This document shows positions 1 through 64,000 of a DNA stretch of 64,000 bases, one piece after another; position 1 is the first letter of the stretch, and each line of letters begins with the position of its first letter. This DNA comes from an uncultured Syntrophobacterales bacterium. Its GTDB lineage: Bacteria; Desulfobacterota; Syntrophia; Syntrophales; UBA5619. The stretch spans positions 35,179-99,178 of the forward strand of contig CAIYSL010000098.1 in the NCBI GenBank assembly GCA_903928915.1, given 5' to 3'. The notes under the pieces are model-generated. The model saw only the letters and a program-made list of their open reading frames with translations. It did not search any database and was not told the origin of the DNA. The translations under genes were made by a program, and so were the position numbers.

Positions 1-182
1 AACAGCAGGGCAGCGACCATCGCCAGTTCGAGGATGCTGTGGCCCAGGATGAGCAGCGGACCGGTCAGGGCGCCCCGCCGGGCGCTCTCGCTGATGGTGG
101 CCGTCAGCAGCGGACCCGGCATCATCGCACCGGAGAAGGCCAACAGCAGGGAGGTCGCGAAGACAGCGCCCAGTGCACGCAT
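1..182 (-). CDS. LysE/RhtB-family exporter, N-terminal part (gene runs off the window start)
   Basis: Not in the ORF track because there is no stop in the window. Minus-strand ATG at 182..180 is preceded by GAGGGA. Translation is MRALGAVFATSLLLAFSGAMMPGPLLTATISESARRGALTGPLLILGHSILELAMVAALL, a hydrophobic first helix with the PGP motif typical of LysE translocators. Confidence 0.55.
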   Translation of the reverse strand, partial: MRALGAVFATSLLLAFSGAMMPGPLLTATISESARRGALTGPLLILGHSILELAMVAALL

Positions 183-201
183 GGAATCCCTCAGCGCCGG
201 T

Positions 202-1590
202 TCACGACCGGTCGACGCAGAGGGCGTCGTTGAGGGCGATGATCGCCTTCTCGAAGGCCTCGCGCCGGATCACGAACTGCATGTTCGTCTGCCTGAGCGA
301 CTGGGAGATGCATTCCACGTTGATCCGGTTGGCGGCTAGTGCGTTTGCGGCCTTGGCCAGGACCCCCGGTTTGGCGAAGTTCGTGCCGATGGCGCAGACG
401 ACGGCGACGTTCTTGACGGTGACCGACTGGTACCGCTCCTTGAGCTCCTTGATCAGCCCCTTGTCCTTGTCCTTCTCCCAGATCACCATGGAGATGCTGT
501 TGGCATTGGTGGTCTTGACCACGTAGCTTACGTTGTACCGGGTGAACAGCTCCATGATGCGCATGTCGAACCCCACCTGCCCCACCATGGAGGGGTCATA
601 GACCTCTACGATCACCACCTTGTCGGTACCGGCGATGATCTCCACCCGCGACTCCCGGCCCACGTAGTCCTTCGAGATGAGCGTGCCGGGGTGGTCGGGC
701 TCGAAGGTGTTCTTGATGCGGAGATTGATCCCTGCGTTCTCGAGGGGCTTCGACGCCTTGGGGTGAATCGCCTCCATCCCCACGTCGGCCAGCTGGTCGG
801 CCACGTCGTAATTGGTGAAGTTCAGGACGACGGACTTGTCGGTGCCGACGATCTTGGGGTCCGCCGAGGAGAGGTGGAACTCCTTGTGGATCACCGCCTC
901 GTCGGCCCTGACCGCCACTGCGACCTTGCTGAAGGTTACCTCCGAGTAGCCGCGGTCGAATTCCCGCATGATCCCCTCGGTCCCCTTGGCGTAGCCCGTG
1001 GCGATGGTCACGGTCTTCGAAAAATCGATCCCCCGGAACGACTTGCGCACCCGCTCGTCGATGGTGAGAAACTGGGAGTCCCGGGCCCCGCTCAGGTCCA
1101 CCAGGATAGCTCGGATTTGATTGTTGTGCAGGATGTTGACCGAATTCCATGCGGAGTGGGACTCCCCCACCGAGGCCAGGATCTCGCGGGCGGCCAGGAG
1201 GATGCTCTGGCGGTCCAGGTAGCCCGAGGAGAGGACGTGGGCTAGGCTGTCGAGGGTGAGCTTGGTCTTGCTGATCCGCTCGCGGATGTATGCCTCGGCC
1301 GCGGCCAGATCCAAACCGCTGTCGGCGAAGGTTTCGTTGATCCCGATCAGCTTCTCCACCAGCTCCTCCAGCGGACCGTGGTAGTCCGTCTGCTCGGCGA
1401 ACCGGGCATAGATCCCCGGCTCCCCCGTCTTCTTGTGCTCGAGCAGCCAATTGGTCACGTTGTTGTAGGCCGACACGACGAAGATGCGGTTGAATAGATC
1501 CTTCCTTTCGCGTTTGCCGATGATGATGTTGGTCAGGACATCCTGGAATCGGGACATGGAAGTCCCGCCGATCTTTTCCACGGTCAACAT
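202..1590 (-). CDS. aspartate kinase (long monofunctional form with C-terminal ACT domains)
   Basis: 462-aa ORF. N-terminus MLTVEKIGGTSM is the amino-acid kinase signature. C-terminal ACT-like repeats (VAVVCAIGTNFAKPGVLAKAANALAANRINVECISQS). Confidence 0.9.
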   Translation of the reverse strand: MLTVEKIGGTSMSRFQDVLTNIIIGKRERKDLFNRIFVVSAYNNVTNWLLEHKKTGEPGIYARFAEQTDYHGPLEELVEKLIGINETFADSGLDLAAAEAYIRERISKTKLTLDSLAHVLSSGYLDRQSILLAAREILASVGESHSAWNSVNILHNNQIRAILVDLSGARDSQFLTIDERVRKSFRGIDFSKTVTIATGYAKGTEGIMREFDRGYSEVTFSKVAVAVRADEAVIHKEFHLSSADPKIVGTDKSVVLNFTNYDVADQLADVGMEAIHPKASKPLENAGINLRIKNTFEPDHPGTLISKDYVGRESRVEIIAGTDKVVIVEVYDPSMVGQVGFDMRIMELFTRYNVSYVVKTTNANSISMVIWEKDKDKGLIKELKERYQSVTVKNVAVVCAIGTNFAKPGVLAKAANALAANRINVECISQSLRQTNMQFVIRREAFEKAIIALNDALCVDRS

Positions 1591-1677
1591 AGGGATACTC
1601 TTCCTCCGGGCTGAATGGATACTCTCGTTTTGCTACCGCCGGCTACCCGCCGGCGAGCGGGCAACACACGCTCCCGC

Positions 1678-2262
1678 TCACTTCAGGCCTTTCAGGGCCT
1701 TGATGATGTCCGCCCCCCCGACGAACGTCTCCTTACCGCCCCCTCTGACGATGACGATCGTCGGCGTCCCCCGCACCTTGTCCTCCTGCATCAAGGCGTT
1801 GTACCTGTCGAACACGGGCTTGGGCTCGAAGGCCGCATAGGGTATCCTGTTCGCCTTCAACAGCCCCTCCACCTTGGGCGCCGTCAGATACTCCTTCCCG
1901 GCCGCGGCACGAAAGAGCGTGCCCCGCACATGCAGGGCATGATCGACGTCGCTCCTGCTCTTCAGGGCATACAGAAAATACCGGGCATACAGCGGGGTTT
2001 CATTGTGCATGGGAAAATCTACCAGGACCAGCCGGATGACGTTCTTCAGCAGCAGGTCCTTCAGGATCGGGTCCAGAAAAGGCTCCACCTGCTGACAGGG
2101 GGGGCAGAAGTAGTCCGAATACAGCCGCACCTCGACCGGCCCCGCACCGAAGGCCGGGAACGGGGACTTGCCGCTCCCCGGGGCGGAAGAATCGCCCGCC
2201 GTCGCCGGCGCGACGACTGCAAAAACGAGCAGGACGGTAACCAGAATCTTGATGAACCGCAT
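1678..2262 (-). CDS. secreted thioredoxin-fold thiol:disulfide oxidoreductase (DsbA-like)
   Basis: 194 aa. Signal peptide MRFIKILVTVLLVFAVVAPATAG and a CPPC redox motif (YSDYFCPPCQQ). Confidence 0.8.
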   Translation of the reverse strand: MRFIKILVTVLLVFAVVAPATAGDSSAPGSGKSPFPAFGAGPVEVRLYSDYFCPPCQQVEPFLDPILKDLLLKNVIRLVLVDFPMHNETPLYARYFLYALKSRSDVDHALHVRGTLFRAAAGKEYLTAPKVEGLLKANRIPYAAFEPKPVFDRYNALMQEDKVRGTPTIVIVRGGGKETFVGGADIIKALKGLK

Positions 2263-2337
2263 AGCACGCCTCCTTTGCCGTCCTTCTTGGCACAGTTTAC
2301 CGAATCCGTCAACGGAGGAGTGGACAGGCAGCGCCCG

Positions 2338-2970
2338 TTACCGGATGGTAATCTCGACCCGCCGGTTTCTCACCTCCGCCACCCCGTCGGGCGTGGGAAC
2401 CAGTTGGTTCTCCTTTCCGTGGTAGGTGATGTCGATGAGTTTGTCGGCAACCCCCCGGCTCATCAGGAGAGACGCGATTGCCCGGGCGCGCCGCAGCGAA
2501 AGGGTCCGATTGAACTCGGCGCTCCCCACCGAATCCGTATGCCCGGATACTGTTATTTCGTATTGATTCCGAGCAGTTATCACGGCGAGGACCTCCCGGA
2601 TCGTCTCCCGGGACGGGGCCGTCAGCTCGGTTCCCCCGGTATCGAAGTACACCCGGTAGGTCACCGGGGGGTCCGGACGGGCGTCCAGGGCGTCTTTGAA
2701 CGTCGCCTTCACCTGGCTTGCGTCCAGCACCCGCGGTTCGCTGGGCAGCCGATCGATGCTCGTCACCTCCGTGGCCTGCCACGGCTGGTCGAGTATCTGC
2801 GATCCCTTCTGGGTGGCGACCTCGACCCTCCCTACCCTGCCGTCCGCCTCCGGCATTACGACGAACTGCGATTTCGGGGCGCACCCTCCGGCCGCCAGCG
2901 CGGCCAGCAGACAGATGCCGCCGATCATCACCCGCTTCAGTTGCCTTCGCATGGGCCCACCTCTCCGCAC
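2338..2970 (-). CDS. OmpA/MotB-domain lipoprotein
   Basis: 210 aa. Lipobox LAAGGC. C-terminal OmpA peptidoglycan-binding motif ITVSGHTDSVGSAEFNRTLSLRRARAI. Confidence 0.85.
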   Translation of the reverse strand: MRRGGPMRRQLKRVMIGGICLLAALAAGGCAPKSQFVVMPEADGRVGRVEVATQKGSQILDQPWQATEVTSIDRLPSEPRVLDASQVKATFKDALDARPDPPVTYRVYFDTGGTELTAPSRETIREVLAVITARNQYEITVSGHTDSVGSAEFNRTLSLRRARAIASLLMSRGVADKLIDITYHGKENQLVPTPDGVAEVRNRRVEITIR

Positions 2971-2988
2971 GATGGCCGGACGCGCCGC

Positions 2989-3519
2989 CTACTTCTCCTC
3001 CGCGTTTTTTTCCCCGCCCCCCCGGAGGACGGCGTTGAGCCTGGCGATATGCTCCTCGGTGAAGTCCCTGAGCCCGCCGTCCTGCTCCGCTATGGCGAGG
3101 TAGGTCCCGCGGATGCCGCAGACCGCGGTCTTGGTCTCGAACCGCACCGCCTCCGGTTTGAGCTTCGCGATCAGCCCGGACAGGTAGACCAGCGTACCCC
3201 GCTTCAGCCGGTTGACCGTCGAGAGTTTCCGTTCGGCCGGTTCGAACACGAAGTCGGTGAACTGCAGCCGCGAATTGGCGCCGATGGAAAGGACGGCGTC
3301 GTCCTTCATGATCACCCCCAGCGCCCCGTCGCGGCCCGTGACGAGCTCGTCCTTCTCCCGGAGCGTGTCGCCGAGCTTCGCCGGGGCCGCTTTCTGCCCC
3401 CGCTCGATGTACGCCTCCCCTTTGACCGTTTTCACCACCCCGATCGGCGCCTCGGCCGCCGTCGCTTCACCCGCGGCCAACAGCAGCGCCGCACAGATAC
3501 CGATGGCAAGGGCTCTCAT
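2989..3519 (-). CDS. secreted FecR-domain protein
   Basis: 176 aa. Signal peptide, then GVVKTVKGEAYIERG...LGDTLREKDELVTGRDGALGVIMKDDAVLSIGANSRLQF, the FecR-type beta-sandwich pattern. First gene of a three-gene minus-strand unit with the OmpA-like and DsbA-like genes. Confidence 0.7.
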   Translation of the reverse strand: MRALAIGICAALLLAAGEATAAEAPIGVVKTVKGEAYIERGQKAAPAKLGDTLREKDELVTGRDGALGVIMKDDAVLSIGANSRLQFTDFVFEPAERKLSTVNRLKRGTLVYLSGLIAKLKPEAVRFETKTAVCGIRGTYLAIAEQDGGLRDFTEEHIARLNAVLRGGGEKNAEEK

Positions 3520-3681
3520 CTCTCCTCCCGTGGTGCGCGTACTCGCCGACGATCTTCCTTCTCCTCCCCCATTCCGGGATGGTTCTTAAACGACCCGGGG
3601 GCGGTTGGCAAGCATTTCTTGCCGGATCGCCCCGGTGCGGGGCGCCCGTGCCTCCGGGCGGAGAAAATACCGCCCCCGCGG

Positions 3682-3710
3682 TGGCGAACAGCCGGGTGAA
3701 GGTGTATACT
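3682..3710 (+). promoter_or_regulatory. candidate sigma70-type promoter for the ADP-ribosylglycohydrolase gene
   Basis: TGGCGA (3682-3687), 17-nt spacer, TATACT (3705-3710), about 35 nt upstream of ATG 3745. The -10 region shares the 11-mer GTATACTCACC with the promoter at 63230. Confidence 0.35.
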
Positions 3711-3744
3711 CACCCCGTGAACCCATCCGCAGAAGGAGGATGAC

Positions 3745-4833
3745 ATGCCGAACAGGGCCATCACGGAACGCGCAGCCGGGGCCATCATGGGCGCCTTCAT
3801 CGGCGACGCCCTCGGGCTCGGTCCGCACTGGTACTACGACCTCGACCAGCTTCGCCGCGACCACGGCGAATGGATCACCGACTACACCGACCCCAAACCC
3901 GGCCGCTACCATGCAGGGCTCAGGGCCGGCGAGCTTTCCCAGGCGGGGTTCATCCTCGGGCTGCTCCTCCGCTCGCTCGTCGAGCGCGGCGGCTACGACG
4001 AGGCGGATTTTTGCCGGCGGATGGACGAAGAACTCTTCCCGCTGCTCGACGGCACGCCGGTCAACGGACCGGGCGGCTACACGAGCCAGTCGATCCGGGA
4101 CGCCTGGCGCAGGCGCGTTCAGCAGAAACGCCCCTGGGGTGAGACCGGCGGCAACGCCGACACCACCGAGGCCGGCGAACGAACCCTCGTCCTTGCCGTC
4201 CGCTACGCCCTGCACCCGGGCCGGCTCGCCGCAGCCGTGACGGGCAACACCCTGCTCACCCAGAGCGACCCTGCCGTCGTCTCGCAGACCGTTGCCTACT
4301 GCGCGGTCCTGGGTCTGCTCGTCCAGGGACACCGCCTCGACGCAGCCATATCGGACAAGCTGATGGCGCTGGTGGGGCGGGGCGAGCTCCCCTTTCACGC
4401 CGTCACCCGGGCCGGATTCCTGCCGCCGCTTCCCGGCGATCCCGACCCGCCCCGCGAGGGGCGATTTGCCTCGCCGGATGCCCTGCTCACCCCCTCCTAC
4501 ATGGCGCGGGCCGCGGCAGATCCGGGGATCCGCATCGAACCGGCCTGGAAGGTTTCGCTCGTCTACGGGATGCCCTGCGCCATCTACCACATGCTCCCCG
4601 CCGCCTACTACCTCGCCGCCCGCTTCGGCGACGATTTCGAATCGGCCGTGCTCCATGCGATCAACGGCGGCGGCCAGAACCAGGCGCGCGCCATCCTCAC
4701 CGGCGCCCTCGTCGGCGCCCAGACCGGCATCGCCGGGATTCCGCCGCGGTTCATCGCCGGGCTGCACGATTCGGCGGCACTCGTCGCCCTCGCCGGCCGG
4801 CTGGCCGAACAGATCGAAGTCCCGGCGTCATGA
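3745..4833 (+). CDS. ADP-ribosylglycohydrolase family protein
   Basis: 362 aa. N-terminal RAAGAIMGAFIGDALGLGPHWYY matches the ARH/DraG GDALG motif. C-terminal GGQNQARAILTGALVGA is typical of the second metal-site region. SD AGGAGGA lies upstream. Confidence 0.8.
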   Translation: MPNRAITERAAGAIMGAFIGDALGLGPHWYYDLDQLRRDHGEWITDYTDPKPGRYHAGLRAGELSQAGFILGLLLRSLVERGGYDEADFCRRMDEELFPLLDGTPVNGPGGYTSQSIRDAWRRRVQQKRPWGETGGNADTTEAGERTLVLAVRYALHPGRLAAAVTGNTLLTQSDPAVVSQTVAYCAVLGLLVQGHRLDAAISDKLMALVGRGELPFHAVTRAGFLPPLPGDPDPPREGRFASPDALLTPSYMARAAADPGIRIEPAWKVSLVYGMPCAIYHMLPAAYYLAARFGDDFESAVLHAINGGGQNQARAILTGALVGAQTGIAGIPPRFIAGLHDSAALVALAGRLAEQIEVPAS

Positions 4834-4866
4834 TCCCGCACCCGGCGGGACGACAGCCGCGGCGGT

Positions 4867-6243
4867 TCAGCCGGGGCCGTGCCCCCGCCGGATCGGACAG
4901 CTCACGGAATGCCACCCGGCGATCCCGCCGAGGACCACGGCCACGTCGCGCCACCCCTCCCGCCTAAGGAGGCTGGCGGCGATCATCGACCTGAGCCCGC
5001 TGCCGCAGAAGATGGTGACCCTGCGGTCCCGGGGCACCTCCTCCAGCCGTGCCGGCAATTCGGTCACGTGGATGTGATGGGCGCCGGGGATCAGGCCCGT
5101 ATGCTCCAGTTCGCCGGTGCCCCGGACGTCGAGGATCCAGCGCTCCCCGCCGGCGTCGAGCTCGGCGCAGAGCGACTGGACCGTGACCGTTGCCACCGCC
5201 TCGCTCTCCCGCCCGGCCATGTGCCAGGCGAGCATCCCCCCGGAGAGGCAGCCGGCCACGTCGGTGAACCCGAGGCGCATCAGCGCGCGGCTGACCGGGG
5301 CCGGATCGTCGGCATCGTTGACCAGCAGCAGCGGCCGGTCGTCGGGGAGAAACCACCCGGCAAAACTCGGGAGCCCCGCCGCCCAGATGGAGAGGGCGCC
5401 CGGGATGTGCGAAGCGCCGAAGGCGAGCACCGTCCGCGTGTCCAGGACGATCGCCTCCCGGCTGAGGCGGGCAAATTCGGCCACGGAACGGGGAGCCGCA
5501 ACGGTCTCGGGAACGGTCGCCCCGTCGAGGTTGAACCGTTCCATCCTCCGGAAATAGGGGGGACGCTCCAGCTTCGAGGCGACGTGCGCAATGAACGCGC
5601 CGCGGTCCTGCCACCGCAGCTTGGGGTTGTGCAGGCGCTCCAGGCCGATCGTGGTCCAGGGCCGCTCGCCGATGCCGCCGGCGCAGACCGAACCGGACCC
5701 GTGGGCGGGGCAGACGATCACCCCATCCCCCAGGGGGAGCAGCTTGCCGAACAGGGTGTCGTACAGCTGGCCGGCCAGGGCCGGGGCCTGGTCCATCCCC
5801 AGCAGGTCGACCCGCCCCACATCGCCGGCGAACAGGGCATCGCCGGTGAAGACCATCCAGGGGACACCGTCCGGGTCGGCCAGGAGATAGCTGATGCTCC
5901 CCGGGGTGTGGCCCGGGCAGTGGATGGCCCGGAGCGTCAGCCGGCCGATCCGCCAGGTCTGGCCGTCGCGGCTCGGGGTCCCGTACCGGTATTCCCACTG
6001 GGCGTCGGCATGCCAGATCGCGGCGCCGGTGCGCGCGGCGAGTGCCGCCGACCCCAGGACGAAGTCCTCATGGCGGTGGGTTTCGAAGATGTGCAGCAGC
6101 CGGTATCCGCTCGGGCCGGTCTGGGCGAGGTAGACGCCGCAATCGATCCGCGGGTCGATGACCGCAGCCTCGCCGTCGTCGCCGATGAGATAGGAATAGT
6201 GGGCAATCCCTTCCGCTTCGATCCGTTTGCAGAGCATCCGCAT
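4867..6243 (-). CDS. MBL-fold persulfide dioxygenase fused to two rhodanese-like domains (CstB-like)
   Basis: 458 aa. Metallo-beta-lactamase motif ETHRHEDFVLGS and HCPGHTPGS. C-terminal rhodanese domain with active-site loop IFCGSGLRS. Confidence 0.85.
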   Translation of the reverse strand: MRMLCKRIEAEGIAHYSYLIGDDGEAAVIDPRIDCGVYLAQTGPSGYRLLHIFETHRHEDFVLGSAALAARTGAAIWHADAQWEYRYGTPSRDGQTWRIGRLTLRAIHCPGHTPGSISYLLADPDGVPWMVFTGDALFAGDVGRVDLLGMDQAPALAGQLYDTLFGKLLPLGDGVIVCPAHGSGSVCAGGIGERPWTTIGLERLHNPKLRWQDRGAFIAHVASKLERPPYFRRMERFNLDGATVPETVAAPRSVAEFARLSREAIVLDTRTVLAFGASHIPGALSIWAAGLPSFAGWFLPDDRPLLLVNDADDPAPVSRALMRLGFTDVAGCLSGGMLAWHMAGRESEAVATVTVQSLCAELDAGGERWILDVRGTGELEHTGLIPGAHHIHVTELPARLEEVPRDRRVTIFCGSGLRSMIAASLLRREGWRDVAVVLGGIAGWHSVSCPIRRGHGPG

Positions 6244-6437
6244 CCTCCTTTCCCACGGCAGCGGCCTGGTGTAACCTTCGCGGAGAATAGTACCGGATCA
6301 CGGGACGATTCGCAAAGGAAAAACAGCGCGATTTGCCTTGACACCGGTGGCGACTTGTATCACCCTGGCACCAGGCCCGGCTGGGCTCGCGGGTTGCGCT
6401 CCCGGTCACAGAACGATGCGAACAGAAGGAGGTTTCC

Positions 6438-6920
6438 ATGGCTGAGCACAAGGTTGTCGCGGTCGGTTCCCGGGTGCGGGACTTTTCCCTCCCGGACCAG
6501 GAGGGAAAGGAGGTGCGGCTCTCCTCCCTGCGGGGGAAAAAAATCCTCCTCTCCTGGCACCCCCTGGCCTGGACGGGGATCTGCTCCCTCCAGATGAAAT
6601 CCCTCGAAAAGAACCGGCGCGCCTTTGCCCGGCTCGGCGCCGTGGCGCTCGGCCTGAGCGTCGACACGGTCCCCTCGAAGAAGGCCTGGGCCGCCTCGCT
6701 GAAGATCAAGGAAACCAGGCTGCTGAGCGACTTCTGGCCCCACGGGAAGATCGCCCGGGCCCTGGGGCTCTTCCGCACGGACGGCGGAATCTCGCAGCGG
6801 GCAAACGTCATCCTCGACGAGCAGGGGAAGGTCATCTTTGTCAAGGTCTACCCCCTCAAGGTTCTCCCCCCGATCGACGAGATCCTTGCGGTCCTGCAAT
6901 CGCCGCCGAAGCGGAAATAG
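6438..6920 (+). CDS. peroxiredoxin / redoxin-family thiol peroxidase
   Basis: 160 aa. FSLPDQEGKEVRLSSLRGKKILLSWHPLAWTGICSLQ is the AhpC/TSA-Bcp type pattern with a peroxidatic Cys. Confidence 0.85.
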   Translation: MAEHKVVAVGSRVRDFSLPDQEGKEVRLSSLRGKKILLSWHPLAWTGICSLQMKSLEKNRRAFARLGAVALGLSVDTVPSKKAWAASLKIKETRLLSDFWPHGKIARALGLFRTDGGISQRANVILDEQGKVIFVKVYPLKVLPPIDEILAVLQSPPKRK

Positions 6921-6934
6921 CGGCCAGGGGCGGC

Positions 6935-7867
6935 GTGATGACCGGAGACGCCGCGGGCCGCAGGGGTGCATGGCCGCTCCACGGCTGGATCGGCCTCGCG
7001 CTCGTCGCCCTGTTCTGGATGCTGAACTGGTCGCTTGAGGGGCTCAGGACCCACTGGGGGTTCTTCCCCCTCTGGCTCGGCTACGCCCTTGCCGTCGACG
7101 CCGTCGTCTTCCGGCGGAAGGGCAGCTCCCTCCTGACACGGAGCGCGGCCGCCTACGCGGGGCTGTTTCTCCTTTCGGCCCCGGCCTGGTGGCTGTTCGA
7201 GCTGATCAACTCCCGGACGCAGAACTGGTTCTATCTCGGCGAGGAGGCCTTCACGACCGTCGAGTACGCGCTCTTCTCCACGCTCAGCTTCTCCACGGTG
7301 CTGCCGGCGGTGTTCGGGACCGCCGAGCTTGTGGGGACCCTGCGCCCGCTCGGGAGGATCGGTCCCGGCCCGGTCCTGCGCCCCACGGCGGCCCTGCTGA
7401 CGGGGATGTTCTGCGCCGGCGGTCTGATGCTCGCCCTGACCCTTCTCTGGCCGGAGATCTTCTTCCCGCTCCTCTGGACGTCCCTGTTCTTCCTGCTGGA
7501 GCCGCTGAACGCCCGGCTGGGAAACCGCTCGCTCTTCGCCGAGTTGGCCCGGGGCGACTGGCGGCCGCTCATCGCCCTGGCCGGCGGCTGCCTCGTCTGC
7601 GGGTTCTTCTGGGAGCTGTGGAATTTCTATTCCTACCCGAAGTGGGTCTACCGCATTCCCTACGCCGGCTGGCTGCCGCTTTTCGAGATGCCGCTCCTGG
7701 GCTACCTCGGATACCTCCCCTTTTCCCTGGAGCTGTTCTCCCTCTACCATCTGGTCGCCGGGCTCCTCTTCCCGGGCCGGAACCGCGGCTATCTGCGACT
7801 GCTCGACGACGAAGCCCCGCCGGCGGCCGAGGGGCAGCCGCCCGTTGCGAATCGGCCCACCTTCTGA
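6935..7867 (+). CDS. polytopic membrane protein of unknown function
   Basis: 310 aa, about 8 hydrophobic helices, Trp-rich motifs (FWELWNFYSYPKWVYRIPY). Starts 15 nt after the peroxiredoxin stop, so probably co-transcribed. Confidence 0.65.
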   Translation: MMTGDAAGRRGAWPLHGWIGLALVALFWMLNWSLEGLRTHWGFFPLWLGYALAVDAVVFRRKGSSLLTRSAAAYAGLFLLSAPAWWLFELINSRTQNWFYLGEEAFTTVEYALFSTLSFSTVLPAVFGTAELVGTLRPLGRIGPGPVLRPTAALLTGMFCAGGLMLALTLLWPEIFFPLLWTSLFFLLEPLNARLGNRSLFAELARGDWRPLIALAGGCLVCGFFWELWNFYSYPKWVYRIPYAGWLPLFEMPLLGYLGYLPFSLELFSLYHLVAGLLFPGRNRGYLRLLDDEAPPAAEGQPPVANRPTF

Positions 7868-7956
7868 TAGGGTAGCGGCGCAAAAGCGACCGCTGTCGCG
7901 CTAACGGGGGATCCTGTCCCGGCGATGCGCCACAGGGATTTATCAGGAGGCTGCCT

Positions 7957-9027
7957 ATGTTCGCCGTCATCATGGCCGGGGGAAAGGGGACGCGGTTCTG
8001 GCCCCGGAGCCGGGAGCGGATGCCCAAACACCTGCTCGACATCCTGGGCGAGCGGACGATCCTCCGCGAGACCGTGGACCGGATCAGGCCGCTCGTCCCC
8101 GCCGACAGGACCCTGGTCGTCACGGGCCGAAGCCACGCCGCAGAGGTGATCCGCCAGCTCCCCGAGATTCCCCCCGCAAACATCCTGATCGAACCGGTCG
8201 GGCGGAACACCGCCCCCTGTATCGGTCTGGCCGCCCTCCACATCCTCAGCCGCGCGCGGGACGAGGTGATGTTGGTCCTCCCCTCGGACCACCGGATCGG
8301 CGACGACGCGGCCTTTCGGCGGATCCTGAAGGCGGCCGCGGCAGAGGCGGCGCAGGGCGACCGCCTCGTCACCATCGGCATCCGGCCGACGGGCCCCGAA
8401 ACGGGGTACGGCTACATCGAGCAGGGCGCGCCCGCCTCGACGCTCGGCAGCGAAGGGGTCTACCGGGTCCGCTCCATCCGGGAGAAGCCGCCCCGGGAGG
8501 CGGCGGAGCGGTACCTGGCCCAGGGGGGATTCTCCTGGAACAGCGGGATGTTCGTCTGGAAGGCCGCGACTATCCTGGCGGCGATCGAGCGGTTCCTTCC
8601 CGACCTCAATCGGGGGCTGACGCGGATCCGGGAGGCCATCGGCACCGAGCGCGAGGAAGCGGTCGTGGCGGAAACCTACGCGGGGCTTCAGGCGATCTCG
8701 ATCGACTACGGCGTGATGGAAAAGGCCGGGGATGTCCTGGTCATCCCGGGGGAATTCGGCTGGTCCGACCTGGGAAGCTGGGACGCCCTGTGGGAGGTAT
8801 CCCCGAAAGATGCGGACGGGAACGCCGTCCGCGGGGAGTTCATCGGCGTCGATACGGCGGACTCGCTGGTCCACAGCCCGGGGAAGGCGGTGGCGCTGAT
8901 CGGGGTGCGGGACCTGATCGTCGTCGATACCGGAGACGCGCTATTGGTCTGCCGCCGGGGCCGCTCCCAGGACGTCCGGAGGGTCGTGGAGGAGCTCGAG
9001 CGGCGCGGCCGCAAGGAGTATCTGTAG
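7957..9027 (+). CDS. mannose-1-phosphate guanylyltransferase (NTP-transferase domain only, no PMI cupin)
   Basis: 356 aa. MFAVIMAGGKGTRFWPRSRERMPKHLL is the GMP/ManC-type nucleotidyltransferase signature. SD CAGGAGG lies upstream. Confidence 0.85.
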   Translation: MFAVIMAGGKGTRFWPRSRERMPKHLLDILGERTILRETVDRIRPLVPADRTLVVTGRSHAAEVIRQLPEIPPANILIEPVGRNTAPCIGLAALHILSRARDEVMLVLPSDHRIGDDAAFRRILKAAAAEAAQGDRLVTIGIRPTGPETGYGYIEQGAPASTLGSEGVYRVRSIREKPPREAAERYLAQGGFSWNSGMFVWKAATILAAIERFLPDLNRGLTRIREAIGTEREEAVVAETYAGLQAISIDYGVMEKAGDVLVIPGEFGWSDLGSWDALWEVSPKDADGNAVRGEFIGVDTADSLVHSPGKAVALIGVRDLIVVDTGDALLVCRRGRSQDVRRVVEELERRGRKEYL

Positions 9028-9034
9028 CACCGCG

Positions 9035-9337
9035 TCACCGCAGGCGCTTCGGAGATGTCCGGACGACCCACCCCCCGTTGACGAGGGCCAGGGCGATCTT
9101 CTGCTCGTCCGTCTTTCGGTCGTCGAAGGTGATGTTGAGCAGGTTGCGGGCCGGAGCGGTGAAGCGGATCACCCCGTCGATCCCCCTGAGGATAGCACCT
9201 ATCCTCTCGTTGCCGCCTCAGGCCGTGCAGCCCGGTACGTCGAACTGAAAGGTCCGTTCCGCCGCGGCGAGGGGCGCGGCCGCCGCCAGAATCAGCAGCA
9301 CCGCGCCGACCAGACCTATGGTTCTTCTTCGCATCAT
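9035..9337 (-). CDS. candidate selenoprotein: secreted heavy-metal-associated (HMA)-fold protein with a CTAU motif (UGA at 9220..9218 read as Sec)
   Basis: Absent from the ORF track. ATG at 9337 with SD GGAGAGGGG. 39 codons (MMRRRTIGLVGAVLLILAAAAPLAAAERTFQFDVPGCTA), then an in-frame TGA. 60 further open codons follow (GGNERIGAILRGIDGVIRFTAPARNLLNITFDDRKTDEQKIALALVNGGWVVRTSPKRLR) to TGA 9037..9035. The joined sequence has the HMA beta-alpha-beta-beta-alpha-beta pattern. A SECIS-like hairpin lies downstream of the UGA. Confidence 0.6.
9188..9206 (-). promoter_or_regulatory. candidate bacterial SECIS hairpin
   Basis: On the mRNA strand: UGA, then 11 nt, then GAGGAUA-GGUGC-UAUCCUC (perfect 7-bp stem, 5-nt loop starting GGU). 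The apical loop begins 18 nt after the UGA. Confidence 0.5.
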
Positions 9338-9469
9338 CCCTTTTCCCCTCTCCTGCCGGCAGCATCCCTATTCCCGGGCGGAAGCGCACCGTCCGGATCC
9401 GCCCCTTTCCTAGACAAATCCGCGGGGAAAATCCAGTAAAATGTGTGTGCCCCCGGGGCTCCTGCCGGC

Positions 9470-9498
9470 TTGACAGTGATCGGGCGTTCCTCTATAAG
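9470..9498 (+). promoter_or_regulatory. sigma70-type promoter for the maf-yggS-rubredoxin operon
   Basis: TTGACA (9470-9475), 17-nt spacer, TATAAG (9493-9498), about 90 nt upstream of the maf ATG. Confidence 0.6.
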
Positions 9499-9589
9499 TG
9501 GCCAGACGGCCGCCTCAGCGCGGCCGCCGGGACGGTGGGGGTCGGGGAGATCCGCCCTACAGCGGCGTGCCGCAGAGGGAGACAACTGC

Positions 9590-10195
9590 ATGGGAATCGC
9601 ACTATCGGGCAGGTTCATCCTGGCCTCGGCCTCGCCCCGCCGGATCGAGCTCTTGAAGCTGATGGGGCTCACCTTCGAGGTGCTGCCGAGCGGCATCGAC
9701 GAGGGGCACCGACACGGAGAGACCCCCCGAGAGCATGCCCTCCGCCTCTCCGAGGAGAAGGCGCTCAGCGTGGCCCGCCTGCACCCCGACGCCTGGGTCC
9801 TCGGGGCCGATACGATCGTGATCATCGACCGCGAGGTCCTGGGCAAGCCGGGATCGCCTGCCGAGGCGAAAGAGATGCTCGAACGGTTGAGCGGCCGGGA
9901 GCATGAGGTGTACACCGGGTTCAGCATCGCCGGACAAGGCACGGGGATCCTGTTTCGCCAGGTCGTCGAGTCGACGGTCCTGTTCCGGGAGATCGCCCCG
10001 GACGAGCTGGCCTGGTACGTCGACTCCGAAGAGCCCTACGACAAGGCGGGCGCTTACGCCGTCCAGGGGATGGGCGCCTTCTTCATCCGGGAGATCCGCG
10101 GCTCCTACACGAACGTCATGGGGCTGCCCCTCTGCGAAGTCGTCGATGCCCTGCGGGGCCTCTCCGCGGTCGCCTTTTCCGGAGGCCGGCGATGA
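9590..10195 (+). CDS. maf: Maf-family nucleoside triphosphate pyrophosphatase
   Basis: Internal ATG at 9590 (SD GAGGGAG) gives MGIALSGRFILASASPRRIELLKLMGL, the Maf N-terminal signature. The longer 9443 start has no support. Stop overlaps the yggS start (ATGA). Confidence 0.9.
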   Translation: MGIALSGRFILASASPRRIELLKLMGLTFEVLPSGIDEGHRHGETPREHALRLSEEKALSVARLHPDAWVLGADTIVIIDREVLGKPGSPAEAKEMLERLSGREHEVYTGFSIAGQGTGILFRQVVESTVLFREIAPDELAWYVDSEEPYDKAGAYAVQGMGAFFIREIRGSYTNVMGLPLCEVVDALRGLSAVAFSGGRR

Positions 10196-10878
10196 GCGTT
10201 GCCGAGAACATCCGGTGCGTTCGGGAGCGGATCGCGGCGGCAGCCCTGCGGGCGGGCCGCCCGGCCGCGGCGGTCCGTCTGATGGCCGTGACCAAGACCG
10301 TGGACGACGCCCGGATCGGCGAGGCGATTCGGGCCGGGGTGGAGATTATCGGCGAAAACTACGTCCAGGAGGCGAAGCGGAAGATCGAAACGCTGGGTAA
10401 ATCCTGCCAGTGGCACTTCATCGGCCGTCTCCAGACGAACAAGGCGAAGTACGCGGTTCAGCTGTTCGATATGATCCACTCCGTCGACCGGTGGGAACTG
10501 GCCGCGGAGATCAACCGGCGCGCCCGGCTTGCCGGGCGGGTCATGCCGGTCCTGGTCGAGGTCAACCTGGCCGGCGAGGCGACGAAAAGCGGGGTCCCGC
10601 CCGCGGACGCTGCCGCCCTGGTCCGCAGTGCGGCTGCGCTGGAGAATCTGGCTGTCCGCGGGCTGATGACGATGCCCCCCTTCGGCGCAGATCCGGAGGA
10701 GGCGCGGCCCTACTTCCGGACTCTCCGGGAGCTCCGGGATCGGCTGGCGGCCGAAGCGATCCCCCGGGCGGAGCTGCGGGAGCTGTCGATGGGGATGAGC
10801 GGCGACTACGCGGTTGCCGTCGAGGAGGGGGCGACGATCGTCCGGGTCGGCCGGGCGATCTTCGGAGAACGTCACTGA
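10192..10878 (+). CDS. yggS: YggS-family pyridoxal-phosphate homeostasis protein
   Basis: 228 aa. LMAVTKTV...[10 protein letters not shown]...[13 protein letters not shown] are canonical YggS/alanine-racemase-N motifs. Confidence 0.9.
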
Positions 10879-10892
10879 AGGAGAACGCGGCG

Positions 10893-11591
10893 ATGAACAA
10901 GTCAGCATTGTACAAACTGAGCTACGGCCTGTACGTGATCACCTCCCGCAAGGAGGGAAGGTTCAACGGACAGATCGCCAACACAGTCTTCCAGGTGACC
11001 TCCGATCCGCCCACCCTGGCGGTAAGCATCAACAAGAGCAACTACACCTTCGAGTGCATCAGCTCCTGCCGGCAGTTCGTCGTCTCCATCCTGGCCGAGA
11101 CGGCCCCGATGCCGATGATCGGCACGTTCGGGTTCAAGTGCGGGCGGAACTTCGACAAGCTCGACGGCATCGCAGTCCGGACCGGCATCACCGGCCTCCC
11201 GATCGTCATCGACCATTGCGCCGCCTTCATCGAGGCGGAGGTGACACACGAGTTCGACTGCGGGACCCACACGATCTTTCTGGGGCGCATCCTGGATGCC
11301 GGCATCCTCGACCCCGCCGCGGAGCCGATGACCTATGCGTACTACCACAAGGTGAAGGGCGGCAAAGCCCCGAAGAGCGCCCCCACCTACCAGGCGCCTG
11401 CGCCGCAGCCCCCGGGGCCCGCCGCGCAGGCGCCGCGGTACGTCTGCTCGGTCTGCGGCTACGTCTACGACCCGGCGCTCGGCGATCCGGAGGGGAAGAT
11501 CAACCCGGGCACTTCCTTCGCGGAGCTCCCGGCCGACTGGGTCTGCCCCGTCTGCGGGGCGGGGAAGGACAGATTCACGCCGGAGGGTTGA
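10893..11591 (+). CDS. flavin reductase-rubredoxin fusion (high-molecular-weight rubredoxin, Hrb-like)
   Basis: ATG 10893 after SD GAAGGAGAA. N-terminal flavin-reductase-like domain ([27 protein letters not shown]). C-terminal rubredoxin ([12 protein letters not shown]...[13 protein letters not shown]). The 393-aa track ORF from 10410 is an upstream extension that overlaps yggS. Confidence 0.85.
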
Positions 11592-11600
11592 GCGGCGGCG

Positions 11601-13847
11601 TCATGCCTTTGCCAGGATGCCGCGCCACCGGCGGCGCAGGCGCAGCGAATTGCTGACCACGGAGACGGAACTGAGCGCCATGGCCGCGGCGGCGAACTCC
11701 GGGTTGAGCAGGACGCCCCAGAAGGGGTATAAGACGCCGGCGGCAATCGGGATTCCGATGACGTTGTAGATGAACGCCCAGAAGAGGTTCTGGCGGATCG
11801 TCCGCATCGTCTCGAAGGAGAGGCGAATCGCCCGCGGCACGGCCGTCAGGTCGTCCTGCATCAGTGTGATGTCCGAGGCCTCGATCGCCACGTCCGTCCC
11901 CGCGCCGATGGCGATTCCGATGTCGGCGGCGCTCAGCGCCGGGGCGTCGTTGATCCCGTCCCCTACCATCGCCACGACTTCTCCCCCCGCGCGGAGGCGG
12001 CGGATCTCCTCGGCCTTGTCCCCCGGCAGGACCTCTGCCAGGACCCGTTCGATCCCCAGGGCCGCGCCCATCGCCCGGGCGGTGGAGGCATTGTCCCCGG
12101 TAATCATGGCGACCTTCAGCCCCATCCCCTTCAGGCTGGCGATTGCCGCCTTTGCCGAGGGCTTCGGGAGGTCGGAGAACCCCATCAGGCCGACCGCTCG
12201 CCCCGCCCGGGCCACGAAGACGACCGTTCTCCCCTCCGCGGCAAGCCGGGCCGCATCCCCGGCGAGGGGGGCGATCGCCACCCCCTCCCCCTCCAGGAAC
12301 CGGGCGTTGCCCAGCAGGCATGGTTGCCCACCGATCAGCGCTTTTGCCCCGAGACCCGAGACGGCCGCAAACTGCTCCGCCGGTTCGGCCCGCATCCCCT
12401 CCTGTTCGCCCCTCGCCAGCACGGCCCGGGCAAGCGGGTGCTCGGATACGGCTTCGATCGCCAGGGCGACCCGGAGGACCTCGGCGGCGGTGCTGTCCGC
12501 GGCGGGGACGATGTCCGTGACCTCAGGTTCGCCGCGGGTGAGGGTCCCGGTCTTGTCGAACACCACGGTCCGCAGGCGGTAGGCGTTCTCGAGGCTCTCC
12601 CCTCCCTTGATCAGGATTCCGCTTTCGGCGCCCAGCCCCGTCCCCACCATCACCGCCGTGGGGGTCGCCAGCCCCAGCGCGCAGGGGCAGGCGATGACCA
12701 GCACCGAGACGAAGTTGAGCAGCGCCCGGCTGAAGACCGGATCGTCAACGGCGAACTGCCAGACGGCGAAGGTGATCAGGCCGATCGCGAACACGGCCGG
12801 GACGAAGATCGAGGCGACCTTGTCGGCGAGACGCTGGATCGGGGCCTTGGACCCCTGCGCCTCCTCGACGAGCCGGATGATCTGGGCAAGGGCGGTCTCG
12901 GCGCCGACCCGGGTCGCCCGAAAGGTGAAGCTTCCGGTCCGGTTGAGCGTCGCGGCGAACACCTCCGCCCCCGCCTCCTTGACCACCGGCATGCTCTCGC
13001 CGGTCAGCATCGACTCGTCCACGGTCGAGTGGCCCGCCACGACAACGCCGTCCGTGGGGATCTTCTCACCGGGGCGGACGATGATCGTATCCCCCGTGAG
13101 GACCCCCTCGATCGGGATGTCCTTCTCCACCCCCTCCCGGATGACCCGCGCCGTCTTGGGCTTCAGCCCCATCAGCCGCTGGATAGCCTGCGAGGTGCGC
13201 CCCTTGGCCTTGGCCTCGAGGAGCCGCCCGAGGATGATCAGGGTGACGATGAAGGCCGCCCCGTCGTAGTAGACGTGGGGCGCGATCTCCGCTCCGGCGA
13301 ACAGCTGCGGGAAGAAGGTCGCCAGGGCTGAGTACAGGTAGGCGGCAAGGGCCCCCACGGCGACCAGGGTGTTCATGTCGGTGGTCCCCTGGCGGGCCGC
13401 CTTCACGGCGCCGATGAAGAACCGGCTCCCGACCCAGAAGACGACCGGACCGGTCAGGAAGAACAGGGCGATCAGGAGCGGCCCATGGGGGATCGCGTCG
13501 AGAAAGGGAAACCAGTGCCGCATCGACCCGATGAAGATGATCGTGCTCAGGACGATCCCCACCCCGAAGCGGTACGTGAGATCCTTCAACTCCCGCTCGC
13601 GGGCCGCGGCGATCGGGTCTTCCCGCGCGTCGTCGGGAACCCCCAGGAATTCATAGCCCTGATCCTCGACGGTCTGGCGGAGCGCCTCCAGACCGGCCCA
13701 CTGCTCGCCGTGCACGACGGTCGCGCGGGCCGTCGCCAGGTTGACGGCAACGCCCGTCACCCCGGCGAGCTCGCCCAGGGCCCGCTCCACGCGGCGCACG
13801 CAGGCGGCGCAGGTCATCCCCCCGACGGAAACGGTCGTCTTCTGCAT
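11601..13847 (-). CDS. copA: copper-translocating P1B-type ATPase
   Basis: Start taken at [17 protein letters not shown] (N-terminal HMA domain), 4 nt after the copZ stop. CPC motif ([13 protein letters not shown]), DKTGTLT phosphorylation site, GDGINDAP hinge. Confidence 0.9.
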
Positions 13848-13851
13848 CTTC

Positions 13852-14052
13852 TCAGTCGACAACGTCGAACCCCGCTTTCGCGATCCGCTCCCGGACGAGG
13901 TTCCGGTCGACGGGTTTCTCTTCCGTAAAGGTGGCCTCTCCCGCGGCCAGGTCCACGCGGACGTCCTTGATCCCCTCGACACTGCCGAGCGCCTTGGTTA
14001 CGGCCATGACACAATGCTGGCAGGACATGCCTCTGATCTTTATCGTCGTCAT
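13852..14052 (-). CDS. copZ: copper chaperone (HMA domain)
   Basis: ATG 14052 after [48 protein letters not shown] has the classical GMxCxxC metal site. 66 aa. Confidence 0.85.
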
Positions 14053-14421
14053 ACGTACTCCTTTCCTTGCGACCGGGGCATTCCTCCGCCCCATCGTCGA
14101 CCTGTTAAACCTATCCATCCTTTTGCGAAAGTCAATCGGCCCGAAGCAGAATTTCGGTCCTCCAGCCGGGGCGGCGGGTAGGGATGTCCTAAACGAGAAC
14201 GTCAGCCAACTACCGCGATATCGCCAATATTTTGACTATCGCCCTCCGCAGCCGCTCAGGCCCTCCCGGCAGGACCCGCCCCGTCTACGGCCTGCCTTTT
14301 GCAACCATCCGGAGATACAACACTTCTCGCTGCTTTCCCTCCGGTTCGTACCGCAGCGAGCCCTGGCACGAATATTGAAGCCTTACCGTGGGGTTCAGCG
14401 ATCATCCCCCTGGAGAGAGAC

Positions 14422-17400
14422 ATGCCCGAACTGAAATCCTCCCCGTCCGTAGGGAGGACCGTCATTGCCGTGACAGCCCTCACCGTGCTCGGGTTCGCGG
14501 GCAACTGGTTCAGCCTGCCCGTTGGGTACAGCGTCAGCTTCGTCTTCGGGAGCATCTTCACCATCATTGCCGTGCGACTCTTCGGCATCGGGTGGGGGGT
14601 TGGTTCCGCCGTCGTTGCCTCCAGCTGCACCTATCTCCTCTGGAACCATCCCTACGCCATCATCGTCTTCGCCGCGGAGATCGCCTGGATCGGGTTGGCG
14701 CTGCGGGCGGGAAAGCGGAACATCCTGATCATCGATGCGCTGTTCTGGCTGATGGCGGCCCCGCCGCTCGTGTATCTGTTCTTCGCCGGCATCATGCAGC
14801 TCGGCATCCAGAATGCGCTGCTAATCTTCCTGAAGCAGCTCCTGAACGGCATATTCAACGCCCTGATCGCCAGCATCCTCCTGTCGCACGCGCCCCTCCG
14901 GCGCTGGCTGAAACTCGACCGGACGCCGCTGCTGGTCCCCTATTCTGCCGTCATCCTGCATGTGACGACGGCCGTGTTCCTGATCCCGGCTCTCGGCCTG
15001 CTTCTGCTGGCAAACAACCGCGAAATCGACGCGCGTCATGAGATCGCCCTGCACATGGTCGACGACGGGGCGCAGGAAATCAGCTCCGTCATTGCGCGGT
15101 GGCTCACAGAGCATAGTTCGCTGCTGCGTGCGGCGGTGGAGCATGCCGAAGCAGGCCCCCTCAGCCCCTTGCCGGAGCTGCGGCATATCCTGCGCATAGA
15201 TCAAGATTTTCGGAGCCTGTACGTAGTCGATCGAACCGGGGCCGCCATAACCTCCCATCCGTCCGCGAACAGGGCCGAGGAATTCGCCGCCGGACTGAAT
15301 CTGGCCGACCGCCGACGCCTCCGGCAGCTGCGGGAGACCCTGCGGCCGGTCGTTTCAGACGTCATTACGAAACAGAGCGGCACCTTGACCGGAATGGTAA
15401 CGATCAGCGTCCCCGTGCTACGGGACAAGGCGTTCACCGGGTTCGGCCTCGGCGTCGTCACGCTGGATAGGATACAATCCCTCATCGCCGATCTGGCGAA
15501 GCACGGCGAAGTGAGCGCCACCATCCTGGACAGCCAAGGAACCGTCGTCGCCAGCACCGACCCGCGGAAGCAGCCGCTTCGCAGGCTCCCGGTCGTGCAG
15601 ACCCGGGAAGCGCGGACCCCCCTCCCCGGGATACTGCTGCGCGTTCCCGATGCGCGCCAGAACGTCAGCATCATGGACGCCTGGAAGGATGCCTTCTACT
15701 ACAAGAAGACCTCGATCGCCGGGAGCGACTGGACGCTGCTGGTGGAATACCCCCTCGTTCCGCTCCAGCAGTACTTCTGCCAGACGACGATCAAGAACCT
15801 GAGCGCGGTGGCACTGCTGCTCGTGGCGGTGCTGTTCCTCTCGGTAGTGCTGAGCAAGAAGATGGCAGAATCCGCCGTCCTCCTGGCGGACATTTCACGG
15901 CACCTTCCGGAAAGCAGCGAGCGCCACGTGCCGACCCGGTGGCCCGAAACCCGCATCGCCGAGATGGCGACACTCACCGACCACTTCCGGCAGATGGGGG
16001 AGGCCCTGGACCGCAGGATCGCTGAGGCGCGGGACGCCAACCTGCTCCTGGAGAATCGCATCAGCGAACGGACCGAGCAGCTGCATCGGCTGAACGAACG
16101 CTACACCGCGGCGATCGAATCGGCCCAGCTGGGCGTCTGGGAATGGGACGCGCGCCGGGACATCCTCATCTGGGACGAGCAGATGTTCCGGCTGTACGCG
16201 ATCGTCGAGAACGAATTCAGCGGCTCCTACGACGCCTGGCTCAAGCGCATCCACCCCGGCGACGCCGCGCGCGTGCGCGAGGAGATTCAGCAGACGCTGC
16301 GCAGCGACAAAACCTTGGACACGCAGTTCCGGATCCTCTGGCCGACCGGCGAGGTGCACCACATCAAGGCCTATGCCCTGATCACCTGCGACGCCGACGG
16401 CACGCCCCTGCGCCTCACCGGGATCAACTACGACATCACCGCGCGGGTGAGGCTGGAGGAGCTCGTCCGCACACGAATGGAGCTGCTCGACTTCGCCGCG
16501 ACCCATACCCTCGGGGAGTTGATCCAGAAGACGCTGGACAAGGTGGAAGAGCTGGTGAGCAGCCCCGTCAGCTTCTACCACTTCGTCGAGCCCGACCAGA
16601 AGACGCTTTCCCTCCAGGGCTGGTCCACGCGGACGATGGCCGAATTCTGCACCGCCGTGGGCAAGGGAACCCACTACCCCGTCGAACAGGCTGGGGTATG
16701 GGTCGACTGCGTGCACCAGCGAAGGCCCGTCATCCACAACGATTACCCCGCGCTCCCCCACCGGAAAGGGCTCCCCCCAGGGCATCCCCCGGTGATCCGC
16801 GAGCTGGTCGTGCCGATCCTGCGCGCCGACCGCATCGTGGCCATCCTCGGCGTCGGGAACAAACCGTCCGATTACACGGCGGACGACGCAGAGATCGTCG
16901 CCTACCTGGCGGATGTGGCGTGGGAGATCACCGAACGCAAGCGTGCGGACGAATCGCTGAACGAGGAGCGCCGACGCCTGGCCGCCATCATCAGGGGGAC
17001 GAACGTCGGCACCTGGGAATGGAACGTCCAGACCGGCGAAACGGTGTTCAACGAGCGGTGGGCGGAGATCATCGGCTACACGCTGGCGGAGCTGGGCCCC
17101 CTTTCGATCGAGACCTGGACGCGCCACTGTCACCCTGAAGACATCGCCGCAAGCGGCGCATTGCTGGAGCGCCATTTTGCCGGTGAACTGGACTCTTACG
17201 AGTTCGAATGCCGGATGCGGCACAAGGACGGACGATGGGTCTGGATACTGGACCGCGGACGCGTGACGAGTTGGACCGCCGACGGCAAGCCCCTGCTGAT
17301 GTCGGGAACCCACCAGGACATCACAGCGCGCAAACAGGGGGAGGAGAAGCTCAGACAGAGCGAAGAATCGCTTCAGGTCGAACGGGACAATCTTGCGGCC

Positions 17401-19893
17401 CTGTTCGCCTCGTCTCCGATCGGCATGCTGCTGCTCGACGGGGACCTGACGATCACGGATGCAAACGCCGCCGTCGCGACGATGGTCGGCAGACCGCCCG
17501 ACGAGATCATCCGTCGCCGCGGCGGCCACGGTCTGGGGTGCATACACAGCACCGAGCACCCCGGGGGCTGCGGGCACTCTCCGGCGTGCCCGTTGTGTCC
17601 CCTGCGTCAGGTGCTGACGGGAATTCTGTCGACCGGCAGTTCCATCCGCGGGGCGGAGATTCAAGTCACCCTTGCCGGCGGCGGCCGCGAGCAGAGCCCC
17701 TGGCTGCGGGTAAGCGCCGAACGCGTCCTGGTCAATCACCGCACGCACATCATCGTCGTGCTCGACAACATCACCGACCGCAAGCAGGCCGAACAGGAGC
17801 TGCGCAGGATGAACAGCGCCCTGGAGGCCCAGACCCGCATCGCCAACGAGCTGGCCGCCAAGGCGCAGGAGGCCAGCATCGCCAAGAGCGAGTTCTTGGC
17901 CAACATGAGCCATGAAATCCGCACGCCCATGAACGGGGTGATCGGGATGACCGGTCTGCTGCTCGACACCGGGCTGACCGAGGAGCAGCGCCATTTTGCG
18001 GAGACGGTGCAGACCAGCGGTGAATGGCTCCTCAGGGTAGTCAACGACATCCTCGATTTTTCCAAGATCGAGGCCGGCAAGCTCGACCTGGAGATCATGG
18101 ATTTCGATCTCCAGACCCTCCTGGAGGACTTCGCGGCGGGACTGGCCCTGCGCGCCCAGGACAAGGGGTTGGAGCTGTTCTGTCTCGCCGACCCCGGAGT
18201 CCCAATGCTGCTCCGGGGAGACCCGGGGCGGCTGCGCCAAATTCTCACCAACCTGGCGGGCAATGCCGTCAAGTTCACCCCCGCCGGGGAGGTGACGATC
18301 CGCGTCGCCACGGAATCGGAAACCGACCGAGAGGTCCTCCTGCGCTTCTCCGTGCGCGACACCGGCATCGGCATTCCCCGGGACAAGATCGATCTGCTCT
18401 TCGAAAAGTTCACCCAGGCCGACGCGTCCACGACCCGAAAGTACGGCGGCACTGGACTGGGGCTGGCCATATCGAAGCAACTTGCCGAACTAATGGGCGG
18501 TGCCGTCGGGGCCGTCAGCGAAGAGGGCAAGGGGTCAGAGTTCTGGTTCACGGTGCGCCTGGCCAAACAGACGCCGGCCGCGCCGCGGGAGATCGGCCCG
18601 CCGGCAAACCTCCGCGGGGTGCGGGTACTGATCGTGGACGACAATATCACCAGCCGTGAGATCCTGGCCGCACATACCCTTTCCTGGGGGATGCGGGTCG
18701 CCGAGACGGCCGACGGCCCCGCAGCCCTCCAGACCCTGGGGCGGGCGGTCGCCGAGGGCGACCCCTTCTCGATCGCCATCATCGACATGCAGATGCCCGA
18801 CATGGACGGCAAGACGCTCGGTGCGGCCATTCGCGATGACCGGCGACTGTCCGGCACCCGGATGGTGATGCTCACCTCCCTCGGGACGCGGGGCGATGCC
18901 CGCCAATTCGAGGAGATCGGTTTCGCGGCCTACCTCAACAAGCCGACCCGCCAGGGAGAGCTCAAGACCGTGCTGTCCCTGGTGCTGGCCGATCAGGAAA
19001 CCGCGCAGTTGAAAGAGCGGAACATCTTGACGCGCCACTCGGCGCGCGAACTGATGAATCGGTTCGCCGGGAGCAGGACGCGCATCCTGCTGGCTGAAGA
19101 CAACATCACCAATCAGCAGGTGGCCCTCGGGATTCTCAAGAATCTGGGGCTGAGGGCCGATGCCGTGGCTGACGGCGCAGAAGCGGTCAAGGCCCTGGAA
19201 ACGATCCCCTACGACCTGGTGATCATGGACGTGCAGATGCCCGTGATGGACGGCCTGGAGGCAACCCGTCGGATCCGGGACCCGCAATCGGGTGTGCGCA
19301 ACCACGCCATTCCCATCCTCGCCATGACAGCCCATGCCATGCAGGGCGACCGGGAAAAATATCTGCAGGCGGGGATGAACGACTACATCGCCAAACCGGT
19401 GAATCCACAGGCCCTGGCCGCCGCACTGGAGAGATGGCTGCCGAACCGGCAGGCGGCGGACCCGACGGCGGGGGAACGAAGGCCGACGGTACAGCAGGCC
19501 GCCCCCCCCCCCGCCCCGCTTCCGGTTTGGGACAGGCTGTGCATGCTGGACCGCATGCTGGGCGACGAAGAGCTGGCGCGGGAGATCCTGGAGTGCTTCC
19601 TTGCGGACATCCCGGACCAGCTCGGATCGCTCCGGAAGTCGCTGGAATCCGGCGACGCCTCCGCCGCGGAACGTCAGGCCCACGCCATAAAAGGTGCGGC
19701 GGCCAACGTCGGGGGAGAACGCCTGCGGCAGACGGCCCTCGCCATCGAAACGGCCGCCGGCGCCGGCAACCTGACGGCCGCCCGCGCCGGCATCGCCGAG
19801 CTGGAGCGGCAGTTTTTTCTGCTGCGGGAGACGCTGTACCACGACGGAGCGGTGGATGCCCGGGAGACCGGGAACGAAAGGAGCGCGCGGTGA
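14422..19893 (+). CDS. very large hybrid sensor histidine kinase (multi-TM N-terminal module, periplasmic Cache-like domain, several PAS/GAF, HisKA-HATPase, two receivers, HPt)
   Basis: Start taken at MPELKSS (14422). H-box SEFLANMSHEIRTPMNG (His codon 17911-17913). ATPase N/G boxes (GNAVKFT, DTGIGI, GGTGLGL). Receivers VLIVDDN...DMQMPDMDG and ILLAEDN...DVQMPVMDG. C-terminal HPt HAIKGAAANVG. Confidence 0.9.
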   Translation: MPELKSSPSVGRTVIAVTALTVLGFAGNWFSLPVGYSVSFVFGSIFTIIAVRLFGIGWGVGSAVVASSCTYLLWNHPYAIIVFAAEIAWIGLALRAGKRNILIIDALFWLMAAPPLVYLFFAGIMQLGIQNALLIFLKQLLNGIFNALIASILLSHAPLRRWLKLDRTPLLVPYSAVILHVTTAVFLIPALGLLLLANNREIDARHEIALHMVDDGAQEISSVIARWLTEHSSLLRAAVEHAEAGPLSPLPELRHILRIDQDFRSLYVVDRTGAAITSHPSANRAEEFAAGLNLADRRRLRQLRETLRPVVSDVITKQSGTLTGMVTISVPVLRDKAFTGFGLGVVTLDRIQSLIADLAKHGEVSATILDSQGTVVASTDPRKQPLRRLPVVQTREARTPLPGILLRVPDARQNVSIMDAWKDAFYYKKTSIAGSDWTLLVEYPLVPLQQYFCQTTIKNLSAVALLLVAVLFLSVVLSKKMAESAVLLADISRHLPESSERHVPTRWPETRIAEMATLTDHFRQMGEALDRRIAEARDANLLLENRISERTEQLHRLNERYTAAIESAQLGVWEWDARRDILIWDEQMFRLYAIVENEFSGSYDAWLKRIHPGDAARVREEIQQTLRSDKTLDTQFRILWPTGEVHHIKAYALITCDADGTPLRLTGINYDITARVRLEELVRTRMELLDFAATHTLGELIQKTLDKVEELVSSPVSFYHFVEPDQKTLSLQGWSTRTMAEFCTAVGKGTHYPVEQAGVWVDCVHQRRPVIHNDYPALPHRKGLPPGHPPVIRELVVPILRADRIVAILGVGNKPSDYTADDAEIVAYLADVAWEITERKRADESLNEERRRLAAIIRGTNVGTWEWNVQTGETVFNERWAEIIGYTLAELGPLSIETWTRHCHPEDIAASGALLERHFAGELDSYEFECRMRHKDGRWVWILDRGRVTSWTADGKPLLMSGTHQDITARKQGEEKLRQSEESLQVERDNLAALFASSPIGMLLLDGDLTITDANAAVATMVGRPPDEIIRRRGGHGLGCIHSTEHPGGCGHSPACPLCPLRQVLTGILSTGSSIRGAEIQVTLAGGGREQSPWLRVSAERVLVNHRTHIIVVLDNITDRKQAEQELRRMNSALEAQTRIANELAAKAQEASIAKSEFLANMSHEIRTPMNGVIGMTGLLLDTGLTEEQRHFAETVQTSGEWLLRVVNDILDFSKIEAGKLDLEIMDFDLQTLLEDFAAGLALRAQDKGLELFCLADPGVPMLLRGDPGRLRQILTNLAGNAVKFTPAGEVTIRVATESETDREVLLRFSVRDTGIGIPRDKIDLLFEKFTQADASTTRKYGGTGLGLAISKQLAELMGGAVGAVSEEGKGSEFWFTVRLAKQTPAAPREIGPPANLRGVRVLIVDDNITSREILAAHTLSWGMRVAETADGPAALQTLGRAVAEGDPFSIAIIDMQMPDMDGKTLGAAIRDDRRLSGTRMVMLTSLGTRGDARQFEEIGFAAYLNKPTRQGELKTVLSLVLADQETAQLKERNILTRHSARELMNRFAGSRTRILLAEDNITNQQVALGILKNLGLRADAVADGAEAVKALETIPYDLVIMDVQMPVMDGLEATRRIRDPQSGVRNHAIPILAMTAHAMQGDREKYLQAGMNDYIAKPVNPQALAAALERWLPNRQAADPTAGERRPTVQQAAPPPAPLPVWDRLCMLDRMLGDEELAREILECFLADIPDQLGSLRKSLESGDASAAERQAHAIKGAAANVGGERLRQTALAIETAAGAGNLTAARAGIAELERQFFLLRETLYHDGAVDARETGNERSAR

Positions 19894-20540
19894 AAATCCT
19901 GATCGCAGAAGACGACGCCACTTCGCGTGCCCTTCTGACTGCCGTGCTGAAGAAAAGCGGGCATGACGTGGTGGAAACGCGGACCGGTACGGAGGCCTGG
20001 GAGGTGCTGCGGAGTCCCGCCCCCCCCCGCCTCGCCATCCTCGACTGGATGATGCCCGACATGGACGGCCTGGAGGTGATCCGCAGGGTCCGCGCCCTGC
20101 ACGCAGAGCAGACCGCAAACGCCACCGCACCGGCTGCGGCGGTACGCGTCTACCTCATCCTCCTGACCACGAAGACGGACAAGGCCGACATCGTCGCCGG
20201 CCTCAACGCGGGCGCCGACGACTACCTGGGCAAGCCCTACCATCAGGGCGAACTCAACGCACGCGTCGAGTGCGGCCGGCGCATGGTCGAGATGAAGGAC
20301 GCGCTGGATGCGAAGGTCGAGGAACTGCGCCGGGCGCTCGATCAGATCAAGACGCTGCGCGGCATCCTGCCGATCTGCGCGCACTGCAAGAAGATTCGTG
20401 ACGATGCCGGATACTGGAATCAGCTGGAGACGTTCATCCGCGACCGCTCGGAGGCCGAATTCAGCCACGGCATCTGTCCCGAATGTGTGCGCACGCTCTA
20501 TCCCCAGCTGGGGGAAAAGAAGACAAGGAACGGGCCGTGA
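19890..20540 (+). CDS. response regulator: receiver domain plus C-terminal four-Cys (CxxC...CxxC) domain
   Basis: GTG start overlaps the kinase stop (GTGA). VKILIAEDDATSR...LDWMMPDMDG...LGKP is a receiver domain. The C-terminus is LRGILPICAHCKKIRDDAGYWNQLETFIRDRSEAEFSHGICPECV. Confidence 0.85.
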   Translation: MKILIAEDDATSRALLTAVLKKSGHDVVETRTGTEAWEVLRSPAPPRLAILDWMMPDMDGLEVIRRVRALHAEQTANATAPAAAVRVYLILLTTKTDKADIVAGLNAGADDYLGKPYHQGELNARVECGRRMVEMKDALDAKVEELRRALDQIKTLRGILPICAHCKKIRDDAGYWNQLETFIRDRSEAEFSHGICPECVRTLYPQLGEKKTRNGP

Positions 20541-20691
20541 CCGGTGCCGGAGGGGATGCGCCGGCCCGGGGAGAAGGCTCCGGCCGACGCGGGAGAGCCG
20601 GGGAGTGCAAACGACGGACTTACGAGAATCGGGATGACGGCGCCGCTTCCGCGGCGTCCCGATCCCGGCCACGATGAAGGAGCGATGATCC

Positions 20692-21228
20692 ATGGCGACT
20701 GAAGAGGAGACCCGCCTGCTGTCGACGGACGAGGTGAATCAGCTGCTGGACACCTGGTATCCCGAGGGGGCTGTGGAAAAGGTCAAGGTTCTGATCGTCG
20801 AGGACGACCAGGCGACCAGGCTGCTGTACAACCGAGGTCTGTTCGATCAGGTCTTCGACAAGAAACTGACCCCCTCCGGCAGGGAGGCCCTGCGCCTGTA
20901 TGACGACTGGCATCCCGATATCGTCTTGCTCGACATTTTTCTGTCGGAAATGACCGGTTACCAGGTGTTGAAGGAGATACGGACCACCCTGAGCGACCGG
21001 AAGACGGTCATCGTGATGGCGACCTCGCTGTCCGGCCGTGACGACGTCCTGTCCTGCATAAAGCTCGGCGCCGACGGCTACATCACCAAACCCTTTCCCT
21101 GCGGGGAAATCGGGGCGAAGATCCTGGGCTACTATGCAAAGCGGGAACCGGACCGGGCGAAAACGGCAACCGCGCTCTGCACGGTGATCGCAAAACAGAC
21201 CCGCCTTCAATCGCTGCGGAAGAGTTGA
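20692..21228 (+). CDS. single-domain (CheY-like) response regulator with about 30-aa N-terminal extension
   Basis: 178 aa. VLIVEDDQATRLL...DIVLLDIFLSEMTGYQVL...DGYITKPF are receiver motifs. Confidence 0.8.
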   Translation: MATEEETRLLSTDEVNQLLDTWYPEGAVEKVKVLIVEDDQATRLLYNRGLFDQVFDKKLTPSGREALRLYDDWHPDIVLLDIFLSEMTGYQVLKEIRTTLSDRKTVIVMATSLSGRDDVLSCIKLGADGYITKPFPCGEIGAKILGYYAKREPDRAKTATALCTVIAKQTRLQSLRKS

Positions 21229-21387
21229 AAACCACGCCAAGCGCGCCCCTCATGCGGCCGCCGCTGCTTCGCGCGCGGCAGGGCAGGCGGAGCGGGTGCG
21301 CGCAGGGAATGCCGCATCCGCCCCCCCGAGCTGCGCTAAAATCCAATTTATCCAATATGATCTGCCGACGGCACCCAGATTAATTGC

Positions 21388-21416
21388 TTGACAGGAACCG
21401 AGGGACCGGGTATTTT
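21388..21416 (+). promoter_or_regulatory. sigma70-type promoter for the HD-GYP operon
   Basis: Consensus TTGACA (21388-21393), 17-nt spacer, TATTTT (21411-21416), about 100 nt upstream of ATG 21518. An AT-rich patch with direct repeats ATCCAAT lies 30-45 nt further upstream. Confidence 0.55.
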
Positions 21417-21517
21417 GCTGCATTCGCACCGGCCGGTCCGGGGCGCAAAGACACAGCCGGCAGGGTGCATACCGGCAGGAATCACCCGGTCGGGGAATCC
21501 ACCGTCCCCGCCGTCCC

Positions 21518-23071
21518 ATGATGAAGGCCATGATCGATTTTCTGCTGAAAAACAGGCCGCGCAGCAGGTCGCTCATCATCGCCCTGCTCGTCCTTGCCGC
21601 CCTGCTTCCCCTCTGGTGGCAGGCCGGTTTCTGGTACCGGGAGCGCCTCCTGAAGGACGTGCGCGTCCGGGTCACCGAAACCGCTGCCGTCCACGCCGAC
21701 CTGCTCGGCGCCCAGCTCAACCAGCGCCTCCTGATCCTCAAAGGGCTCAAGGCCTTCGCGGAGATGCACATCAACTCCAACACGGAGATCGAGCGGGTGA
21801 AATTCGCCCCCTTCGCCGCGGGCCTCGTAAGCGGAGTGGCGGGTCTGCGCACCGCGGCCATCGCCCCGGGAGGAACGGTGCTGTTCCTCTACCCCGCCGA
21901 GGGGAACGAGGGCCAGCTCGGACATGATCTCATCCGGGACCGGCGCGCCCCGGTCCGTGCCGACGTCCAGCGCGCCATCCGCACGCGGCGGATCGTCCTG
22001 AGCGGCCCCTACGCGCTCCGCCCGAAGGTGCTGCAGCTCGTGGCGCGTCAGGCCGTCTACAGCGGCGAAACCGCCTTCTGGGGTCTCGTCGCGGCCGAGT
22101 ACGACATCGCTCCGCTTTTTGCGGAGGCCGCCCTCGATCCCCCCCCGGCCGGCCTGCAGGTGCTCCTCCAGGACCGCGCCAACTATGTCCTGATCGGGGA
22201 AAAGAGCGTCCTCGAGGGAAACCCCGTGACGGCCAAAGTCGATCTCCCCGACGGCGCCTGGAAGCTTTCCGTCCTGCCCGCCGGGGGATGGGACGCCGCC
22301 GTCGGCGCGGAGCTCCTCCGGTTTCAGGGAGCGGGGCTTGCCCTCGCCCTCCTGCTGACGATCCTGGTCTACCTCCTCACCAGCTACCGGGCAAACCTGA
22401 CGATGACCGTCAAGGAGCGGACCGGCGAACTCCAGCGTTCACTCACGAACCTGCGCGAGGAAGACGAGGCCCTGAACCGGTCGCTGGGCACGCTCCGGCG
22501 GGCGATGGCGGCGATGCTCGAGGTCCTGGCGCGGTCGGTGGAGATGAAAGATTCCTATGCAACGGGGCATCAACGGCGTGTTGCGGACCTGGCGCGGACG
22601 ATCGCGATGGAGATGGGGCACCCGGAGGAGATGATCGACGGGATCCGGATGGCGGGTGTCGTGCACGACATCGGGAAACTCCGTCTGCCCTCGGAGATCC
22701 TGAACAAACCGGCGCGCCTCACCGAGGCGGAGTACGGGCAGGTGAAGAAGCACCCCCAGGAGGGGTACGATATCCTGAAGGACGTCACCTTCCCCTGGCC
22801 GATCGCCCGGATCGTGTGGCAGCACCATGAACGCCTCGACGGGTCGGGCTATCCGCTTGGCCTTGCGGGAGAGGCGATCGTGCCGGAGGCGCGGATACTG
22901 GCGGTGGCGGACGTGGTGGAGACGATGGCGTCGCACCGCGCCTACCGGCCGGCGCCCGGCCTGGAGAAGGCCCTGGAGGAGATAAGCGCGCAGCGCGGCG
23001 TCCTGTACGATCCCGCCGTGGTCGACGCCTGCATCCGCATCTTCAGAGAAAAGGACTTCCGCCTGGCATGA
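21518..23071 (+). CDS. membrane-anchored sensor with periplasmic domain and cytoplasmic HD-GYP (c-di-GMP phosphodiesterase-type) domain
   Basis: 517 aa. Two TM segments flank an approximately 230-aa periplasmic region. HD motif (GVVHDIGK) and HHERLDGSGYP. Confidence 0.85.
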   Translation: MMKAMIDFLLKNRPRSRSLIIALLVLAALLPLWWQAGFWYRERLLKDVRVRVTETAAVHADLLGAQLNQRLLILKGLKAFAEMHINSNTEIERVKFAPFAAGLVSGVAGLRTAAIAPGGTVLFLYPAEGNEGQLGHDLIRDRRAPVRADVQRAIRTRRIVLSGPYALRPKVLQLVARQAVYSGETAFWGLVAAEYDIAPLFAEAALDPPPAGLQVLLQDRANYVLIGEKSVLEGNPVTAKVDLPDGAWKLSVLPAGGWDAAVGAELLRFQGAGLALALLLTILVYLLTSYRANLTMTVKERTGELQRSLTNLREEDEALNRSLGTLRRAMAAMLEVLARSVEMKDSYATGHQRRVADLARTIAMEMGHPEEMIDGIRMAGVVHDIGKLRLPSEILNKPARLTEAEYGQVKKHPQEGYDILKDVTFPWPIARIVWQHHERLDGSGYPLGLAGEAIVPEARILAVADVVETMASHRAYRPAPGLEKALEEISAQRGVLYDPAVVDACIRIFREKDFRLA

Positions 23072-23102
23072 GAACGATGCGCTCCGGGAGAAAGGGAACG
23101 TC

Positions 23103-23933
23103 ATGCTGATCCGCTGCTGGGGCGCGCGGGGCTCCGTTCCGGTTTCGGGCAAGCAGTATCTGCACTACGGCGGCGACACCACCTGCATCGAGCTGCGCAC
23201 CAAGGACGACAACGTCATCATCATCGACGCCGGTTCAGGCGCCCGGAGACTGGGAAAGCGGCTGATCGCCGAGGGCCGCAGCGTCTTTTCGATGCTGTTC
23301 ACCCATTCCCACTGGGACCACATCATGGGCTTTCCCTTCTTCAAACCCGTCTACCAGTCCGACACCCGGATCGCCCTGTTCGGCTGCCCCTTTGTGCGGG
23401 ACTCGGTGAAGGCGCTCATTTCGCCCATCATGACCCCGCCCAATTTCCCCGTTTGTTTCGACGACATCACGGCGGACATCCGCTACGAGGAGACCTGCAC
23501 CGACACCTTCACGATCGGGGGAATGACCGTCACCCCCATCCCGATCAGCCACCCCAACCAGGGGCTGGGGTATCGGTTCGAGGAGGACGGGAAGTCCTTT
23601 GTCTTTCTGACCGACAACGAGCTGACGTACCGGCATCCGGGGGGACTCGCCTACGAGGACTACCGTACCTTCGCGTCGGGTGCGGACCTCCTCGTCCACG
23701 ACGCCGAATACCTCCCCGGCGAGTACCGGCAGACCCGCAGCTGGGGCCATTCCGTGTACACCGACGCCCTGAACCTGGCGCTCGACGCGGGGGTCGCCCG
23801 TCTCGGCCTGTTCCACCACAACCAGGACCGAGCGGACCGGGACGTGGATGGGATGGTGGAGGAGTGCCGCACCGCCGCCGGCCGGAAGCTCGACTGCTTC
23901 GCTCTGGGCCAGGACATGGAGATCGCCCTGTAG
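23103..23933 (+). CDS. MBL-fold metallo-hydrolase
   Basis: 276 aa. FTHSHWDHIMGFPFF (HxHxDH) and later His/Asp ligands (LLVHDAEY, GHS). Starts 32 nt after the HD-GYP stop. Confidence 0.85.
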   Translation: MLIRCWGARGSVPVSGKQYLHYGGDTTCIELRTKDDNVIIIDAGSGARRLGKRLIAEGRSVFSMLFTHSHWDHIMGFPFFKPVYQSDTRIALFGCPFVRDSVKALISPIMTPPNFPVCFDDITADIRYEETCTDTFTIGGMTVTPIPISHPNQGLGYRFEEDGKSFVFLTDNELTYRHPGGLAYEDYRTFASGADLLVHDAEYLPGEYRQTRSWGHSVYTDALNLALDAGVARLGLFHHNQDRADRDVDGMVEECRTAAGRKLDCFALGQDMEIAL

Positions 23934-23966
23934 CCATACGAAACAACCTAATAAGGAGATGTACCG

Positions 23967-24362
23967 ATGGACGGAGAAAAAAGAGAATTGAGAACTGACG
24001 GATGCTGTTCCCGCCGGACGGCGATTGCGGTTGTGATGCAGGCCCTGTTTCTGCCGCTTGTCTTCCCCTTCCCCGCCGCGGCCAGTGCGCCCGACGAGGT
24101 GGCGCTCAGCTACGACGCGGCCAAACGCACCCTGGAGGTGAAGATCACCCACCCATCCAAATCGCCCCAGCGGCATTACATCGAAAAGGTCGAGGTCGCG
24201 AAGAACGGCTCCTTCGTCACCCAGGGCGAATACAAGGAGCAGCCCGCCCAGGCGACGTATTCCTACACCTACCCCGTCACGGCCGCCCCCGGCGACGTCC
24301 TCGAGGCCAAGGCGATCTGCAGTATCCTGGGCTCGAAGACCGGGAAGCTGACGGTACGGTAG
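23967..24362 (+). CDS. Tat-signal periplasmic protein with remote superoxide-reductase/desulfoferrodoxin-like motifs
   Basis: 131 aa. SD AAGGAG 8 nt upstream. Twin-arginine signal (CSRRTAIAVV...AAASA). ITHPSKSPQRHYIEKVEV and AICSILGS resemble the HPxxxxHxIxWIEL and CNxHG motifs of SOR centre II, but with different spacing and Leu in place of the final His. Confidence 0.5.
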   Translation: MDGEKRELRTDGCCSRRTAIAVVMQALFLPLVFPFPAAASAPDEVALSYDAAKRTLEVKITHPSKSPQRHYIEKVEVAKNGSFVTQGEYKEQPAQATYSYTYPVTAAPGDVLEAKAICSILGSKTGKLTVR

Positions 24363-24367
24363 ATGCC

Positions 24368-24769
24368 ATGTCCCTCTTCCTCGTCCATGCCGTTCTGATG
24401 GGGGCGGGGTTTCTGCTGACCGCCTCCGCGCTCATCGTCGCGATGACACAGCGGCGAAAGCGATGGTGGCTGCGGGCGCACCGTGCCTGCGGGCTTGCCG
24501 GGGCGTCGGCGATGCTCCTGGGGAGCGCGGCGGCCGTGGCCGCTGTCGCCGCACTGCCCAAACCGCACCACTTCGCCTCGCCGCACACCTGGGTCGGCGC
24601 TCTCACGATCGCGCTCGTCGCGGCCGCGGCGGCGCTCGGGCTCCTGCAGCTCAGGGTCCCGGCGAAGGCGGCCCGATTCCGCACCGTCCACCGCCTCGCC
24701 GGCCGGCTCGCCAACCTCTCCGCCCCGCTCGCCATCCTGATGGGCCTGGTCGCGGCGGAGCTCATCTGA
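24368..24769 (+). CDS. four-TM membrane protein with conserved-looking His residues (possible b-type haem/ferric-reductase-like)
   Basis: ATG 24368, 5 nt after the previous stop. MSLFLVHAVLMGAGFLL...WWLRAHRACGLAG...HTWVGALTIALV...VHRLAGRL: four hydrophobic helices, each with a His. The function is a guess. Confidence 0.5.
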   Translation: MSLFLVHAVLMGAGFLLTASALIVAMTQRRKRWWLRAHRACGLAGASAMLLGSAAAVAAVAALPKPHHFASPHTWVGALTIALVAAAAALGLLQLRVPAKAARFRTVHRLAGRLANLSAPLAILMGLVAAELI

Positions 24770-24780
24770 GAGCGCCGGCC

Positions 24781-26580
24781 GTGTTTCTGCCCGCCACTCC
24801 CGAAGAACTTCGCACGCTCGGCTGGGCAGGCCTCGACGTCATCCTGGTCACCGGGGACAGCTACATCGACAGCCCCTTCGTGGGCGTCTCCCTCATCGGG
24901 CACTGGCTCGTGCAGGCAGGGTACCGCGTGGGGGTCATCAGCCAGCCCGACCTCGATTCCTCAGCCGACATCGGCCGTCTCGGCGAACCTGCCCTCTTCT
25001 GGGGAGTGACCGGCGGGTGCATCGATTCGCTGATCGCCAATCGCACCGCCGCGGGAAAGCGCCGGCGGGAGGACGACTACACGGCCGGCGGGATCAACTG
25101 CCGCCGCCCCGACCGGGCGGTGATCGCCTACGCCAACCTGATCCGGCACCACTTCAAGGCGACCGCACCGATCGTCCTGGGGGGCGTCGAGGCGAGTCTG
25201 CGACGGATCGCCCACTACGACGCCTGGTCGAACCGGGTCCGCCGTTCCGTCCTGATCGACGCCAAGGCCGACCTGCTCGTGTACGGGATGGGGGAGCGGA
25301 CCGTCCTGGAGCTCGCCGAACGCCTCCGGGACAGGCTGCCCGTCACGGAGGTGCGGGGGGTCTGCTATGCCGCGACGGAGCCGAAACCGGGGACGGTGGA
25401 GCTCGCCTCATATACAGCGGCCGCCGGCGATCCGGCGGCCTTCCGGGAGATGTTCCTCGCCTTTGCCCGGAACCAGGATCCCCTGACGGGCCAGGGGCTC
25501 TCCCAGCGGCAGGATACCCGCTGGCTGATCCACAACCCGCCGCAATTGCCGCTCACCGAACCGGAGATGGACGCCGTCTACGGGATGGATTTCGAACGCG
25601 CGCTCCACCCCCGCGACCGCCGCCGGGGGCCGGCCCGGGCCGTCGAGACGATCCGCTTCGCCATCCCCACCCACCGGGGATGCTACGGCGAGTGCAGCTT
25701 CTGCGCGATCGCCGTCCACGAGGGACGCACCGTCAGCTCCCGGAGCGAGGAGTCGATCCTCCATGAGGCAGAACTGATCGCCGGCCTGCCCGATTTCAAG
25801 GGGTACATCCTCGACGTGGGCGGGCCGACGGCGAACATGTACGGGTTCGAATGCGCCAAGAAGCTCCGCCGGGGGGCCTGCCTCGATCGTCGGTGTCTGT
25901 ACCCGAGCGTCTGCGAATCGCTCCGGCCGGACCATGACCGCCAGCGCCGCCTGCTCGCCAAACTCCGCCGGACTCCCGGCGTCAAGCAGGCGATCGTCGC
26001 CTCGGGGATCCGTCCCGACCTGGTGCTCGCCGACAGGAAGCAGGGAATCCCCTATCTCCGCGACGTGGTCCGTCATCACACCTCCGGCCAGATGAAGATC
26101 GCCCCCGAACATTCGGAGGAGCGGGTCCTCAGGTGTATGGGAAAGCCGAGCCGGGAGAGCCTTCTGCCGTTCTGCGAACACTTCCGCCGCCTCACCGCCG
26201 AAGCGGGCAAGGAGCAGTTTCTCACCTACTACCTGATCGCGGCCCATCCGGGCTGCACCGAGGCGGACATGGAGCAGTTGCGACGGTTCGCCGCCCGGGA
26301 CCTTTCGATCCGCCCCGAACAGGTCCAGCTGTTCACGCCGGCCCCCTCCACCCTTGCGACGCTGATGTACCACACCGAACGGGACCCCTTCTCGGGCAGG
26401 CCGCTGTTCGTCGAGAAAACGGCCGCGGGCCGCGAGCGGCAGAAGAACATTCTGGTTGCGAAAGCGGGGCGTTTCAGGTATGAAATGGCCGTATCTCACC
26501 AAACGCAGAAGGAGGTCAGGCCATGGGCAAGGACAAAGACGTCAAGAAAGAAGCCAAGAAGAAACCTTCCAAAACGTTGA
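24781..26580 (+). CDS. ygiQ: YgiQ-family radical SAM protein
   Basis: GTG 24781 gives VFLPATPEELRTLGWAGLDVILVTGDSYIDSPFVG, the family N-terminus. Radical SAM cluster HRGCYGECSFCAI. Basic C-terminal tail. The 705-aa track ORF from 24463 overlaps the upstream membrane gene and is rejected. Confidence 0.85.
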   Translation: MFLPATPEELRTLGWAGLDVILVTGDSYIDSPFVGVSLIGHWLVQAGYRVGVISQPDLDSSADIGRLGEPALFWGVTGGCIDSLIANRTAAGKRRREDDYTAGGINCRRPDRAVIAYANLIRHHFKATAPIVLGGVEASLRRIAHYDAWSNRVRRSVLIDAKADLLVYGMGERTVLELAERLRDRLPVTEVRGVCYAATEPKPGTVELASYTAAAGDPAAFREMFLAFARNQDPLTGQGLSQRQDTRWLIHNPPQLPLTEPEMDAVYGMDFERALHPRDRRRGPARAVETIRFAIPTHRGCYGECSFCAIAVHEGRTVSSRSEESILHEAELIAGLPDFKGYILDVGGPTANMYGFECAKKLRRGACLDRRCLYPSVCESLRPDHDRQRRLLAKLRRTPGVKQAIVASGIRPDLVLADRKQGIPYLRDVVRHHTSGQMKIAPEHSEERVLRCMGKPSRESLLPFCEHFRRLTAEAGKEQFLTYYLIAAHPGCTEADMEQLRRFAARDLSIRPEQVQLFTPAPSTLATLMYHTERDPFSGRPLFVEKTAAGRERQKNILVAKAGRFRYEMAVSHQTQKEVRPWARTKTSRKKPRRNLPKR

Positions 26581-26636
26581 AAGAGAAGAAAGAGGCCAAG
26601 CGGGCGAAGAAGGCCGGCAAGAGCGGAGAGATGTGA
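26523..26636 (+). CDS. small lysine-rich protein (37 aa), unannotated
   Basis: Below the ORF-track size cutoff. Consensus SD GAAGGAGG (26508-26515) lies 7 nt before the ATG. Sequence MGKDKDVKKEAKKKPSKTLKEKKEAKRAKKAGKSGEM. Third-position G+C is clearly higher in this frame than in the overlapping ygiQ tail frame. Its ATGTGA end overlaps the GTG start of the next gene. Confidence 0.45.
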   Translation: MGKDKDVKKEAKKKPSKTLKEKKEAKRAKKAGKSGEM

Positions 26637-27514
26637 GTTCTCCCGCGGCGGGACGCCTGCCGCGGCCGCTCGTCGATTGCCACGTCCACCTCTTTCCGGA
26701 CCGGCTGTTCGACGCGATCTGGCGGCAGTTCGTCACGGACTACGGCTGGAAGGTCCTCCATCAGCTCTACTGGCGCGAGTGCCTTGCCCACCTCCGCGAG
26801 CGCGGGGTGGGAACCGTGGTCTATTCCAATTACGCCCACCGCAGCGGGATCGCCCGGGGTCTCAACGACTGGAACCTGGGGGTCCTCGCCGCAGACCCTT
26901 CGCTGTTCTGCTTCGCCGCCTTTCACCCCGACGACGAGGACTGCCTCGCCATGGCGGAGGAGCTCCTCACCCACCCCCGGATCCTCGGGTTCAAACTGCA
27001 GCTCCTCGTCCAGCGCTTCCCGCCCGACGACCCGCGGCTGTACCCCCTGTACGAACTGGTGATGGCCAAGGGCAAACGGCTGCTGCTCCACGTGGGCACC
27101 GGGCCCGTGGGGAACGAGTTCGTGGGCGTCCTCCCCTTCCGGCGGCTCCTCGCCCGCTACCCCGACCTCCCCGCGATCGTCGCCCACATGGGGGCCCTCG
27201 AGTACGGGGCCTTCGGCGATCTTCTGCCCGACCACCCCAACCTCCTGCTGGACACGGCCTTCGCATTCCTCCCGAGCCTCGGCGCGGTGTGCGACCTCAG
27301 CCCCGAATTTCTGGAGCGCTGGCGTGACCGTATCCTCTACGGGTCGGACTTCCCCAACATCCTCTTCACCCGGGAGGAGGAGATCGACACCCTGCTCGGC
27401 ATGGATCTTTCTCCGGAATTCTACGCCGCGGTGTTCCGCGACAACGGCCTGCGGCTGAGCCGCGGTACGAGCCGGACGGGGGGGCAAGCCCCCCACGACG
27501 CAATCACGTCGTAA
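26633..27514 (+). CDS. amidohydrolase-family (TIM-barrel metal hydrolase) protein
   Basis: GTG 26633 gives VSSPAAGRLPRPLVDCHVHLFPD (HxH metal motif near the N-terminus). Later VAHMG and YGSDFP motifs. The longer 26456 start would overlap ygiQ. Confidence 0.8.
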   Translation: MSSPAAGRLPRPLVDCHVHLFPDRLFDAIWRQFVTDYGWKVLHQLYWRECLAHLRERGVGTVVYSNYAHRSGIARGLNDWNLGVLAADPSLFCFAAFHPDDEDCLAMAEELLTHPRILGFKLQLLVQRFPPDDPRLYPLYELVMAKGKRLLLHVGTGPVGNEFVGVLPFRRLLARYPDLPAIVAHMGALEYGAFGDLLPDHPNLLLDTAFAFLPSLGAVCDLSPEFLERWRDRILYGSDFPNILFTREEEIDTLLGMDLSPEFYAAVFRDNGLRLSRGTSRTGGQAPHDAITS

Positions 27515-27524
27515 ACCTCGCATC

Positions 27525-27547
27525 GTCCGCCGTCAAAGGCGGCGGGC
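27525..27547 (+). terminator. possible terminator hairpin after the amidohydrolase gene
   Basis: GTCCGCCG-tcaaagg-CGGCGGGC (8 bp including one G.U), 11 nt after the stop. No U-tract follows, so support is weak. Confidence 0.3.
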
Positions 27548-27749
27548 ATCGCCCGTGAGTCCTGCGATGCGGCCGGGACGATCAAATTCCTTGCAAATAC
27601 AGCCTTCCTATAGTTCAATTCTCGCCGGTCGGTATGAGCGAAGAAGCGCGGAGGGGAAGCCGGTCGAGGTCCGGAACCGCACCTGCGCCAGCGTCACGGT
27701 CTCAGCGGTTCCCCGGGGGATCGGGGATACGTTGTCAAGACAGGGATGT

Positions 27750-28091
27750 TCAGATCCGGCCGTAGTCGTCGGCGAGCCGTTCGATGTCGTCCTCGCCGAA
27801 GTAGTCGCCGGTCTGGACCTCGATGAAGATCACATCATCCGTCCCCTGGTTGGCGATGCGGTGGGCCGCGCCGCAGGGGATGTTGACGGCGTGACCCGGC
27901 TTGAGGGAAATCGCACGCGTGTCGAGGGTTACGATCCCCTCCCCTGCCACGAGATACCAGTGTTCGGAGCGGCGGCGGTGGCGCTGGAGGCTCAGGCGTT
28001 TTCCCGGGTAGACGCAGACCCGTTTCACCTTGTGGTCGGACTCGTCGGCCAGGACCGTGTAGTATCCCCAGGGGCGATGATCCGTTTCCAT
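27750..28091 (-). CDS. cupin-domain protein, mannose-6-phosphate isomerase type II C-terminal-domain-like
   Basis: ATG 28091 after SD AAGGAGAG. METDHRPWGYYTVLADESDHKVKRVCVYPGKRLSLQRHRRRSEHWYLVAGEG...IPCGAAHRIANQG is the PMI/GMP cupin pattern. 113 aa. Confidence 0.8.
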   Translation of the reverse strand: METDHRPWGYYTVLADESDHKVKRVCVYPGKRLSLQRHRRRSEHWYLVAGEGIVTLDTRAISLKPGHAVNIPCGAAHRIANQGTDDVIFIEVQTGDYFGEDDIERLADDYGRI

Positions 28092-28369
28092 GCGGCTCTC
28101 CTTGTAACGCCGTTGCCTGCCGGTACGGCGCTTCCGTCCCGTCCACGCCGATTCATTTTCCGCCGGATCATACCGTCCCGGGAGGCGGGGCGGCCGTGCC
28201 GAAGGCGCCGGTGGCCGCTTGCTGACGCAGACGGCCCTCTTATACCGTAACTCCCGTAAGATGACAAGACAGGACCGTACCCCGGAACCGCAGGAGAAGC
28301 GGCACCCCCGGCGGACGGCACTCCGCAAGAGAGGTAACAACCAACCTGCAATCCGCGCCAATATCCCCC

Positions 28370-28398
28370 TTGTAACCTTATTAATTAGGTGATAAAAA
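28370..28398 (+). promoter_or_regulatory. candidate promoter plus near-palindromic operator of the repressor gene
   Basis: TTGTAA (28370-28375), 17-nt spacer, TAAAAA (28393-28398). The spacer contains the 16-bp near-palindrome ACCTTATTAATTAGGT (28375-28390, 14/16 symmetric). The predicted transcript would begin next to ATG 28404, so it may be leaderless. Confidence 0.35.
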
Positions 28399-29363
28399 GA
28401 AACATGCCTGTGTCCATGAAAAAAATTGCCCGGCGAAGAATCGCAATCGGCATGACCGTCTCGGAATTTTGCCGGCGCGTCGGCATCTCCCGGAAGGCCT
28501 ACTACGATTGGGAAAAGAGGGCTGCTCCGCTCGCGCCGAAATACGCACAACTCGTCTCAGGGGTACTCGGGATCGCAATCGACGACCTGTCGGAGGAGGC
28601 TAACGGGCAGATGACTGATACGCATGCGGCAGTGCGACGTTTCGACATCCACGAGGTGAAAGGCCGGACCCGGTGGGCCATCGATCACATAATCACCGCG
28701 CATGCATTATCGAATGCGAAGCTCGCCAAGATCCTGGGGCTGTCAACCTCTACCGTCGATAGTTACCGGCGCGGCATCAAGACCCCCAAATTCGAGACTC
28801 TTGCCTTCATGCAGACAACCTACCGAATAAGCCTGGATTGGATGGTCGACGGTCTCGGCAGCCAATTCACGGATATTCGGGCCGCGGAGCTGTTCTCCGC
28901 TCCCCCGGCGAAGTGCGCGGGACCCGACGCCGGAAATGACGATGCAGCGCTGCCTCCCGGCGAATTCGTGTTCATCCCCCAGATGGCCGGAACCACCAGC
29001 CGGGGAGGGCTGGCGCCGGATGCGGCTACGGAAATGCGGATCGCCTTCCGCCGGGATTGGATCGCCCGCAAGGGGCTTCCGCAGGATATGTCCATCATCA
29101 AGGTACAGGGGGACAGCATGGAGCCGACCCTCCAGTCCGGCGACCTGGTGCTGGTGGACCACAGCAAGGATACGATCACCCGGGGCGGCCTTTTTGCGAT
29201 CACCATCGACCAGGAGATCCTGATCAAGCGGATTCAACCCCTCATGGGCCAAAAATTACTCGTTATTTCAGACAATTCAAAATACACCTCCCTCGAAATC
29301 GCCGCCGAGGAGATCCACATCAACGGGAAAGTAATCTGGTTTGCCCGGGAACTGGAGAGATGA
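28389..29363 (+). CDS. CI/LexA-type repressor: two HTH domains plus C-terminal S24 self-cleaving peptidase domain
   Basis: 324 aa. Alternative starts at ATG 28404 or 28416. XRE-type HTH (MTVSEFCRRVGISRKAYYDWEK). Second CI-like HTH (LSNAKLAKILGLSTSTVDSYRRG...ISLDWMVDGLG). S24 motifs GDSMEPTL and ILIKRI. G+C is visibly lower than in the flanking DNA. Confidence 0.85.
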   Translation: MIKRNMPVSMKKIARRRIAIGMTVSEFCRRVGISRKAYYDWEKRAAPLAPKYAQLVSGVLGIAIDDLSEEANGQMTDTHAAVRRFDIHEVKGRTRWAIDHIITAHALSNAKLAKILGLSTSTVDSYRRGIKTPKFETLAFMQTTYRISLDWMVDGLGSQFTDIRAAELFSAPPAKCAGPDAGNDDAALPPGEFVFIPQMAGTTSRGGLAPDAATEMRIAFRRDWIARKGLPQDMSIIKVQGDSMEPTLQSGDLVLVDHSKDTITRGGLFAITIDQEILIKRIQPLMGQKLLVISDNSKYTSLEIAAEEIHINGKVIWFARELER

Positions 29364-29438
29364 GGGGAGGTACAGCGGGAAAAGGTAACAGAGGGCAGGC
29401 ACCATTATAATCCGGGTCGCTTAAACAAGAATAATCGC

Positions 29439-29467
29439 TTGACAACCGTCAAATTTTGACCTTGTAT
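29439..29467 (+). promoter_or_regulatory. candidate promoter/operator of the ABC-fdrA-arcC operon
   Basis: TTGACA (29439-29444), 17-nt spacer, TTGTAT (29462-29467). The -35 is part of the perfect palindrome TTGAC-aacc-GTCAA (29439-29452). A third TTGAC lies at 29456-29460. Confidence 0.4.
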
Positions 29468-29513
29468 GGGGCCAGGAACAGCAATCTCCGCTGCGAAAGG
29501 AATCGGTCAGCCC

Positions 29514-31052
29514 GTGAACCCGTCCCCCCTCCTGTCCCTGCGAGGAATCACAAAGTCCTTCCCGCCTGTCATGGCAAACGACCGCGTCGACCTCGACATG
29601 TACGGCGGAGAAATCCACGCACTCCTGGGGGAGAACGGCGCCGGGAAAAGCACCTTGATGAAGGTCCTCTACGGGTTTTACCGGGCCGACGCGGGAGAAA
29701 TCCGCGTGGAGGGCAAGCCCGTGAGCATCCGCTCGCCCCGGGACGCCCGCAGGCATGGCATCGGGATGGTGTTCCAGGACTTCATCCTGATTCCGGCGTT
29801 GACGGTGGCCGAGAATATCGCCCTCTTCTTGCCCGACTTGCCCTTCATCCCGGACGGTGCCGCCCTCAGCGGCCGTATCGAGGATATTTCGGCACGCTAT
29901 TCCCTGCGGGTAAACCCCGCCGCGCCCGTCTGGCAGCTCTCGGTCGGCGAACGCCAGAAGGTGGAGCTGTTGAAGCTGCTCCTGGCGGATGCACGCATCC
30001 TGATCCTCGACGAACCCACGCGCAGCCTGGCCCCCCATGAGACGGCGGGATTGTTCCGGGTGCTGGCGAACCTGCGGCGGGACGGGTACGCGGTGACCGT
30101 CATCACCCACAAGATGAAGGAGGTCCTCGGGTACGCCGACAGGATCACGGTCATGCGCCGCGGTACGATCGCCGGCGCCCTCCGCGGCACCGAGGCCACG
30201 GAGAGCGGGCTCGTCCTTATGATGTTCGGAAAACCCGCTGCCGAATCTTCCCGCGGCCGGACTGCCCCTCCGGCTGGGGAAGGGCCGCCCTTCCTGGAGT
30301 TGAAGGGGATCGCCCTGCGGCCGGAAGGAACCGGCCCGGGACTCAACGGGATCAACCTGACGGTCAGGCCCGGTGAAATAGTCGGTATTGCCGGTGTGTC
30401 CGGCAACGGCCAGCGCGAGCTGGGTGATGTGATCCTGGGGATCGAGCGCGCTGTGCGGGGGGAAAAGATGCTGGGGGGCGCGGATGCGACCGACTGGTCC
30501 GTTGCGCAGGTCCGCAGCAGCGGCACGGCCTTCATCCCGGAAGACCCGCTGGGCATGGCCGCGTTTCCCTGGTTGAGCGTGCAGGAGAATATGGCGATGG
30601 CCGACACGGCCCGGTACGCCCGGCACGGGGGGCTGTCGATGGACTGGGAGTCCGTCCGCTCCGACTTGCAGGCCTCGCTCAACCGGCTCGGGTTTGCCAT
30701 CCCGCCCGTCCATGTGCCGCTGGGCGTTCTCTCCGGCGGAAACATCCAGCGGATGATCCTGGCCCGGGAGATGGCCCACAGTCCCCGTTTGATCATCGCC
30801 TTTTACCCTACCCGCGGCCTCGACGTGCAGAGCGCCGTTGCCGCCCGCGAGGTGCTCATGGATTCCCGCGACGCAGGGGCGGGGATTCTGCTGATCTCGG
30901 AAGACCTGGACGAGCTATTCGCACTCAGCGACCGCCTGGCGGTGATGCTCCGCGGCGAGATCGTAGCCACGGGCATCCCGCAGGACCTCACGCGGGAAGA
31001 AATAGGCTACCTGATGACCGGGTCGAAAGGAGCAACGGCGCAGCGTGGATAA
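29514..31052 (+). CDS. ABC transporter ATP-binding protein with duplicated ATPase domains (BMP/sugar-type importer)
   Basis: Walker [10 protein letters not shown]. Second nucleotide-binding domain ([11 protein letters not shown]). LSGGNIQR signature. Start set at GTG 29514 ([16 protein letters not shown]); the track start ATG 29466 would lie inside the predicted promoter. Confidence 0.85.
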
Positions 31053-32094
31053 CGTCACGAGGGCAACGGGGACGGTGCGGAGCCGGCGGGCGGCGGCAGT
31101 CATCCGCTTCGGCGGCCTGATCGGGTTGGCCCTGGCGGTATTTGCCCTGGTCTTGCTGGCGTTCGGACAAAACCCCTTGCGCGCCTATGCGGATATCTTT
31201 CGGGCCACCCTCGGCAGCCCCTACGGGTTCTCGGAAGTACTGGTAAAGATGATCCCCCTCGTTCTGACCGCCCTGGCCGTGGCGATTCCCGCGAAGATCT
31301 GGCTGATCAACGTGGGAGGAGAAGGCCAGCTGTTCATCGGGGCACTGTTCGCGACCTGGGGCGCCCTGCATTTCGGGTCCCTGCCCGCCTGGCTGCTCCT
31401 GCCGCTGGTTTCCCTCCTCGGATTCCTGGGCGGCGGGTTATGGGCGCTGCTGTCCGGGATCCTGCGGGCCAAGGGATGGGCAAGCGAGACGATATCCACC
31501 CTGCTGATGAACTACGTAGCCATCCTGCTGGTGAGCTTCTTCGTCTTCGGTCCCTGGAAAGATCCGGAAAGCGCCAACTACCCCCAAAGCGCCCCCTTTC
31601 CCGATGCCGCCGTCCTGCCCTCCCTGTTCGAGTCGCGGGTGCACCTGGGGGCGCTGTTCGCGATCGTCGGCCTCCTGCTGTTTTACGTCGTCATGTCCCG
31701 GACGCGGTGGGGGCTGGAGATGCGCGCCCTGGGCATCAATCAGGAGGCGGCGCGGCGCAACGGCATTTCCGCCGACCGCTATATCCTGCTTTTGATGTTC
31801 ATCGGCGGCGGCATGGCCGGCCTGGCCGGCATGGGCGAAGTCTCGGCGATTCACGGGCAGCTCCGCCCGAGCCTCTCCCCGGGCCTGGGATACACGGGCT
31901 TTCTGATCAGCTGGATAACCATGGGCAGCCCGTCGGGCATCGTGGCGGCAGCGTTTCTGATTTCCCTGATCACGGCGGGCGGGGATATTCTCCAGATGAC
32001 GCACCGGATCCCGGCGGCGGCCATCCACATCCTGATGGCCCTGGTATTGTTCGTCGTGCTAGCCAGACGCAGCGGCACGGGGGGGAAGAAATGA
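31045..32094 (+). CDS. ABC transporter permease (BMP-type system, first permease)
   Basis: 349 aa, about 9 TM helices. Overlaps the ATPase stop by 8 nt and the next gene by 4 nt. Confidence 0.85.
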
Positions 32095-33008
32095 ACGAGA
32101 TGCTTTTCATCAGCATGCTGTCCGGCGCGATCCTTTCCGGCACCCCGCTCCTGTACGCGACCCTGTCCGAGCTGATCGGGGAACGGGCCGGGATCATCAA
32201 CCTCGGCCTGGAGGGGGTCATGCTGATCGGGGCGGTGGTGGGATTCGTGACGACGGTGCAATTCGGCAATCCGGTGCCGGGCCTGATCGCGGCCGCCCTG
32301 GCCGGGGCCCTGTTCAACATGATCTTCGCGTTTATCGTGATCTCCCGGCGCGCCAACCAGCTCGCCAGCGGCCTGGCGCTGATGTTCTGCGGCGTCGGCC
32401 TGAGCGCACTCATCGGCGCCCCCTTCATCGGCCGCCGGATCGAGGGATTGAGCCAGGTCCGGATCCCCCTGGCATCCGATCTCCCCTTTTGGGGACGCGC
32501 CTTTTTCCAATACGACATCCTGGTGCTGCTGGCGATCCCGACCGCGGTTGCCGTCTGGTGGCTTCTGTTCAAGACCCGCTGGGGCTTGAGCGTCCGCGCC
32601 GTCGGAGAAAACCCGACCGCTGCCTATGCGGCGGGCAGGAATCCCCACCTGGTGCAGTATCAGGCCCTGCTCATTTCCGGATTCCTGGGAGGGGTTGCCG
32701 GCGCACATCTCTCCCTGGCCCTGGCGCACACCTGGGCCGAATGGATGACGGCGGGACGCGGGTTCTTCTCCGTGGCCCTCGTGATCTTTGCGAAATGGCA
32801 CCCGCTGCGGGCGATCGCCGGCGCGCTGCTGTTCGGCGGGGCGATCTCCCTGCAGCTGCAGATGCAGGCCCGGGGGGTTCCGGTTTCCTCCTTCCTCCTG
32901 GACATGCTTCCCTATGGATTAAGCCTGGCCGTTCTCATCCTCTGGAGCAGGGCCCGCCGGTCCGCAGTGCCCGGCAGTTTGGGGCGGGTGTTTCAGGGGA
33001 CGGAATGA
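32091..33008 (+). CDS. ABC transporter permease (second permease)
   Basis: ATG 32091 overlaps the previous stop (ATGA). [44 protein letters not shown] is the typical branched-chain/ribose-type permease N-terminus. Confidence 0.85.
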   Translation: MNEMLFISMLSGAILSGTPLLYATLSELIGERAGIINLGLEGVMLIGAVVGFVTTVQFGNPVPGLIAAALAGALFNMIFAFIVISRRANQLASGLALMFCGVGLSALIGAPFIGRRIEGLSQVRIPLASDLPFWGRAFFQYDILVLLAIPTAVAVWWLLFKTRWGLSVRAVGENPTAAYAAGRNPHLVQYQALLISGFLGGVAGAHLSLALAHTWAEWMTAGRGFFSVALVIFAKWHPLRAIAGALLFGGAISLQLQMQARGVPVSSFLLDMLPYGLSLAVLILWSRARRSAVPGSLGRVFQGTE

Positions 33009-33066
33009 GCGGGGTCACGGTAACGGTTCGGCGATTGAAAACGACAGAGGCATGAAAGGAGAACGC

Positions 33067-34167
33067 ATGAAAAACACGGCACGTCTCATCCTGCGGGAGT
33101 TGGCGATTCTGGCCAGCGCACTCTTGGCCCTGGGAACGGTTGTTCCTTCCGCCGCGCAGGCGCAGGAAAAACTGAAGGTGGGCATCGTCCATATCGGCTC
33201 CATCCACGATGCCGGCTATAACCAGGCCCATGCGGAGGGGGTGCAGATCATGAAGAAGAATCTGCCCAATGTGGAGGTCATCCAGGTCGAGAATGTCCCG
33301 GAAGGGGCGGACGCGGAACGGGTCATGGAGAACATGATCAAGCAGGGCGCAAAGCTGATCATCCCCGCGAGCTTCGGGTTCATGGACCCGGCGCTGCGGG
33401 TGGCCAAGAAGTACCCGGAGGTGAAGTTCGTCCATCCGGGCGGGTATAAGCTCGCCCCGAACATGGGCACCTACTGGGCCAGCACCCCCGAGGCCTTCTA
33501 CCTGATGGGGATCGCGGCGGGCAAGACCACCAAGACGAACAAGGCGGGATACGTGGTCGCCCTGCCGATCAGCTTTTTCCTGGCCAACGTCAACGCCTTC
33601 CAGCTCGGCGCCCGGTCGGTCAACCCCAGGTTCGAAACCCGCGTGGTCTTCATGGGAACCTTCCTCGACGCCCCGAAGGAGGCCATCGCGGCGAATGCCA
33701 TCCTCGACATGGGCGCGGACGTCCTGGGGGTGATCGTCGACTCCCCGATTGCGGTCGTGCAGGCAGCGGAAAAGCGCGGCGCCTACTCGATCGGCTACCA
33801 CTACCTGGGGGTGCAGAAATTCGCGCCCAAAGGGTGGATCAGCGGTATCGCCTTTACCTGGGGCGAACTGTACACCCGGTTTGCCAAACAGGTCATGGAC
33901 GGCACCTGGAAGAGCGAGGCCCTGTTCGGGAACCTGAGCAGCGACTACCTGACGATTTCCCCCTTCGGTCCGGCAGTGTCGGCGGATGCGGTAAGAATGG
34001 TCAACGACACGAAGCGGGAGTTCATCGCCGCCCGGAAGCATGTCTTCGCGGGCCCGCTGAAGGACAACAAGGGGGCGGAGCGGGTGAAGGCCGGGGAGGT
34101 GTTCCCCCTGCAGGGGATCGGGAAGATGGACTGGCTGGTCGAGGGGGTCATCGGGCAGCCCAAGTAA
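33067..34167 (+). CDS. BMP-family (basic membrane protein/PnrA-like) ABC substrate-binding protein
   Basis: ATG 33067 after SD AAAGGAGAA. Signal peptide, then KLKVGIVHIGSIHDAGYNQAHAEG, the BMP lipoprotein-family pattern. Confidence 0.85.
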   Translation: MKNTARLILRELAILASALLALGTVVPSAAQAQEKLKVGIVHIGSIHDAGYNQAHAEGVQIMKKNLPNVEVIQVENVPEGADAERVMENMIKQGAKLIIPASFGFMDPALRVAKKYPEVKFVHPGGYKLAPNMGTYWASTPEAFYLMGIAAGKTTKTNKAGYVVALPISFFLANVNAFQLGARSVNPRFETRVVFMGTFLDAPKEAIAANAILDMGADVLGVIVDSPIAVVQAAEKRGAYSIGYHYLGVQKFAPKGWISGIAFTWGELYTRFAKQVMDGTWKSEALFGNLSSDYLTISPFGPAVSADAVRMVNDTKREFIAARKHVFAGPLKDNKGAERVKAGEVFPLQGIGKMDWLVEGVIGQPK

Positions 34168-34183
34168 GCGGGGTGTTTCCGGC

Positions 34184-35131
34184 ATGATCCGCACGCGGGC
34201 GGACGATTCCGCCGCCTTGCTCTGCCAGGCGGAATGCATCGGGACCAGGGCGAAATCCCTGCTGGCCCTGCCGGGATTCTCCGGCCGGGTGGCTGCGGCC
34301 CTCGCCGACGTCGCCTACCTGACCGGGCGAGACGGTGAGGTCCTGTGGCTGTTTTGGGAAGCGGTGCCGCTCCACGGCCGCGGCATCGGCCTTTCCTTCC
34401 CGCCGGATTGCCTCCGCTCGGGCCAGCCCTTCCGGGTGGAGGGGCAGGATCTTGCCGTCGGCGGAAGGCTGGTGATCGCCCTCGGTCGGGCACGGGAATG
34501 GACCCCCGCTTCCCCCGGACCGGGGGACGTGGAACCGCTGGCCGGGCTGCAGGAGGCGGCCCGACGGTTGTTGGGAGCCCTGTGCCCGGCGATCGGCCCC
34601 GGCGAGCCCGGCGGGGTGATGCGCGGCCTTGCCTCGCTCTGTACCGGAGGCGACGGGGCGCCCTGTCCGTGCGAGGCGCGGCAGCTCCCGTTTCTGGCCC
34701 CGGTTTTCGACCTGATGGGGCAGTGTCTCTCCGGGGGGTTGACCGGAATCGAGTCCCGCGCCCGGGAACTTATCGGCCTCGGCCCGGGATTGACCCCCTG
34801 CGGGGACGATTTTCTCGGCGGCCTTCTGTTTGCGGCCTCCTGGCTGCGGAACGCCTATCCCGGAAACCCGGGCGTGGCTGCGCAGCCCACGGGCGCACTG
34901 GTGCGATGGGCGCACAACCGGACGCATCCCGTCAGCCATGCCATTCTGGCCGATCTGGCCGACGGACAGGGGCCTGAACCGCTCCATGCCCTGCTCTGGC
35001 TGCTCGCAAGCGGGGAAGAGCGCGGCGGCCGCACGATCGCGGCGGCAGATCGTCTGGCACGGATCGGAACTACGACCGGATGGTACATCCTGGCGGGCGT
35101 ACTTACCTGGTTACTCTCGGTTGACGCATAA
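34184..35131 (+). CDS. ylbF: DUF2877-domain protein (YlbF/AllH-like)
   Basis: 315 aa. GLGPGLTPCGDDFLGGLLFA and HPVSHAILADLADGQ motifs, as recalled for the YlbF family. Sits immediately upstream of the ylbE and fdrA homologues. Confidence 0.7.
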   Translation: MIRTRADDSAALLCQAECIGTRAKSLLALPGFSGRVAAALADVAYLTGRDGEVLWLFWEAVPLHGRGIGLSFPPDCLRSGQPFRVEGQDLAVGGRLVIALGRAREWTPASPGPGDVEPLAGLQEAARRLLGALCPAIGPGEPGGVMRGLASLCTGGDGAPCPCEARQLPFLAPVFDLMGQCLSGGLTGIESRARELIGLGPGLTPCGDDFLGGLLFAASWLRNAYPGNPGVAAQPTGALVRWAHNRTHPVSHAILADLADGQGPEPLHALLWLLASGEERGGRTIAAADRLARIGTTTGWYILAGVLTWLLSVDA

Positions 35132-35149
35132 GGAGGAGAACGAGCAGCG

Positions 35150-36406
35150 ATGGATGAAATCAAGCAAAAGATAGAAACGGCAAACGCGGAGACGGTGCGC
35201 CGCATCAACGAGGCCGATCCCGTCCTGGTGGATATCGCCCCTGCCGGCGAGGTCATCCCCGGTCTACACGACCGGATGGTCCTCCACTCGGGCCCCCCGG
35301 TGGATTGGCAGCGGATGAGCGGCGCGCAGCGGGGCTCCATGCTGGGGACCGCGCTGTTCGAAGGCTGGGCGAAGGACGCCGGGGAGGCGAACGACCTGTT
35401 CGCCAGCGGTGCGATCCGGTTTGAGCCCAACCACACCCACCAGGCCGTCGGTCCGATGGCCGGGACCATCTCCGCGTCGATGCCGGTCTGGATCGTGGAG
35501 AACAAGGCCTTCGGCAATCGCGCCTTCTGCCGGCAGGTGGAGCCGAGCCAGCAGTTCGGTAACTACCGTGACGACGCCCTCCAGGGGCTGCGTCTGTGGA
35601 GGGACCTCTGGGCCCCGGCCCTCAAGGCGGCCCTCGGCCGGATGGGAGGCCTCCCCCTGAAACCGATCATCGCCAAGGCGCTCCAGATGGGCGACGAGTT
35701 GCACAACCGCCCCGTTGCCGCGTCGAGCCTCTTTGCCAATGCCATGGCCTGCCCGCTGATCGAGGCAAACGTCCCGAAGGATCGGCTGCTGGCCACCCTC
35801 AGGTACATCACGAACCATGAGCTGATCTTTCTCGCCCTGGCGATGGCGGCCGCCAAGGCATCGGCAGACCCCGCAACGGGCGTCGAGTACAGCACGGTGG
35901 TCACGGCCATGGCCCGCAACGGCACCGACTTCGGCATCCGGGTCAGCGGCCTGGGCGAGGAATGGTTCACCGCCCCGGCGCCCAGGGCCGAGGGGCTGTA
36001 CTTCCCCGGGTACACCAAAGAGGACGGCGGCGCGGATATGGGCGATTCGGCCATCACCGAGACGGTCGGCTGGGGGGGGTTCGTCCTCGCCGGGGCAACC
36101 GGGATCCTCGCCCTGGTGGGGGGGACGCCGGAGGAGGCCATGTCCTACAGCAGGGATATGCGGCGGATCACCGTAACCGCCAGCCCGAACTACCGGATGC
36201 CCATCCTGGGCTTTCAGGGTGCGCCGGTGGGAATCGATATCCGCAAGGTGGTCCAGACCGGCATCGTGCCGGTGATCGACACGGCGATAGCCCACCGCGA
36301 GCCCGGCCACTCCATCATCGGCGCCGGCATCGTCCGGGCCCCGCTGGACTGCTTCAAGAAGGCGCTCCTGGCCTTCAGCAGGAAGTACCAGCCGAATCGA
36401 ACCTGA
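35150..36406 (+). CDS. ylbE: DUF1116-domain protein (YlbE/AllG-like)
   Basis: 418 aa. SD AAGGAGGAGAA. Size, position between the ylbF-like and fdrA-like genes, and overall pattern (VLHSGPPVDWQRMSG...) fit the YlbE family. Confidence 0.75.
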   Translation: MDEIKQKIETANAETVRRINEADPVLVDIAPAGEVIPGLHDRMVLHSGPPVDWQRMSGAQRGSMLGTALFEGWAKDAGEANDLFASGAIRFEPNHTHQAVGPMAGTISASMPVWIVENKAFGNRAFCRQVEPSQQFGNYRDDALQGLRLWRDLWAPALKAALGRMGGLPLKPIIAKALQMGDELHNRPVAASSLFANAMACPLIEANVPKDRLLATLRYITNHELIFLALAMAAAKASADPATGVEYSTVVTAMARNGTDFGIRVSGLGEEWFTAPAPRAEGLYFPGYTKEDGGADMGDSAITETVGWGGFVLAGATGILALVGGTPEEAMSYSRDMRRITVTASPNYRMPILGFQGAPVGIDIRKVVQTGIVPVIDTAIAHREPGHSIIGAGIVRAPLDCFKKALLAFSRKYQPNRT

Positions 36407-36421
36407 CAGCGGGGTGGGCCG

Positions 36422-37978
36422 ATGTGCACCGGAATTGTGATCAGAAAGAATGAATACCACGACTCGGTCTTCCTGATGCGCACCGCCGGGCGCATCTCCG
36501 CGCAGGAGGGCATCGCCCAGGCCCTCCTGTTCATGGGCACCGAGAAGAACAAGGAGCTCCTCGCGACCCTGGGTTTTCCTGCCGGGGAGCTGGCGCCCGC
36601 CGGACCCACCGACCTCATCCTGGCGGTTCGGGCGCAGACCCGGCCGCGCCTGGCGGCTGTCCTGGAAAACCTCGACGGGTGGCTGCGGGTCGAGCCGGGC
36701 CGGGGAACCGTGCCGGCGGCGCGGGACCTGGACGAAGCCCTGATCCGCCTCCCCCGGGCCAACCTGGCCGTCATCTCGGTGCCCGGGATGTACGCGGCCG
36801 ACGAGGCACAGAAGGCCCTGGAACGGTCGCTGAACGTCTTTGTGTTCAGCGACAATGTCCCGGTGGAACGCGAGCGCGCCCTCAAGCGGTATGCCAGCGA
36901 CCGCGGCCTGATCGTCATGGGGCCCGATTGCGGAACGGCGATCATCGGCGGCATCGGCATCGGCTTCGCCAATGCGGTCCGGCGGGGCCCCGTCGGCGTC
37001 ATCGGCGCTTCGGGCACGGGGATCCAGGAGTTCACCACGCTGGTGCACCGGGCCGGCTCGGGCATCTCCCAGGCAATCGGAACCGGCAGCCGGGATGTTT
37101 CCGACGCCGTGGGGGGCATCTCGCTGCTGGCGGCGCTGCGGGCCCTTGCGACGGACGCGGCCACCGGGACCATCGCCGTGGTATCCAAACCGCCGGGACC
37201 GCGGACCCTGGAGGCGCTCCTCCCGCGGGTCCTTCAGTCCACCAAACCCGTGGTGCTCTGTTTCCTGGGGGGGACCGAACGACCCGTCTCCCTCACCGGG
37301 CCCCACCGGACTGCGGCCACGCTCGACGAGGCCGCTGCCCTGGCGGTTCGGAACGCCACCGGCAATCTCCCGCCGGACGGCGAACCGAGCAGCGCCGGGT
37401 TGGCGGACCGCGCCCTGGGCGAGCGCAAGGCCATGCATCCGGCGCAGCGATACGTCCGGGGCCTTTTTGCGGGCGGTACGTTCTGCTATCAGGCCCAGCA
37501 GATCTTCCGGGATGCGGGGGTCGCCGCGTACTCCAACGCCCCGATCGCCGGGAACCCCGGACTGACCGATCCGCTGCAAAGCCGCGAGCACAGCCTGATC
37601 GACCTGGGCGCCGATGAATTCACCGCCGGGCGCCCCCACCCGATGATGGATTCGCGCCTGCGCCGGGAGCGAATCCTCGCCGAAGCGGCCGATCCGGCGG
37701 TGGCGGTGCTGCTCGTCGACTTCCTCCTGGGGTTCAATGCCGCGGCCGATCCGGCGGGCGAACTGGCCCCGGCAATTGCCGAAGCCAAGGGGGAGGCGGA
37801 GCGGCACGGGAGGTTCCTCTCCGTTGTCGCGTCGGTGTGCGGTACCGAGGAAGACCCGCAGGGGCTCGACCGGCAGGTCGCCTGCCTTGAGGAAGCCGGG
37901 GTCGTCGTTCTGCCCAGCAGCGCTCAGGCCGCCCGGTTTGCGGCGCTGCTGGCCGTTCAGGCAGGAGGAGCGGGCTGA
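36422..37978 (+). CDS. fdrA: FdrA/AllF-like protein (succinyl-CoA-synthetase-alpha-like fold), lacking the usual C-terminal segment
   Basis: 518 aa. MCTGIVIRKNEYHDSVFLMR..., GPDCGTAIIGG, VIGASGTGIQE and GRPHPMMD match the FdrA sequence as I recall it. Confidence 0.85.
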   Translation: MCTGIVIRKNEYHDSVFLMRTAGRISAQEGIAQALLFMGTEKNKELLATLGFPAGELAPAGPTDLILAVRAQTRPRLAAVLENLDGWLRVEPGRGTVPAARDLDEALIRLPRANLAVISVPGMYAADEAQKALERSLNVFVFSDNVPVERERALKRYASDRGLIVMGPDCGTAIIGGIGIGFANAVRRGPVGVIGASGTGIQEFTTLVHRAGSGISQAIGTGSRDVSDAVGGISLLAALRALATDAATGTIAVVSKPPGPRTLEALLPRVLQSTKPVVLCFLGGTERPVSLTGPHRTAATLDEAAALAVRNATGNLPPDGEPSSAGLADRALGERKAMHPAQRYVRGLFAGGTFCYQAQQIFRDAGVAAYSNAPIAGNPGLTDPLQSREHSLIDLGADEFTAGRPHPMMDSRLRRERILAEAADPAVAVLLVDFLLGFNAAADPAGELAPAIAEAKGEAERHGRFLSVVASVCGTEEDPQGLDRQVACLEEAGVVVLPSSAQAARFAALLAVQAGGAG

Positions 37979-38151
37979 TGTCCGAGAAGATCGAGCAGTT
38001 GTTGGAGAACGGCCCGCGGGCCGTCAACATCGGAGTGGCGGATTTCGCCGACAGCCTGCACCGCCAGGGGGCGGACGTCGTCCAGGTCACCTGGACCCCC
38101 CCGGCGGACGGCGACGCGGAAATGGACGCGATCCTCGCGCAGCTCCTCTGA
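37978..38151 (+). CDS. 57-aa ORF resembling the detached C-terminal segment of FdrA
   Basis: ATG overlaps the fdrA stop (TGATG). MSEKIEQLLENGPRAVNIGVADFADSLHRQGADVVQVTWTPPADGDAEMDAILAQLL resembles the C-terminal ...VINIGL..FA..L......VV...W.P.AGG... tail of E. coli FdrA (from memory). High third-position G+C. Confidence 0.55.
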   Translation: MSEKIEQLLENGPRAVNIGVADFADSLHRQGADVVQVTWTPPADGDAEMDAILAQLL

Positions 38152-38225
38152 GCGTTGCCGCGCGAGGCGCTTCCGGCGGTGTCATCCCGGGGAGAGGGTG
38201 AAACGACCGTCGCATGAGGGAAGCG

Positions 38226-39200
38226 ATGAAGAACAATCGTCAGCGGATCGTGATTGCCCTGGGGGGAAACGCCATCAAGCTTCCCCGCCAACAGGGGACC
38301 CATGAGGAGCAGCGGGCCGGCATCCGGTCCGCATCGCTGTGCATCCTGGAATTCATCAAGAACGGGTTCGACGTCGTCATCACCCACGGGAACGGCCCCC
38401 AGGTGGGAAGCCTGCTCATGCAGCAGGAGGCGGTCGCCTCGCAGCTGCCCCCCCAGCCGATGGACATCTGCAACGCCATGACCCAGGGGCAGTTGGGGTA
38501 CATGCTGCAACAGGCGCTGATGAACGAACTCAAGGCGTTGAACCTGAATTTCAACGTGGTGACGATGATCGCGCAGGTGCTGGTGGATCGGAACGATCCG
38601 GCCTTCGCGAATCCCGCCAAACCGGTGGGCCCCTTCTACGATGCCGCGGCCAAGGAACGGCTCGCCGCGGAACGGGGCTACCTGATGAGCCGGGTCCTGC
38701 CGCAGGGAGAGCGACCCTTCCGCCGCCTGGTGCCTTCGCCGGACCCGATCAGGATACTGGAGGTGAAGGCCCTGAAGAAGGTCGTCGACGCGGGCATGAT
38801 CGTCATCGCCGCCGGCGGCGGCGGCGTTCCGGTCATTCTCAGCGAACAAGGGGAGTTCGAGGGGATCGAGGGGGTCATCGACAAGGACCTGTCCGGAGAA
38901 AAGCTGGCGGAGGCGGTGGCCTCTGATTTCTTCATGATCCTCACGGACGTGCCGAACGTGAAGATCGGGTTCGGCAGTCCGGAGGAACGTCCGCTCGGTC
39001 GCCTGGACGTGCGGGAAGCCAGGCGCTATCTGCAGGAAGGACAATTCCTGGCCGGCTCCATGGCCCCCAAGGTCCTGGCCTGCATCCGCTTCATCGAATA
39101 CGGGGGCGACGAGGCGATCATCACCTCGCCGGACAAGGCGTGGGCTGCCCTGGAGCGGAACGAGGGGACCCACATCGTTCCCGGGAGGGGGGAGCCATGA
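38226..39200 (+). CDS. arcC: carbamate kinase
   Basis: ATG 38226 after SD GAGGGAAG. MKNNRQRIVIALGGNAI...VITHGNGPQVG...GGGGVPV are carbamate kinase signatures. Confidence 0.9.
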   Translation: MKNNRQRIVIALGGNAIKLPRQQGTHEEQRAGIRSASLCILEFIKNGFDVVITHGNGPQVGSLLMQQEAVASQLPPQPMDICNAMTQGQLGYMLQQALMNELKALNLNFNVVTMIAQVLVDRNDPAFANPAKPVGPFYDAAAKERLAAERGYLMSRVLPQGERPFRRLVPSPDPIRILEVKALKKVVDAGMIVIAAGGGGVPVILSEQGEFEGIEGVIDKDLSGEKLAEAVASDFFMILTDVPNVKIGFGSPEERPLGRLDVREARRYLQEGQFLAGSMAPKVLACIRFIEYGGDEAIITSPDKAWAALERNEGTHIVPGRGEP

Positions 39201-40144
39201 AGCACACCCACATCATCGAGGCCCAGCAGTTCAACAAACGGGCCCTGCAGGAGATACTGAGCGCGGCCGACCACATCCGGGAACGTGCGGAGCGGAACCT
39301 GCCGCTGGACCTGCTGAAGGGGAAGCTGCTGGGCAACCTCTTCTACGTACGGTCGATGCGCACCAATCTCTCCTTCGACTGTGCCATGAAGCGATTGGGC
39401 GGACAGGTGACCCCGATCGATTTCCCGGAGGAGTTCTCCTCCGAGCTGAGCGGGGGAGGCTTCGAAGACACGATACGGGTCGTAAGCTCGCTGGTGGACC
39501 TGATCGTACTGCGCCACTATCAGAGCGGTTCGGCGAAGCGGGCGGCGGACATATCGTCCGTTCCGGTCATCAACGGCGGGGACGGACCCGCGCAGCATCC
39601 GACCCAGGCGCTGATCGATCTGTACTGCATCGAAAAACTCAAAGGGGGGATCGACGGCGTCTCCATCGCCTTTATCGGCGACCTGCTGAACAGCCGCACC
39701 GTCCGGTCGCTGGTGTATTTTCTGGCGAAGTACTCGGGGATCAAGGTCTCCTTCGCCTCGCCGCGGGCGCTGCGGATCGGGGAGGATACGCAGGGGTACC
39801 TGCGGGAAAACGGCATTCCCTATGGCGAATCAGTGGACAACGCCGAAGAATTGCAGGACATCGTCTCAGGGGCGGACATTCTCTACCTCACCCAGATACC
39901 CGCGGCCCGCTTCACCGCGCATCCCGAAGACTACGCCCGCTCCCGGGAAATCTTCCGGATCGACCGGGAGTTACTGAAGATCATGAAGAAGGACACCTAC
40001 ATCATGCACCCGCTGCCCCGGGATTATGAGCTTCCCGGGGAAGTGGACGGGGACCCCCGGGCGGTGTATTTTGACCTGATCAGATACGGACAGTTCCTGC
40101 GGATGGGGCTGCTCTGCCTGGTGCTCGGGGTGTCGGCCGACTGA
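39197..40144 (+). CDS. aspartate/ornithine carbamoyltransferase-fold protein with non-canonical active-site motifs
   Basis: ATG overlaps the arcC stop (ATGA). 315 aa. HPTQ and HPLPR motifs are retained, but SMRTN replaces STRTR, SGGGFEDT replaces KGE(T/S)LxDT, and LTQIP replaces TRVQ. Confidence 0.8.
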   Translation: MKHTHIIEAQQFNKRALQEILSAADHIRERAERNLPLDLLKGKLLGNLFYVRSMRTNLSFDCAMKRLGGQVTPIDFPEEFSSELSGGGFEDTIRVVSSLVDLIVLRHYQSGSAKRAADISSVPVINGGDGPAQHPTQALIDLYCIEKLKGGIDGVSIAFIGDLLNSRTVRSLVYFLAKYSGIKVSFASPRALRIGEDTQGYLRENGIPYGESVDNAEELQDIVSGADILYLTQIPAARFTAHPEDYARSREIFRIDRELLKIMKKDTYIMHPLPRDYELPGEVDGDPRAVYFDLIRYGQFLRMGLLCLVLGVSAD

Positions 40145-40193
40145 CGTCCGGCGAAACGGCGGGCCTGCCGGAGCGCCTGCCCGCAGCGGCGTG

Positions 40194-41669
40194 CTACATG
40201 AAGATCTCGACCGACCGCTGGGCGATCAGCAGGAATCCGCGGGGAAAGATCCCCATGTGGAAGAGCGCCCAGACGCTGACGGCGATGACCACCCCGTAGG
40301 CCGGCGAGAAATCCGGTCGTCCCGCCGGTTCGGCATCGGCCGCCGCTTCGCGGAAATACATGTACATCACGACCCGGAGGTAGTAGTAGGCGGCCACGAC
40401 GCTGTTGAGCACCCCGATGACGGCCAGCCAGTAGTACTTCGCCTTGATGGCCGCGCTCAGGACGTAGAATTTCCCCATGAACCCCGCCAGGGGCGGCATC
40501 CCTGCCAGCGACAGGAGGAAGACCGTCATCGCGATCGCGATCAACGGGTGCCGGCCGGCCAGCCCCGCGTAGTGCTCGATCCCCGTCCGCTGCCTGCCCT
40601 TCTGCCCGAGGATGATCACCACGGTGAAGGCGCCGATGTTCATGAAGGTGTACACGAGGATGTAGAAGAGGATGCCCACCGAGGAAAAGAGGTCGCCCAC
40701 CACGAAGGCGATCAGGATGTACCCGGCATGGGCGATGCTCGAATAGGCGAGCATCCGCTTCACGTCATCCTGCACCAGGGCGGTGATGTTGCCGATCGTC
40801 ATCGTCGCCACGGCGATCAGCCAGAGCATGCCCGACCACGCCCCGAGCAGGGGCAGGAAGGCCGTGTAGAACACCCGGAGGAAGGCGCCGAATGCGGCGG
40901 CCTTGATCCCCGTGGCCATGAAGGCGGTGATCGACGTGGGCGCCCCTTCGTACACGTCGGGCGTCCACATGTGGAAGGGGACCGCTGCGGTCTTGAACCC
41001 GAACCCGACGACAAGCATGGCGATCCCGATCATGAACAGGGGGGTCAGCTGGAACCGCCCCGAGACGATGTAGTCGGCGATCTCGCGGATGTCCAGCAGG
41101 CCCGTCGCCGCGTACACCAGCGCGATCCCGTACAAGAGAAAGGCCGTGGCGAAGGCCCCGAGCAGGAAGTACTTGAGCGAGGCCTCTGCCGAGCGGGGGT
41201 TGCCGCTCAGCATCCCGCAGAGGACGTAGATGGCGATCGACATCACCTCGAGACCGATGAAGATCGTCACGAAGTGGGTCGACGACACCATGATCATCAT
41301 CCCCAGGACCCCGAACAACGTGAGGGCGTAGTACTCCCCCTTGACGATATCCTCGCGCTCCACGTACCGCAGCGACAGGAGCGTCACGAGGATCGCCACG
41401 ATCAGCGCCAGCGCCTTGAAGAAGGTGCCGAATGTGTCGATCGTGTACAGGCCGTTGTAGACGGCGGCGCCGGCGTTCCAGAGCGACAGGGTGAACAGCA
41501 GGGCCAGACCGCTGCCGACGAGCGCCACGGCGCCTGCGATCGTTCCGACGATCGCCCGCCTGCCGAATGCGCCCAGCAGGAGCGCGGTCATCGCGCTGAC
41601 CGTTATGATCAGTTCGGGGAGAATCGGCCCGAACGCCAATTCGGGTATTTTCACGAGCATGGTTTCCAT
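40194..41669 (-). CDS. nuoN: NADH-quinone oxidoreductase subunit N
   Basis: 491 aa, about 14 TM antiporter-like subunit. Last gene of the nuo operon. Confidence 0.9.
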   Translation of the reverse strand: METMLVKIPELAFGPILPELIITVSAMTALLLGAFGRRAIVGTIAGAVALVGSGLALLFTLSLWNAGAAVYNGLYTIDTFGTFFKALALIVAILVTLLSLRYVEREDIVKGEYYALTLFGVLGMMIMVSSTHFVTIFIGLEVMSIAIYVLCGMLSGNPRSAEASLKYFLLGAFATAFLLYGIALVYAATGLLDIREIADYIVSGRFQLTPLFMIGIAMLVVGFGFKTAAVPFHMWTPDVYEGAPTSITAFMATGIKAAAFGAFLRVFYTAFLPLLGAWSGMLWLIAVATMTIGNITALVQDDVKRMLAYSSIAHAGYILIAFVVGDLFSSVGILFYILVYTFMNIGAFTVVIILGQKGRQRTGIEHYAGLAGRHPLIAIAMTVFLLSLAGMPPLAGFMGKFYVLSAAIKAKYYWLAVIGVLNSVVAAYYYLRVVMYMYFREAAADAEPAGRPDFSPAYGVVIAVSVWALFHMGIFPRGFLLIAQRSVEIFM

Positions 41670-41675
41670 CCTCTG

Positions 41676-43214
41676 TTACGGTGCGCCAAGCGGTCCCTGC
41701 ACGGCGGGGGCCCCCATGGCGGCGATCCGTGCCTTCACGTACTTGAGGTAGCCGGCCGACGATGCGTCCATCTTCCGGAGGAACAGGCCGGGATACAGCC
41801 CCATCAGAAACACGAACAGGACGATCGTGGCGAGGATGAGGGTCTCGCGCTTCGTCAGGTCGGCAAGCAGCCGGTTCGCCTCCTGGGTAATCTTGCCGAA
41901 CATCACCCGCTGGAACATCCAGAGCATGTAGACGGCCCCGAGGATCACCCCGGTGGTGGCCAGCACGCCGTAGGTGACGTTGCTCCGGAAGGCGCCCAGG
42001 AGGATCAGGAACTCCCCCACAAACCCGTTCGTCCCGGGCAGCGCGATCGAGGAAAGGGTGATGATCATGAAGAAGACGGCCAGCCGGGGCATCACCGTGG
42101 TCAGTCCGCCGAAGTCCGCGATCATCCGGGTGTGCCGCCGCTCGTAAATCATCCCGACGACGAGGAACAGCCCCCCCGTGCTGATGCCGTGGTTGAGCAT
42201 CTGGTAGAGCCCGCCCTGGAGCCCCTGCATGTTGAAGGCGAAGATGCCGAGCATCACGTACCCCAGGTGGCTCACCGACGAGTAGGCGATCAGCCGCTTC
42301 AGGTCGGTCTGCATAATGCACATGATGGCGCCGTAGACGATGCCGATGATGGCCAGCCAGGAGATCAGCGGCGTCGCCGCGACGACGGCGGCGGGGAACA
42401 GCGGGATGGCAAACCGCAAAAACCCGTACACCCCCATCTTCAGCAGGACGCCGGCCAGGATGACGCTCCCCGCGGTCGGGGCCTCGGTATGCGCGTCGGG
42501 CAGCCAGGTGTGGAACGGGAACATCGGCACCTTGATCGCGAAGGACAGCGCGAAGGCCGCAAACAGCCAGTACTGCTTGACGGCCGGCAGGCTCGCCCGG
42601 GCGAGGGTGAAGACGTTGAAGGTATAGACCCCCGTCTCGGCGGCGTAGTGGAAGTAGAGGACCATGATGGCCAGGAGCATCAGCACGCTCCCCACCATCG
42701 TGAACAGGAAGAACTTGATCGCCGCGTAGATCCGCCGCGGGCCTCCCCACACCCCGATCAGGAGGTACATCGGGATCAGCATCAGCTCCCAGAAGATGTA
42801 GAACAACACCATGTCGAGGCTGCAGAGGGCGCCGATCATCGCCGTCTCGAGGACGAGGAAGGAGACGTAGTACTCCTTGATCTTGGTCTCGATGGCCTTC
42901 CAGGAGCAGAGGACGCAGACGATGGTCAACAGCGTCGTGAGCAGCACCAGGAGCATGCTGATGCCGTCGATTCCCACGAGGTAGCTGATGCCGAATTCGG
43001 GGAACCACTCCCGCTGTTCCACGAACTGCATCTGGACGGCCCGCTCGTCGAACCAGAAGAACAGCGGCAGGGAGAGGATGAACTCTCCGATCGTCAGGAC
43101 CAGCGCCGCCGCCTTGATGGTGAGCGTCTGCCGGCGCGGCAGCAGCATCAGCACCAGGGAGCCGGCGAGCGGCAGCAGGATCAGCGCACTCAAATAGGGA
43201 AAGGGTTCATTCAT
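41676..43214 (-). CDS. nuoM: NADH-quinone oxidoreductase subunit M
   Basis: 512 aa. Antiporter-like, with motifs FAIKVPMFPFHTWLPDAH and AYSSVSHLG. Confidence 0.9.
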   Translation of the reverse strand: MNEPFPYLSALILLPLAGSLVLMLLPRRQTLTIKAAALVLTIGEFILSLPLFFWFDERAVQMQFVEQREWFPEFGISYLVGIDGISMLLVLLTTLLTIVCVLCSWKAIETKIKEYYVSFLVLETAMIGALCSLDMVLFYIFWELMLIPMYLLIGVWGGPRRIYAAIKFFLFTMVGSVLMLLAIMVLYFHYAAETGVYTFNVFTLARASLPAVKQYWLFAAFALSFAIKVPMFPFHTWLPDAHTEAPTAGSVILAGVLLKMGVYGFLRFAIPLFPAAVVAATPLISWLAIIGIVYGAIMCIMQTDLKRLIAYSSVSHLGYVMLGIFAFNMQGLQGGLYQMLNHGISTGGLFLVVGMIYERRHTRMIADFGGLTTVMPRLAVFFMIITLSSIALPGTNGFVGEFLILLGAFRSNVTYGVLATTGVILGAVYMLWMFQRVMFGKITQEANRLLADLTKRETLILATIVLFVFLMGLYPGLFLRKMDASSAGYLKYVKARIAAMGAPAVQGPLGAP

Positions 43215-43236
43215 CTACTCGGTACCTCTCGGTTCC

Positions 43237-45225
43237 TTAAAACATCGGGATGACGACCAGATACGCGACGACGACGATCGCGCCGACGATGATCGCGAAG
43301 GCGTACTCCTGGACGTAGCCCGTCTCGACCCTCCGCAGCCGTCCGGCCAGCCGCTGCAGCGCATCGGCGGTGCCGTTGATCGCCCCCTCGATGATCCAGC
43401 CGTCGGCGACCTTCAGCAGGAAGGCGCCCAGCCGCTGCACCCCCCGGACGAACACCCGTTCGTACAGCTCATCCACGAAATACTTGTTTTCCACCCACCG
43501 GTGCAGGCCGGCGAAGCTTGCCGTGAACCGCCCGGGCAGGGCGGGGTTTTTGACATAGAACAGGTAGGCCAGGAAGATCCCCACCAGGGCGATCGCCACC
43601 GACAGGGCCATCAGCAGCATCTCCAGCGACGATTCATGGCCTGCGGCGCCGCCGGAGGCCCAGGCGGTGCTCACGAACCCGAAGGCCGTCTGCGGCTGCG
43701 CCGGCGCCGGGGCGCCCTGGCCGAACACCGGGGCCAGAAACTGCTCGATGGCGTTCGAGCCCCCCAGCACGTGGGGTACGCCCACGTACCCGCCGACGAG
43801 CGACAGGGCGGCGAGGATCACGAGCGGGACGGTCATCACCCGGGGCGACTCATGGATGTGGTGCTTCACCTCGTCGGAGGCCCGGCAGGTTCCGTGGAAG
43901 GTGCCGAAGAGCAGGCGGAACATGTAGAAGGCCGTCATCCCCGCCGTCAGCGCGGCGAGGCCCCAGATCAGCAGATAACCCTGCGAGGCGCTGAAGGCCT
44001 TCCAGAGGATCTCGTCCTTGCTGAAGAACCCGGAAAAGCCGGGGATTCCGGCGATGGCGAGGCAGGCGATCAGGAAGGTCCAGTAGGTGACCGGGGTCTT
44101 CTCCCTGAGGCCGCCCATGTTCCGCATGTCCAGCTCGCCGCTCATGGCGTGCATCACGCTCCCCGCCCCGAGGAACAGGAGCCCCTTGAAGAAGGCATGG
44201 GTCATCAGGTGGAAGATGCCCGCCGCGTAGGCCCCGACCCCCATGGCGATGAACATGAACCCGAGCTGACTGATCGTGGAGTAGGCCAGGATCTTCTTGA
44301 TGTCGTTCTGGGCGAACCCGATCGAGGCGGCGAAAAAGGCGGTGAGAACGCCGATCGTGGCCACCACCAACAGCGTGTCCGGCGCCATGCGGTACAGGAA
44401 GTTGAGCCGAGCGATCATGTAGACCCCCGCGGTCACCATCGTCGCCGCATGGATCAGCGAGCTGACCGGCGTAGGGCCTTCCATGGCATCGGGAAGCCAG
44501 ACGTACAGCGGGATCTGGGCCGACTTCCCCACTGCGCCGACGAAGAACAACAGCGTGATGATCGTGACGAGCGGTCCGTCGAGGAGCTGGGCGTGCTGCC
44601 CGATCTGAGCGAAATTCAGCGTCCAGACCCCCTTCATCCCCAGCGAGACGAACAGCAAGAAGATGCCGATCAAAAACCCGAAATCCCCGACCCGGTTCAC
44701 GATGAAGGCCTTCTTGCCCGCGTCGGACGCGGAATCCTTCTCGTACCAGAACCCGATCAGCAGGTAGGAGCAGAGCCCCACCCCCTCCCAGCCGACGAAC
44801 ATCACGAGGAGGTTGTTGCCCGTGACCAACAGGAGCATCATGAACACGAACAGGTTCAGGTACAGGAAAAACCGCTTGAACCCGGGATCGTCGTGCATGT
44901 AGCCGACCGAGTAGACGTGGATCAGGAACCCCACGCCCGTGACGACCAGGCACATAATCACCGACAGGGCGTCGAGGCGGAACCCGATCGCGACCTGGAA
45001 CTGGCCCGAGGTGATCCAGGGGTACAGATCCATCTCGAACACCCGCCCCGCGCCGGGCAGGCGGAGGAACTCGGCAAACACCAAGGCCGCGGCGATGAAC
45101 GAGCAGAAAATGGCCAAGCAGGCGACCCAGGAGACCGCAGACTTGGAGAGCCTGCCGCCGAAGGCGCTGTTGAACAGAAATCCCGCGAGGGGGAAAAAAG
45201 GGATCAGCCAGATGTAGTCTGCCAT
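43237..45225 (-). CDS. nuoL: NADH-quinone oxidoreductase subunit L
   Basis: 662 aa. WEGVGLCSYLLIGFW, LPDAMEGPTPVS, and a long C-terminal amphipathic/TM extension. Confidence 0.9.
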   Translation of the reverse strand: MADYIWLIPFFPLAGFLFNSAFGGRLSKSAVSWVACLAIFCSFIAAALVFAEFLRLPGAGRVFEMDLYPWITSGQFQVAIGFRLDALSVIMCLVVTGVGFLIHVYSVGYMHDDPGFKRFFLYLNLFVFMMLLLVTGNNLLVMFVGWEGVGLCSYLLIGFWYEKDSASDAGKKAFIVNRVGDFGFLIGIFLLFVSLGMKGVWTLNFAQIGQHAQLLDGPLVTIITLLFFVGAVGKSAQIPLYVWLPDAMEGPTPVSSLIHAATMVTAGVYMIARLNFLYRMAPDTLLVVATIGVLTAFFAASIGFAQNDIKKILAYSTISQLGFMFIAMGVGAYAAGIFHLMTHAFFKGLLFLGAGSVMHAMSGELDMRNMGGLREKTPVTYWTFLIACLAIAGIPGFSGFFSKDEILWKAFSASQGYLLIWGLAALTAGMTAFYMFRLLFGTFHGTCRASDEVKHHIHESPRVMTVPLVILAALSLVGGYVGVPHVLGGSNAIEQFLAPVFGQGAPAPAQPQTAFGFVSTAWASGGAAGHESSLEMLLMALSVAIALVGIFLAYLFYVKNPALPGRFTASFAGLHRWVENKYFVDELYERVFVRGVQRLGAFLLKVADGWIIEGAINGTADALQRLAGRLRRVETGYVQEYAFAIIVGAIVVVAYLVVIPMF

Positions 45226-45299
45226 CGATTCATATCCTCGTTAAGCTCCGGCCCCGGCCGGGTCGGTCTCTGTGCGCAGCCTGCCGCTGCGGTACGGCG

Positions 45300-45611
45300 T
45301 CACCCCTTGAGCAGGTCGATTTCGTAGGGATCGATCGTGTTGCGCTGCCGGAAGACCATGACGAAGATCGCCAGTCCGACCGCGGCCTCCACGGCGGCGA
45401 CGGTCATGATGAAGAACACGAACACGGAACCGTCCATCGACGCGAGGGTATTGGCGGCGGCGATGAACACGAGGTTCACGGCGTTCAGCATCAGCTCGAT
45501 GCACATGAAGACCACGATCACGTTCCTGCGCAGGATCGCCCCGACCGCCCCGATCGTGAAGAGGACGCCGCTCAAGATGAAACAGACCGTGGTAGAGAGT
45601 TCCGGCAACAT
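45300..45611 (-). CDS. nuoK: NADH-quinone oxidoreductase subunit K
   Basis: 103 aa, three TM helices. [11 protein letters not shown] motif. Confidence 0.9.
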
Positions 45612-45623
45612 AGGGCTCCTTTG

Positions 45624-46157
45624 TTACTTCCGCTTGGAGATGACCACCGCGCCGACGATGCCCACCAGAAGCAGGATCGACGCGATCTCGAAGGGAAAGA
45701 GGTACTCGCCGTACAGAAGCGCGCCGACCGTTTTCACGTTTCCCGCGCTGTTGACGGCGGCCGTGGAAAGGCCGCCGCTCTTGCCGGTCACCTGGAACAG
45801 GAGCGCCCCGAACAGCAGCTCGGCGAGCAGAATCGCGGTGATCACCGCCCCGGCGATCCGGACCGTCTTCGAACGCCGCGCCGCGGCGGGTGCGCTCTCG
45901 TCGCCCCGCTCCATGTGGACGAGCATGATCACGAACAGGATCAGCATCATGATCGCGCCGGCGTACACCATCACCTGCGCCACGGCGATGAACTGGGCGT
46001 TGAGCAGCAGGTAGATGACGGCCATCACGACGAAGGCGGCGATCATCCACAGCGCGCTGTGGATCGGGTTTTTCCGGGTCACCATCATCAGCGAGGTGAC
46101 GATCACCGCGGCGGCCAGCGCGATGAAGGCGAGGTCTTTCAATCCTAGTGCATCCAT
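45624..46157 (-). CDS. nuoJ: NADH-quinone oxidoreductase subunit J
   Basis: 177 aa membrane protein. YAGAIMMLILFVIM motif. Correct operon position. Confidence 0.85.
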   Translation of the reverse strand: MDALGLKDLAFIALAAAVIVTSLMMVTRKNPIHSALWMIAAFVVMAVIYLLLNAQFIAVAQVMVYAGAIMMLILFVIMLVHMERGDESAPAAARRSKTVRIAGAVITAILLAELLFGALLFQVTGKSGGLSTAAVNSAGNVKTVGALLYGEYLFPFEIASILLLVGIVGAVVISKRK

Positions 46158-46160
46158 AGA

Positions 46161-46568
46161 TCAGCCCTTATTGGAGGAAAGCAGCCTTTCCTTCGTCAGC
46201 AGAAAATCCGCGCGGGTCTCGTGAACGTACTCGTAATCCTGGCCCAGCCGGATGGCGTTGACCGGGCAGGCCTCCTGGCAGAAGCCGCAGAAGATGCAGC
46301 GCAGGGCGTCGATCTCGTAGGCGCCGGGAGTGCGGGTGCCGTCCGCGCGCTCGCTGATCGCAAGCGATATGCACCGCGCCGGACAGACGGCGACGCACAG
46401 TCCGCAGGCGACGCAGGTGGTCTCCCCGGCGGGGTTCTTCTCGAAATAGTGCATCCCCCGCCACCGCGGCGAGATGGCACGCCTCTCCTCGGGATACCGG
46501 ATCGTAACCTGCGGGGAGAAGAACATCTTCAGCGTCAGTCGAAGGCCTTTGAGCAGGGGGAGGATCAT
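46161..46568 (-). CDS. nuoI: NADH-quinone oxidoreductase subunit I (2x[4Fe-4S])
   Basis: Two CxxCxxCxxxCP motifs (CVACGLCVAVCP, CIFCGFCQEACP). Start set at ATG 46568, preceded by AGGAGAG right after the nuoH stop; the track start 46598 overlaps nuoH. Confidence 0.9.
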   Translation of the reverse strand: MILPLLKGLRLTLKMFFSPQVTIRYPEERRAISPRWRGMHYFEKNPAGETTCVACGLCVAVCPARCISLAISERADGTRTPGAYEIDALRCIFCGFCQEACPVNAIRLGQDYEYVHETRADFLLTKERLLSSNKG

Positions 46569-46581
46569 CGTCACCACTCTC

Positions 46582-47568
46582 CTAACGAAGCGCCACAACG
46601 AGGGCGGTTACCAGCACGTTGAGGAGCGCCAGGGGGAAGAGCACCTTCCACCCGAATTTCATGATCTGGTCGTACCGCATCCGCGGGAAGGTCCCCCGGA
46701 CCCAGATGAAGAAGAAGCACACCCCGCACACCTTGATGAAATACCATACCGGTCCGGGGAAGAACGGCCCCAGCCAGCCGCCGAGGAACAGGGTCACCGC
46801 CAGCGAGGCCACGGTGACCAGATGGATGTACTCGGCGATCATGAACAGGGCGAACTTCATGCTGCTGTACTCGATGTTGTATCCGCAGGCCAGTTCGCTC
46901 TCCGATTCGGGCATGTCGAAGGGTATCCGGTTGATCTCGGCAAGCCCGGCCACGAGGTACAGGATGAAGGCAAAGGGCTGGTACAGGACGAACCAGACGT
47001 CCCGCTGTGCCGCAACGATGTCGGTGAGGCGGAGCGACCCGGCCAGGATGACCGCCCCGATGACAATCAACCCCAGGGCCACCTCGTAGCTGATCATCTG
47101 GGCCGCCGCCCGGAGCGCGCCCCACAGGCCGTACTTGTTGCCCGACGCCCATCCCCCCAGGACCACCCCGTACTCGCCCAGGGTGGCCAGGGCGAAGATC
47201 AGCAGGATCCCCACGTCCACGTCGGCGATCACCAGCGCGATCTCCCGGCCGAACAGGTACACCCGGTCCCCGAAGGGGATCAGCGCGAACATCGCCAGCG
47301 CGGTGACGAAGGAGATGATCGGCGCGATCAGGTAGACCCCCTTGTCGGCCTGGCTGGGGATGATGTCCTCCTTCAGGAACGATTTGATCCCGTCGGCGAT
47401 CGGCTGGAGGAGCCCCCACCAGCCGACGCGGTTCGGTCCCGGCCGCACCTGGAGATAGCCGAGGAACTTCCGCTCGACCAGCGTCATGTATGCGACGAAG
47501 AGCATCAGGCAGGAGATGACGACCAGGTTCTTGATGACGATTTCCAGAAGATAGTACAGCTGCTGCAT
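46582..47568 (-). CDS. nuoH: NADH-quinone oxidoreductase subunit H
   Basis: 328 aa. ERKFLGYLQVRPGPNRVG and IPFDMPESESEL signatures. Confidence 0.9.
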   Translation of the reverse strand: MQQLYYLLEIVIKNLVVISCLMLFVAYMTLVERKFLGYLQVRPGPNRVGWWGLLQPIADGIKSFLKEDIIPSQADKGVYLIAPIISFVTALAMFALIPFGDRVYLFGREIALVIADVDVGILLIFALATLGEYGVVLGGWASGNKYGLWGALRAAAQMISYEVALGLIVIGAVILAGSLRLTDIVAAQRDVWFVLYQPFAFILYLVAGLAEINRIPFDMPESESELACGYNIEYSSMKFALFMIAEYIHLVTVASLAVTLFLGGWLGPFFPGPVWYFIKVCGVCFFFIWVRGTFPRMRYDQIMKFGWKVLFPLALLNVLVTALVVALR

Positions 47569-47577
47569 TGCGATCCC

Positions 47578-49980
47578 CTACGCCCGTGTTGCCGATACCG
47601 CGATCACCTTGGCCGCTGCCGGCGCCAGCGCCAGCACATCGCTCCGCTGCCGGAAGAGGAAACACTCGATCACGCCCCGGCCGAGCCCCGCCTTCACGGT
47701 CACGGGCCGCACGACCGCGCCGGAGGCGCTCTCCATCCGGAGCGCATCCCCGGTGGCGACACCGAGCGCCGCCGCGTCCTCGGGGCCGATGCAGAGCATG
47801 TCCTTCTGCACCCGCCCGACGCCCGTTGCCTCGCAGGCGGCGCCGGTCAGGTGGTGGCTGACAAAGAGGTCCCTGAGGATGAGGCGGTAGGGACGCTCCG
47901 GGGCTGCGGCAGGGGAAGCCGCCGGCGCCGCAGCCGCCAGGAACCTTCCGCGCCCGCCGCTTCGCTCCTTCGCCAGGAGCCGCTTCACCAGGTCGCCCAT
48001 CAGTTCATCGCCGTTGTACCGTTTTCCCCCCAGACGGCCCAGGAGTTGCCGCAGGAATTCCGGCCCGCCGGCTAGACCGGCAACGGCCCGCTTGAGGGCC
48101 CGCGGTGTGCCGTCGCCGGAGACGACCGTGCCCTCCTTCTCGGCGAAGCTCGCGGCGGGGACCGTCAGTCCCGCGGCCGCGGTCGTCTCCGTCGGGAAGA
48201 GGTCGCAGGCGAGGATGAATTCCTTCGTGGCCAGGGCCTTGCGCACGGTCTCCCCGTTCAGGTACTGGAAGGGGTCCTCTTCGTACAGAAAGAGCCCCGC
48301 CGTATCGGCGCCGGCCAGGACCTCCTCGGGCGAGGCGAGGGGGCCGAGTATTGCCGCGGCTCCGCGGGCATTCGCCTGGAGCGCCGTGGGGATGATCGTC
48401 CCCCGCTCCGGCAGCCCTGCCAGCAGGCAGAAATTCAGGAGCGCCTCCAGGCTCGCGTCGCAGCCGCTGATCCCGGAGCCGAACACCACGCCGATCCGGG
48501 AGGCCTCGCCGATCAGCCGGCAGGCCTTCTCGACGGTCTCGTCCGCCGCCGGGGAAGCAGATGCCGCCAGCAGGGACTGCCGGTACTCGGCGAACCCTTC
48601 GAGCCCCTCCGCCGACTGCGCGGCACGGCCCGCCGCGAGCAGGCTCCCGGCGAGCCGGTCGAACAGCGCCGCATCCCCGCCCGGCGCCACCCGCAGGTGG
48701 GCATCGGCGATCCGCGCCGGCGCGGCGTCGAGCGGATCGACGCAGATGACGCGCGCCCCGCTCTTCTTCACCGCCTCCCGGATCCGGTTCGCCAGCAGAT
48801 GGTTGTTGATCAGGAGGTCCGCGCCGGCCACGACGATCAGGTCGCAGCCGGCAAGGCCGTCATACCCGCCGGGAAGGCCGATCCCCCGGCGTCTGAACGC
48901 GGCGGCGACTTTCCCCGTATGGGAGAAGGCCGACGAGGCGAGGGCGGTCTTTTCCAGCCTGCCGGCGATCTCGGAGATCAGGAACAGCTCTTCGTTGGTG
49001 ACCCGGGGCGAGACGATGAACCCGATCCCCTTCCCTTCCGCGGAAAGCCGGCGCAGGTTGTCGGCGGCCGTGGCGACGGCCGCGGCGAAGTCGATCGTCC
49101 GGTGTGCCGAGCCCTCGCGCAGGACCGGCTGGCGCAGCCGCGCGGGGTGGTCGATGAACCCGTACCCGAACCTGCCCCGGACGCACAGCGAGGCGTCGTT
49201 GGGGTCGAGGCCGGTCCTGCCGAGCACCTTGGTGACGGTCCGGCCGTCGATCACATCCAGGACCAGGCGGCAGCCGAACCCGCAGTGGGGGCAGGCGGTC
49301 TCCACCCGGCTGGTCTGCCAGGGGCGGCTCTTGAGGGGGCTCAGGTTCTCCGTCAGGGCACCCACCGGGCAGAGGGAGAGGCACTCCCCGCAGGAGATGC
49401 AGTCGTCGCGGTCGCTGGGGGTGATGTGCCCGGCGAACCCCTTCCCGGCGAGGTCGATGGCCCTGCGGCCCGACACCTCCCGGCAGGCGCGGTAGCACCG
49501 GCCGCAGAGGACGCACCGGAGCTGCCAGTACCGGATCAGCGGCGTGGCGTAGGGTTCTGCGTCGTCCTTCCGGGGGGCCGCGTAGTCTGCCTTCTCGATC
49601 CCGTATTCGTACACCAGGTCCTGGAGCCGGCACTCGCCGCCCTTGTCGCACTGGGGGCAGTCCAGGGGGTGGGCGACCAAAAGCAGCTTGACGATCTCGC
49701 GCCGCATCCGCGCCAGCCGCTCCGAGCGGGTCGTCACGGAGATCCCCTCCGCCGCCGGCGTGGTGCAGGCGGTCATCGGTTCGGCGAACCCGTCGACCTC
49801 GACGACGCAGAGCCGGCAGGCGCCGAAAGGAAGCAGGCTTTCGTGGTGGCAGAGGGTGGGGATCTCGATGCCCCCCGCGCGCGCCGCCTCCAGGATCGTC
49901 GTGCCCGGGCCGGTGGTGATTCTCTTGCCGTCGATGGTCAGCGTTATCATAGTCCCCGTCAGTCCTTCGCTCGCGCTCAT
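47578..49980 (-). CDS. nuoG: NADH-quinone oxidoreductase subunit G (2Fe-2S, 4Fe-4S clusters, cofactor-less molybdopterin-oxidoreductase fold)
   Basis: 800 aa. ITLTIDGKRI...CHHESLLPFGACRLCVVEV (N1b), CPQCDKGGEC, CISCGECLSLCP, CPHCGFGC, then Mo-bisPGD-like domains. Alternative start ATG 49950 (MITLTIDG). Confidence 0.9.
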   Translation of the reverse strand: MSASEGLTGTMITLTIDGKRITTGPGTTILEAARAGGIEIPTLCHHESLLPFGACRLCVVEVDGFAEPMTACTTPAAEGISVTTRSERLARMRREIVKLLLVAHPLDCPQCDKGGECRLQDLVYEYGIEKADYAAPRKDDAEPYATPLIRYWQLRCVLCGRCYRACREVSGRRAIDLAGKGFAGHITPSDRDDCISCGECLSLCPVGALTENLSPLKSRPWQTSRVETACPHCGFGCRLVLDVIDGRTVTKVLGRTGLDPNDASLCVRGRFGYGFIDHPARLRQPVLREGSAHRTIDFAAAVATAADNLRRLSAEGKGIGFIVSPRVTNEELFLISEIAGRLEKTALASSAFSHTGKVAAAFRRRGIGLPGGYDGLAGCDLIVVAGADLLINNHLLANRIREAVKKSGARVICVDPLDAAPARIADAHLRVAPGGDAALFDRLAGSLLAAGRAAQSAEGLEGFAEYRQSLLAASASPAADETVEKACRLIGEASRIGVVFGSGISGCDASLEALLNFCLLAGLPERGTIIPTALQANARGAAAILGPLASPEEVLAGADTAGLFLYEEDPFQYLNGETVRKALATKEFILACDLFPTETTAAAGLTVPAASFAEKEGTVVSGDGTPRALKRAVAGLAGGPEFLRQLLGRLGGKRYNGDELMGDLVKRLLAKERSGGRGRFLAAAAPAASPAAAPERPYRLILRDLFVSHHLTGAACEATGVGRVQKDMLCIGPEDAAALGVATGDALRMESASGAVVRPVTVKAGLGRGVIECFLFRQRSDVLALAPAAAKVIAVSATRA

Positions 49981-51929
49981 CCCAGGGCCACCATGCCGAT
50001 CCGATAGCAGCGCAGACAGCGCGCCGCCTCGCCCACGGCCTCATTCAGCCGGAAGGCCGCCTCCACCTCGACGAAGCTCTTCTTGCGCTCCTCCGGGGGG
50101 AGCATCGGCTGATGCGCCCGCTTCACGCCGCCCACGAGGCTGATCTTTTCCTTCCTGTTGTACACCTTGATCGCGCCGAACAGGGCCTTGAACCGCTCTT
50201 CCTCCGTCGCCTCAGGCTTATGGCCCTTGAGGTAGGCATCGATCTTCTCGGCGGCGCGCTTGCCCGTCCCGGTGGCCTTCACCAGGACATCGGGGCCGGT
50301 GATGCAGTCGCCCGCGCTGAACACCCCCCGCTGCGACGTGGCGAAGGTCTCTGCGTCGGCGTCGATGGTGTTCCACTTCGTCAGCTTGATCCCCTCCTTC
50401 TCTTCGAGGAAAGAGAGATCGACCTTCTGGCCGATGGCCGGGATGAGGATGTCCGTCTCGATCACGAACTCCGACCCCTTGACCGGCACGGGCCTGCGGC
50501 GGCCGCTCGCGTCGGGCTCGCCCAGCTCCATCCGGATGCACTCCACCCCCACCACCTTGCCGTTTTCGGCGATGATCCGCGTGGGGTTGCAGAGGTAGTG
50601 GAACTTGACCTGTTCCTGTTCGGCGTCGTGGATCTCCACGGGGTCGGCGGGCATCTCCTTGATGGTGCGCCGGTAGACGAGGTTGACGTCGTCCTTCCCG
50701 ATCCGGAAGGAGGAGCGGACGCAGTCGATCGCCACGTTGCCGCCGCCGACCACCACCACCTTCTTCCCCTCGGGGTAGGGGTCCCGCCCCTGGCTGATGT
50801 CGAGCAGGTACCGTACGCCCGGGATGAACCCGCGGTATCCCTGCTCCTCGCCCTCCACCCCCATGGGCATGCTGTCCTGGGCGCCGACGCCGATGAACAC
50901 CGCCTCGAAATCCCGCCTGAGTTCCCCGATCGTGACCTCCCTGCCCACCTCGACGCCGTAGCGGATCTCGACCCCCGCCCGGCGGACGAGGTCCACCTCG
51001 CGCCGGAGAATCTGCCGGGGCAGGCGGAAGTCGGGGATGCCCACCGCGGCCATGCCGCCCGGCTCGGGGAGCTTCTCGAAGATCGTGGGCTGGTACCCCT
51101 TCAGGGCCAGGTAGTAGGCGCAGGAAAGCCCGGCCGGGCCGGCCCCGACGATGGCCACCTTCCGGCCGCTCCCCCCCGCGCCGGCGATCCCGGGATCGAC
51201 GCCCTTGTCGATCTCGTAATCGGCGACGGAACGCTTGAGGTCCTTGATGGCGATCGCCTCGTCCACGTTCGCCCGCCGGCAGTTCGATTCGCAGGGGCGC
51301 ACGCAGACCCTCCCCAGGGTCCCGGCCATGCAGATCCGCTGGCGGATCGTGGCGAGCGAATCGCCGAACCGCTGCTCGCCGATCTCTTCCACGTAGGTGG
51401 GGATGTCGAGGCTGCTCGGGCAGACGCTCATGCAGGGGGCCGTGACGGCGTACCGGTACCGCTCCGGGGCGGCCTTCCTCCCGCCGGATATGGCATCGGC
51501 AAAGGCCCCGGGGAAATACCGCAGCGCGTCGAGGAGGGGGACCATGCCGGTCTGGCCGATCTGGCACTTCGACCCCTCGCGGATGTTGAACGCCAGCTCG
51601 GCGATCCGCTTCACGTCCTCGTGCCTGCCCCGGCCGGAGGCGATCTTTGCGAACAGGTCGCTGACGATCCGCGAACCCACCCGGCAAGGGAAACACTTTC
51701 CGCAGGACTCCTGCTGGACGGCCTCGGCATAGCCGGCGCACATCCCGACGATGTCCGCATCGGCGTCGCGCAGGATGATCCCGTCCCACCCCAGGAAGGC
51801 CCTGATCCGCTCCCCGGGCTGGAATTCCGGCGGCAGCTTCACATTCGCCGGCTGCTTCCGCTCGCCCTCGCCGGCCGTCCGGTTGTCCACCACCTCTCCC
51901 TGCCAGGAGCTGAAAACGATATCTTCCAT
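49977..51929 (-). CDS. fusion protein: NuoF C-terminal (4Fe-4S N3-type) domain plus GltD/NfnB-like FAD/NAD(P)H oxidoreductase, in the position of nuoE/nuoF
   Basis: 650 aa. ILRDADADIVGM...ESCGKCFPCRVGS...GSKCQIGQTG is the NuoF tail. PCMSVCPSSLDIPTYV...GRVCVRPCESNC are the GltD-type Fe-S sites. VAIVGAGPAGLSCAYYL and VVVVGGGNVAIDC are two dinucleotide folds. Stop overlaps the nuoG ATG (ATGA). Confidence 0.85.
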   Translation of the reverse strand: MEDIVFSSWQGEVVDNRTAGEGERKQPANVKLPPEFQPGERIRAFLGWDGIILRDADADIVGMCAGYAEAVQQESCGKCFPCRVGSRIVSDLFAKIASGRGRHEDVKRIAELAFNIREGSKCQIGQTGMVPLLDALRYFPGAFADAISGGRKAAPERYRYAVTAPCMSVCPSSLDIPTYVEEIGEQRFGDSLATIRQRICMAGTLGRVCVRPCESNCRRANVDEAIAIKDLKRSVADYEIDKGVDPGIAGAGGSGRKVAIVGAGPAGLSCAYYLALKGYQPTIFEKLPEPGGMAAVGIPDFRLPRQILRREVDLVRRAGVEIRYGVEVGREVTIGELRRDFEAVFIGVGAQDSMPMGVEGEEQGYRGFIPGVRYLLDISQGRDPYPEGKKVVVVGGGNVAIDCVRSSFRIGKDDVNLVYRRTIKEMPADPVEIHDAEQEQVKFHYLCNPTRIIAENGKVVGVECIRMELGEPDASGRRRPVPVKGSEFVIETDILIPAIGQKVDLSFLEEKEGIKLTKWNTIDADAETFATSQRGVFSAGDCITGPDVLVKATGTGKRAAEKIDAYLKGHKPEATEEERFKALFGAIKVYNRKEKISLVGGVKRAHQPMLPPEERKKSFVEVEAAFRLNEAVGEAARCLRCYRIGMVALG

Positions 51930-51937
51930 CGCAGTCC

Positions 51938-53110
51938 CTATCTGTCGATCTCCCCGAGCACGATGTCGATGCTGCCCACGGCGGCCACCACGTCGGCGAT
52001 CATCTCCCCGACGATCATCCGCGGCAGCGCCCCGAGGTTGGCGAAGGAGGGGGTCCGAACCCGCATCCGGAACGGCTTGTTGGTGCCGTCGCTGATCAGG
52101 TAGAACCCGAGCTCCCCCTTCGACGATTCGATCGAGGAGTACACCTCGCCCGCGGGGGGCGCGAACCCCTCTTCCATCAGCTTGAAATGGCGGATCAAGG
52201 CCGCCAGGTCCTTCCCGACCGCGTCCTTGGCCGGCGGCACCACCGTCGGCAGGTCCGCGGCCACGGGTCCGTCCGGGAGCCGGTCCGCCGCCTGCGCGAC
52301 GATCCGGAGCGACTGCCGCATCTCCTGGAGCCGGACGAGGTACCGGTCGTACACGTCGCCGCTGGTCCCCAGCGGGACCGAGAAATCGAACTCCTCATAG
52401 CTCGAGTAGGGGTAGGCCTTCCGGACGTCGTAGTTCACCCCCGACGCCCGAAGCGGCGGCCCCGTGACCCCATAGCCGATGCACTCCGCGCCGGAGAGGG
52501 GGGCGATCCCCCGGGTCCGCTTCTTCCAGATGATGTTCTCGGTGAGCAGGGTCTCGTACTCGTCCACGTGGCCGGGAAACGACGCGATGAAGGCGCGCAC
52601 CCGCGGCAGGAAGCTCTCCGGGATGTCCGCGGCCAGCCCGCCGATCCGCACGAAGCTCGGGGTGAGCCGGGCGCCGGTGACGAGCTCCATCGCCTCGATG
52701 ATCTCCTCCCGCTCCCGGAAGGTGTAGAACAGGGCCGTCATCGCCCCGAGGTCCAGGGCGTGGGTCCCCAGCCACAAGAGATGCGCCGCGATCCGCTGGA
52801 GCTCCGCCAGCATCACCCGGAGGTACTGGGCCCGCTTCGGGATCTCGATCCCCAGGAGCTTTTCCACCGCCAGGCAGTAGGAGAGGTTGTTGGAGAACCC
52901 GCTGGTGTAGTCCATCCGGTCGGTGAGGGTCAGGGCCTGGGGGTAGGTCATCGACTCGGCGAGCTTTTCGAGCCCCCGGTGGAGGTACCCGATGTGGGGC
53001 ACCACCGAGACCACGACCTCGCCGTCCAGCTCCAACAGCAGCCGGAGCACCCCGTGCGTCGCCGGGTGCTGGGGCCCCATGTTGATCGTCATCAGGTTCG
53101 TTTCAGACAT
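51938..53110 (-). CDS. nuoD: NADH-quinone oxidoreductase subunit D
   Basis: Start at [24 protein letters not shown] (ATG 53110); the longer track start would overlap nuoC more deeply. Ends ...GSIDIVLGEIDR. Confidence 0.9.
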   Translation of the reverse strand: MSETNLMTINMGPQHPATHGVLRLLLELDGEVVVSVVPHIGYLHRGLEKLAESMTYPQALTLTDRMDYTSGFSNNLSYCLAVEKLLGIEIPKRAQYLRVMLAELQRIAAHLLWLGTHALDLGAMTALFYTFREREEIIEAMELVTGARLTPSFVRIGGLAADIPESFLPRVRAFIASFPGHVDEYETLLTENIIWKKRTRGIAPLSGAECIGYGVTGPPLRASGVNYDVRKAYPYSSYEEFDFSVPLGTSGDVYDRYLVRLQEMRQSLRIVAQAADRLPDGPVAADLPTVVPPAKDAVGKDLAALIRHFKLMEEGFAPPAGEVYSSIESSKGELGFYLISDGTNKPFRMRVRTPSFANLGALPRMIVGEMIADVVAAVGSIDIVLGEIDR

Positions 53111-53618
53111 CGCGGGTGTACCCCGTCTCTTCCTCGGCGCAGAGGTCCACCGGTTTGTCGAACTCATGCCCCGCCAGGGGAAACTCCTTGCGCAGCGGAT
53201 GGCCGACGAACTCTTCCGTCAGCAGGATGCGCCGGAGGTCGGGATGGCCGGCGAAGCGGACCCCGAACATGTCGTACACCTCCCGTTCGAGCCATTCCGC
53301 CCCCTGCCAGAGGTCGCTCACCGTATCCACCTCCGCCCCCTCGGCCACGCCGGTCTTGACCCGGAGCCGGTTGGTGTGGCTGAGCGAGTTCAGCAGGTAG
53401 ACGACCATCAGCCGGGGCGCCCCGTCCCCGCAATCCACGCCGGCCATGTCGACCAGCAGGTCGTACCGGGCCGCCGGGTCCTCCTTCAGGAAGCGCATCA
53501 CCCCCCGGAGCGCGGTCCGGTCGATCGTCACGGTGGTCTCGCCGCGGAACTCCTCGACGGACCGCACCGCCGCGGGGAAGCGCTCTCTCAGCAGCTCGGC
53601 AACGGCGCGGCTATCCAT
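53103..53618 (-). CDS. nuoC: NADH-quinone oxidoreductase subunit C
   Basis: 171 aa. [29 protein letters not shown] signature. Confidence 0.9.
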
Positions 53619-54111
53619 TGTGCTCCCCCCAGGGCAGGCTGACGAGCTTTCGCTGGCCCGGCAGCTCCCGGCCGATCTTCTCCTGCAGCACCATCAGCCC
53701 CTTGAGCAGGCTTTCCGGACGGGGCGGGCAGCCGGGGATGTAGACGTCCACCGGGACGATCCGGTCCACCCCCTGGACGACGTTGTAGGTCCGAAACACC
53801 CCGCCGCTGGAGGCGCAGGCCCCGTAGGCGATCACCCATTTCGGCTCGGTCATCTGGTCGTAAATCCTCCGGAGCACCGGCGCCATCTTCCGGGTCACCG
53901 TGCCGGCGACGATCATCAGGTCGGCCTGACGCGGCGTCGGCCGGAACACCTCGGCGCCGAAGCGGGCGATGTCGTAGGTCGCCGCCGAGGCGACCATCAT
54001 CTCCAGCGCGCAGCAGGCCAGGCCGAAGGTGACCGGCCAGATCGAATTCTTCCGCGCCCAGTTGATGACGTCCTGCAGCGTCTCGGGCGCCGTGCCGTCC
54101 GCTATTCCCAT
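53611..54111 (-). CDS. nuoB: NADH-quinone oxidoreductase subunit B
   Basis: Start at ATG 54111 ([39 protein letters not shown]). GCPPRPE motif. The 316-aa track ORF is an upstream extension through nuoA. Confidence 0.9.
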
Positions 54112-54455
54112 TCCAGAGCCCCCTTCTTCAGGACATACACGTACCCCACCAGGAGGATGAGCACGAACAGCAGCATCTCGCCGAAGCCGAACAGGCCGAG
54201 CGAATCCGCCATCACCGCCCAGGGGTACAGGAACATGATCTCGATGTCGAAGATCAAAAACAGCATCGCCACGATGTAGTACCGGATCCTGATCTTCATC
54301 TTGGTGGGGCCGATGGTCGGCATCCCGCATTCGTACGGGGCGAGCTTCACCTTGCCGGAGATCCGGTGGCCGAGGATGTGCGAGGCGCCCACGATCAAGA
54401 CGGCGATGCCGATGGCAAAAACCATCGTGACGAGGATGGGGAGATACTCGATCAT
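54102..54455 (-). CDS. nuoA: NADH-quinone oxidoreductase subunit A
   Basis: 117 aa, three TM helices. YECGMPTIG and [14 protein letters not shown] motifs. First gene of the operon. Confidence 0.9.
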
Positions 54456-54584
54456 ACGTTCTATCCTTATGAAAACGTTCGCCAGTAACGCGGAGCGATG
54501 ACCTCGAACGACCGGAGGCGGGAGGGCGAGGTGTAGTGCAGCGTAAAGAGTTGAGGATCACGGCCCGGTCCGCCGAAGCGGCTT

Positions 54585-54614
54585 TATCTAATATAAGGGT
54601 TTCCTCCTTGTCAA
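54585..54614 (-). promoter_or_regulatory. candidate promoter of the nuo operon
   Basis: Minus-strand consensus TTGACA (54614..54609), followed at 15-18 nt by an AT-rich TATATTAGATA stretch. This would give an approximately 130-nt leader containing a CCGC-UUCG-GCGG hairpin. Confidence 0.4.
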
Positions 54615-54698
54615 GATTTTTTACTTCCGGGTTGCGGGTTCGTTTGGCGGGGATGGCGTCGCAGGCGCGCTTCTGCCTCCGGGGTTGCCGTTTTTTCT

Positions 54699-54727
54699 GT
54701 GACTTTTACCGCGACTTCATGTATGAA
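54699..54727 (+). promoter_or_regulatory. candidate promoter of feoAB with overlapping palindrome
   Basis: GTGACT (54699-54704), 17-nt spacer, TATGAA (54722-54727). The perfect 14-bp palindrome CTTCATGTATGAAG (54715-54728) covers the -10. Confidence 0.35.
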
Positions 54728-54761
54728 GCTCGGAGTACCGCTTGCATGGATTAAGGACGCG

Positions 54762-57008
54762 ATGCCCACGAACGAAACATACCTTCCGATCACCTCGCTC
54801 GCCGAAGGCGAGGAGGCCATCATCCGCGACATAACCGGCGGGAACGCCCTGATCAGCAGGCTGGCGGGGATGGGGATCGCCCTCAACACGAAGGTCCGGT
54901 ACCTCCACAGCCGGGGCGGCCTGGTCGTAGTCCAGGTCGGCGAAACGCGCGTTGCCCTGGGAAGCGGCGAGGCGGTGAAGATCCTCGTCAGCCGGGTCGC
55001 CCCCGCCCGCGAGGGGGAGAGGCCGCCCGCAAAGACGCTCCTCGTCGCCCTGGCCGGCCAGCCCAATGCCGGGAAGTCGACGGTGTTCAACATCCTGACG
55101 GGGCTGTCGCAGCACGTGGGCAACTGGCCGGGCAAGACCGTGGAGAAGAAGGAGGGGTCGCACACGGCGGAGGGGTACGAACTCCGGATCGTCGACCTCC
55201 CCGGCACCTACAGCCTGACCGCATTCTCGGAGGAGGAGCGGGTCGCCCGCGAGTTCATCATCCACGAGGCGCCGGACGTGATCGTCCTGCTGGTCAACGC
55301 CGCGGTCCTCGAACGGAGCCTCTACCTCCTGACGGAGCTCCTCCCGCTGGGCCGGCCGATCGTCGTGGGCGTGAACATGCTCGACGTGGCGGAGAACCAG
55401 GGGATCCGGGTCGACACCGAGGCCCTGGAGCGCTCCCTGGGGGTCCCCGTAGTCCCGATGATCGCCACGAAGAACAAGGGGCTCCGCGAGCTCGTCGAGC
55501 GGGTCATCTCCGTCTCGCGAGGAGAGTTCGCCCTCCGCCCGAAACTGCCGCCGGTGCGGGCGGACCATCATGACCTGCTGAAGGAGCTGACCGAGCTGAT
55601 CCGGGAGGCGGTGCAGCCCCCCTATACGGTCGAGTGGGTGGCGGCCAAGCTGATGGAGGGGGACCAGGAGGTCTCGGCGATGATGGAGAAGCTCCTGACC
55701 CCGCCGCTCTGGGAGCGGGTCAAGGGCCTCCTGGTCGCTCACGAAGATTCGCTCCACGCCGTTGTCTGCGGCCGGTACGACTGGGTCGAAGACACCACCC
55801 GGGCCTGCGTGTCGCGCTTCAAGATGGGGCAGGTCGTCATGACCGACCGGATCGACCACCTCCTGACCCGCCCTGCCTTCGGGATCCCCGTCCTTCTGGG
55901 GGTGCTGGCCTGCGTGTTCCTGTTGACCTACACGATCGGGTTTCCCCTCCAGAAGCTCCTCGAGGGCGGCGTCGGCGCCCTGGGCGCGGCGGTCGCGCCG
56001 CTCCTGGCGCAGGCACCGGCCTGGGTGCAGGGGCTGATCGTGGAAGGGGTGATCGGCGGCGTCGGGTCGGTCCTGACCTTTCTCCCGATCCTGCTGATCT
56101 TCTTCGCCGTCCTGGCGCTGCTCGAGGATGTGGGGTACATGGCCCGGGCCGCCTTCGTGATGGACAGGTTCATGCACCTCGTGGGGCTCCACGGCAAAAG
56201 CTTCATCCCCATGTGCATCGGGTTCGGCTGCAACGTCCCGGCGATCCTGGGCGTCCGGATCATCGAATCGCGCAAGGCCCGGCTGCTGACGATGCTCCTG
56301 ACCCCCTTCGTCCCCTGCACGGCGCGCCTGGCGGTCCTCACCTTCGTGGCCGCCGCCGTCTTCGCGTCCGACGCGACGATCGTCGTCTGGGCGCTCGTCA
56401 GCCTCAACATCCTCGTCCTGGGCGCCGTGGGGATGACCGTCCACGCCTTCGTCCTGAAGGAGGAGCCGACCCCGTTCATCATGGAGCTCCCCCTGTACCA
56501 GCGGCCGAACCCGCGGACGATCGGGCAGGTGGTCTGGTCGCGGACCGTCTCCTTCGTCAAGCGGGCGGGCTCGGTCATCCTGCTCATGGCGATCCTGGTC
56601 TGGCTGCTGGCCTACTTCCCCGACGGCAAGACCGAGACGAGCATCCTCGCCGCGATCGGCCATGTGCTCGAACCGATCGGCCGGCCCCTCGGTCTCGACT
56701 GGCGGATGGTGACGGCGCTCATCTCCAGCATCGTCGCCAAGGAGAACGCCGTGGCCACCCTCGGCGTCCTGTACGGCGTAGGCGACCAGGGGCTCCTCAA
56801 GGTGCTCCCGCAGGTGATGAGCCACGCCTCGGCGCTCGCCTTCCTCACGGTCCTGATGCTGTTCGTCCCCTGCGCGGCCACCGTCGCCGTGATGCGGCGC
56901 GAGATGGTCGACCGGATCTGGTTTTACTCCTCCCTCGTCCTGACGCTGGTGATCTCCTACCTCGGCGGTCTGATCGCCTACCGCCTGGCCCTCTGGCTGG
57001 GCTTCTGA
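54762..57008 (+). CDS. feoB: ferrous iron transporter, FeoA-FeoB fusion
   Basis: ATG 54762 (SD AAGGA). N-terminal FeoA SH3-like domain (LAEGEEAIIRDITGGNALISRLAGMGI). FeoB G-domain (VALAGQPNAGKSTVFN). Large C-terminal membrane domain. Confidence 0.9.
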   Translation: MPTNETYLPITSLAEGEEAIIRDITGGNALISRLAGMGIALNTKVRYLHSRGGLVVVQVGETRVALGSGEAVKILVSRVAPAREGERPPAKTLLVALAGQPNAGKSTVFNILTGLSQHVGNWPGKTVEKKEGSHTAEGYELRIVDLPGTYSLTAFSEEERVAREFIIHEAPDVIVLLVNAAVLERSLYLLTELLPLGRPIVVGVNMLDVAENQGIRVDTEALERSLGVPVVPMIATKNKGLRELVERVISVSRGEFALRPKLPPVRADHHDLLKELTELIREAVQPPYTVEWVAAKLMEGDQEVSAMMEKLLTPPLWERVKGLLVAHEDSLHAVVCGRYDWVEDTTRACVSRFKMGQVVMTDRIDHLLTRPAFGIPVLLGVLACVFLLTYTIGFPLQKLLEGGVGALGAAVAPLLAQAPAWVQGLIVEGVIGGVGSVLTFLPILLIFFAVLALLEDVGYMARAAFVMDRFMHLVGLHGKSFIPMCIGFGCNVPAILGVRIIESRKARLLTMLLTPFVPCTARLAVLTFVAAAVFASDATIVVWALVSLNILVLGAVGMTVHAFVLKEEPTPFIMELPLYQRPNPRTIGQVVWSRTVSFVKRAGSVILLMAILVWLLAYFPDGKTETSILAAIGHVLEPIGRPLGLDWRMVTALISSIVAKENAVATLGVLYGVGDQGLLKVLPQVMSHASALAFLTVLMLFVPCAATVAVMRREMVDRIWFYSSLVLTLVISYLGGLIAYRLALWLGF

Positions 57009-57038
57009 GCGGCACGCGGGGAAGGCAGTCCCTGAGCC

Positions 57039-57791
57039 ATGGATCTTACGCAACTGATCGTCATCTTCGCCGCCAGCGTCCTCACCAGCGCCTTCGGGAC
57101 CCTGGTGGGCGGAAGCAGCCTGGTCACCATTCCGCTGCTGATCGTGCTGGGTCTGCCTCCCCACACCGCCATCAGCACCGACCGGATCGGGACCACCGGG
57201 ATCGGCATCGCGGGGCTGTATTCCTTTCACCGCAAAAGGATGGTGCGTTACGGCCTCTCCTTCCTCGTCGGCATCCCCTGTCTCATCGGCGGGTTCATCG
57301 GGGCGAACCTGTCGCTCCAGGTCAGCCCGGAGCTGCTCAAACGGCTGATCGTGGCGCTGACGGTGGTGATGCTGATCGTCCTGATGGCAAACCCCAGGCT
57401 GGGGGTGACCGCGGCCGAACGCCCCCTCACCCGCGGACGGTACGCGCTGGGTGCCGTGCTGGGCCTGCTGGTGGGCATCTACGGCGGGTTTTACGGGGCC
57501 GGGGCCGGGACGATGCTGGGCTACATCATGCTGATGGTCTTCGGCCAGACCTTCCTGGAAAGCGCCGCCAACAACAAGGTCGCCGGGATCCTGATGAGCG
57601 CCACTTCGGCGGCCACCTACGCCTGGCACGGCGCCTTCAACGCCCCGCTGGCCCTGCTGATGTTCACCGGCTGCTGCATCGGATCGTACGCGAGCGCCCA
57701 GTATGCCGACCGGCTCGGAAACGTCTGGATCAAGCGGCTGTTCGTCGTGATAATCCTGATCATGGCGGCAAAACTGCTGCTCGACGCCTGA
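57039..57791 (+). CDS. TauE/SafE-family anion (sulfite-type) exporter
   Basis: 250 aa, about 8 TM helices, internally duplicated. GTLVGGSSLVTIPLL and GGFYGAGAGTM motifs. Confidence 0.8.
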   Translation: MDLTQLIVIFAASVLTSAFGTLVGGSSLVTIPLLIVLGLPPHTAISTDRIGTTGIGIAGLYSFHRKRMVRYGLSFLVGIPCLIGGFIGANLSLQVSPELLKRLIVALTVVMLIVLMANPRLGVTAAERPLTRGRYALGAVLGLLVGIYGGFYGAGAGTMLGYIMLMVFGQTFLESAANNKVAGILMSATSAATYAWHGAFNAPLALLMFTGCCIGSYASAQYADRLGNVWIKRLFVVIILIMAAKLLLDA

Positions 57792-57852
57792 ACCGCCCCG
57801 TTCCGGATACCGGCGCCGCCGCGAGATCGGGAGAGGCCGGTCATCCCGGGGC

Positions 57853-58620
57853 TCAGACCATCAGCCGGCCCCCGTTCACCGCGATCGTCTGGCCGGTCAG
57901 GTAGCCGGACTCCGGCGCCGCCAGGAACAGCACCCAGCCCGCCATGTCGTCCACCTCGGCGATCCTCCCCAGGAGCGTGGACTTCCCGATCATCTTCCGC
58001 TGCTCTTCATTCCGCACCGCGATGACGCGTTCGGTGGCCGTGGTCCCCGGGGCGATGGCGTTGACGGTGACCCCGTACTTGCCCAGTTCGTAGGCGAGGT
58101 ACCGGGTGAGGCAGTGGACCCCTGCCTTGGCCGCCGAATAGGGTGGGGAGGAAAGGTTGAAGGTCGTGAGCCCCGCCAGCGAACCCAGGTTGACGATGCG
58201 GCCGCTCTGCTGCTTCTGGAAGATCGGGATCACCGCCTTGGCCGTGAGGAACACGCTCTTCAGGTTCCGGTCGATCACGGCGTCCCACTCCTCTTCCGGG
58301 GTATCGGCGATTCCGAGCTGCAGCGAGAACCCGCCGGCGCTGTTGACCAGGATGTCGATCCGGCCCGCCTTGGCCAGCACCTCCGCGAAGGCCTGCGCGA
58401 CCGAGGCGCTGGCGGTCAGGTCGCAGCGGATGAAGGCGGCGTCCCCGCCTGCCGCCCGGATTGCCTCGGCGGCAGCGGCGCCCGCCTTCTCGTCGATATC
58501 GATCAGAAACACCCGCGCGCCCGCCTCGGCAAATCGCTCGGCCGAGCGCTTCCCGATCCCCTGGCCCGCGCCCGTGATCACGGCAACCTGATTGGAAAAA
58601 TCAAACTGCGTCTTACCCAT
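57853..58620 (-). CDS. short-chain dehydrogenase/reductase (FabG-like)
   Basis: ATG 58620 after SD GGAAGGAGG. VAVITGAGQGIG cofactor motif. NSAG, and the catalytic YSAAK motif. Confidence 0.85.
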   Translation of the reverse strand: MGKTQFDFSNQVAVITGAGQGIGKRSAERFAEAGARVFLIDIDEKAGAAAAEAIRAAGGDAAFIRCDLTASASVAQAFAEVLAKAGRIDILVNSAGGFSLQLGIADTPEEEWDAVIDRNLKSVFLTAKAVIPIFQKQQSGRIVNLGSLAGLTTFNLSSPPYSAAKAGVHCLTRYLAYELGKYGVTVNAIAPGTTATERVIAVRNEEQRKMIGKSTLLGRIAEVDDMAGWVLFLAAPESGYLTGQTIAVNGGRLMV

Positions 58621-58790
58621 GGCAACAACCTCCTTCCGGAATCCGCCGGTGCGTGCATTCCCGCGGCCTGCCGCGGAATTTTTTCCCCGGGCGGGCGGGC
58701 GGTCGCCGGGCCGGAGTTCAGCGAAGGACTGTATCATATTTTTCGCCTCCCGTGGGGGATTGACCCGCCTGGGGCGGCAGATAAATATCC

Positions 58791-58820
58791 TTGACAGGGC
58801 CGAACCCTTTCCCGTATCGT
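58791..58820 (+). promoter_or_regulatory. candidate promoter far upstream of the molybdoenzyme operon
   Basis: Consensus TTGACA (58791-58796), 18-nt spacer, TATCGT (58815-58820). This implies an approximately 335-nt untranslated leader before ATG 59162. Confidence 0.4.
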
Positions 58821-59161
58821 ACCCACAACAAGCGGAACCTCCGACCGTCATCGCGATCGGGCATGCTTCAACAACCTTGTCTCTCGCCCCGAACGCGACG
58901 ATGCGGCGCGACAGGGTCGTTCACCAGATCGTTCCTGATCGACGCTGCCCCTCTCCACGCTCCTCGCGCGCTGCCCCTGCGTTCTTTCCTAACAGTTCCC
59001 TACCGCGGTGCCCCTGCTCCTCACGCTCCCGGCCGGATAGCCCTGCGCGCGGGATGCATCTCCCGCCGACCCGCACCGACGGCTCGCCTGCGACGACCGA
59101 CCGTACCCGGTCGTAGGATACGCGATTTGTTCAAACCACCAACCAAGAAAAGGGGGAGAAC

Positions 59162-59800
59162 ATGGCCAAGGAAGAGAAAGATCCGCACGAACACAAGGAA
59201 CAGCAGAAGAATCCGCTCGCAATTTCCCGGCGCACCTTCCTGAAGGGGGTAGGGACGACCGCCATCGCCACGTCGATCACCATCGCCCCCCTCCCCCTGC
59301 CCTCGGCCGCCGATGCCGCCCCGCCTCCCGCACGCAGGGAGGCCTGGATCCAGCTCACCGTGAACGACACGGTCCACCGCCTGAAGGTCAAGTCCCATTG
59401 GACCCTCCTGGAAGTGCTGCGCAAGCAGGCCGGCCTCACCGGCACGAAGAAATTCTGCGACCGGGGGAGCTGCGGGGCCTGCACGGTCATCGTGGACGGC
59501 AGGGCCGTGTACGCCTGCTCCTTTTTGGCCATCGCGGCCGACAACAGGAAGGTCCTCACCATCGAGGGGCTGCTCCAGGGAGGGAAGCTCCATCCGATCC
59601 AGGAGGCCTTCCTGGAGCACGACGGCCTGCAGTGCGGGTTCTGCACCCCCGGCCAGATCATGTCGGTCAAGGCCCTGCTGGACAAGAATCCCCGCCCCAG
59701 CGCCGACGAGATCAAGGAGGGCCTTTCGGGCAATGTCTGCCGCTGCTCCGCCTACCCCAAAATCCTTAAATCGGCCCTGGCCGCCGCCCGGCGAGGATAG
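59162..59800 (+). CDS. Tat-exported (2Fe-2S)-binding small subunit of a xanthine-dehydrogenase-family molybdoenzyme (PaoA/CoxS-like)
   Basis: 212 aa. Twin-arginine signal ISRRTFLKGVGT. Plant-type CDRGSCGACTV and second cluster CGFCTPGQ...CRCSAY. Confidence 0.9.
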   Translation: MAKEEKDPHEHKEQQKNPLAISRRTFLKGVGTTAIATSITIAPLPLPSAADAAPPPARREAWIQLTVNDTVHRLKVKSHWTLLEVLRKQAGLTGTKKFCDRGSCGACTVIVDGRAVYACSFLAIAADNRKVLTIEGLLQGGKLHPIQEAFLEHDGLQCGFCTPGQIMSVKALLDKNPRPSADEIKEGLSGNVCRCSAYPKILKSALAAARRG

Positions 59801-59815
59801 AAAGGAGAACGCATC

Positions 59816-62053
59816 ATGTCGAACGAGTTCAGGGTGGTAGGAAAGCGGTACCCGAAAATGGACGCCTGGGAGCGGGTCAGCGGGCAGGCCGTGTACGTTT
59901 CCGACATCTATCTGCCGGGGATGCTGTACGGGAAGATCCTGCGGAGCCCCCATCCCCACGCCCGGGTGGCCGGCATCGATACGGAACAGGCCAAAGCCCT
60001 CCCCGGGGTCAAGGCCGTGCTCACCCCCAAGGACATAACCGACTTCAACTGGACCAAGTGCCCGGGCCGCGGCCACCATGACATGCCCATCCTGGCCGAT
60101 ATCGCCCGGTACGCCGGCGAGGACATCGCCGTGGCGGCCGCCGTGGACGAGGAGCGGGTCCAGGAGGCGCTCGACCTGATCAAGGTAGAGTACCAGCCGC
60201 TGCCCTTCGTCATCGACCCCGAGGAGGCCCTGAAGCCCGCGGCCCCCAAGGTCCACCCCGCGGGCAATCTGGTCGGGGGGAAACCCGTCGTCCTGAACCG
60301 GGGGAGCGTCGAGAAAGGGTTCCAGGAGGCCGACCTGGTGTACGAGGCCCGGTACTCCACCCCCCTGCTGCAGCACGCGACCGCCGAGCCGCGGGTGTGC
60401 GTGGCCCGCTGGGAGCGGGGCAGGCTGACGATCTGGGATTCCCTGCAGCATACCTTCGGAACCCAGGCGGGGCTGGCCTACGTCTTCAAGATCCCGATGA
60501 GCAAGGTGCGGGTCGTCTGCGATTACATGGGCGGGGGCTTCGGGGACAAGATACAGATGGAACGGTACAGCGTGCTGGCATCGATCCTGGCCCTGAAGAC
60601 CGGCCGTCCGGTGCGGATCGAATTCGACCGGGAGGAGAACTTCCTGGCCGCCCACCACCGCTACCCCGCCGTCTGCTACCTGAAGTACGGGGCCAGGAAG
60701 GACGGCACCCTGACCGCCATCCAGGCCAAGGTCGTGGCCAACGCCGGGGCCTACTGCCATCTCGACGGCGCCATGGGCGTCCTGGAGACGATGAAGGGGG
60801 TGTACCGGTGCCCCAACCTCAAAGGGGAAGGATACACGGTCTACACCAACACCCCGGAAGGGGGGGCCATGCGCTGCGTGGGCCATCCCCAGGGCCAGTT
60901 CGCCCAGGAAGTGCACATGGATATCATGGCCCACAAGCTGGGGATCGACCCGGTGGCCTTCCGGATGAAGAACTTCGCCCGCCTGGAAGACGGCGACCAG
61001 GACAAGAAGATCCCCTTCTCCAGCAACGCCATGGAGGAGTGCATCCGCAAAGGGGCCGAAGCCTCGGGCTGGGCGCAGAAGTGGCAGAAACCCGGGACAA
61101 GCCCCGGCCCGGTCAAGAAGGGGCTGGGCATGGCGATCCACTCCTGCCGCCACGGGGCCATGGCGCTTCCCAGCGCCGGGATGGTGAAGGTCAACTCCGA
61201 CGGGACGGTGAACGTGCTGATCGGGACCGCCGACGTCGGGGGGAACCAGAAATCCACCATGGCAATGATCGCCGCCGAGGAGCTGGGCGTCCCGCTGGAC
61301 GTCATATCGGTGACCACGGCCGACACGGACGTCACCCTGGACACGGGCAGCACCGCCGGCAGCAAGCAGACCATCACCGCGGGAAACGCGATCAAGCTTG
61401 CCGCCGCCGACGCCAAGAACCAGATCTTCGCGATTGCGGCTGGGGAATTGAAGACGGCCAAGGAAAACCTGGAGCTGGTGGGCGGGCAGATCCGCCCCAA
61501 GGGCTCCGACAAGGGGATCGCGCTGACCGCCGTGCTGCGAAAGGCGCCGGCTACGATCACCGGCCGGGGGACCGGCAGCCTGCTCAAGGGGGCTATCACC
61601 CACTGCTTCGCGGCCCACTTCGCGGAGGTGGAGGTGGATACCCTGAGCGGCAAGGTCCGGGTGCTGAACATCTACGCGGCCCACGACCTGGGCAAGGTGA
61701 TCAACCTGTCGGGCGCGGAGAACCAGACCGACGGCGGGGTCATCCAGGGGATAGGCTTCGGCATGACGGAAAATCAGCTCTTCGACCTGGACACGGGAAT
61801 CTGCGTCAACCCCAACCTCGTGGACTACAAGCTCGTCACCATCAAGGACATTCCGGAGATCCACATCCAGTTCATCGAGCCGCTCGACCCCGGAGGCCCC
61901 TACGGCGCCCGGGGGCTGTCGGAGCCGCCCTACAGCGTTCCCGCCCCGGCCATCGCCAATGCCGTCTACAACGCCATCGGGGTGGGCATGACCGATCTTC
62001 CGATCACCATCCGGTCGATTCTGGAAAGCCGCAACAGGGGAGCGAAGGCGTAG
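59816..62053 (+). CDS. molybdopterin-binding large subunit of a xanthine-dehydrogenase-family enzyme (PaoC/CoxL-like)
   Basis: 745 aa. VGKRYPKMDAWERVSGQAVYVSD N-terminus and GGGFGDK motif. C-terminal GLSEPP, with Glu as the catalytic-base region. Confidence 0.9.
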   Translation: MSNEFRVVGKRYPKMDAWERVSGQAVYVSDIYLPGMLYGKILRSPHPHARVAGIDTEQAKALPGVKAVLTPKDITDFNWTKCPGRGHHDMPILADIARYAGEDIAVAAAVDEERVQEALDLIKVEYQPLPFVIDPEEALKPAAPKVHPAGNLVGGKPVVLNRGSVEKGFQEADLVYEARYSTPLLQHATAEPRVCVARWERGRLTIWDSLQHTFGTQAGLAYVFKIPMSKVRVVCDYMGGGFGDKIQMERYSVLASILALKTGRPVRIEFDREENFLAAHHRYPAVCYLKYGARKDGTLTAIQAKVVANAGAYCHLDGAMGVLETMKGVYRCPNLKGEGYTVYTNTPEGGAMRCVGHPQGQFAQEVHMDIMAHKLGIDPVAFRMKNFARLEDGDQDKKIPFSSNAMEECIRKGAEASGWAQKWQKPGTSPGPVKKGLGMAIHSCRHGAMALPSAGMVKVNSDGTVNVLIGTADVGGNQKSTMAMIAAEELGVPLDVISVTTADTDVTLDTGSTAGSKQTITAGNAIKLAAADAKNQIFAIAAGELKTAKENLELVGGQIRPKGSDKGIALTAVLRKAPATITGRGTGSLLKGAITHCFAAHFAEVEVDTLSGKVRVLNIYAAHDLGKVINLSGAENQTDGGVIQGIGFGMTENQLFDLDTGICVNPNLVDYKLVTIKDIPEIHIQFIEPLDPGGPYGARGLSEPPYSVPAPAIANAVYNAIGVGMTDLPITIRSILESRNRGAKA

Positions 62054-62074
62054 CCGCGCAGAAAGGAACGATCC

Positions 62075-63064
62075 ATGAAACCTTTTGATTACTATACCGT
62101 CACGAGCGTAGCCCAGGCTGTTTCCCTGCTTTCCAAGCACCGGCATAAGGCCGCCGTCCTGGCCGGCGGGTCGGACCTCCTGGCCATGATGAAGGACCGG
62201 CTCGAAGGGCCGAAGCTGAAGCTGCCGGCTGCCCTGATCGACATCAAGGGGATCAAGGAGCTGAGTTACATCAAGGAGCAGAAAAACGGCGTGCGGATCG
62301 GGGCCGGCACCGTGCTGGCCGACATCGCCTCCTCCGAGCTGATCGCCAAGCGCTACCCCCTGCTCCACCAGGCGGCCGGCCAGTTGGGGGTCCCCCAGAT
62401 CCGGAACGTGGGCACCCTGGGCGGGAACCTCTGCCAGCGGCCGCGCTGCTGGTACTTCCGCGGCAAGTCCTTTGCGAACTGTTTCCGCAAGGGCGGCGGC
62501 ACCTGCTACGCGCCCGGCGGCGAGAACCGCTACCATGCCGTGTTCGGCGGCTCCAACTGCTACATCGTCCACCCCTCGGACCTGGCCCCGGCGCTGATCG
62601 CCCTGGATGCCCGGGTGGAGATCGCCTCCCCCAAGGGGAGCAGGATGGTCCCGCTGGAGAAATTCTACGTGGGCCCGGACAAGAACATCCTCGGGGAGAC
62701 CATCCTCGGCCCCCAGGAGCTGCTCGCGGCCGTGGAGATCCCCGCCCCCGCCGCAGCGAGCCGCGGCGCCTACCTCAAGCTGAAGGAGCGGCAGGCCTTC
62801 GACTTCGCCATCGTCAGCGTGGCGGTAAACCTCTCCGTGGCCGGCGGCAGCGTCGGCCAGGCCCGGATCGCCTTCGGCGGCCTGGCGCCGGTCCCGCTCC
62901 GGGCCGTGAAGGCGGAAGCCGGCCTGAAGGGCAAGGCGCTCAAAGACGCCATCGCCGCGGCGTGCAAGGCAGCCGCGGAGGGGGCCGAGCCGCTCAGCCA
63001 GAACGGCTACAAGGTGGATGCCGCCCGGGGTGTTCTGGAAGAGGCGCTGCTGAGCCTGGCCTGA
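62075..63064 (+). CDS. FAD-binding subunit of a xanthine-dehydrogenase-family enzyme (PaoB/CoxM-like), with a Cys-rich insert
   Basis: 329 aa. AVLAGGSDLL and GTLGGNL FAD motifs. CQRPRCWYFRGKSFANCFRKGGGTCYA suggests a 4Fe-4S site of the kind reported for PaoB. Confidence 0.85.
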   Translation: MKPFDYYTVTSVAQAVSLLSKHRHKAAVLAGGSDLLAMMKDRLEGPKLKLPAALIDIKGIKELSYIKEQKNGVRIGAGTVLADIASSELIAKRYPLLHQAAGQLGVPQIRNVGTLGGNLCQRPRCWYFRGKSFANCFRKGGGTCYAPGGENRYHAVFGGSNCYIVHPSDLAPALIALDARVEIASPKGSRMVPLEKFYVGPDKNILGETILGPQELLAAVEIPAPAAASRGAYLKLKERQAFDFAIVSVAVNLSVAGGSVGQARIAFGGLAPVPLRAVKAEAGLKGKALKDAIAAACKAAAEGAEPLSQNGYKVDAARGVLEEALLSLA

Positions 63065-63179
63065 TCGCGAGCGGCATCTCTTCCTCCGGCAATCAAACCG
63101 CCGCGCTTTTCGCCGCGGTGACGCAGCGGGACGACTTACTGATTCCGTCCTTTGTCGGAATGACCGATTCGACGTACAT

Positions 63180-63199
63180 TGTGGCCGGATCGGGCCACA
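63180..63199 (+). terminator. possible terminator or operator hairpin downstream of the molybdoenzyme operon
   Basis: Perfect inverted repeat TGTGGCC-ggatcg-GGCCACA, followed by AT-rich sequence. Lies 8 nt upstream of the next -35, so it could equally be an operator. Confidence 0.3.
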
Positions 63200-63206
63200 G
63201 TAATAG

Positions 63207-63235
63207 TTGAATATCGAGCGCTCCCTGGGTATACT
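63207..63235 (+). promoter_or_regulatory. sigma70-type promoter for the last (partial) gene
   Basis: TTGAAT (63207-63212), 17-nt spacer, TATACT (63230-63235), about 100 nt upstream of ATG 63336. Confidence 0.5.
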
Positions 63236-63335
63236 CACCGCCGTGCAGCGGCCCCGCCCCCCGGCGGCGACTGCTGCGCGGCGCCGGCAGAGGGTTCCGG
63301 CGCAGACCCTGCAACCCCTTGAGGAACCCGTCGCG

Positions 63336-64000
63336 ATGCCCGAGCGGATCGACCATCCCGGCCGCCCGCCGGAGGAGCTCCCTCCGGCCGCCGATGCCCT
63401 GATCGCGCGCCTGGCCGGCCATCACCCCGACCTGAGCGGCTTCACGGTCGTCTCGCTGACGGGCCGCGGCCGCGACTTCCTCCACCACCAGCTCCACACC
63501 CGGATCGGCGGGCTAATGCCTGCGGTCCTTTCCTATGACGACTACAAGACCAGCCGCCTGAGCGACGCCCTGGGCCGCATTGCCGTCGCCGAGGACGAGG
63601 CACTGCTCAGGTTCCACAGCCTCCGCTGCCGGGCCGAGGGCAGACCGCTTCCGCCCGCCGATTCCCAGCGGCTCCTCTCCTTTCTCGCCGCGATCGGCGA
63701 ATTCTCCGTGAGCCCGGCAGAGCTCAAGGCCCTGGACCGGATCGGGCCGGAGCAGCTTGGCCGGATCGACGGCTTCTTTGCCCTGCAGGAGGCCTTTCGC
63801 AGCAGCCTTGCCAAGGAGGGGCTCTTCTATCCGCCCTTCGAGGCGGAGCGCTTCGCAGTGCTTGGCCCAAAAGAGGGCGACCTCTTCATCGGCCTCCCCC
63901 TCATGACCCCGGGAAATCAGCGTTTCTTCAGCCGCATCCCCAAAGACCGCCTCTTCGTCGATGCGCCCCTCTTCGGCCCGCAGATGCCGCAAGAGCCTCC
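63336..64000 (+). CDS. hypothetical protein, 5' part (runs off the window end)
   Basis: Not in the ORF track because there is no stop. The frame is open from ATG 63336 to the window end (221 codons) with strongly G/C-biased third positions (MPERIDHPGRPPEELPPAADALIARLAGHHPDL...). The 159-aa minus-strand ORF at 63513-63992 is its antisense shadow. Function not recognised. Confidence 0.55.
   Translation, partial: MPERIDHPGRPPEELPPAADALIARLAGHHPDLSGFTVVSLTGRGRDFLHHQLHTRIGGLMPAVLSYDDYKTSRLSDALGRIAVAEDEALLRFHSLRCRAEGRPLPPADSQRLLSFLAAIGEFSVSPAELKALDRIGPEQLGRIDGFFALQEAFRSSLAKEGLFYPPFEAERFAVLGPKEGDLFIGLPLMTPGNQRFFSRIPKDRLFVDAPLFGPQMPQEP

Follow-up and report, generated by a model that had tools for sequence, protein, structure and literature searches.

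A ten-gene operon of two separately inherited blocks, with a BMP-type importer, AllFGH-like genes, carbamate kinase and a transcarbamylase paralogue, in an uncultured Syntrophobacterales bacterium

A 64-kb stretch of DNA (the window) from an uncultured Syntrophobacterales bacterium of a Thermodesulfobacteriota-like, sulfate-reducer type carries ten tightly packed open reading frames on the + strand (positions 29466 or 29514 to 40144, depending on the start codon). They encode a BMP-type ABC importer, homologues of AllH, AllG and AllF, a 57-aa peptide, a carbamate kinase and a protein of the aspartate transcarbamylase (ATCase) fold. The operon is mosaic in make-up, with one block, the importer and the AllH-G-F-tail genes, inherited independently of the other, the carbamate kinase and the ATCase-like protein. 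An earlier, sequence-only reading had proposed a single dedicated ten-gene module for the fermentation of a carbamoyl compound; gene neighbourhoods elsewhere speak against such a single invention. The function that we favour, with about as much confidence as doubt, is that of a nitrogen-scavenging catabolic operon that would recover ATP from an imported planar ureide by phosphorolysis.

Organization of the operon

All ten reading frames are found where the sequence-only reading had placed them, and its family assignments, including those of the three proteins encoded at 34184–37978, agree with Pfam and NCBIfam profile searches. The four start/stop overlaps it listed are also seen: a GTG start at 31045 inside the preceding reading frame, whose stop ends at 31052; ATGA at 32091–32094, joining the permease 2 start to the permease 1 stop; TGATG at 37976–37980, between the AllF-type gene and the 57-aa frame; and ATGA at 39197–39200, where the ATCase-like start meets the carbamate kinase stop. 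The remaining gaps are 43, 16, 18, 15 and 62 nt. Thus the claim that none exceeds 60 nt is right for four gaps and fails for the fifth, from 38151 to 38214, which grows to 74 nt if the kinase starts at 38226.

A consensus promoter scan finds no promoter-like site inside the ten-gene unit, terminator-like sites show no excess (8 vs 7.3 expected from shuffles), and the unit has no Rfam match. These results fit one transcription unit, in which the genes would be co-transcribed. The same gene order is present in the independent contigs L004, L088 and L099, with proteins 41–83% identical, and therefore the packing is conserved and not due to chance. The full arrangement of importer, allFGH-like genes, arcC and ATCase-like gene, for which the earlier reading had suggested a neighbourhood survey, recurs in L004 and L088; L099 is without the last gene. 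Downstream, the unit ends at 40144 and faces convergent nuoN/M/L genes on the − strand. A 1020-aa + strand reading frame at 40191 was rejected as a gene, being a shadow of nuoN/M/L.

Two separately inherited blocks

The gene for the carbamate kinase (38214..39200; arcC TIGR00746, 374 bits vs a cut-off of 358) and that for the ATCase-like protein (39197..40144; Pfam OTCace_N and OTCace) are adjacent in nine of nine independent loci, picked for long contigs, in four different enzyme contexts and often with a start/stop overlap. The ATCase-like gene thus belongs with the kinase and not with AllFGH. We term its clade 'Q-I-P' after a sequence motif described below. The kinase is 61–75% identical to kinases that precede QIP-type genes at other loci, and its identities (75, 75, 64, 69, 65 and 61%) track those of the QIP proteins (74, 71, 65, 63, 62 and 54%). 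Its identity to the E. coli kinases is lower, at 35% for AllK and 41% for YahI. L099 has the importer and AllHGF block followed by a 2-hydroxyacid dehydrogenase gene, but its kinase is a different one (43% identical) and the ATCase-like gene is absent.

The first block has its own linkage. The binding-protein gene adjoins AllG in all six loci examined, and the binding protein is ~80% identical in all of them. These loci include L097 (Methylomirabilota) and L098, where AllG is just 43–46% identical yet lies beside the same importer binding protein.

The importer and its binding protein

The importer consists of an ATPase with two ATP-binding cassettes (29466..31052; ABC_tran twice in Pfam), permease 1 (31045..32094, alternative start 31072) and permease 2 (32091..33008), each permease matching BPD_transp_2 with 128 bits, and a periplasmic binding protein (33052..34167, alternative start 33067; Bmp PF02608, 144 bits). 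For the ATPase, a second possible start, the GTG at 29514, would yield a 512-aa protein and is the one used by gene callers on identical contigs; its best NCBIfam match is a BMP-type 'B6' transporter ATPase, with a score under the cut-off.

The binding protein has a signal peptide, and its sequence lacks a lipobox Cys. It falls in the subfamily of AtzT (PDB 6pi5) and the Brucella BMP protein 3s99, which are purine-base binding proteins (PMC6834077). The match to AtzT (E=2e-82, about 50% identity along the entire protein; E=7e-68 for 3s99) bears out the earlier call of a base-binding type of importer. When the AtzT pocket is mapped onto the window protein, the sandwich Tyr is retained (Y45Y), the Trp is exchanged for Phe (W194F), and the Ser-Phe backbone contact is kept (S97S, F98F). 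In contrast, Phe, Ile and Asp stand at the guanine-contacting positions (E165F, N218I, N220D), and the nearby Thr is also replaced (T139F). The mapped residues are invariant or nearly so across 121 homologues. The protein thus keeps the aromatic sandwich and has other residues at the hydrogen-bonding positions that read guanine, and the four replacements indicate a ligand that is neither guanine nor adenine.

AllH, AllG, AllF and the 57-aa subunit

The AllH/YlbF-type subunit (34184..35131) matches DUF2877 (PF11392) with 57 bits in its C-terminal part only (residues 196–308). It shares 33% of residues with E. coli AllH in a 153-aa alignment, and 41–47% with its orthologues in L004, L088 and L099. 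The AllG/YlbE-type (DUF1116) subunit (35150..36406; PF06545, 252 bits) shares 44% identity with E. coli AllG and 45% with YahG, and matches PDB 3clq with E=1.5e-106. The AllF/FdrA-type subunit, which is succinyl-CoA-synthetase-alpha-like (36422..37978; NF004760, 455 bits vs a cut-off of 433), has 40% identity with AllF and 41% with YahF, and matches the FdrA structure 3dmy with E=5e-79.

This AllF-type protein is without the C-terminal tail of E. coli AllF. The free-standing 57-aa frame that follows (37978..38151) matches positions 503–554 of the FdrA model NF004760, residues 507–554 of E. coli AllF, residues 3–46 of YahG and residues 6–48 of a P. acidaminophilum DUF1116 protein. From these matches the small subunit would be the counterpart of both the AllF C-terminal tail and the YahG N-terminal extension. 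A separate frame of 56–57 aa is kept in L004, L088, L098 and L099.

E. coli AllFGH biochemically interconverts oxalurate plus Pi with carbamoyl phosphate plus oxamate, and a catabolic kinase gene is adjacent (PMC11326118, PMC9843812). The window shares with allF-allG-allH-allK the three families, the neighbouring carbamate kinase and the presumed logic, ureide plus Pi to carbamoyl phosphate to ATP. It differs in having the tail as a separate gene, a dedicated ABC importer and the extra ATCase-like gene. AllF and AllG are 40–45% identical to both AllFGH and the uncharacterised E. coli paralogue set YahE-F-G-I, so that even the reaction type is extrapolated. The earlier suggestion of a substrate other than that of E. 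coli finds no support here, oxalurate being neither supported nor excluded.

The transcarbamylase paralogue

The ATCase-like protein scores 261 bits on TIGR00670 (cut-off 237) and 239 bits on NF002032, under the cut-off of 263. Its AlphaFold model has a pLDDT of 82 and a TM score of 0.9 to ATCase structures. S52, R54, T55, R105, H134, Q137, R167 and HP[LF]PR are retained in 115–120 of 120 homologues. The aspartate site is altered, which bears out the sequence-only reading's description of the protein as an aberrant transcarbamylase: R229 is Gln in every homologue, Q231 is Pro in 118, and the K84 position is mostly Ala, Thr or Ser. The clade thus retains the carbamoyl-phosphate site, with Q-I-P in place of the aspartate-site R229 and Q231, as would be expected if the enzyme still worked but had its pocket for the second substrate remodelled. 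The STRTR motif is itself altered, at T53 and R56, and so is E50; these changes could impair catalysis.

Pseudo-ATCases, ATCase-annotated paralogues that have likewise lost the R-x-Q aspartate motif, include the ureidoglycine carbamoyltransferase of Rubrobacter xylanophilus (Barba et al., 2013, PMC4016543). Group 1 lies beside carbamate kinase and has been proposed to free carbamoyl phosphate from a ureide of purine origin. The published motifs are STRT/HPLA/AIA-AIS-SIA for group 1, H[ST]LP/GX[SC] for group 2 and HSLP/VXP for group 3 (PMC4016543). The window clade reads S[MIL]RT/HPTQ/HP[LF]P/Q-I-P, has no adjacent allantoinase, and by these motifs fits none of the three. Carbamate kinase and a transcarbamylase are likewise encoded side by side in the reductive (2,8-dioxopurine) uric acid pathway, where YgeW and the kinase YqeA turn a ureido group of 2,3-diureidopropionate into ATP (bioRxiv 10.1101/2025.04.24.650524; PMC12507026). 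YgeW, however, is knotted and falls in another transcarbamylase subfamily (the window protein has only 32 bits on TIGR03316), and the window operon has no ring-reducing or ring-opening genes. Three other QIP loci (L094, L005 and L095) do resemble that pathway in carrying Xdh-type, hydantoinase-type and YgfK-like genes.

Proposed function and alternatives

In the scavenging reading, the importer would take up a flat, urea-like or heterocyclic compound with high affinity, through a binding protein descended from purine-base binders whose guanine- and adenine-reading residues are gone. Phosphorolysis of this compound, or of something closely derived from it, would follow: AllH, AllG, AllF and the 57-aa chain would together form a four-chain enzyme, a member of the oxamate-carbamoyltransferase family, that transfers a carbamoyl group to phosphate, and the kinase would convert carbamoyl phosphate and ADP to ATP, NH3 and CO2. 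Coupled to the kinase at the level of translation, the ATCase-like protein may be an active transcarbamylase whose second substrate is not aspartate but probably an N-carbamoylated amino compound that has a single carboxylate and a neutral side chain, and would provide a second route into carbamoyl phosphate. The general idea of ureide phosphorolysis feeding carbamate kinase thus holds, with the flux direction and substrate class put forward conditionally. Import by an ABC transporter costs about 2 ATP per molecule, so that one carbamoyl phosphate gives no net gain. This casts doubt on an ATP-yielding fermentation; scavenging of nitrogen, with part of the energy recovered, is the better fit. 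Against scavenging, the operon has no ring-opening or deaminating enzyme, and the imported compound would need to be the direct substrate.

Comammox Nitrospira and ammonia-oxidising archaea have clusters of bmpA-nupABC with allFGHK (plus biuH/trtA/atzF), read by the authors as serving the use of purine or urea breakdown products (PMC12625717). The joining of importer and allFGH is therefore not first seen here; both this clustering and AllFGH function are already published, and the ATCase-like protein is the one truly unstudied part of the operon. The nitrifier clusters resemble the window in having a BMP-type ABC importer, AllFGH-type genes and carbamate kinase without upstream purine genes. 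Compared by description, they differ in carrying hydrolytic isochorismatase or amidase genes and in no ATCase-like gene being reported (PMC12625717), whereas the window operon has no hydrolase and a kinase-linked transcarbamylase paralogue. AllFGH-type genes with kinase, base-type importer and an isochorismatase-type hydrolase are also found in P. acidaminophilum and L097. An Amidohydro_2 gene near the operon (26456–27514) is not orthologous to those beside AllG elsewhere.

Alternatively, the operon could do what its E. coli counterpart does and serve the oxamate branch of allantoin use under anaerobic conditions. AllHGF would then be a true oxamate carbamoyltransferase, the importer would take up either oxalurate itself or allantoin or allantoate for processing by enzymes from other loci, and the ATCase-like gene would be a passenger brought in with the kinase. 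In favour of this, FdrA, DUF1116 and DUF2877 proteins are encoded beside a carbamate kinase, exactly as in allFGHK, AllH is nearer to E. coli AllH than to YahE, and the L099 dehydrogenase could make oxalurate from ureidoglycolate. We nevertheless consider it unlikely, because YahF/G/I are by score slightly better matches to the AllF, AllG and kinase proteins of the window than E. coli AllF/G/K are, the gene order is H-G-F and not F-G-H, and importer-linked relatives adjoin isochorismatase/biuret-type or Amidohydro_2 genes, not allantoin genes (PMC12625717). In addition, tblastn with E. coli allA/B/C/D/E, gcl and glxK (E<1e-3) gives no match in the 64-kb window, as the sequence-only reading had stated for the allantoin genes.

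Other doubts concern the second block. Carbamate-kinase-like enzymes form complexes with transcarbamylases in Pyrococcus, and the ATCase-like protein might be a non-catalytic partner of the kinase that binds carbamoyl phosphate in a structural or regulatory role (e.g. channelling or sensing), leaving AllHGF as the sole source of carbamoyl phosphate here. That the kinase is its only constant neighbour across unrelated contexts, with frequent start/stop overlap, would agree with this, as would the departure of T53, R56, E50 and K84 from the conservation seen in active ATCases. We give this little credence, since at least 115 of 120 homologues retain the carbamoyl-phosphate and catalytic residues R54, T55, R105, H134 and Q137 along with R167, which binds the carboxylate, the conserved Q-I-P motif suggests a defined new pocket, and in L094 the QIP gene is the sole transcarbamylase beside the kinase, within a molybdenum hydroxylase/amidohydrolase cluster resembling the reductive purine pathway and with no other carbamoyl-phosphate-forming enzyme nearby. 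An anabolic pair, with the kinase reversed as carbamoyl-phosphate synthase and the paralogue serving as the working ATCase of pyrimidine synthesis, seems hardly credible. The TIGR00670 score just over the cut-off and the public annotation of these proteins as aspartate carbamoyltransferase point that way, but the aspartate beta-carboxylate ligands R229 and Q231 are replaced in practically every homologue and K84 in most, neither pyrC nor pyrI is a neighbour, the surrounding genes are those of an importer and of catabolism, and in L005 and L095 a genuine ATCase (391 bits, STRTR/K/RIQ) occurs in the same cluster as the QIP paralogue.

Upstream region

The 102-nt gap upstream of the operon (150 nt if counted to the 29514 start) contains a palindrome, TTGAC-AACC-GTCAA (29439..29452, + strand), read from the sequence and below the size limit of the repeat finder. 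It is possibly a −35 element or an operator; a consensus promoter scan returned nothing in this region. Directly 5′ of the operon lies a candidate regulator (28389..29363, + strand) with two HTH_3 domains and a Peptidase_S24 (LexA/CI-like) domain in Pfam, and its position would tie it to the operon. In L001 and L002, both contigs being from the same population, this gene likewise lies ahead of the operon, and in L099 a GntR regulator takes its place.

Organization of the operon

The ten packed open reading frames of the sequence-only reading are all present on the forward strand (29514–40144), and Pfam and NCBIfam profiles confirm each of the family assignments made there. The importer genes encode a double-cassette ABC ATPase, two BPD_transp_2 permeases and a Bmp binding protein, and are followed by AllH, AllG, AllF, a 57-aa open reading frame, carbamate kinase and a protein resembling aspartate carbamoyltransferase (ATCase). 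Start/stop overlaps are found at 31045/31052, 32091–32094 (ATGA), 37976–37980 (TGATG) and 39197–39200 (ATGA), as had been described; the remaining gaps are 15–62 nt, the largest being slightly above the 60 nt that had been given as their upper limit. Inside the operon no promoter-like sites were found and terminator-like sites show no excess over chance; upstream of it there is no riboswitch and no Rfam match. The reported lack of allantoin enzymes also stands, as a tblastn search of the 64 kb (E < 1e-3) finds no homologue of allA, allB, allC, allD, allE, gcl or glxK, and hence no association of the AllFGH-type genes with allB, allC, allD or allE in that span.

Directly upstream, at 28389–29363 (+), is a candidate regulator with two HTH_3 domains and a LexA/CI-like S24 peptidase domain. 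The intergenic region between this gene and the operon contains the palindrome TTGACAACCGTCAA at 29439–29452 (+). The repressor, of the self-cleaving type, is a candidate for the controller of the operon. An Amidohydro_2 gene at 26456–27514 was considered as a conserved partner, as genes of this family adjoin AllG in three comparison loci (L097, L098 and L099), and was rejected: the proteins are essentially dissimilar, and among the four compared the sole match is a marginal one of 76 aa between L097 and L098.

The operon ends at 40144, where it faces the convergent nuoN-M-L genes. A forward-strand open reading frame of 1020 aa at 40191–43253 was rejected as an eleventh gene; it has no Pfam match and overlies nuoN and nuoM on the other strand. 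The nuo genes opposite it extend over 40194–45225 (−), with nuoL at 43237–45225 (−). Shadow open reading frames are numerous in the window because of its high G+C content (~66%). The closest relatives of the window are metagenome-assembled genomes labelled Thermodesulfobacteriota, Deltaproteobacteria or Smithellaceae.

A transcarbamylase with an altered aspartate site

The last gene (39197–40144, +) encodes a two-domain transcarbamylase fold (PF02729 and PF00185), whose predicted structure (pLDDT 82) gives TM scores of 0.86–0.91 to ATCase structures; the protein is 43–50% identical to plant and archaeal ATCases. Residues are numbered here by E. coli PyrB, in a reference sequence that agrees with PDB alignments. 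The protein keeps S52, R54, T55, R105, H134, Q137, R167 and H-P-L-P-R, and carries the changes E50V, T53M, R56N, K84S, R229Q and Q231P. In ATCases, as structural studies have established, the aspartate carboxylates are held by R229, Q231 and K84, the last contributed by the neighbouring chain, and E50 closes the domains. The aspartate site of PyrB, R229-x-Q231 together with K84, is therefore absent, and the motif that replaces the former gives the Q-I-P protein and its homologues their name.

All of the best 120 database homologues have Q229 and 118 have P231, and the retained carbamoyl-phosphate residues hardly vary among them; this conservation argues that the aspartate-site changes are not decay. 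Position 84 is A, T or S in the close clade. Positions 53 and 56, which belong to the S-T-R-T-R motif of the carbamoyl-phosphate site (S-T-R-T-R, R105 and H-P-x-Q in PyrB), vary across the clade, and the site is thus retained in part. As controls, 80 loci were taken from the matches listed in a scan of genome contigs with the Q-I-P clade alignment. All are genuine ATCases of at most 47% identity; R229 is kept in every one, and most have the full STRTR, K84 and R-x-Q. The Q-I-P protein scores above the cut-off of one ATCase model (TIGR00670, 260.7 vs 236.95 bits) and below that of another (NF002032, 238.7 vs 263 bits), while a genuine ATCase from L005, a comparison locus that also has a Q-I-P homologue, scores 391 and 333 bits, respectively.

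The clade is marked by S[MIL]RT, HPTQ, HP[LF]P and Q-[ITMV]-P. Pseudo-ATCases, including some linked to kinases, were described in 2013 in three groups, each with its own motifs at H265–P268 and R230–Q232: HPLA with AIA, AIS or SIA; H[ST]LP with GX[SC]; and HSLP with VXP (Barba 2013, PMC4016543 Table 1). The Q-I-P clade fits none of these groups, including the proposed ureidoglycine carbamoyltransferase, although it shares with group 1 a carbamate kinase that adjoins the paralogue; the distinction is drawn from the published motifs. When 1.84 billion representatives of 50% identity clusters were searched, the proteins whose motif was read included one other with Gln229, and the rest were ordinary ATCases save for two further variants without Arg at this position (E and S), which suggests that the clade is narrow. 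A degenerate DNA pattern for D-x-x-Y-x-T-Q-x-P...F...H-P-[FL]-P-R-x-x-E matches the window and 11/11 Q-I-P loci, and 0/80 ATCase loci. A scan of metagenome contigs with this pattern gave 0 matches, though the JGI contig Ga0436470_0000016 (L088) contains one.

Linkage to carbamate kinase

The carbamate kinase (TIGR00746, 373.7 bits vs a cut-off of 358.25) begins 62 nt after the 57-aa open reading frame. A carbamate kinase gene is immediately upstream of the Q-I-P gene in 9/9 independent loci, chosen from long contigs, and often overlaps it by start and stop codons. These neighbourhoods are of four kinds. The arrangement of the window recurs in L004 and L088. In L007, L089 and L090 the pair is accompanied by a GABA-type aminotransferase, a bona fide ornithine transcarbamylase and arginine/ornithine fermentation genes. 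L005 and L095 have an Xdh-type molybdoenzyme, ornithine transcarbamylase, hydantoinase, a genuine ATCase and a PyrE-like gene, and L094 has two Xdh-type sets, amidohydrolases, UbiD and a YgfK-like reductase, with no other transcarbamylase.

Kinase identities to the window kinase (75, 75, 64, 69, 65 and 61%) track those of the paralogue (74, 71, 65, 63, 62 and 54%), whereas the E. coli allK and yahI kinases and that of Peptoclostridium acidaminophilum are only 35–42% identical to it. These values point to a two-gene unit that is co-inherited.

The clusters of L005 (3798–11736) and L095 (4025–10625) have three consecutive transcarbamylases: a bona fide ornithine transcarbamylase, a bona fide ATCase and the Q-x-P paralogue. 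Their carbamate kinase, hydantoinase-type amidohydrolase, Xdh-type enzyme and PyrE-like phosphoribosyltransferase lie in the same clusters. No M20 amidase is present among the called genes of either cluster, which hints at an all-phosphorolytic route of purine or orotate breakdown.

AllH, AllG and AllF subunits and the 57-aa module

The function of E. coli AllFGH was published in 2024 (PMC11326118): it is an oxamate carbamoyltransferase (EC 2.1.3.5), which interconverts oxalurate plus phosphate and oxamate plus carbamoyl phosphate. The window AllF/FdrA subunit (NF004760, 455.3 bits vs a cut-off of 433) is 40% identical by BLASTP to E. coli AllF over 512 aa. The AllG/DUF1116 subunit (PF06545, 252 bits) is 44% identical to its E. 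coli counterpart, and the AllH/DUF2877 subunit, in which PF11392 (57 bits) covers the C-terminal 113 residues only, is 33% identical. As judged by sequence, the window proteins clearly belong to the AllFGH family; the window enzyme may or may not share the substrate of the E. coli oxamate carbamoyltransferase. By bit score, the F, G and kinase proteins are slightly nearer to the E. coli paralogues YahF, YahG and YahI than to AllF, AllG and AllK (347 vs 303, 362 vs 338 and 220 vs 153), and the H protein is nearer to AllH (50 vs 39). Structures have been solved for an FdrA protein (3dmy) and a DUF1116 protein (3clq), with functional annotation on neither. The second E. coli K-12 set, yahE-F-G-I, encodes DUF2877, FdrA, DUF1116 and kinase proteins and is followed by the amidohydrolase yahJ (L096, 7926–14508).

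The 57-aa open reading frame corresponds to positions 503–554 of the FdrA model and aligns with residues 507–554 of E. coli AllF, its C-terminal tail, which could suggest a frameshifted fdrA. The segment aligns equally, however, with the extensions that two other proteins, E. coli YahG and the DUF1116 protein of P. acidaminophilum, carry at their N-termini, and it is a separate open reading frame in L004, L088, L098 and L099 as well as in the window. Because it is kept separate in these four other loci and is fused to varying partners by lineage, a frameshift was rejected; the 57-aa open reading frame is instead a small conserved module at the F/G junction, fused to either partner or to neither.

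The importer binding protein

The binding protein (PF02608, 144 bits) is close to AtzT (6pi5, E = 2.3e-82; ~50% identity) and to a Brucella protein (3s99, E = 7e-68). AtzT has been solved in complex with guanine and 2-hydroxyatrazine, and 3s99 is adenine-bound (PMC6834077). Y56, F204, S107 and F108 preserve the residues for stacking and the Ser-Phe contact, but E165, N218, N220 and T139 of AtzT are replaced by F175, I228, D230 and F149. Thus the window protein shares the Bmp domain and close similarity with these purine-base binders and does not keep the side chains that read guanine and adenine (E165, N218 and N220). Their replacements are conserved in 116–121 of 121 homologues of at least 73% identity, in which all nine pocket positions vary little or not at all.

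A junction of two blocks

The binding protein, at ~80% identity, adjoins AllG in 6/6 loci, likewise chosen from long contigs. The adjacency persists in two loci in which AllG has only 43–46% identity and the genes are divergently arranged, L097 (Methylomirabilota) and L098. In L099 the order is kinase-ABC-Bmp-AllH-AllG-AllF-57aa, and a gene for a 2-hydroxyacid dehydrogenase comes next; the AllHGF proteins there are 46–74% identical to those of the window, the kinase only 43%, and an ATCase-like gene is missing. From these two linkages, binding protein with AllG and kinase with paralogue, and from the occurrence in L099 of the importer and AllHGF genes without the paralogue, the operon is a junction of an importer-AllHGF-peptide block and a kinase-paralogue block.

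The co-location of bmpA-nupABC with allFGHK in nitrifiers was published in 2025 (PMC12625717). The present analysis adds four points: the Q-I-P clade is now defined, and its link to the kinase holds strictly in all four contexts; the binding protein has a conserved pocket of non-purine type and is strictly linked to AllG; the 57-aa module is mobile; and the operon is a mosaic.

Proposed pathway and significance

[quoted passage not shown] By analogy with E. coli (PMC11326118), the AllH/G/F/peptide enzyme would cleave the ureide with phosphate to yield carbamoyl phosphate. Carbamate kinase would then produce ATP, NH3 and CO2. The Q-I-P protein is most simply viewed as an active transcarbamylase. 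It keeps one ligand for a carboxylate, R167, and a neutral pocket is present where the second carboxylate of aspartate would sit; its substrate would hence be an amino compound that is N-carbamoylated and has a neutral side chain. Such a pairing of transcarbamylase and kinase genes has a precedent in the reductive urate pathway, where YgeW/YqeA gain ATP from a ureido acid (bioRxiv 10.1101/2025.04.24.650524; PMC12507026), and the Q-I-P neighbourhoods with Xdh-type enzymes (L005, L095 and L094) resemble that pathway.

ABC importers spend ~2 ATP per substrate, and for this reason the operon more likely serves nitrogen scavenging with energy recovery than net-ATP fermentation, unless each molecule supplies two carbamoyl groups. 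Such a double harvest would follow if the kinase and Q-I-P protein were a hitherto unrecognised, portable unit for ATP recovery whose substrate is an N-carbamoyl amino acid bearing a neutral side chain (ureido or amide). Working here in series with the AllH/G/F/57-aa enzyme, the unit would allow phosphorolysis, and not hydrolysis, to strip an imported diureido compound (e.g. allantoate or 2,3-diureidopropionate) of its two carbamoyl groups. The yield would be two ATP per molecule, which would offset the import cost. This reading as a whole is, in our judgement, unlikely, and nitrogen scavenging with energy recovery is the preferred reading.

AllFGH paralogues, among them E. coli YahEFG and many environmental copies, have so far been assigned no substrate. 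The operon is a compact test system, with a dedicated binding protein whose pocket is invariant. Ligand screening of this protein would identify the substrate for the whole group of importer-linked AllFGH modules, which occur in sulfate-reducer-type bacteria and Methylomirabilota, and probably also in nitrifiers. The Q-I-P protein represents a well-defined, uncharacterised transcarbamylase branch that is annotated everywhere as aspartate carbamoyltransferase, with pathway mis-annotation as the result. If active, it would add another route by which anaerobes regain ATP and ammonia from nitrogen compounds of the urea type. The cultured anaerobe P. acidaminophilum could be an experimental model, as it has an AllFGH-type and kinase module with nucleobase-type permeases. 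Its related cluster, on plasmid NZ_CP007453.1 (L093, 3607–14210), has xanthine-type permeases and a cysteine hydrolase; the order is PucR, xanthine permease, cysteine hydrolase, xanthine permease, DUF2877, FdrA, DUF1116 and arcC.

Related observations

About 20 kb downstream of the operon, at 59816–63064 (+), are genes for a molybdoenzyme of the aldehyde-oxidase/xanthine-dehydrogenase family (745 aa; Ald_Xan_dh_C, MoCoBD_1 and MoCoBD_2) and then an FAD-binding subunit (329 aa). The molybdoenzyme is 36% identical to the Xdh-type protein beside the Q-x-P paralogue in L005. It is a possible purine link to the operon, with nuo, feoB, tauE and SDR genes in between.

Other ATCase variants keep R229 and have D or P in place of Q231, or a deletion there (T-R-I-D-R, T-R-I-L-P, T-R-I-R-P), and position 84 is often E, Q or T. 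They are found in Acidobacteriota, Hyphomicrobiales, Chloroflexota and Ignavibacteria (L034–L037, L039, L042, L044, L045, L050, L056, L060, L064 and L082). Most lie 1–2 kb downstream of a transcarbamylase with S-L-R-T-R and H-C-L-P, a motif of the acetylornithine type.

Follow-up and report, generated by a model that had tools for sequence, protein, structure and literature searches.

An undescribed family of aspartate carbamoyltransferase-like proteins paired with carbamate kinase and with a replaced aspartate site

To our knowledge, only a few substrates support fermentative ATP formation from ureido compounds via carbamoyl phosphate (CP), namely citrulline, carbamoylputrescine, allantoate, oxalurate and, since 2025, diureidopropionate. 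Reviews of the transcarbamylases explicitly expect more catabolic members (PMC4581275, PMC6022934). [quoted passage not shown] 2013, PMC4016543), and their genes are found with an adjacent carbamate kinase and an allantoinase (PMC4016543). One ATCase-like protein that phosphorolyses allantoate, the UGTCase Rxyl_2847 of Rubrobacter, adjoins a carbamate kinase (PMC4016543). Pseudo-ATCase groups 1-3 keep the STRT motif and replace RxQ by AIA/AIS/SIA, GX[SC] or VXP, and their third motif reads HPLA in group 1, H[ST]LP in group 2 and HSLP in group 3 (PMC4016543). In E. coli, the ygeW gene adjoins that of the carbamate kinase YqeA in the reductive uric-acid pathway, YgeW being the transcarbamylase of the pair, which phosphorolyses a hydantoinase-made ureido-amino acid (10.1101/2025.05.19.654654).

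The window, that is the whole 64-kb stretch of DNA analysed here, encodes an ATCase-fold protein, hereafter pATC, directly downstream of a carbamate kinase gene (Table 1). Its ORF is free of stop codons, and both domains of the transcarbamylase fold are present (Pfam OTCace_N, 130 bits; OTCace, 89 bits). The AF2 model has a pLDDT of 88.7 and matches the Arabidopsis ATCase (6ypo) in Foldseek with a TM of 0.92, and pATC thus has the ATCase fold. The fold markers listed in an earlier note on this DNA (VLRH, HPTQ, GDLxxSRTV and HPLPR) are all found in the protein, the third as GDLLNSRTV, and its signature reads FYV-x-S-M-R-T / HPTQ / GDLxNSRT / T-Q-I-P / HPLPR. Identity to genuine ATCases is about 43-50%, and the curated ATCase models are split, TIGR00670 scoring 261 (above its cut-off of 236.95) and NF002032 239 (below its cut-off of 263). 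In HMMER alignments to the solved ATCases of Arabidopsis (6ypo, 280 bits) and M. jannaschii (2rgw), the motifs pair without gaps: SMRTN is aligned to STRTR, SSELSGGGFEDT to SSAAKGETLEDT, and YLTQIPAARF to YQTRIQRERF. MAFFT put the motifs in the identical register against E. coli PyrB, whose reference sequence is 100% identical to PDB 1ekx_A. Since the two methods agree, the by-eye alignment from which the earlier note had read altered catalytic motifs is not shifted.

Table 1. Features of the window around the arcC-pATC pair, with the evidence for each assignment.
Feature	Coordinates	Strand	Evidence
XRE-HTH / S24-peptidase (LexA-like) regulator	28389..29363	+	Pfam Peptidase_S24, HTH_3
ABC transporter	29466..33008	+	Pfam ABC_tran, BPD_transp_2
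ABC transporter, double ATPase	29466-31052	+	
ABC transporter, permease 1	31045-32094	+	
ABC transporter, permease 2	~32100-33008	+	
BMP/PnrA-family substrate-binding protein of ABC transporter	33052..34167	+	Pfam PF02608, 144 bits
AllH-like subunit	34184..35131	+	Pfam PF11392 AllH, 57 bits
AllG-like subunit	35150..36406	+	Pfam PF06545 AllG, 252 bits
AllF/FdrA-like subunit (succinyl-CoA-ligase-alpha-like)	36422..37978	+	NF004760 FdrA 455 (cut-off 433); Pfam Ligase_CoA, CoA_binding
57-aa ORF, detached C-terminal tail of AllF/FdrA	37978..38151	+	matches PRK06091 positions 503-554 of 555
Carbamate kinase arcC, 328 aa	38214..39200	+	TIGR00746 arcC 373.7 (cut-off 358.25); junction sequence
pATC, ATCase-fold protein, 315 aa	39197..40144	+	translation, Pfam, NCBIfam, PDB alignments, AF2 model, family conservation

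In ATCase, R229 and Q231 bind the beta-carboxylate of aspartate, E50 and R234 serve domain closure, and the active site takes S80 and K84 from the 80s loop of the adjacent chain. In pATC, the ATCase-specific residues are replaced (E50V, T53M, R56N, K84S, E86G, R229Q, Q231P), and the pocket carries the further substitutions G166S and L267F. The change E50V, which the first reading of the sequence did not list, removes the FxExSTR signature (FYVRSMRT), and the RxQxER motif gives way to T-Q-I-P-A-A-R; both domain-closing residues, E50 and R234, are missing. The positively charged residues of the pocket go from three (R167, R229, K84) to one. By contrast with this loss of the aspartate site, the universal CP residues S52, R54, T55, R105, H134, Q137 and HPLP are retained, as are Arg167 and S80, the latter contributed by the neighbouring chain. 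R56 is not known to be a direct CP ligand, and Gln or Trp stands at the K84 position in other transcarbamylases. S-M-R-T is the native motif of the active N-acetylornithine transcarbamylase (AOTCase) (PMC4581275, PMC4016543) and S-L-R-T that of the active N-succinylornithine transcarbamylase (SOTCase) (PMC4581275 table; PMC4016543 Table 1), which makes Thr53 dispensable; as judged from its residues, the CP site of pATC looks intact. The claim of the earlier note that CP and aspartate ligands are both substituted is thus right for aspartate (R229Q, Q231P) but overstated for CP, of which the ligands are kept and the SMRT variant is native to AOTCase.

The relatives of pATC form a monophyletic clade of at least 120 protein clusters (NJ tree with bootstrap), and conservation was counted over 120 cluster representatives, some of them just ~53% identical to the window protein. 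R229Q is found in 120/120 representatives, Q231P in 118 and S166 in 119; R167 is essentially invariant, and S52, R54, T55, R105, H134, Q137, HPxP and S80 are conserved at about 100%. The third motif is HP[LF]PR across the family, HPLPR in the window. Positions 53, 56 and 84 differ among sub-clades (M/ILV/N; K84 present in one), position 84 being S in the window protein, A/T/S/V in its sub-clade and K only in sub-clade C, so that specificity may not be uniform. As Q229, P231 and S166 are themselves fixed, the comparison of the family points to a new specificity and not to decay. With R229, Q231, E50 and K84 all replaced and Q229/P231 conserved in the family, the protein is no normal ATCase or OTCase, as the earlier note held, and the different carbamoyl acceptor that it considered is the best reading of these conserved replacements of the aspartate ligands.

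Every named member of the family is annotated "aspartate carbamoyltransferase". Where the clusters carry taxon labels, these are Thermodesulfobacteriota or Deltaproteobacteria MAGs, and the habitats are lake-water, groundwater and sediment metagenomes. We found no description of the family in the literature on pseudo-ATCase/ATCase-like proteins or on oxamate transcarbamylase/oxalurate: pATC is a member of an undescribed, mislabelled family. A contig profile search with the pattern VP[IV]IN[GA]GDG, which is common to the pATC family and canonical ATCases, gave 80 loci among the matches listed, all of them ordinary ATCases of at most 46% identity.

The arcC stop codon, the TGA of ...GCCATGA, overlaps the pATC start (ATGA), as previously noted, and GGGAGG lies just 5' of that start. 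This tight coupling extends to the family, since in 71/71 distinct loci a co-oriented carbamate kinase gene immediately precedes pATC. The gap between the two genes is usually 4-13 nt (15 nt or less in 55/71 loci), and the identities of arcC and pATC to their window copies correlate with r = 0.97 (53 loci). Together, these data show that arcC and pATC are an obligate, tightly spaced gene pair. Apparent fusions of the two genes in 8 loci proved to be a tblastn artefact, the alignments reading through a stop codon; the junctions read ...THIVP, stop, then 11-12 nt, then ATG. No arcC-pATC fusion was found among the loci examined.

In the window, the pair closes a run of genes for an ABC transporter and AllH-, AllG- and AllF-like subunits (Table 1). 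The ATG of the 57-aa ORF and the stop codon of allF share one base (TGATG), and this AllF tail is kept in all window-like loci; a 54-aa ORF upstream of arcC in locus L003 is unrelated to it. The ABC transporter genes have the same order in L001, L093, L105 and L121. The regulator just upstream of the operon may belong to it. Scanning the operon for promoters and terminators gave matches no more numerous than in shuffled sequence, and none of the RNA runs searched contained the locus. No allantoinase was found in the 64-kb window and no AllE, AllD or PucG-type gene in the operon, which therefore lacks the enzymes linking allantoate/ureidoglycine to oxalurate. The window holds no second pyrB homologue; neither pyrI nor pyrC lies beside pATC, which follows arcC in a catabolic-looking operon.

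Upstream of the pair, the genes vary among loci. Besides the window type, with allHGF and a BMP-type ABC transporter, we found a catabolic-type OTCase, or a canonical ATCase with hydantoinase-like and xanthine-dehydrogenase-like enzymes, or no other transcarbamylase whatever. Of the 36 loci whose upstream DNA extends for 2.7 kb or more, 15 have allF ahead of arcC-pATC and 21 do not. In L095, L107, L116, L128, L132 and L170, pATC is the sole transcarbamylase near the kinase, which there has no other visible source of CP. In L116 the pair lies in a purine-type cluster with two xanthine-dehydrogenase-like sets, a 2-oxoacid oxidoreductase, an allantoinase/hydantoinase-like amidohydrolase and a GltD-like protein. 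This last protein is best matched by a generic NAD(P)-binding subfamily and scores far under the cut-off of the YgfK model. In sub-clade C, a canonical ATCase (TIGR00670, 391 bits; STRTR/KGET/TRIQKER) is encoded two genes upstream of pATC. Cyclic amidohydrolases, which yield N-carbamoyl compounds, turn up repeatedly, in three separate contexts, and none of the allantoinase/hydantoinase-like genes of the non-window contexts reaches the allantoinase cut-off. L095 and L107 have different neighbours with pATC proteins 92% identical. A link to oxalate through the CoA-transferase III and TPP enzyme of these two loci, taken as Frc/Oxc, was rejected, as both are below the cut-offs of those models; three CoA-transferases just 35-40% identical to one another weaken it further.

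On balance, and by a modest measure, we favour the view that pATC is a catabolic transcarbamylase retuned for a substrate other than aspartate and feeding CP to the arcC kinase. As a transcarbamylase of the ATCase branch, it would form trimers and be able to catalyse. Both this catalysis and its direction we infer: the protein would probably convert ureido compound + phosphate -> amine + CP, and would hand CP to the kinase encoded directly upstream, yielding ATP. Its substrate would probably be a small ureide that carries one carboxylate, adjacent to the nitrogen that reacts, because Arg167 is kept, the pocket charge falls from three to one, and G166S and L267F narrow the pocket. In decreasing order, the candidates are allantoate/ureidoglycine, ureidoglycolate, a hydantoinase-derived N-carbamoyl-alpha-amino acid and oxalurate, each of low probability taken singly. 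In the window, AllFGH and pATC would use the same kinase, and the operon could then draw CP from two kinds of ureido bond. We count for this reading the conserved CP residues, the fixed replacements, the kinase gene in 71/71 loci, the loci where pATC is the sole transcarbamylase, the UGTCase precedent, the recurrence of cyclic amidohydrolases in three contexts and L116, where pATC adjoins the kinase as YgeW does YqeA in E. coli. Against it, we count the switch of the neighbouring pathway between close relatives (L095/L107), as a pathway-specific enzyme should not switch neighbours and the switching is also compatible with a general kinase helper; the presence in most loci of AllFGH, OTCase or ATCase, so that a second CP source is not obviously needed; and the loss of E50 and R234, the lack of an AllE/AllD/PucG-type gene and the sub-clade variation at positions 53, 56 and 84.

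Such a helper would be a CP-binding partner of carbamate kinase that turns over no organic substrate: docked on the kinase, and possibly on the primary transcarbamylase too, it would hold or channel the labile CP or regulate the kinase. The kinase being the sole invariant neighbour while pathway genes vary, the tight or overlapping spacing, the other transcarbamylase already present in most contexts, and the CP ligands kept with acceptor ligands lost would all suit it. It also has a precedent in Pyrococcus, where carbamate kinase complexes with OTCase for CP channelling and kinetic evidence supports channelling with OTCase as well as with ATCase; when bound to enzyme, CP decomposes more than 5000-fold more slowly (PMC6022934). 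However, the former acceptor positions (Q229, P231, S166, R167) are essentially invariant rather than drifting, if pATC were only a helper, the kinase would have no CP source where no second transcarbamylase is encoded nearby, mere binding cannot displace the unfavourable equilibrium of phosphorolysis, and no pATC-kinase fusion was found; we hold this partner role to be unlikely, though not negligible. An improbable variant on the catalytic side is that arcC-pATC forms a self-contained ATP-yielding module in which phosphate and some general, very small nitrogen compound give CP, with no need of a pathway-specific organic acceptor. If true, it would explain a pair that stays unchanged across unrelated ureide, arginine and purine clusters, and a small, nearly uncharged acceptor pocket. 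Examples of such compounds are allophanate, urea and the cyanate released by CP decay; with allophanate the acceptor would be carbamate, and the carboxylate would sit on the conserved Arg167. We know of no transcarbamylase described to phosphorolyse such compounds.

A role as a subunit specific to the AllFGH oxamate carbamoyltransferase complex, perhaps without catalysis of its own, as the earlier note had raised in its partner proposal, would agree with allH-allG-allF preceding arcC-pATC in the window and in 15/36 loci. This reading is already contradicted by the distribution of loci, with 21/36 devoid of allF upstream against a kinase in 71/71 and whole sub-clades pairing with OTCase or canonical ATCase instead, and in vitro the E. 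coli AllFGH complex needs no pATC-like protein for its activity (PMC11326118); we rate it very improbable. No more can be granted to mixed trimers of pATC with canonical ATCase, which would throttle pyrimidine synthesis while CP is burned for ATP, a proposal of pure inference. ATCase active sites are indeed shared between neighbouring chains via S80 and K84, the window protein lacks K84 and E86, and the pATC gene of sub-clade C follows a canonical ATCase at a distance of two genes; yet identity to canonical ATCases is just ~43-48%, that same sub-clade is the one keeping K84, and a poison subunit would not need the fully conserved CP site of pATC. Finally, that pATC is the ordinary PyrB of the organism, as databases label it, is barely credible. 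It passes the TIGR00670 cut-off at ~43-50% identity to genuine ATCases, and no other pyrB homologue lies within the 64-kb window, but R229Q, Q231P, E50V and K84S take away the aspartate ligands and the residues needed for active-site closure, NF002032 stays below its cut-off, the gene follows arcC in a catabolic operon and not pyrC or pyrI, and sub-clade C loci encode a canonical ATCase as well.

The labels and the TIGR00670 match mean that MAG reconstructions will wrongly credit pATC as pyrimidine biosynthesis; if the activity is as proposed, they would also miss an energy-conserving nitrogen pathway. The annotation could be corrected by a simple rule, T-Q-x-P in place of T-R-x-Q with arcC upstream. 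Being monophyletic, locked to carbamate kinase, found in metagenomes and marked by a fixed new active-site signature, the family is a clean candidate for a further catabolic transcarbamylase.

Compared with known systems, pATC resembles the pseudo-ATCases and UGTCase in being an ATCase-branch paralogue annotated as ATCase, with RxQ lost and with HPTQ, the universal CP motifs and the Arg167 equivalent kept, and it shares with group 1 the adjoining carbamate kinase. Unlike them, it has S-[MILVN]-R-T and not STRT, keeps HP[LF]P, reads Q-I-P rather than AIA, GxS or VxP in place of RxQ, and falls in a separate monophyletic clade; its neighbours in the window are allHGF and a BMP-type ABC transporter, with no allantoinase, unlike those of group 1. 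By its motifs, pATC is a match to none of the three published pseudo-ATCase groups. With PyrB, of which Arabidopsis 6ypo and M. jannaschii 2rgw are the closest solved structures, it shares the fold, the CP-binding residues, R167 and HPLPR, and differs by E50V, T53M, R56N, K84S, E86G, G166S, R229Q and Q231P. Variants of the CP motif (S-M-R-T / S-L-R-T) are common to pATC and AOTCase/SOTCase, which belong to the knotted branch, carry HCLP, are anabolic and have no close sequence relationship to it. YgeW, of that same branch, differs in its active-site loops, and its model gives pATC just 32 bits; the likeness lies in the pairing of transcarbamylase with carbamate kinase, and L116 and the sub-clade C clusters hold comparable xanthine-dehydrogenase and hydantoinase-like genes. 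The window operon has the allH, allG, allF and arcC homologues of the E. coli AllFGH and AllK system (PMC11326118), suggesting the same energy-conserving logic, ureide -> CP -> ATP. AllFGH is unrelated to pATC in fold, E. coli has no pATC, and the window departs from the E. coli system by its H-G-F order, its split AllF with the 57-aa tail, and the addition of the ABC transporter and pATC.

The ORF encoding the ATCase-fold protein, called pATC here together with its relatives, translates into 315 residues that contain both transcarbamylase domains (OTCace_N, 130 bits; OTCace, 89 bits). An earlier note, based on an alignment by eye, had described its catalytic motifs as altered, and this stands. 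HMMER alignments to solved ATCases, headed by Arabidopsis PYRB (6ypo, 280 bits) and the M. jannaschii enzyme (2rgw, 224 bits), run without gaps across any motif and pair SMRTN with STRTR, SSELSGGGFEDT with SSAAKGETLEDT, and YLTQIPAARF with YQTRIQRERF; aligning the protein in MAFFT with PyrB of E. coli (reference sequence 100% identical to PDB 1ekx_A) yields the identical register. In mature E. coli numbering, the window protein carries E50V, T53M, R56N, K84S, E86G, T87G, G166S, R229Q and Q231P, and retains S52, R54, T55, S80, R105, H134, Q137, R167 and HPLPR. When its AlphaFold2 model (pLDDT 88.7) is laid over Arabidopsis ATCase, the TM is 0.92.

This signature is common to all of the best 120 clusters from a search of 5.8 billion proteins, which are 84% to 53% identical to the window pATC. 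Within the family, S52, R54, T55, R105, HPTQ and R167 are conserved at about 100%, while position 229 is Q in 120/120 clusters, 231 is P in 118/120, 166 is S in 119/120 and 50 is V in most. Sub-clades differ at positions 53, 56 and 84: T53M and K84A/T/S mark the window-like clade, T53I/L/V a second, and T53N a third, which retains R56 and K84. In a set of 1.84 billion representatives from clustering at 50% identity, about one (P0121, 53%) stands for the whole family, and nearly all matches inspected after it were canonical ATCases (STRTR, TRxQxER) at no more than 48% identity. In the phylogeny, built by neighbour-joining only, the family was monophyletic in 60/60 bootstraps. Where members are named, their taxon label is Thermodesulfobacteriota or Deltaproteobacteria MAGs, and the metagenomes with the window sequence come from lake water, groundwater and sediment.

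In the window, pATC is the final gene of a plus-strand string that starts with the XRE/S24 regulator (see table), and a convergent nuoN/M/L cluster starts 50 nt downstream. No other ATCase/OTCase homologue was found in the 64 kb. The reported ATGA overlap of its start with the arcC stop is confirmed, arcC ending in the TGA of GCCATGA, with GGGAGG just upstream. At the usual junction, the kinase ends in THIVP and a stop, followed by 11-12 nt with AGGAG or GGGGG and then ATG; the window kinase overlaps pATC because it has lost this stop and continues for five codons. In 71/71 distinct loci with any upstream DNA (53/53 of those with at least 1 kb), the gene next to pATC on its upstream side, in the same orientation, encodes carbamate kinase, and the spacer is at most 15 nt in 55 of the 71. 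The identities of kinase and pATC to their window copies correlate at r = 0.97, which argues that the two genes are inherited as a pair.

Features of the window and of related pATC loci
Feature	Location	Strand	Remarks
Hybrid sensor kinase	window 14299-19893	+	1864 aa; dCache, PAS, GAF, HisKA, two receiver domains, Hpt
YgiQ-type radical SAM protein	window 24463-26580	+	
Amidohydro_2-family protein	window 26456-27514	+	just upstream of regulator
231-aa ORF	window 27555-28250	+	just upstream of regulator; no Pfam/NCBIfam match
XRE/S24 regulator	window 28389-29363	+	LexA-like; two HTH regions, S24 peptidase domain
Double ABC ATPase, two permeases, BMP-family binding protein	window 29466-34167	+	
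AllH-like	window 34184-35131	+	
AllG	window 35150-36406	+	
AllF/FdrA	window 36422-37978	+	
57-aa ORF	window 37978-38151	+	detached FdrA C-terminal tail; matches positions 503-554 of 555-position FdrA model
arcC	window 38214-39200	+	TIGR00746 373.7, cut-off 358.25
Extra arcC codons	window 39183-39200	+	GRGEP
pATC	window 39197-40144	+	
Respiratory-complex-I-like cluster	window 40194-53167	-	NuoN/M/L, NuoD
NuoG-like molybdopterin protein	window 47578-49980		within complex-I-like cluster
NuoF 4Fe-4S region + Fer4_20 + Pyr_redox_2 fusion	window 49977-51929		complex-I-like cluster
OTCase-to-pATC string	L003 44-11736		also in L144-L168, L172
OTCase with NTWHSMG	L087 8030-8968; L089 5712-6650		second sub-clade; upstream of arcC-pATC
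Family III CoA-transferases	L095 3063-4520; L107 621-1880; L170 2093-3298		near arcC-pATC

Several neighbours deserve a description. AllF/FdrA is split: all window-like loci have a separate 57-aa ORF after allF, and in the window the two genes share TGATG, which holds both the stop of allF and the ATG of the ORF. The regulator, directly upstream of the transporter genes, is possibly a substrate-responsive, self-cleaving operon repressor. Related contigs begin at the transporter genes, downstream of the Amidohydro_2 gene and the 231-aa ORF. The hybrid sensor kinase and the YgiQ-type protein are unrelated to the pATC finding.

Loci were gathered by exact look-up of homologues and by a metagenome scan with a family-specific C-terminal-half alignment, and flanks were annotated by tblastn with a 29-protein panel plus Pfam/NCBIfam spot checks. 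Genes beyond the kinase differ between loci, including two with 92% identical pATC proteins. Of the 36 loci whose upstream DNA spans 2.7 kb or more, 15 have allF upstream, usually in a whole ABC-allH-allG-allF string like the window; four have an OTCase passing the OTCase equivalog together with a GABA-aminotransferase-type gene and a 105-aa ORF; about 11 combine an OTCase with a D-hydantoinase-like amidohydrolase and a canonical ATCase (391 bits; STRTR/KGET/TRIQKER), and some of these also have a xanthine-dehydrogenase-like enzyme or, after pATC, PyrE. Six have other contexts, namely a CoA-transferase III with a thiamine-diphosphate enzyme; an arginase-family protein with a TRAP transporter; an aldehyde:ferredoxin oxidoreductase, C-N hydrolase and Liv-type ABC transporter; or a xanthine dehydrogenase, allantoinase-like enzyme, IclR regulator, 2-oxoacid oxidoreductase and GltD-like protein (below the YgfK cut-off).

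In one sub-clade of the family (L003 and the loci listed with it), an OTCase, D-hydantoinase-like amidohydrolase (TIGR02033 402, cut-off 393), fully canonical ATCase, carbamate kinase and pATC form one string, which in some loci is preceded by a xanthine-dehydrogenase-like enzyme and followed by PyrE. Such a string might be catabolic, as a 'reverse pyrimidine' or purine cluster, or else a supra-operon for carbamoyl phosphate. The OTCase of L087 and L089 has NTWHSMG where OTCases have DxxxSMG, an Asp to Asn change at the ornithine alpha-amino ligand, and nonetheless passes the equivalog model; the conserved 105-aa ORF preceding it has no family match. The three CoA-transferases are no more than 35-40% identical to each other and score below every curated cut-off, and their recurrence may be chance in CoA-transferase-rich genomes.

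Judged by the alignments, the carbamoyl-phosphate site of pATC looks intact. Active N-acetyl- and N-succinyl-ornithine transcarbamylases naturally carry S-M-R-T and S-L-R-T, and Gln or Trp replaces K84 in other family members (PMC4581275; PMC4016543 Table 1). At the acceptor site, the alpha-carboxylate clamp R167 is retained, the beta-carboxylate clamp R229/Q231 is replaced by an invariant Q/P, and positively charged pocket residues go from three in ATCase to one; G166S and, in most members, L267F would narrow the pocket. The acceptor site has changed in a directed way, and its fixed replacement residues point to a new specificity, not to decay.

A carbamate kinase is useful only given a source of carbamoyl phosphate. 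pATC is the sole transcarbamylase in sight in L095, L107, L116, L128, L132 and L170, and in L116 it neighbours carbamate kinase, an arrangement that mirrors YgeW and YqeA within the uric-acid cluster of E. coli; YgeW phosphorolyses a hydantoinase product (10.1101/2025.05.19.654654). Together these points favour a catabolic reading, and on balance we think it somewhat probable that pATC is a phosphorolytic transcarbamylase, which would convert a small ureide with one carboxylate into carbamoyl phosphate for the co-translated kinase. The window kinase would then serve both AllFGH and pATC. We infer as candidate substrates allantoate, ureidoglycolate, N-carbamoyl-alpha-amino acids and oxalurate; the neatest pathway, from allantoate to oxalurate, is disfavoured because the linking enzymes were not found in the window.

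The main rival, that pATC is a kinase-bound holder or regulator of carbamoyl phosphate without turnover, seems to us rather unlikely: it agrees with the pathway-independent kinase-pATC pairing and the channelling complexes that carbamate kinase forms with transcarbamylases in Pyrococcus offer a precedent (PMC6022934), but it accounts poorly for the invariant Q229, P231, S166 and R167. Three further readings are each weak. E. coli AllFGH is an experimentally defined oxamate carbamoyltransferase whose genes accompany that of a carbamate kinase, AllK (PMC11326118), and the earlier note had suggested pATC as a partner of such a complex; the upstream genes vary (allF in 15/36 loci) while the kinase is constant (71/71), so this suggestion is not supported, and an AllFGH subunit is highly improbable. 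Judged by gene order, the partner of pATC is the kinase. It is just as hard to believe that pATC poisons a canonical ATCase, such as that encoded two genes upstream in one sub-clade. Every named member is labelled "aspartate carbamoyltransferase"; an ordinary PyrB, with the beta-carboxylate clamp replaced, is the least credible reading of all.

Conceptually, pATC comes closest to what Barba et al. 2013 described as "pseudo-ATCases"; among these, Rxyl_2847 is a ureidoglycine carbamoyltransferase adjoining carbamate kinase (PMC4016543). The three published groups have STRT, then HPLA, H[ST]LP or HSLP, and AIA, GxS or VxP for RxQ (PMC4016543), whereas the pATC family, of which full-text literature searches found no published description, has S-M/I/L/N-R-T, HP[LF]P and Q-I-P, matches none of these groups in its defining motifs and forms a clade apart. 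By analogy, it probably works like the pseudo-ATCase class and would in effect add a fourth group to the known catabolic transcarbamylases of the ATCase branch that pair with a carbamate kinase.

Follow-up and report, generated by a model that had tools for sequence, protein, structure and literature searches.

The complex I operon in the window analysed here (the whole stretch of DNA, 64 kb) carries neither nuoE nor the NADH/FMN half of nuoF, and their slot is occupied by a single gene, here called X, whose 650-aa product joins the NuoF C-terminal domain to a predicted GltD/NfnL-like FAD/NADPH Fe-S flavoprotein. We propose that X-type complex I probably exchanges electrons reversibly between NADP(H) and menaquinone while pumping protons, and that it took over its input module from an enzyme of the FdhAB/SfrAB kind. 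What defines complex I is an input module with FMN and NADH, and a version built on FAD and linked to NADP(H) would constitute a distinct activity; we know of no characterised proton-pumping NADPH:menaquinone oxidoreductase, running forwards or in reverse.

Organisation of the nuo operon

The operon spans 40194-54455 on the minus strand, as do all its features given below, and is tightly packed in the order nuoA-B-C-D-X-G-H-I-J-K-L-M-N. The genes flanking X give Pfam matches to the expected Nuo families A, B, C, D, G, H, I, J, K, L, M and N, so the core subunits NuoA, B, C, D and H-N, together with NuoG, form a complete set within one operon. Upstream of X lie nuoA (54102-54455, 117 aa; Oxidored_q4, E = 1.7e-35), called identically on an independent contig; nuoB (53611-54111, 166 aa; Oxidored_q6, E = 1.7e-30), which overlaps nuoA by 10 nt; nuoC (53103-53618, 171 aa; Complex1_30kDa, E = 6.5e-43); and nuoD (51938-53110, 390 aa; Complex1_49kDa, E = 3e-114), given with the start called on other contigs, its longest ORF extending to 53167. 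Downstream of X (49977-51929) follow the nuoG-like gene (47578-49980, 800 aa), nuoH (46582-47568, 328 aa; NADHdh, E = 4e-123), nuoI (46161-46568, 135 aa; two Fer4 motifs, gene call as on other contigs), nuoJ (45624-46157, 177 aa; Oxidored_q3, E = 2.8e-41), nuoK (45300-45611, 103 aa; Oxidored_q2, E = 1.8e-25), nuoL (43237-45225, 662 aa; Proton_antipo_N, Proton_antipo_M and Proton_antipo_C), nuoM (41676-43214, 512 aa; Proton_antipo_M, E = 2.6e-79) and, as the last gene, nuoN (40194-41669, 491 aa; Proton_antipo_M, E = 1e-75). A convergent carbamoyltransferase gene lies beyond nuoN, ending at 40144. Promoter and terminator scans at both operon ends returned nothing usable.

The initial annotation had described X as an integral operon member, and this holds: the ORF is present with an ATG start and every motif quoted for it, its TGA stop overlaps the nuoG ATG as ATGA, and the slot is the same in 59 loci (see below). 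X does lie close behind nuoD, although the spacer is 8 nt after the nuoD stop and not the 9 nt first reported.

Domain architecture of X and absence of NuoE and NuoF

Full-length NuoF has the Pfam architecture PF01512 + PF10531 + PF10589. X contains NADH_4Fe-4S (PF10589) at aa 64-144, Fer4_20 (PF14691) at aa 162-242 and Pyr_redox_2 (PF07992) at aa 257-556, and Pfam detects in it no Complex1_51K/FMN domain (PF01512), SLBB domain or NuoE-type thioredoxin-like domain; the domain search that the initial annotation had suggested therefore recovers only the C-terminal NuoF domain and no intact FMN/NADH domain. The NCBIfam nuoF model (TIGR01959) scores X at 55.1 bits, far from its cut-off of 558.65. 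Within the 64 kb, Pfam searches of the operon genes and of some 50 other ORFs revealed neither a NuoE nor the flavin domain of a NuoF; tblastn of the window with a NuoE-like query gave no match better than E 0.66, and with a full NuoF-like protein only query residues 428-545 matched, at the N-terminal part of X. A hidden nuoE or nuoF, including a pair overlooked next to X, is thereby ruled out in the window, and the reported lack of nuoE and of the NADH/FMN half of NuoF is confirmed by Pfam, NCBIfam score and tblastn alike. As the operon has no NuoE, its complex would have no N1a cluster.

Against the curated NCBIfam equivalogs (gltA, gltD, PRK12814 and PRK12771) the best scores relative to cut-off were 452.7/916, 444.3/516 and 345.9/471.75; none was reached, and by these scores X lies outside every curated equivalog. 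It nevertheless has the Fer4_20 region and the FAD and NAD(P)H dinucleotide folds of the GltD/NfnL/DPD N-terminal family, and it shares with SfrB/FdhB proteins (KEGG K15022-type) the combination of NuoF-C-terminal and GltD architecture beside a NuoG-like/molybdopterin alpha gene; homologues of X carry the JGI name "formate dehydrogenase (NADP+) beta subunit". An AlphaFold2 model of X (pLDDT 84.6, pTM 0.85) gave NfnA of NfnABC and StnC as top Foldseek matches, and also matched the NfnL, GltD and DPD folds with TM 0.72-0.80 relative to the target.

Predicted cofactor ligands and nucleotide site

X begins with the motif FSxWxGExxDNR (aa 6-17, 51879-51914), which belongs to no Pfam family and in which F6, S7, W9, D15, N16 and R17 are invariant across 31 orthologues and 12 diverse homologues; the motif also occurs in homologues that stand apart from nuo genes, and is possibly an interface. 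The following four-helix bundle (aa 64-144, 51498-51740; PF10589, E = 1.4e-21) aligns to the C-termini of Nqo1/NuoF/HydB, the N3 domain, and offers C76, C79, C82 and C122 as candidate ligands of an N3-type [4Fe-4S] cluster. C76, C79 and C122 are invariant, and C82 is replaced by Gly in Campylobacterota (CxxCxxG), so that the N3-type cluster may there be ligated differently or be absent.

The Fer4_20 region (aa 162-242, 51204-51446) matches profile positions 28-111 only of PF14691, and its predicted ligands are the invariant cysteines C166, C170, C209, C213 and C217 together with K232, which aligns with Lys170 of C. saccharolyticus NfnA (9bov_A), a ligand of the FAD-proximal cluster in that enzyme (PDB 9bov). 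The initial annotation's GltD-type module with two Fe-S sites and FAD and NAD(P)H folds is present (PF14691, PF07992), with the refinement that it is circularly permuted: the GltD-type cluster pair has its first Cys-x-x-Cys at the C-terminus, in a segment ending RC638LRC641 (aa 610-641, 50007-50102) whose counterparts in the alignment are residues 11-42 of T. maritima NfnB and the corresponding C-terminal segment of NfnA/StnC, and C638 and C641 are invariant in homologue alignments. The seven invariant cysteines and the invariant K232 equal the ligand set of NfnA clusters A6/A7, which predicts two [4Fe-4S] clusters.

The dinucleotide folds (aa 257-556, 50262-51161; Pyr_redox_2, E = 4.8e-28) contain the FAD motif GAGPAG at 262-267 and two predicted NADPH signatures, GGGNVA at 395-400 (GxGxxA) and Y419-R420-R421 for the 2'-phosphate, the latter aligning with Y310-R311-R312 of T. 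maritima NfnB, which are phosphate-binding residues (10.1101/717884; residue roles also in PMC7483475). The FAD motif is invariant among the aligned homologues, and both GxGxxA and Tyr-Arg-Arg are invariant in 52 sequences, down to 37% identity. Such motifs predict NADPH specificity imperfectly and do not prove it, and some GltD-family enzymes, among the glutamate synthases, are NADH-specific; X could on these grounds be read as an FAD-based stand-in for FMN-based NuoEF that takes NADH. Given the invariant 2'-phosphate site, and given that the characterised relatives (NfnA/StnC, NfnB, the Moorella FDH beta subunit and SfrB) all use NADPH, we regard this reading as quite improbable.

The NuoG-like partner

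The NuoG-like protein encoded after X has the Pfam domains Fer2_4, NADH-G_4Fe-4S_3, Fer4_Nqo3, Molybdop_Fe4S4, Molybdopterin and Molydop_binding, with 2Fe-2S, N5, N4 and N7-type cluster motifs followed by a molybdopterin-type domain, and scores 340 bits with the NCBIfam NuoG model, below the cut-off of 470. Alignment with R. capsulatus FdsA shows the formate dehydrogenase Cys/Sec-His motif to be replaced, which rules out an active formate dehydrogenase; judged by this alignment, the molybdopterin active site of the alpha-type partner has decayed in the window's lineage. The "NuoG" of six nuo operons retains the formate dehydrogenase selenocysteine codon with a SECIS-like hairpin.

Conservation, synteny and phylogeny

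The nuoD-X-nuoG order is retained in 34 of 36 species genomes, and 59 of the 96 full-length X loci are linked to nuo genes. A survey of these junctions, one of the checks first proposed, places the conserved slot in 59 independent loci from two phyla, in Syntrophales, Syntrophorhabdales, other Desulfobacterota and Arcobacteraceae, the full-length identity of the Arcobacteraceae orthologues to X being 36-39%. In related nuo-X-G loci neighbouring genes often overlap at start and stop codons or lie a few nucleotides apart, and where the operon is rearranged with X still nuo-linked (L055, L064 and L079), X and G move as a unit. One such genome, a metagenome assembly labelled Syntrophus aciditrophicus (L007), was rejected as a cultured host: the label gives no usable isolate, because strain SB, the cultured one, reportedly has neither membrane complex I genes nor NADH:DMN activity.

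X is not a chance ORF, because a full-length protein occupies the same operon slot in dozens of other genomes. Two thirds of NuoF are missing from X, which might suggest gene decay, with what is left of nuoF joined by accident to a gltD-like neighbour in a non-functional operon. Such a pseudogene is effectively refuted by full-length conservation, the architecture, N-terminal motif and cofactor ligands being kept from 92% to 36% identity across more than 90 loci; the codon-position GC of 0.66/0.45/0.93 is moreover the bias of an expressed gene in the host genome, and the AlphaFold2 model is confident.

More distant homologues (38-48% identity) occur away from nuo genes, in X-G pairs that recall NADP-dependent formate dehydrogenase or SfrAB; X and G are adjacent in 34 standalone loci, the partners being SfrA-like, Sec-FDH-like or HoxU-like, and in 11 clear cases the 8 kb to each side of the pair are free of nuo genes. 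These 11 cases speak for another reading, in which X would combine with the NuoG-like protein into a soluble NADPH oxidoreductase of the SfrAB type, tied to the nuo operon by gene position alone, and ferredoxin or a different donor would directly supply a membrane complex of 11 subunits. Complexes of 11 subunits without an N-module are indeed common (Degli Esposti 2015, Spero 2015), and a few related operons (L026, L050) have no nuoG after X, which would be odd if G were an obligatory bridge. We nevertheless consider this separation of the two parts unlikely: the position between nuoD and nuoH is retained in 59 loci from two phyla, commonly with overlaps or gaps of a few nucleotides, and in a neighbour-joining tree nuo-linked X falls into well-supported clades apart from standalone X. 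The NuoG of the window has also lost its molybdopterin active-site motif while keeping the full complex I NuoG cluster chain, which fits a wire rather than an enzyme. In the same kind of tree, Campylobacterota X groups with standalone X-G pairs (bootstrap 77), outside the Desulfobacterota nuo clade, which hints at a separate recruitment of X-G in Campylobacterota.

Comparison with characterised and proposed systems

The idea of such a replacement is itself already published. The preprint of Götz et al. (2019; 10.1101/717884) reports the NfnB-like Suden_1824 in the NuoF slot of Sulfurimonas denitrificans and proposes, as a hypothesis only, a reversed and possibly bifurcating complex I; X is a variant of that kind, a link that we draw from the match between the preprint's description and the Arcobacteraceae loci, whose sequences are the ones compared here. 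The Campylobacterota complex I (Suden_1824 with Suden_1823/1822) shares with the window a PF10589 + PF14691 + PF07992 protein between nuoD and nuoG and the conserved YRR NADPH motif, its function being as hypothetical as that of X. It differs in the CxxCxxG form of the N3 motif, and in the Arcobacteraceae loci X is preceded by an additional gene for an 88-aa PF16514 "NuoE-like" protein and followed by two NuoG-like genes, whereas in the window 8 nt separate X from nuoD and there is one nuoG. Our literature searches, mostly outside subscription journals, found no description of an X-type complex I from Desulfobacterota and no biochemical study of any X-type complex, in agreement with the initial annotation, which knew of no biochemical description of such an N-module. 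Degli Esposti 2015 and Spero 2015, considered as prior descriptions, treat other Nuo variants.

The nearest relatives of X outside nuo operons are the standalone X-G pairs of FdhAB/SfrAB make-up, some with a selenocysteine FDH motif. Likened by literature descriptions only, X resembles SfrB of Geobacter sulfurreducens and FdhB of Moorella thermoacetica, an SfrB-type protein being the beta subunit of the purified Moorella NADPH-dependent formate dehydrogenase; in both systems, as in the window, the partner of the SfrB-type beta subunit is an alpha subunit combining a NuoG-like N-terminus with a molybdopterin domain. FdhAB and SfrAB differ in being soluble, with no membrane partner, whereas the pair of the window is encoded among nuo genes and the catalytic Cys/Sec-His motif is gone from its alpha-type subunit.

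The best match in both sequence and fold (X aa 158-641) is to NfnA/StnC of the Bfu-type transhydrogenases (PDB 9bov, 9n5u, 8oh5), with which X shares the circular permutation, the Lys ligand of the FAD-proximal cluster and the NADPH site. In NfnA/StnC the module is inserted in a NuoG-like polypeptide behind a 2Fe-2S domain, and its partners are FMN-bearing NuoF-like and NuoE-like subunits, which bifurcate; X is instead a polypeptide separate from NuoG, carries the C-terminal domain of NuoF in its N-terminal part and lacks an FMN partner, Pfam and tblastn finding no BfuB/BfuC-like genes in the window. "Nuo-Bfu" complexes were rejected as a match since they retain the FMN-bearing BfuB/BfuC.

These relationships bear on whether X is a bifurcating or confurcating module that couples menaquinone/menaquinol to both NADP(H) and ferredoxin and, in reverse, makes NADPH and reduced ferredoxin together, as proposed for S. 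denitrificans. X belongs with NfnB/NfnL by homology, and the bifurcating flavin of NfnSL is the FAD of that subunit; the model has been put forward for the Suden_1824-type complex (10.1101/717884), and anaerobes of both host groups need reduced ferredoxin. X nonetheless scores higher with NfnA/StnC (383 and 338 bits) than with NfnB (318 bits), and has the permutation and Lys ligand of NfnA/StnC, in which bifurcation does not take place at this FAD. In those enzymes the FAD is where NADPH binds, and single electrons leave through an Fe-S wire, as in a plain NADPH dehydrogenase (PDB 9bov, 9n5u, 8oh5), which makes bifurcation by X less likely. Neither the operon nor the window encodes an NfnS/NfnA-type 2Fe-2S/FAD partner, an FMN-bearing BfuB or a NuoE/BfuC, so the FAD of X has no visible second electron exit, and we give the bifurcating reading only a small chance.

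Canonical NuoEF shares with X the operon slot and the N3-type [4Fe-4S] four-helix domain; X lacks its FMN/NADH and SLBB domains and has a predicted FAD and NADPH site instead. In complex I of Campylobacter jejuni and Helicobacter pylori NuoE/F have also been swapped for other proteins with a change of electron donor; the donor there is flavodoxin, and the replacing proteins Cj1575c/Cj1574c are unrelated to X, except for the PF16514 small subunit in the Arcobacteraceae loci.

Proposed electron path and evolution

Our preferred reading remains that X feeds NADPH electrons into the complex. The operon would encode a 13-subunit complex I in which NuoA-D and NuoH-N, forming the membrane arm and quinone module, and the NuoG scaffold are ordinary, and in which X alone, replacing NuoE plus NuoF, would form the substrate-binding tip. 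Hydride from NADPH would pass to the FAD of X and then, as single electrons, to its two GltD-type [4Fe-4S] clusters, the FAD-proximal one predicted to be held by three Cys and Lys232 and the pair to be completed by the permuted C-terminal C638/C641. From there electrons would reach the N3-type [4Fe-4S] cluster in the retained NuoF C-terminal domain, which may double as the docking piece onto NuoG, and would move on over the clusters of NuoG and by way of NuoI and NuoB to menaquinone with proton pumping. The reaction should be reversible, and its physiological direction may be menaquinol:NADP+ reduction driven by proton-motive force in syntrophic Desulfobacterota and sulfur-oxidising Campylobacterota, because these hosts must push electrons uphill from quinol. 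The initial annotation's interpretation of a rebuilt input module is supported at the level of sequence, all of its testable parts (the missing nuoE and nuoF flavin half, the translationally coupled slot, its recurrence in 59 loci and the NADPH-type signatures) having held.

In evolutionary terms, a standalone two-gene X-G module of the NADP-dependent FDH or SfrAB-like kind would have been recruited onto the Nuo core. More speculatively, and as a suggestion that we hold only tentatively, this may be a second, independent pyridine-nucleotide input for complex I, in which an NADP-dependent FDH (Sec-FDH as alpha, X as beta) docked onto an 11-subunit Nuo core in parallel with the ancient event that brought NuoEFG in from an NAD-dependent enzyme, the Sec-type nuo operons being living intermediates and the enzyme running backwards in syntrophs. 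If so, Sec-type nuo operons would encode membrane-bound, proton-coupled formate/NADPH:menaquinone oxidoreductases, and the syntroph enzyme would spend proton-motive force to convert menaquinol from acyl-CoA oxidation into NADPH, or into formate in the Sec-type, providing a missing route for reverse electron transport. The series from standalone FdhAB/SfrAB through nuo with Sec-FDH to nuo with decayed FDH offers a natural experiment on both how the N-module of complex I can be acquired and where the "relic" molybdopterin domain of NuoG comes from.

X-type complex I is not rare: dozens of uncultured species from Syntrophales, Syntrophorhabdales and elsewhere in Desulfobacterota have it as their nuo operon, and in some chemoautotrophic Campylobacterota a related form occurs throughout. 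The two groups alike must lift electrons from quinol to pyridine nucleotides or formate, which makes the enzyme a concrete candidate for this step.

A predicted FAD- and NAD(P)H-binding fusion protein occupies the nuoE-nuoF slot

The minus-strand ORF at 49977-51929, whose 650-aa product we call X, is real: it has an ATG start and contains all the motifs quoted in the initial annotation, and the identical protein is found on independent contigs with matching gene calls around it. The gene order nuoA-B-C-D-X-G-H-I-J-K-L-M-N is backed by Pfam for each gene. As first reported, the operon lacks nuoE and the flavin half of NuoF, and Pfam on ORFs and tblastn extend this absence to the whole 64-kb window. 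The stop of X and the start of the following NuoG-like gene, G, share ATGA as described, but 8 nt, not the 9 nt claimed, separate the nuoD stop from the X start. Adjacent operon genes either overlap or have 3-22 nt between them, the 74 nt from nuoK to nuoL being the one exception, and the operon is bounded upstream by a divergent feoAB gene and downstream by a convergent carbamoyltransferase gene.

A Pfam search of X bore out the proposed architecture, a C-terminal NuoF domain joined to a GltD-type module with the FMN/NADH domain absent: NADH_4Fe-4S (PF10589) covers residues 64-144, Fer4_20 residues 162-242 and Pyr_redox_2 residues 257-556, and neither Complex1_51K (FMN/NADH) nor SLBB has a Pfam match in X. 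The NCBIfam nuoF model scores 55 bits on X against a curated cut-off of 558, and X reaches the cut-off of none of the curated GltD-type NCBIfam equivalogs. Over residues ~30-150, X aligns with the C-terminal region of NuoF, Nqo1, HydB and HoxF, the N3-binding four-helix bundle, with C76, C79, C82 and C122 at the CxxCxxC...C positions of the N3-type domain. Residues 158-641 find their best match in NfnA and StnC, in the NfnL-like module of these Bfu-type transhydrogenase subunits (9bov_A, 383 bits; 9n5u_A, 362; 8oh5_C, 338), followed by T. maritima NfnB (318) and then by P. furiosus NfnI-L, GltD and dihydropyrimidine dehydrogenase. The AlphaFold2 model of X (52 homologues) is confident (pLDDT 84.6, pTM 0.85), and a Foldseek search with it ranks the matches as sequence does.

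This module is circularly permuted: X 610-641 (…EAARCLRC) aligns to NfnB 11-42 (…EAQRCLQC) and NfnB 44 resumes at X 163, so that the Cys-x-x-Cys that opens the cluster-binding region of NfnB lies at the C-terminus of X, an arrangement shared with NfnA and StnC. It is because of this permutation that Pfam covers just positions 28-111 of Fer4_20 in X, and that the protein seems short of cysteines.

Seven cysteines (166, 170, 209, 213, 217, 638 and 641) and Lys232 are invariant in both conservation sets, one of 31 X orthologues and one of 52 homologues with identity down to 37%. Lys232 aligns with NfnA Lys170, which in the structure of C. saccharolyticus NfnABC holds the FAD-proximal [4Fe-4S] cluster together with three Cys; the seven Cys and one Lys of X would constitute the exact ligand set for two [4Fe-4S] clusters. 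The predicted FAD motif GAGPAG (residues 262-267) is invariant, as are a second glycine motif, GGGNVA (395-400), of the GxGxxA form tied to NADP(H) in the Stn paper (PMC7483475), and Tyr419-Arg420-Arg421, which aligns with the NADP(H) phosphate-binding residues Tyr310-Arg311-Arg312 of NfnB (10.1101/717884). Outside all Pfam domains, the motif FSxWxGExxDNR (X residues 6-17; window 51879-51914) is near-invariant in nuo-linked and standalone homologues from two phyla.

Proposed electron path

The NuoG of the window (800 aa) holds 2Fe-2S, HxxxCxxCxxxxxC, CxxCxxC/CxxCxxCxxxCP and N7-type CxxCxxxC motifs together with a molybdopterin-type domain. Its N-terminal 450 residues score higher with the NAD-dependent formate dehydrogenase alpha subunit (268 bits) than with E. 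coli or mycobacterial NuoG (~190 bits). The catalytic ...CARxC/U-H... motif of formate dehydrogenase is, however, replaced by unrelated residues; we therefore reject the protein as a formate dehydrogenase and regard it as a wire.

The most economical reading of these sequences is that the window operon encodes an NADP(H)-linked complex I. NADPH would reduce the FAD of X, from which electrons would pass to its two [4Fe-4S] clusters, on to its N3-type cluster, and then through the NuoG clusters, NuoI and NuoB to menaquinone, with the retained NuoF C-terminal domain both carrying electrons and docking X onto NuoG. The NfnA module, the closest solved relative, is wired in this way: in NfnABC, NADPH binds beside the FAD of NfnA and single electrons exit via the Fe-S chain. 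In Sulfurimonas denitrificans (Suden_1824) and relatives, an NfnB-like protein replaces NuoF and is followed by two NuoG copies, a system interpreted as complex I working in reverse and possibly bifurcating (10.1101/717884). By analogy with NfnABC a bifurcating X, which the initial annotation had also entertained, is less likely, because there the FAD module is a plain NADPH dehydrogenase and the bifurcation site is the FMN of NfnB, not the FAD of NfnA; in addition, no second electron exit is seen, since NfnS-type, BfuB-type and NuoE/BfuC-type partners are all absent from the window.

An NADP(H)-linked complex I running forward with menaquinone would be able to drive proton pumping. The hosts of X-type operons have to move electrons uphill from quinol. 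Reverse operation has been argued for the S. denitrificans complex (10.1101/717884), and by inference the same logic may extend to syntrophic Desulfobacterota.

Distribution of X in nuo operons and as a standalone pair

The nuoD-X-nuoG arrangement recurs in relatives. Scanning one genome per species gave 36 X loci, all from MAGs, and in 34 of them a full nuo operon encloses X, between nuoD and nuoG or nuoH. These MAGs are labelled Syntrophales/Syntrophus/Syntrophaceae, Syntrophorhabdales, Syntrophobacterales and other Thermodesulfobacteriota, and six of them Arcobacteraceae/Campylobacterota, whose X is 36-39% identical over its full length. A second scan, of metagenomes, added 80 loci. Across both scans, X is nuo-linked in 59 of 96 full-length genes, a group that takes in nearly every homologue more than ~49% identical to the window protein. 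Rearranged operons keep X and G together (D-H...N-X-G at locus L055; L-M-N-A-B-C-D-X-G at L064 and L079). At L026 (8813-8830) and L050, nuoH directly follows X with no nuoG between, and at L050 a NuoG-like gene instead lies upstream of nuoA; these could be assembly artefacts or real variants.

At 38-48% identity, X homologues occur as X-G pairs with zero nuo genes up to 8 kb on each side (11 clear cases, plus 26 whose contigs are shorter; examples include L065, L070, L075, L078, L086, L087, L090, L094, L098 and L112). Their partners are SfrA/FdhA-like proteins of 820-945 aa, a 600-650-aa protein, or a HoxU-like Fe-S protein of 235-250 aa; four pairs with an SfrA/FdhA-like partner bear a Sec-FDH motif, and X with a HoxU-like partner may form a minimal NADPH:acceptor oxidoreductase. 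That X and G move together in nuo operons and also occur without nuo genes argues for a mobile two-gene module that would work alone as well. Many X homologues carry the JGI label 'formate dehydrogenase (NADP+) beta subunit'. In Moorella thermoacetica, 'sfrB2' encodes the beta subunit of the purified NADPH-dependent formate dehydrogenase, and the literature assigns NADPH oxidation both to Geobacter SfrB and to an SfrB-like partner of a Pelobacter hydrogenase.

Two loci show further NuoF-type genes. In one MAG, a four-gene cluster divergent upstream of nuoA (L005:859-7202, minus strand) encodes NuoE-like (151 aa), NuoF/HydB-like (630 aa), NuoG/FDH-like (836 aa) and separate GltD-like (474 aa) proteins; one genome can therefore hold both an X-type operon and canonical NuoEF-type proteins, the latter here presumably as part of a soluble complex. 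A paralogue on the same MAG contig as another X (L022:3-1931, minus strand), which extends past the locus end, is longer than X because more of NuoF (…GGPSGG…) is retained ahead of its 4Fe-4S domain and GltD module. It may represent a full NuoF-GltD fusion, from which the X architecture could have been derived.

Selenocysteine-type operons and the origin of the window form

In six nuo-linked loci (L019, L055, L059, L060, L061 and L084) the nuoG-slot gene reads ...GTNNVDHCARL-TGA-HSSTVAGL..., with an in-frame TGA (for example L019:11996-14692, Syntrophobacterales MAG JAOACS010000021.1), and a conserved SECIS-type hairpin, GUGGCCGGUCUGGCCAC, follows 15 nt downstream. CARL-U-HSSTVAGL reads as the selenocysteine-histidine signature of formate dehydrogenases; given this signature and the hairpin, these operons appear to encode a complex I with a real formate dehydrogenase plus X. 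In a neighbour-joining tree of X they are basal within the Desulfobacterota nuo clade, consistent with an ancestral formate dehydrogenase whose decay came later, the window being one such case. Campylobacterota nuo-linked X groups with a standalone clade (bootstrap 77), outside the main Desulfobacterota nuo clade, which has 45 taxa and a bootstrap of 99. Two independent recruitments of X are thus possible, though the tree method is simple and support for the deep branches is weak (37-63).

Arcobacteraceae loci match the Suden_1824 description, with X followed by two NuoG-like genes (L029:11974-16736); in addition, an 88-aa PF16514 'NADH-UOR_E' gene (L029:9707-9973) separates nuoD from X. The window form differs from this Campylobacterota form in phylum, in lacking the PF16514 gene, in having one NuoG rather than two, and in its complete CxxCxxC N3 motif, the third Cys being replaced in Campylobacterota (CxxCxxG); it probably arose separately. 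Its novelty is tempered by the Campylobacterota precedent. A literature search, with most subscription journals outside its coverage, turned up neither the Desulfobacterota form nor the selenocysteine-bearing operons. It also yielded no biochemical study of any member, in line with the initial annotation. The cultured Syntrophus aciditrophicus SB is without membrane complex I genes, and no isolate with a window-type operon is evident. As far as sequence reaches, the original interpretation of an electron-input module rebuilt around an FAD-dependent flavoprotein is supported. The X-type system is widespread and would be mechanistically distinct, with implications for how syntrophs and chemoautotrophs carry out reverse electron transport and for how the N-module of complex I was assembled from modules.

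Other genes in the window

Downstream of the nuo operon and convergent with it, 34184-40144 (plus strand) encodes AllH-like, AllG-like, FdrA-like (CoA-ligase domain), carbamate-kinase-like and carbamoyltransferase proteins, which make up the oxamate/carbamoyl-phosphate branch in the breakdown of purines or allantoin; a PnrA/Bmp-type ABC transporter (29466-34167) immediately precedes it. On the far side of the nuo operon, a three-gene xanthine-dehydrogenase-family molybdoenzyme (59162-63064, plus strand; 2Fe-2S, MoCo-binding and FAD subunits) fits with these purine-degradation genes. The 694-aa ORF at 1615-3699 (plus strand) has zero Pfam matches and atypical codon-position GC (0.81/0.49/0.66, versus ~0.65/0.45/0.90 in its neighbours), and may be a low-complexity protein or no real gene. 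An 1864-aa hybrid sensor kinase with Cache, PAS, GAF, HisKA/HATPase, two receiver and Hpt domains (14299-19893, plus strand) is followed by a response regulator and a CHASE-HD-GYP-type protein (20692-23071).
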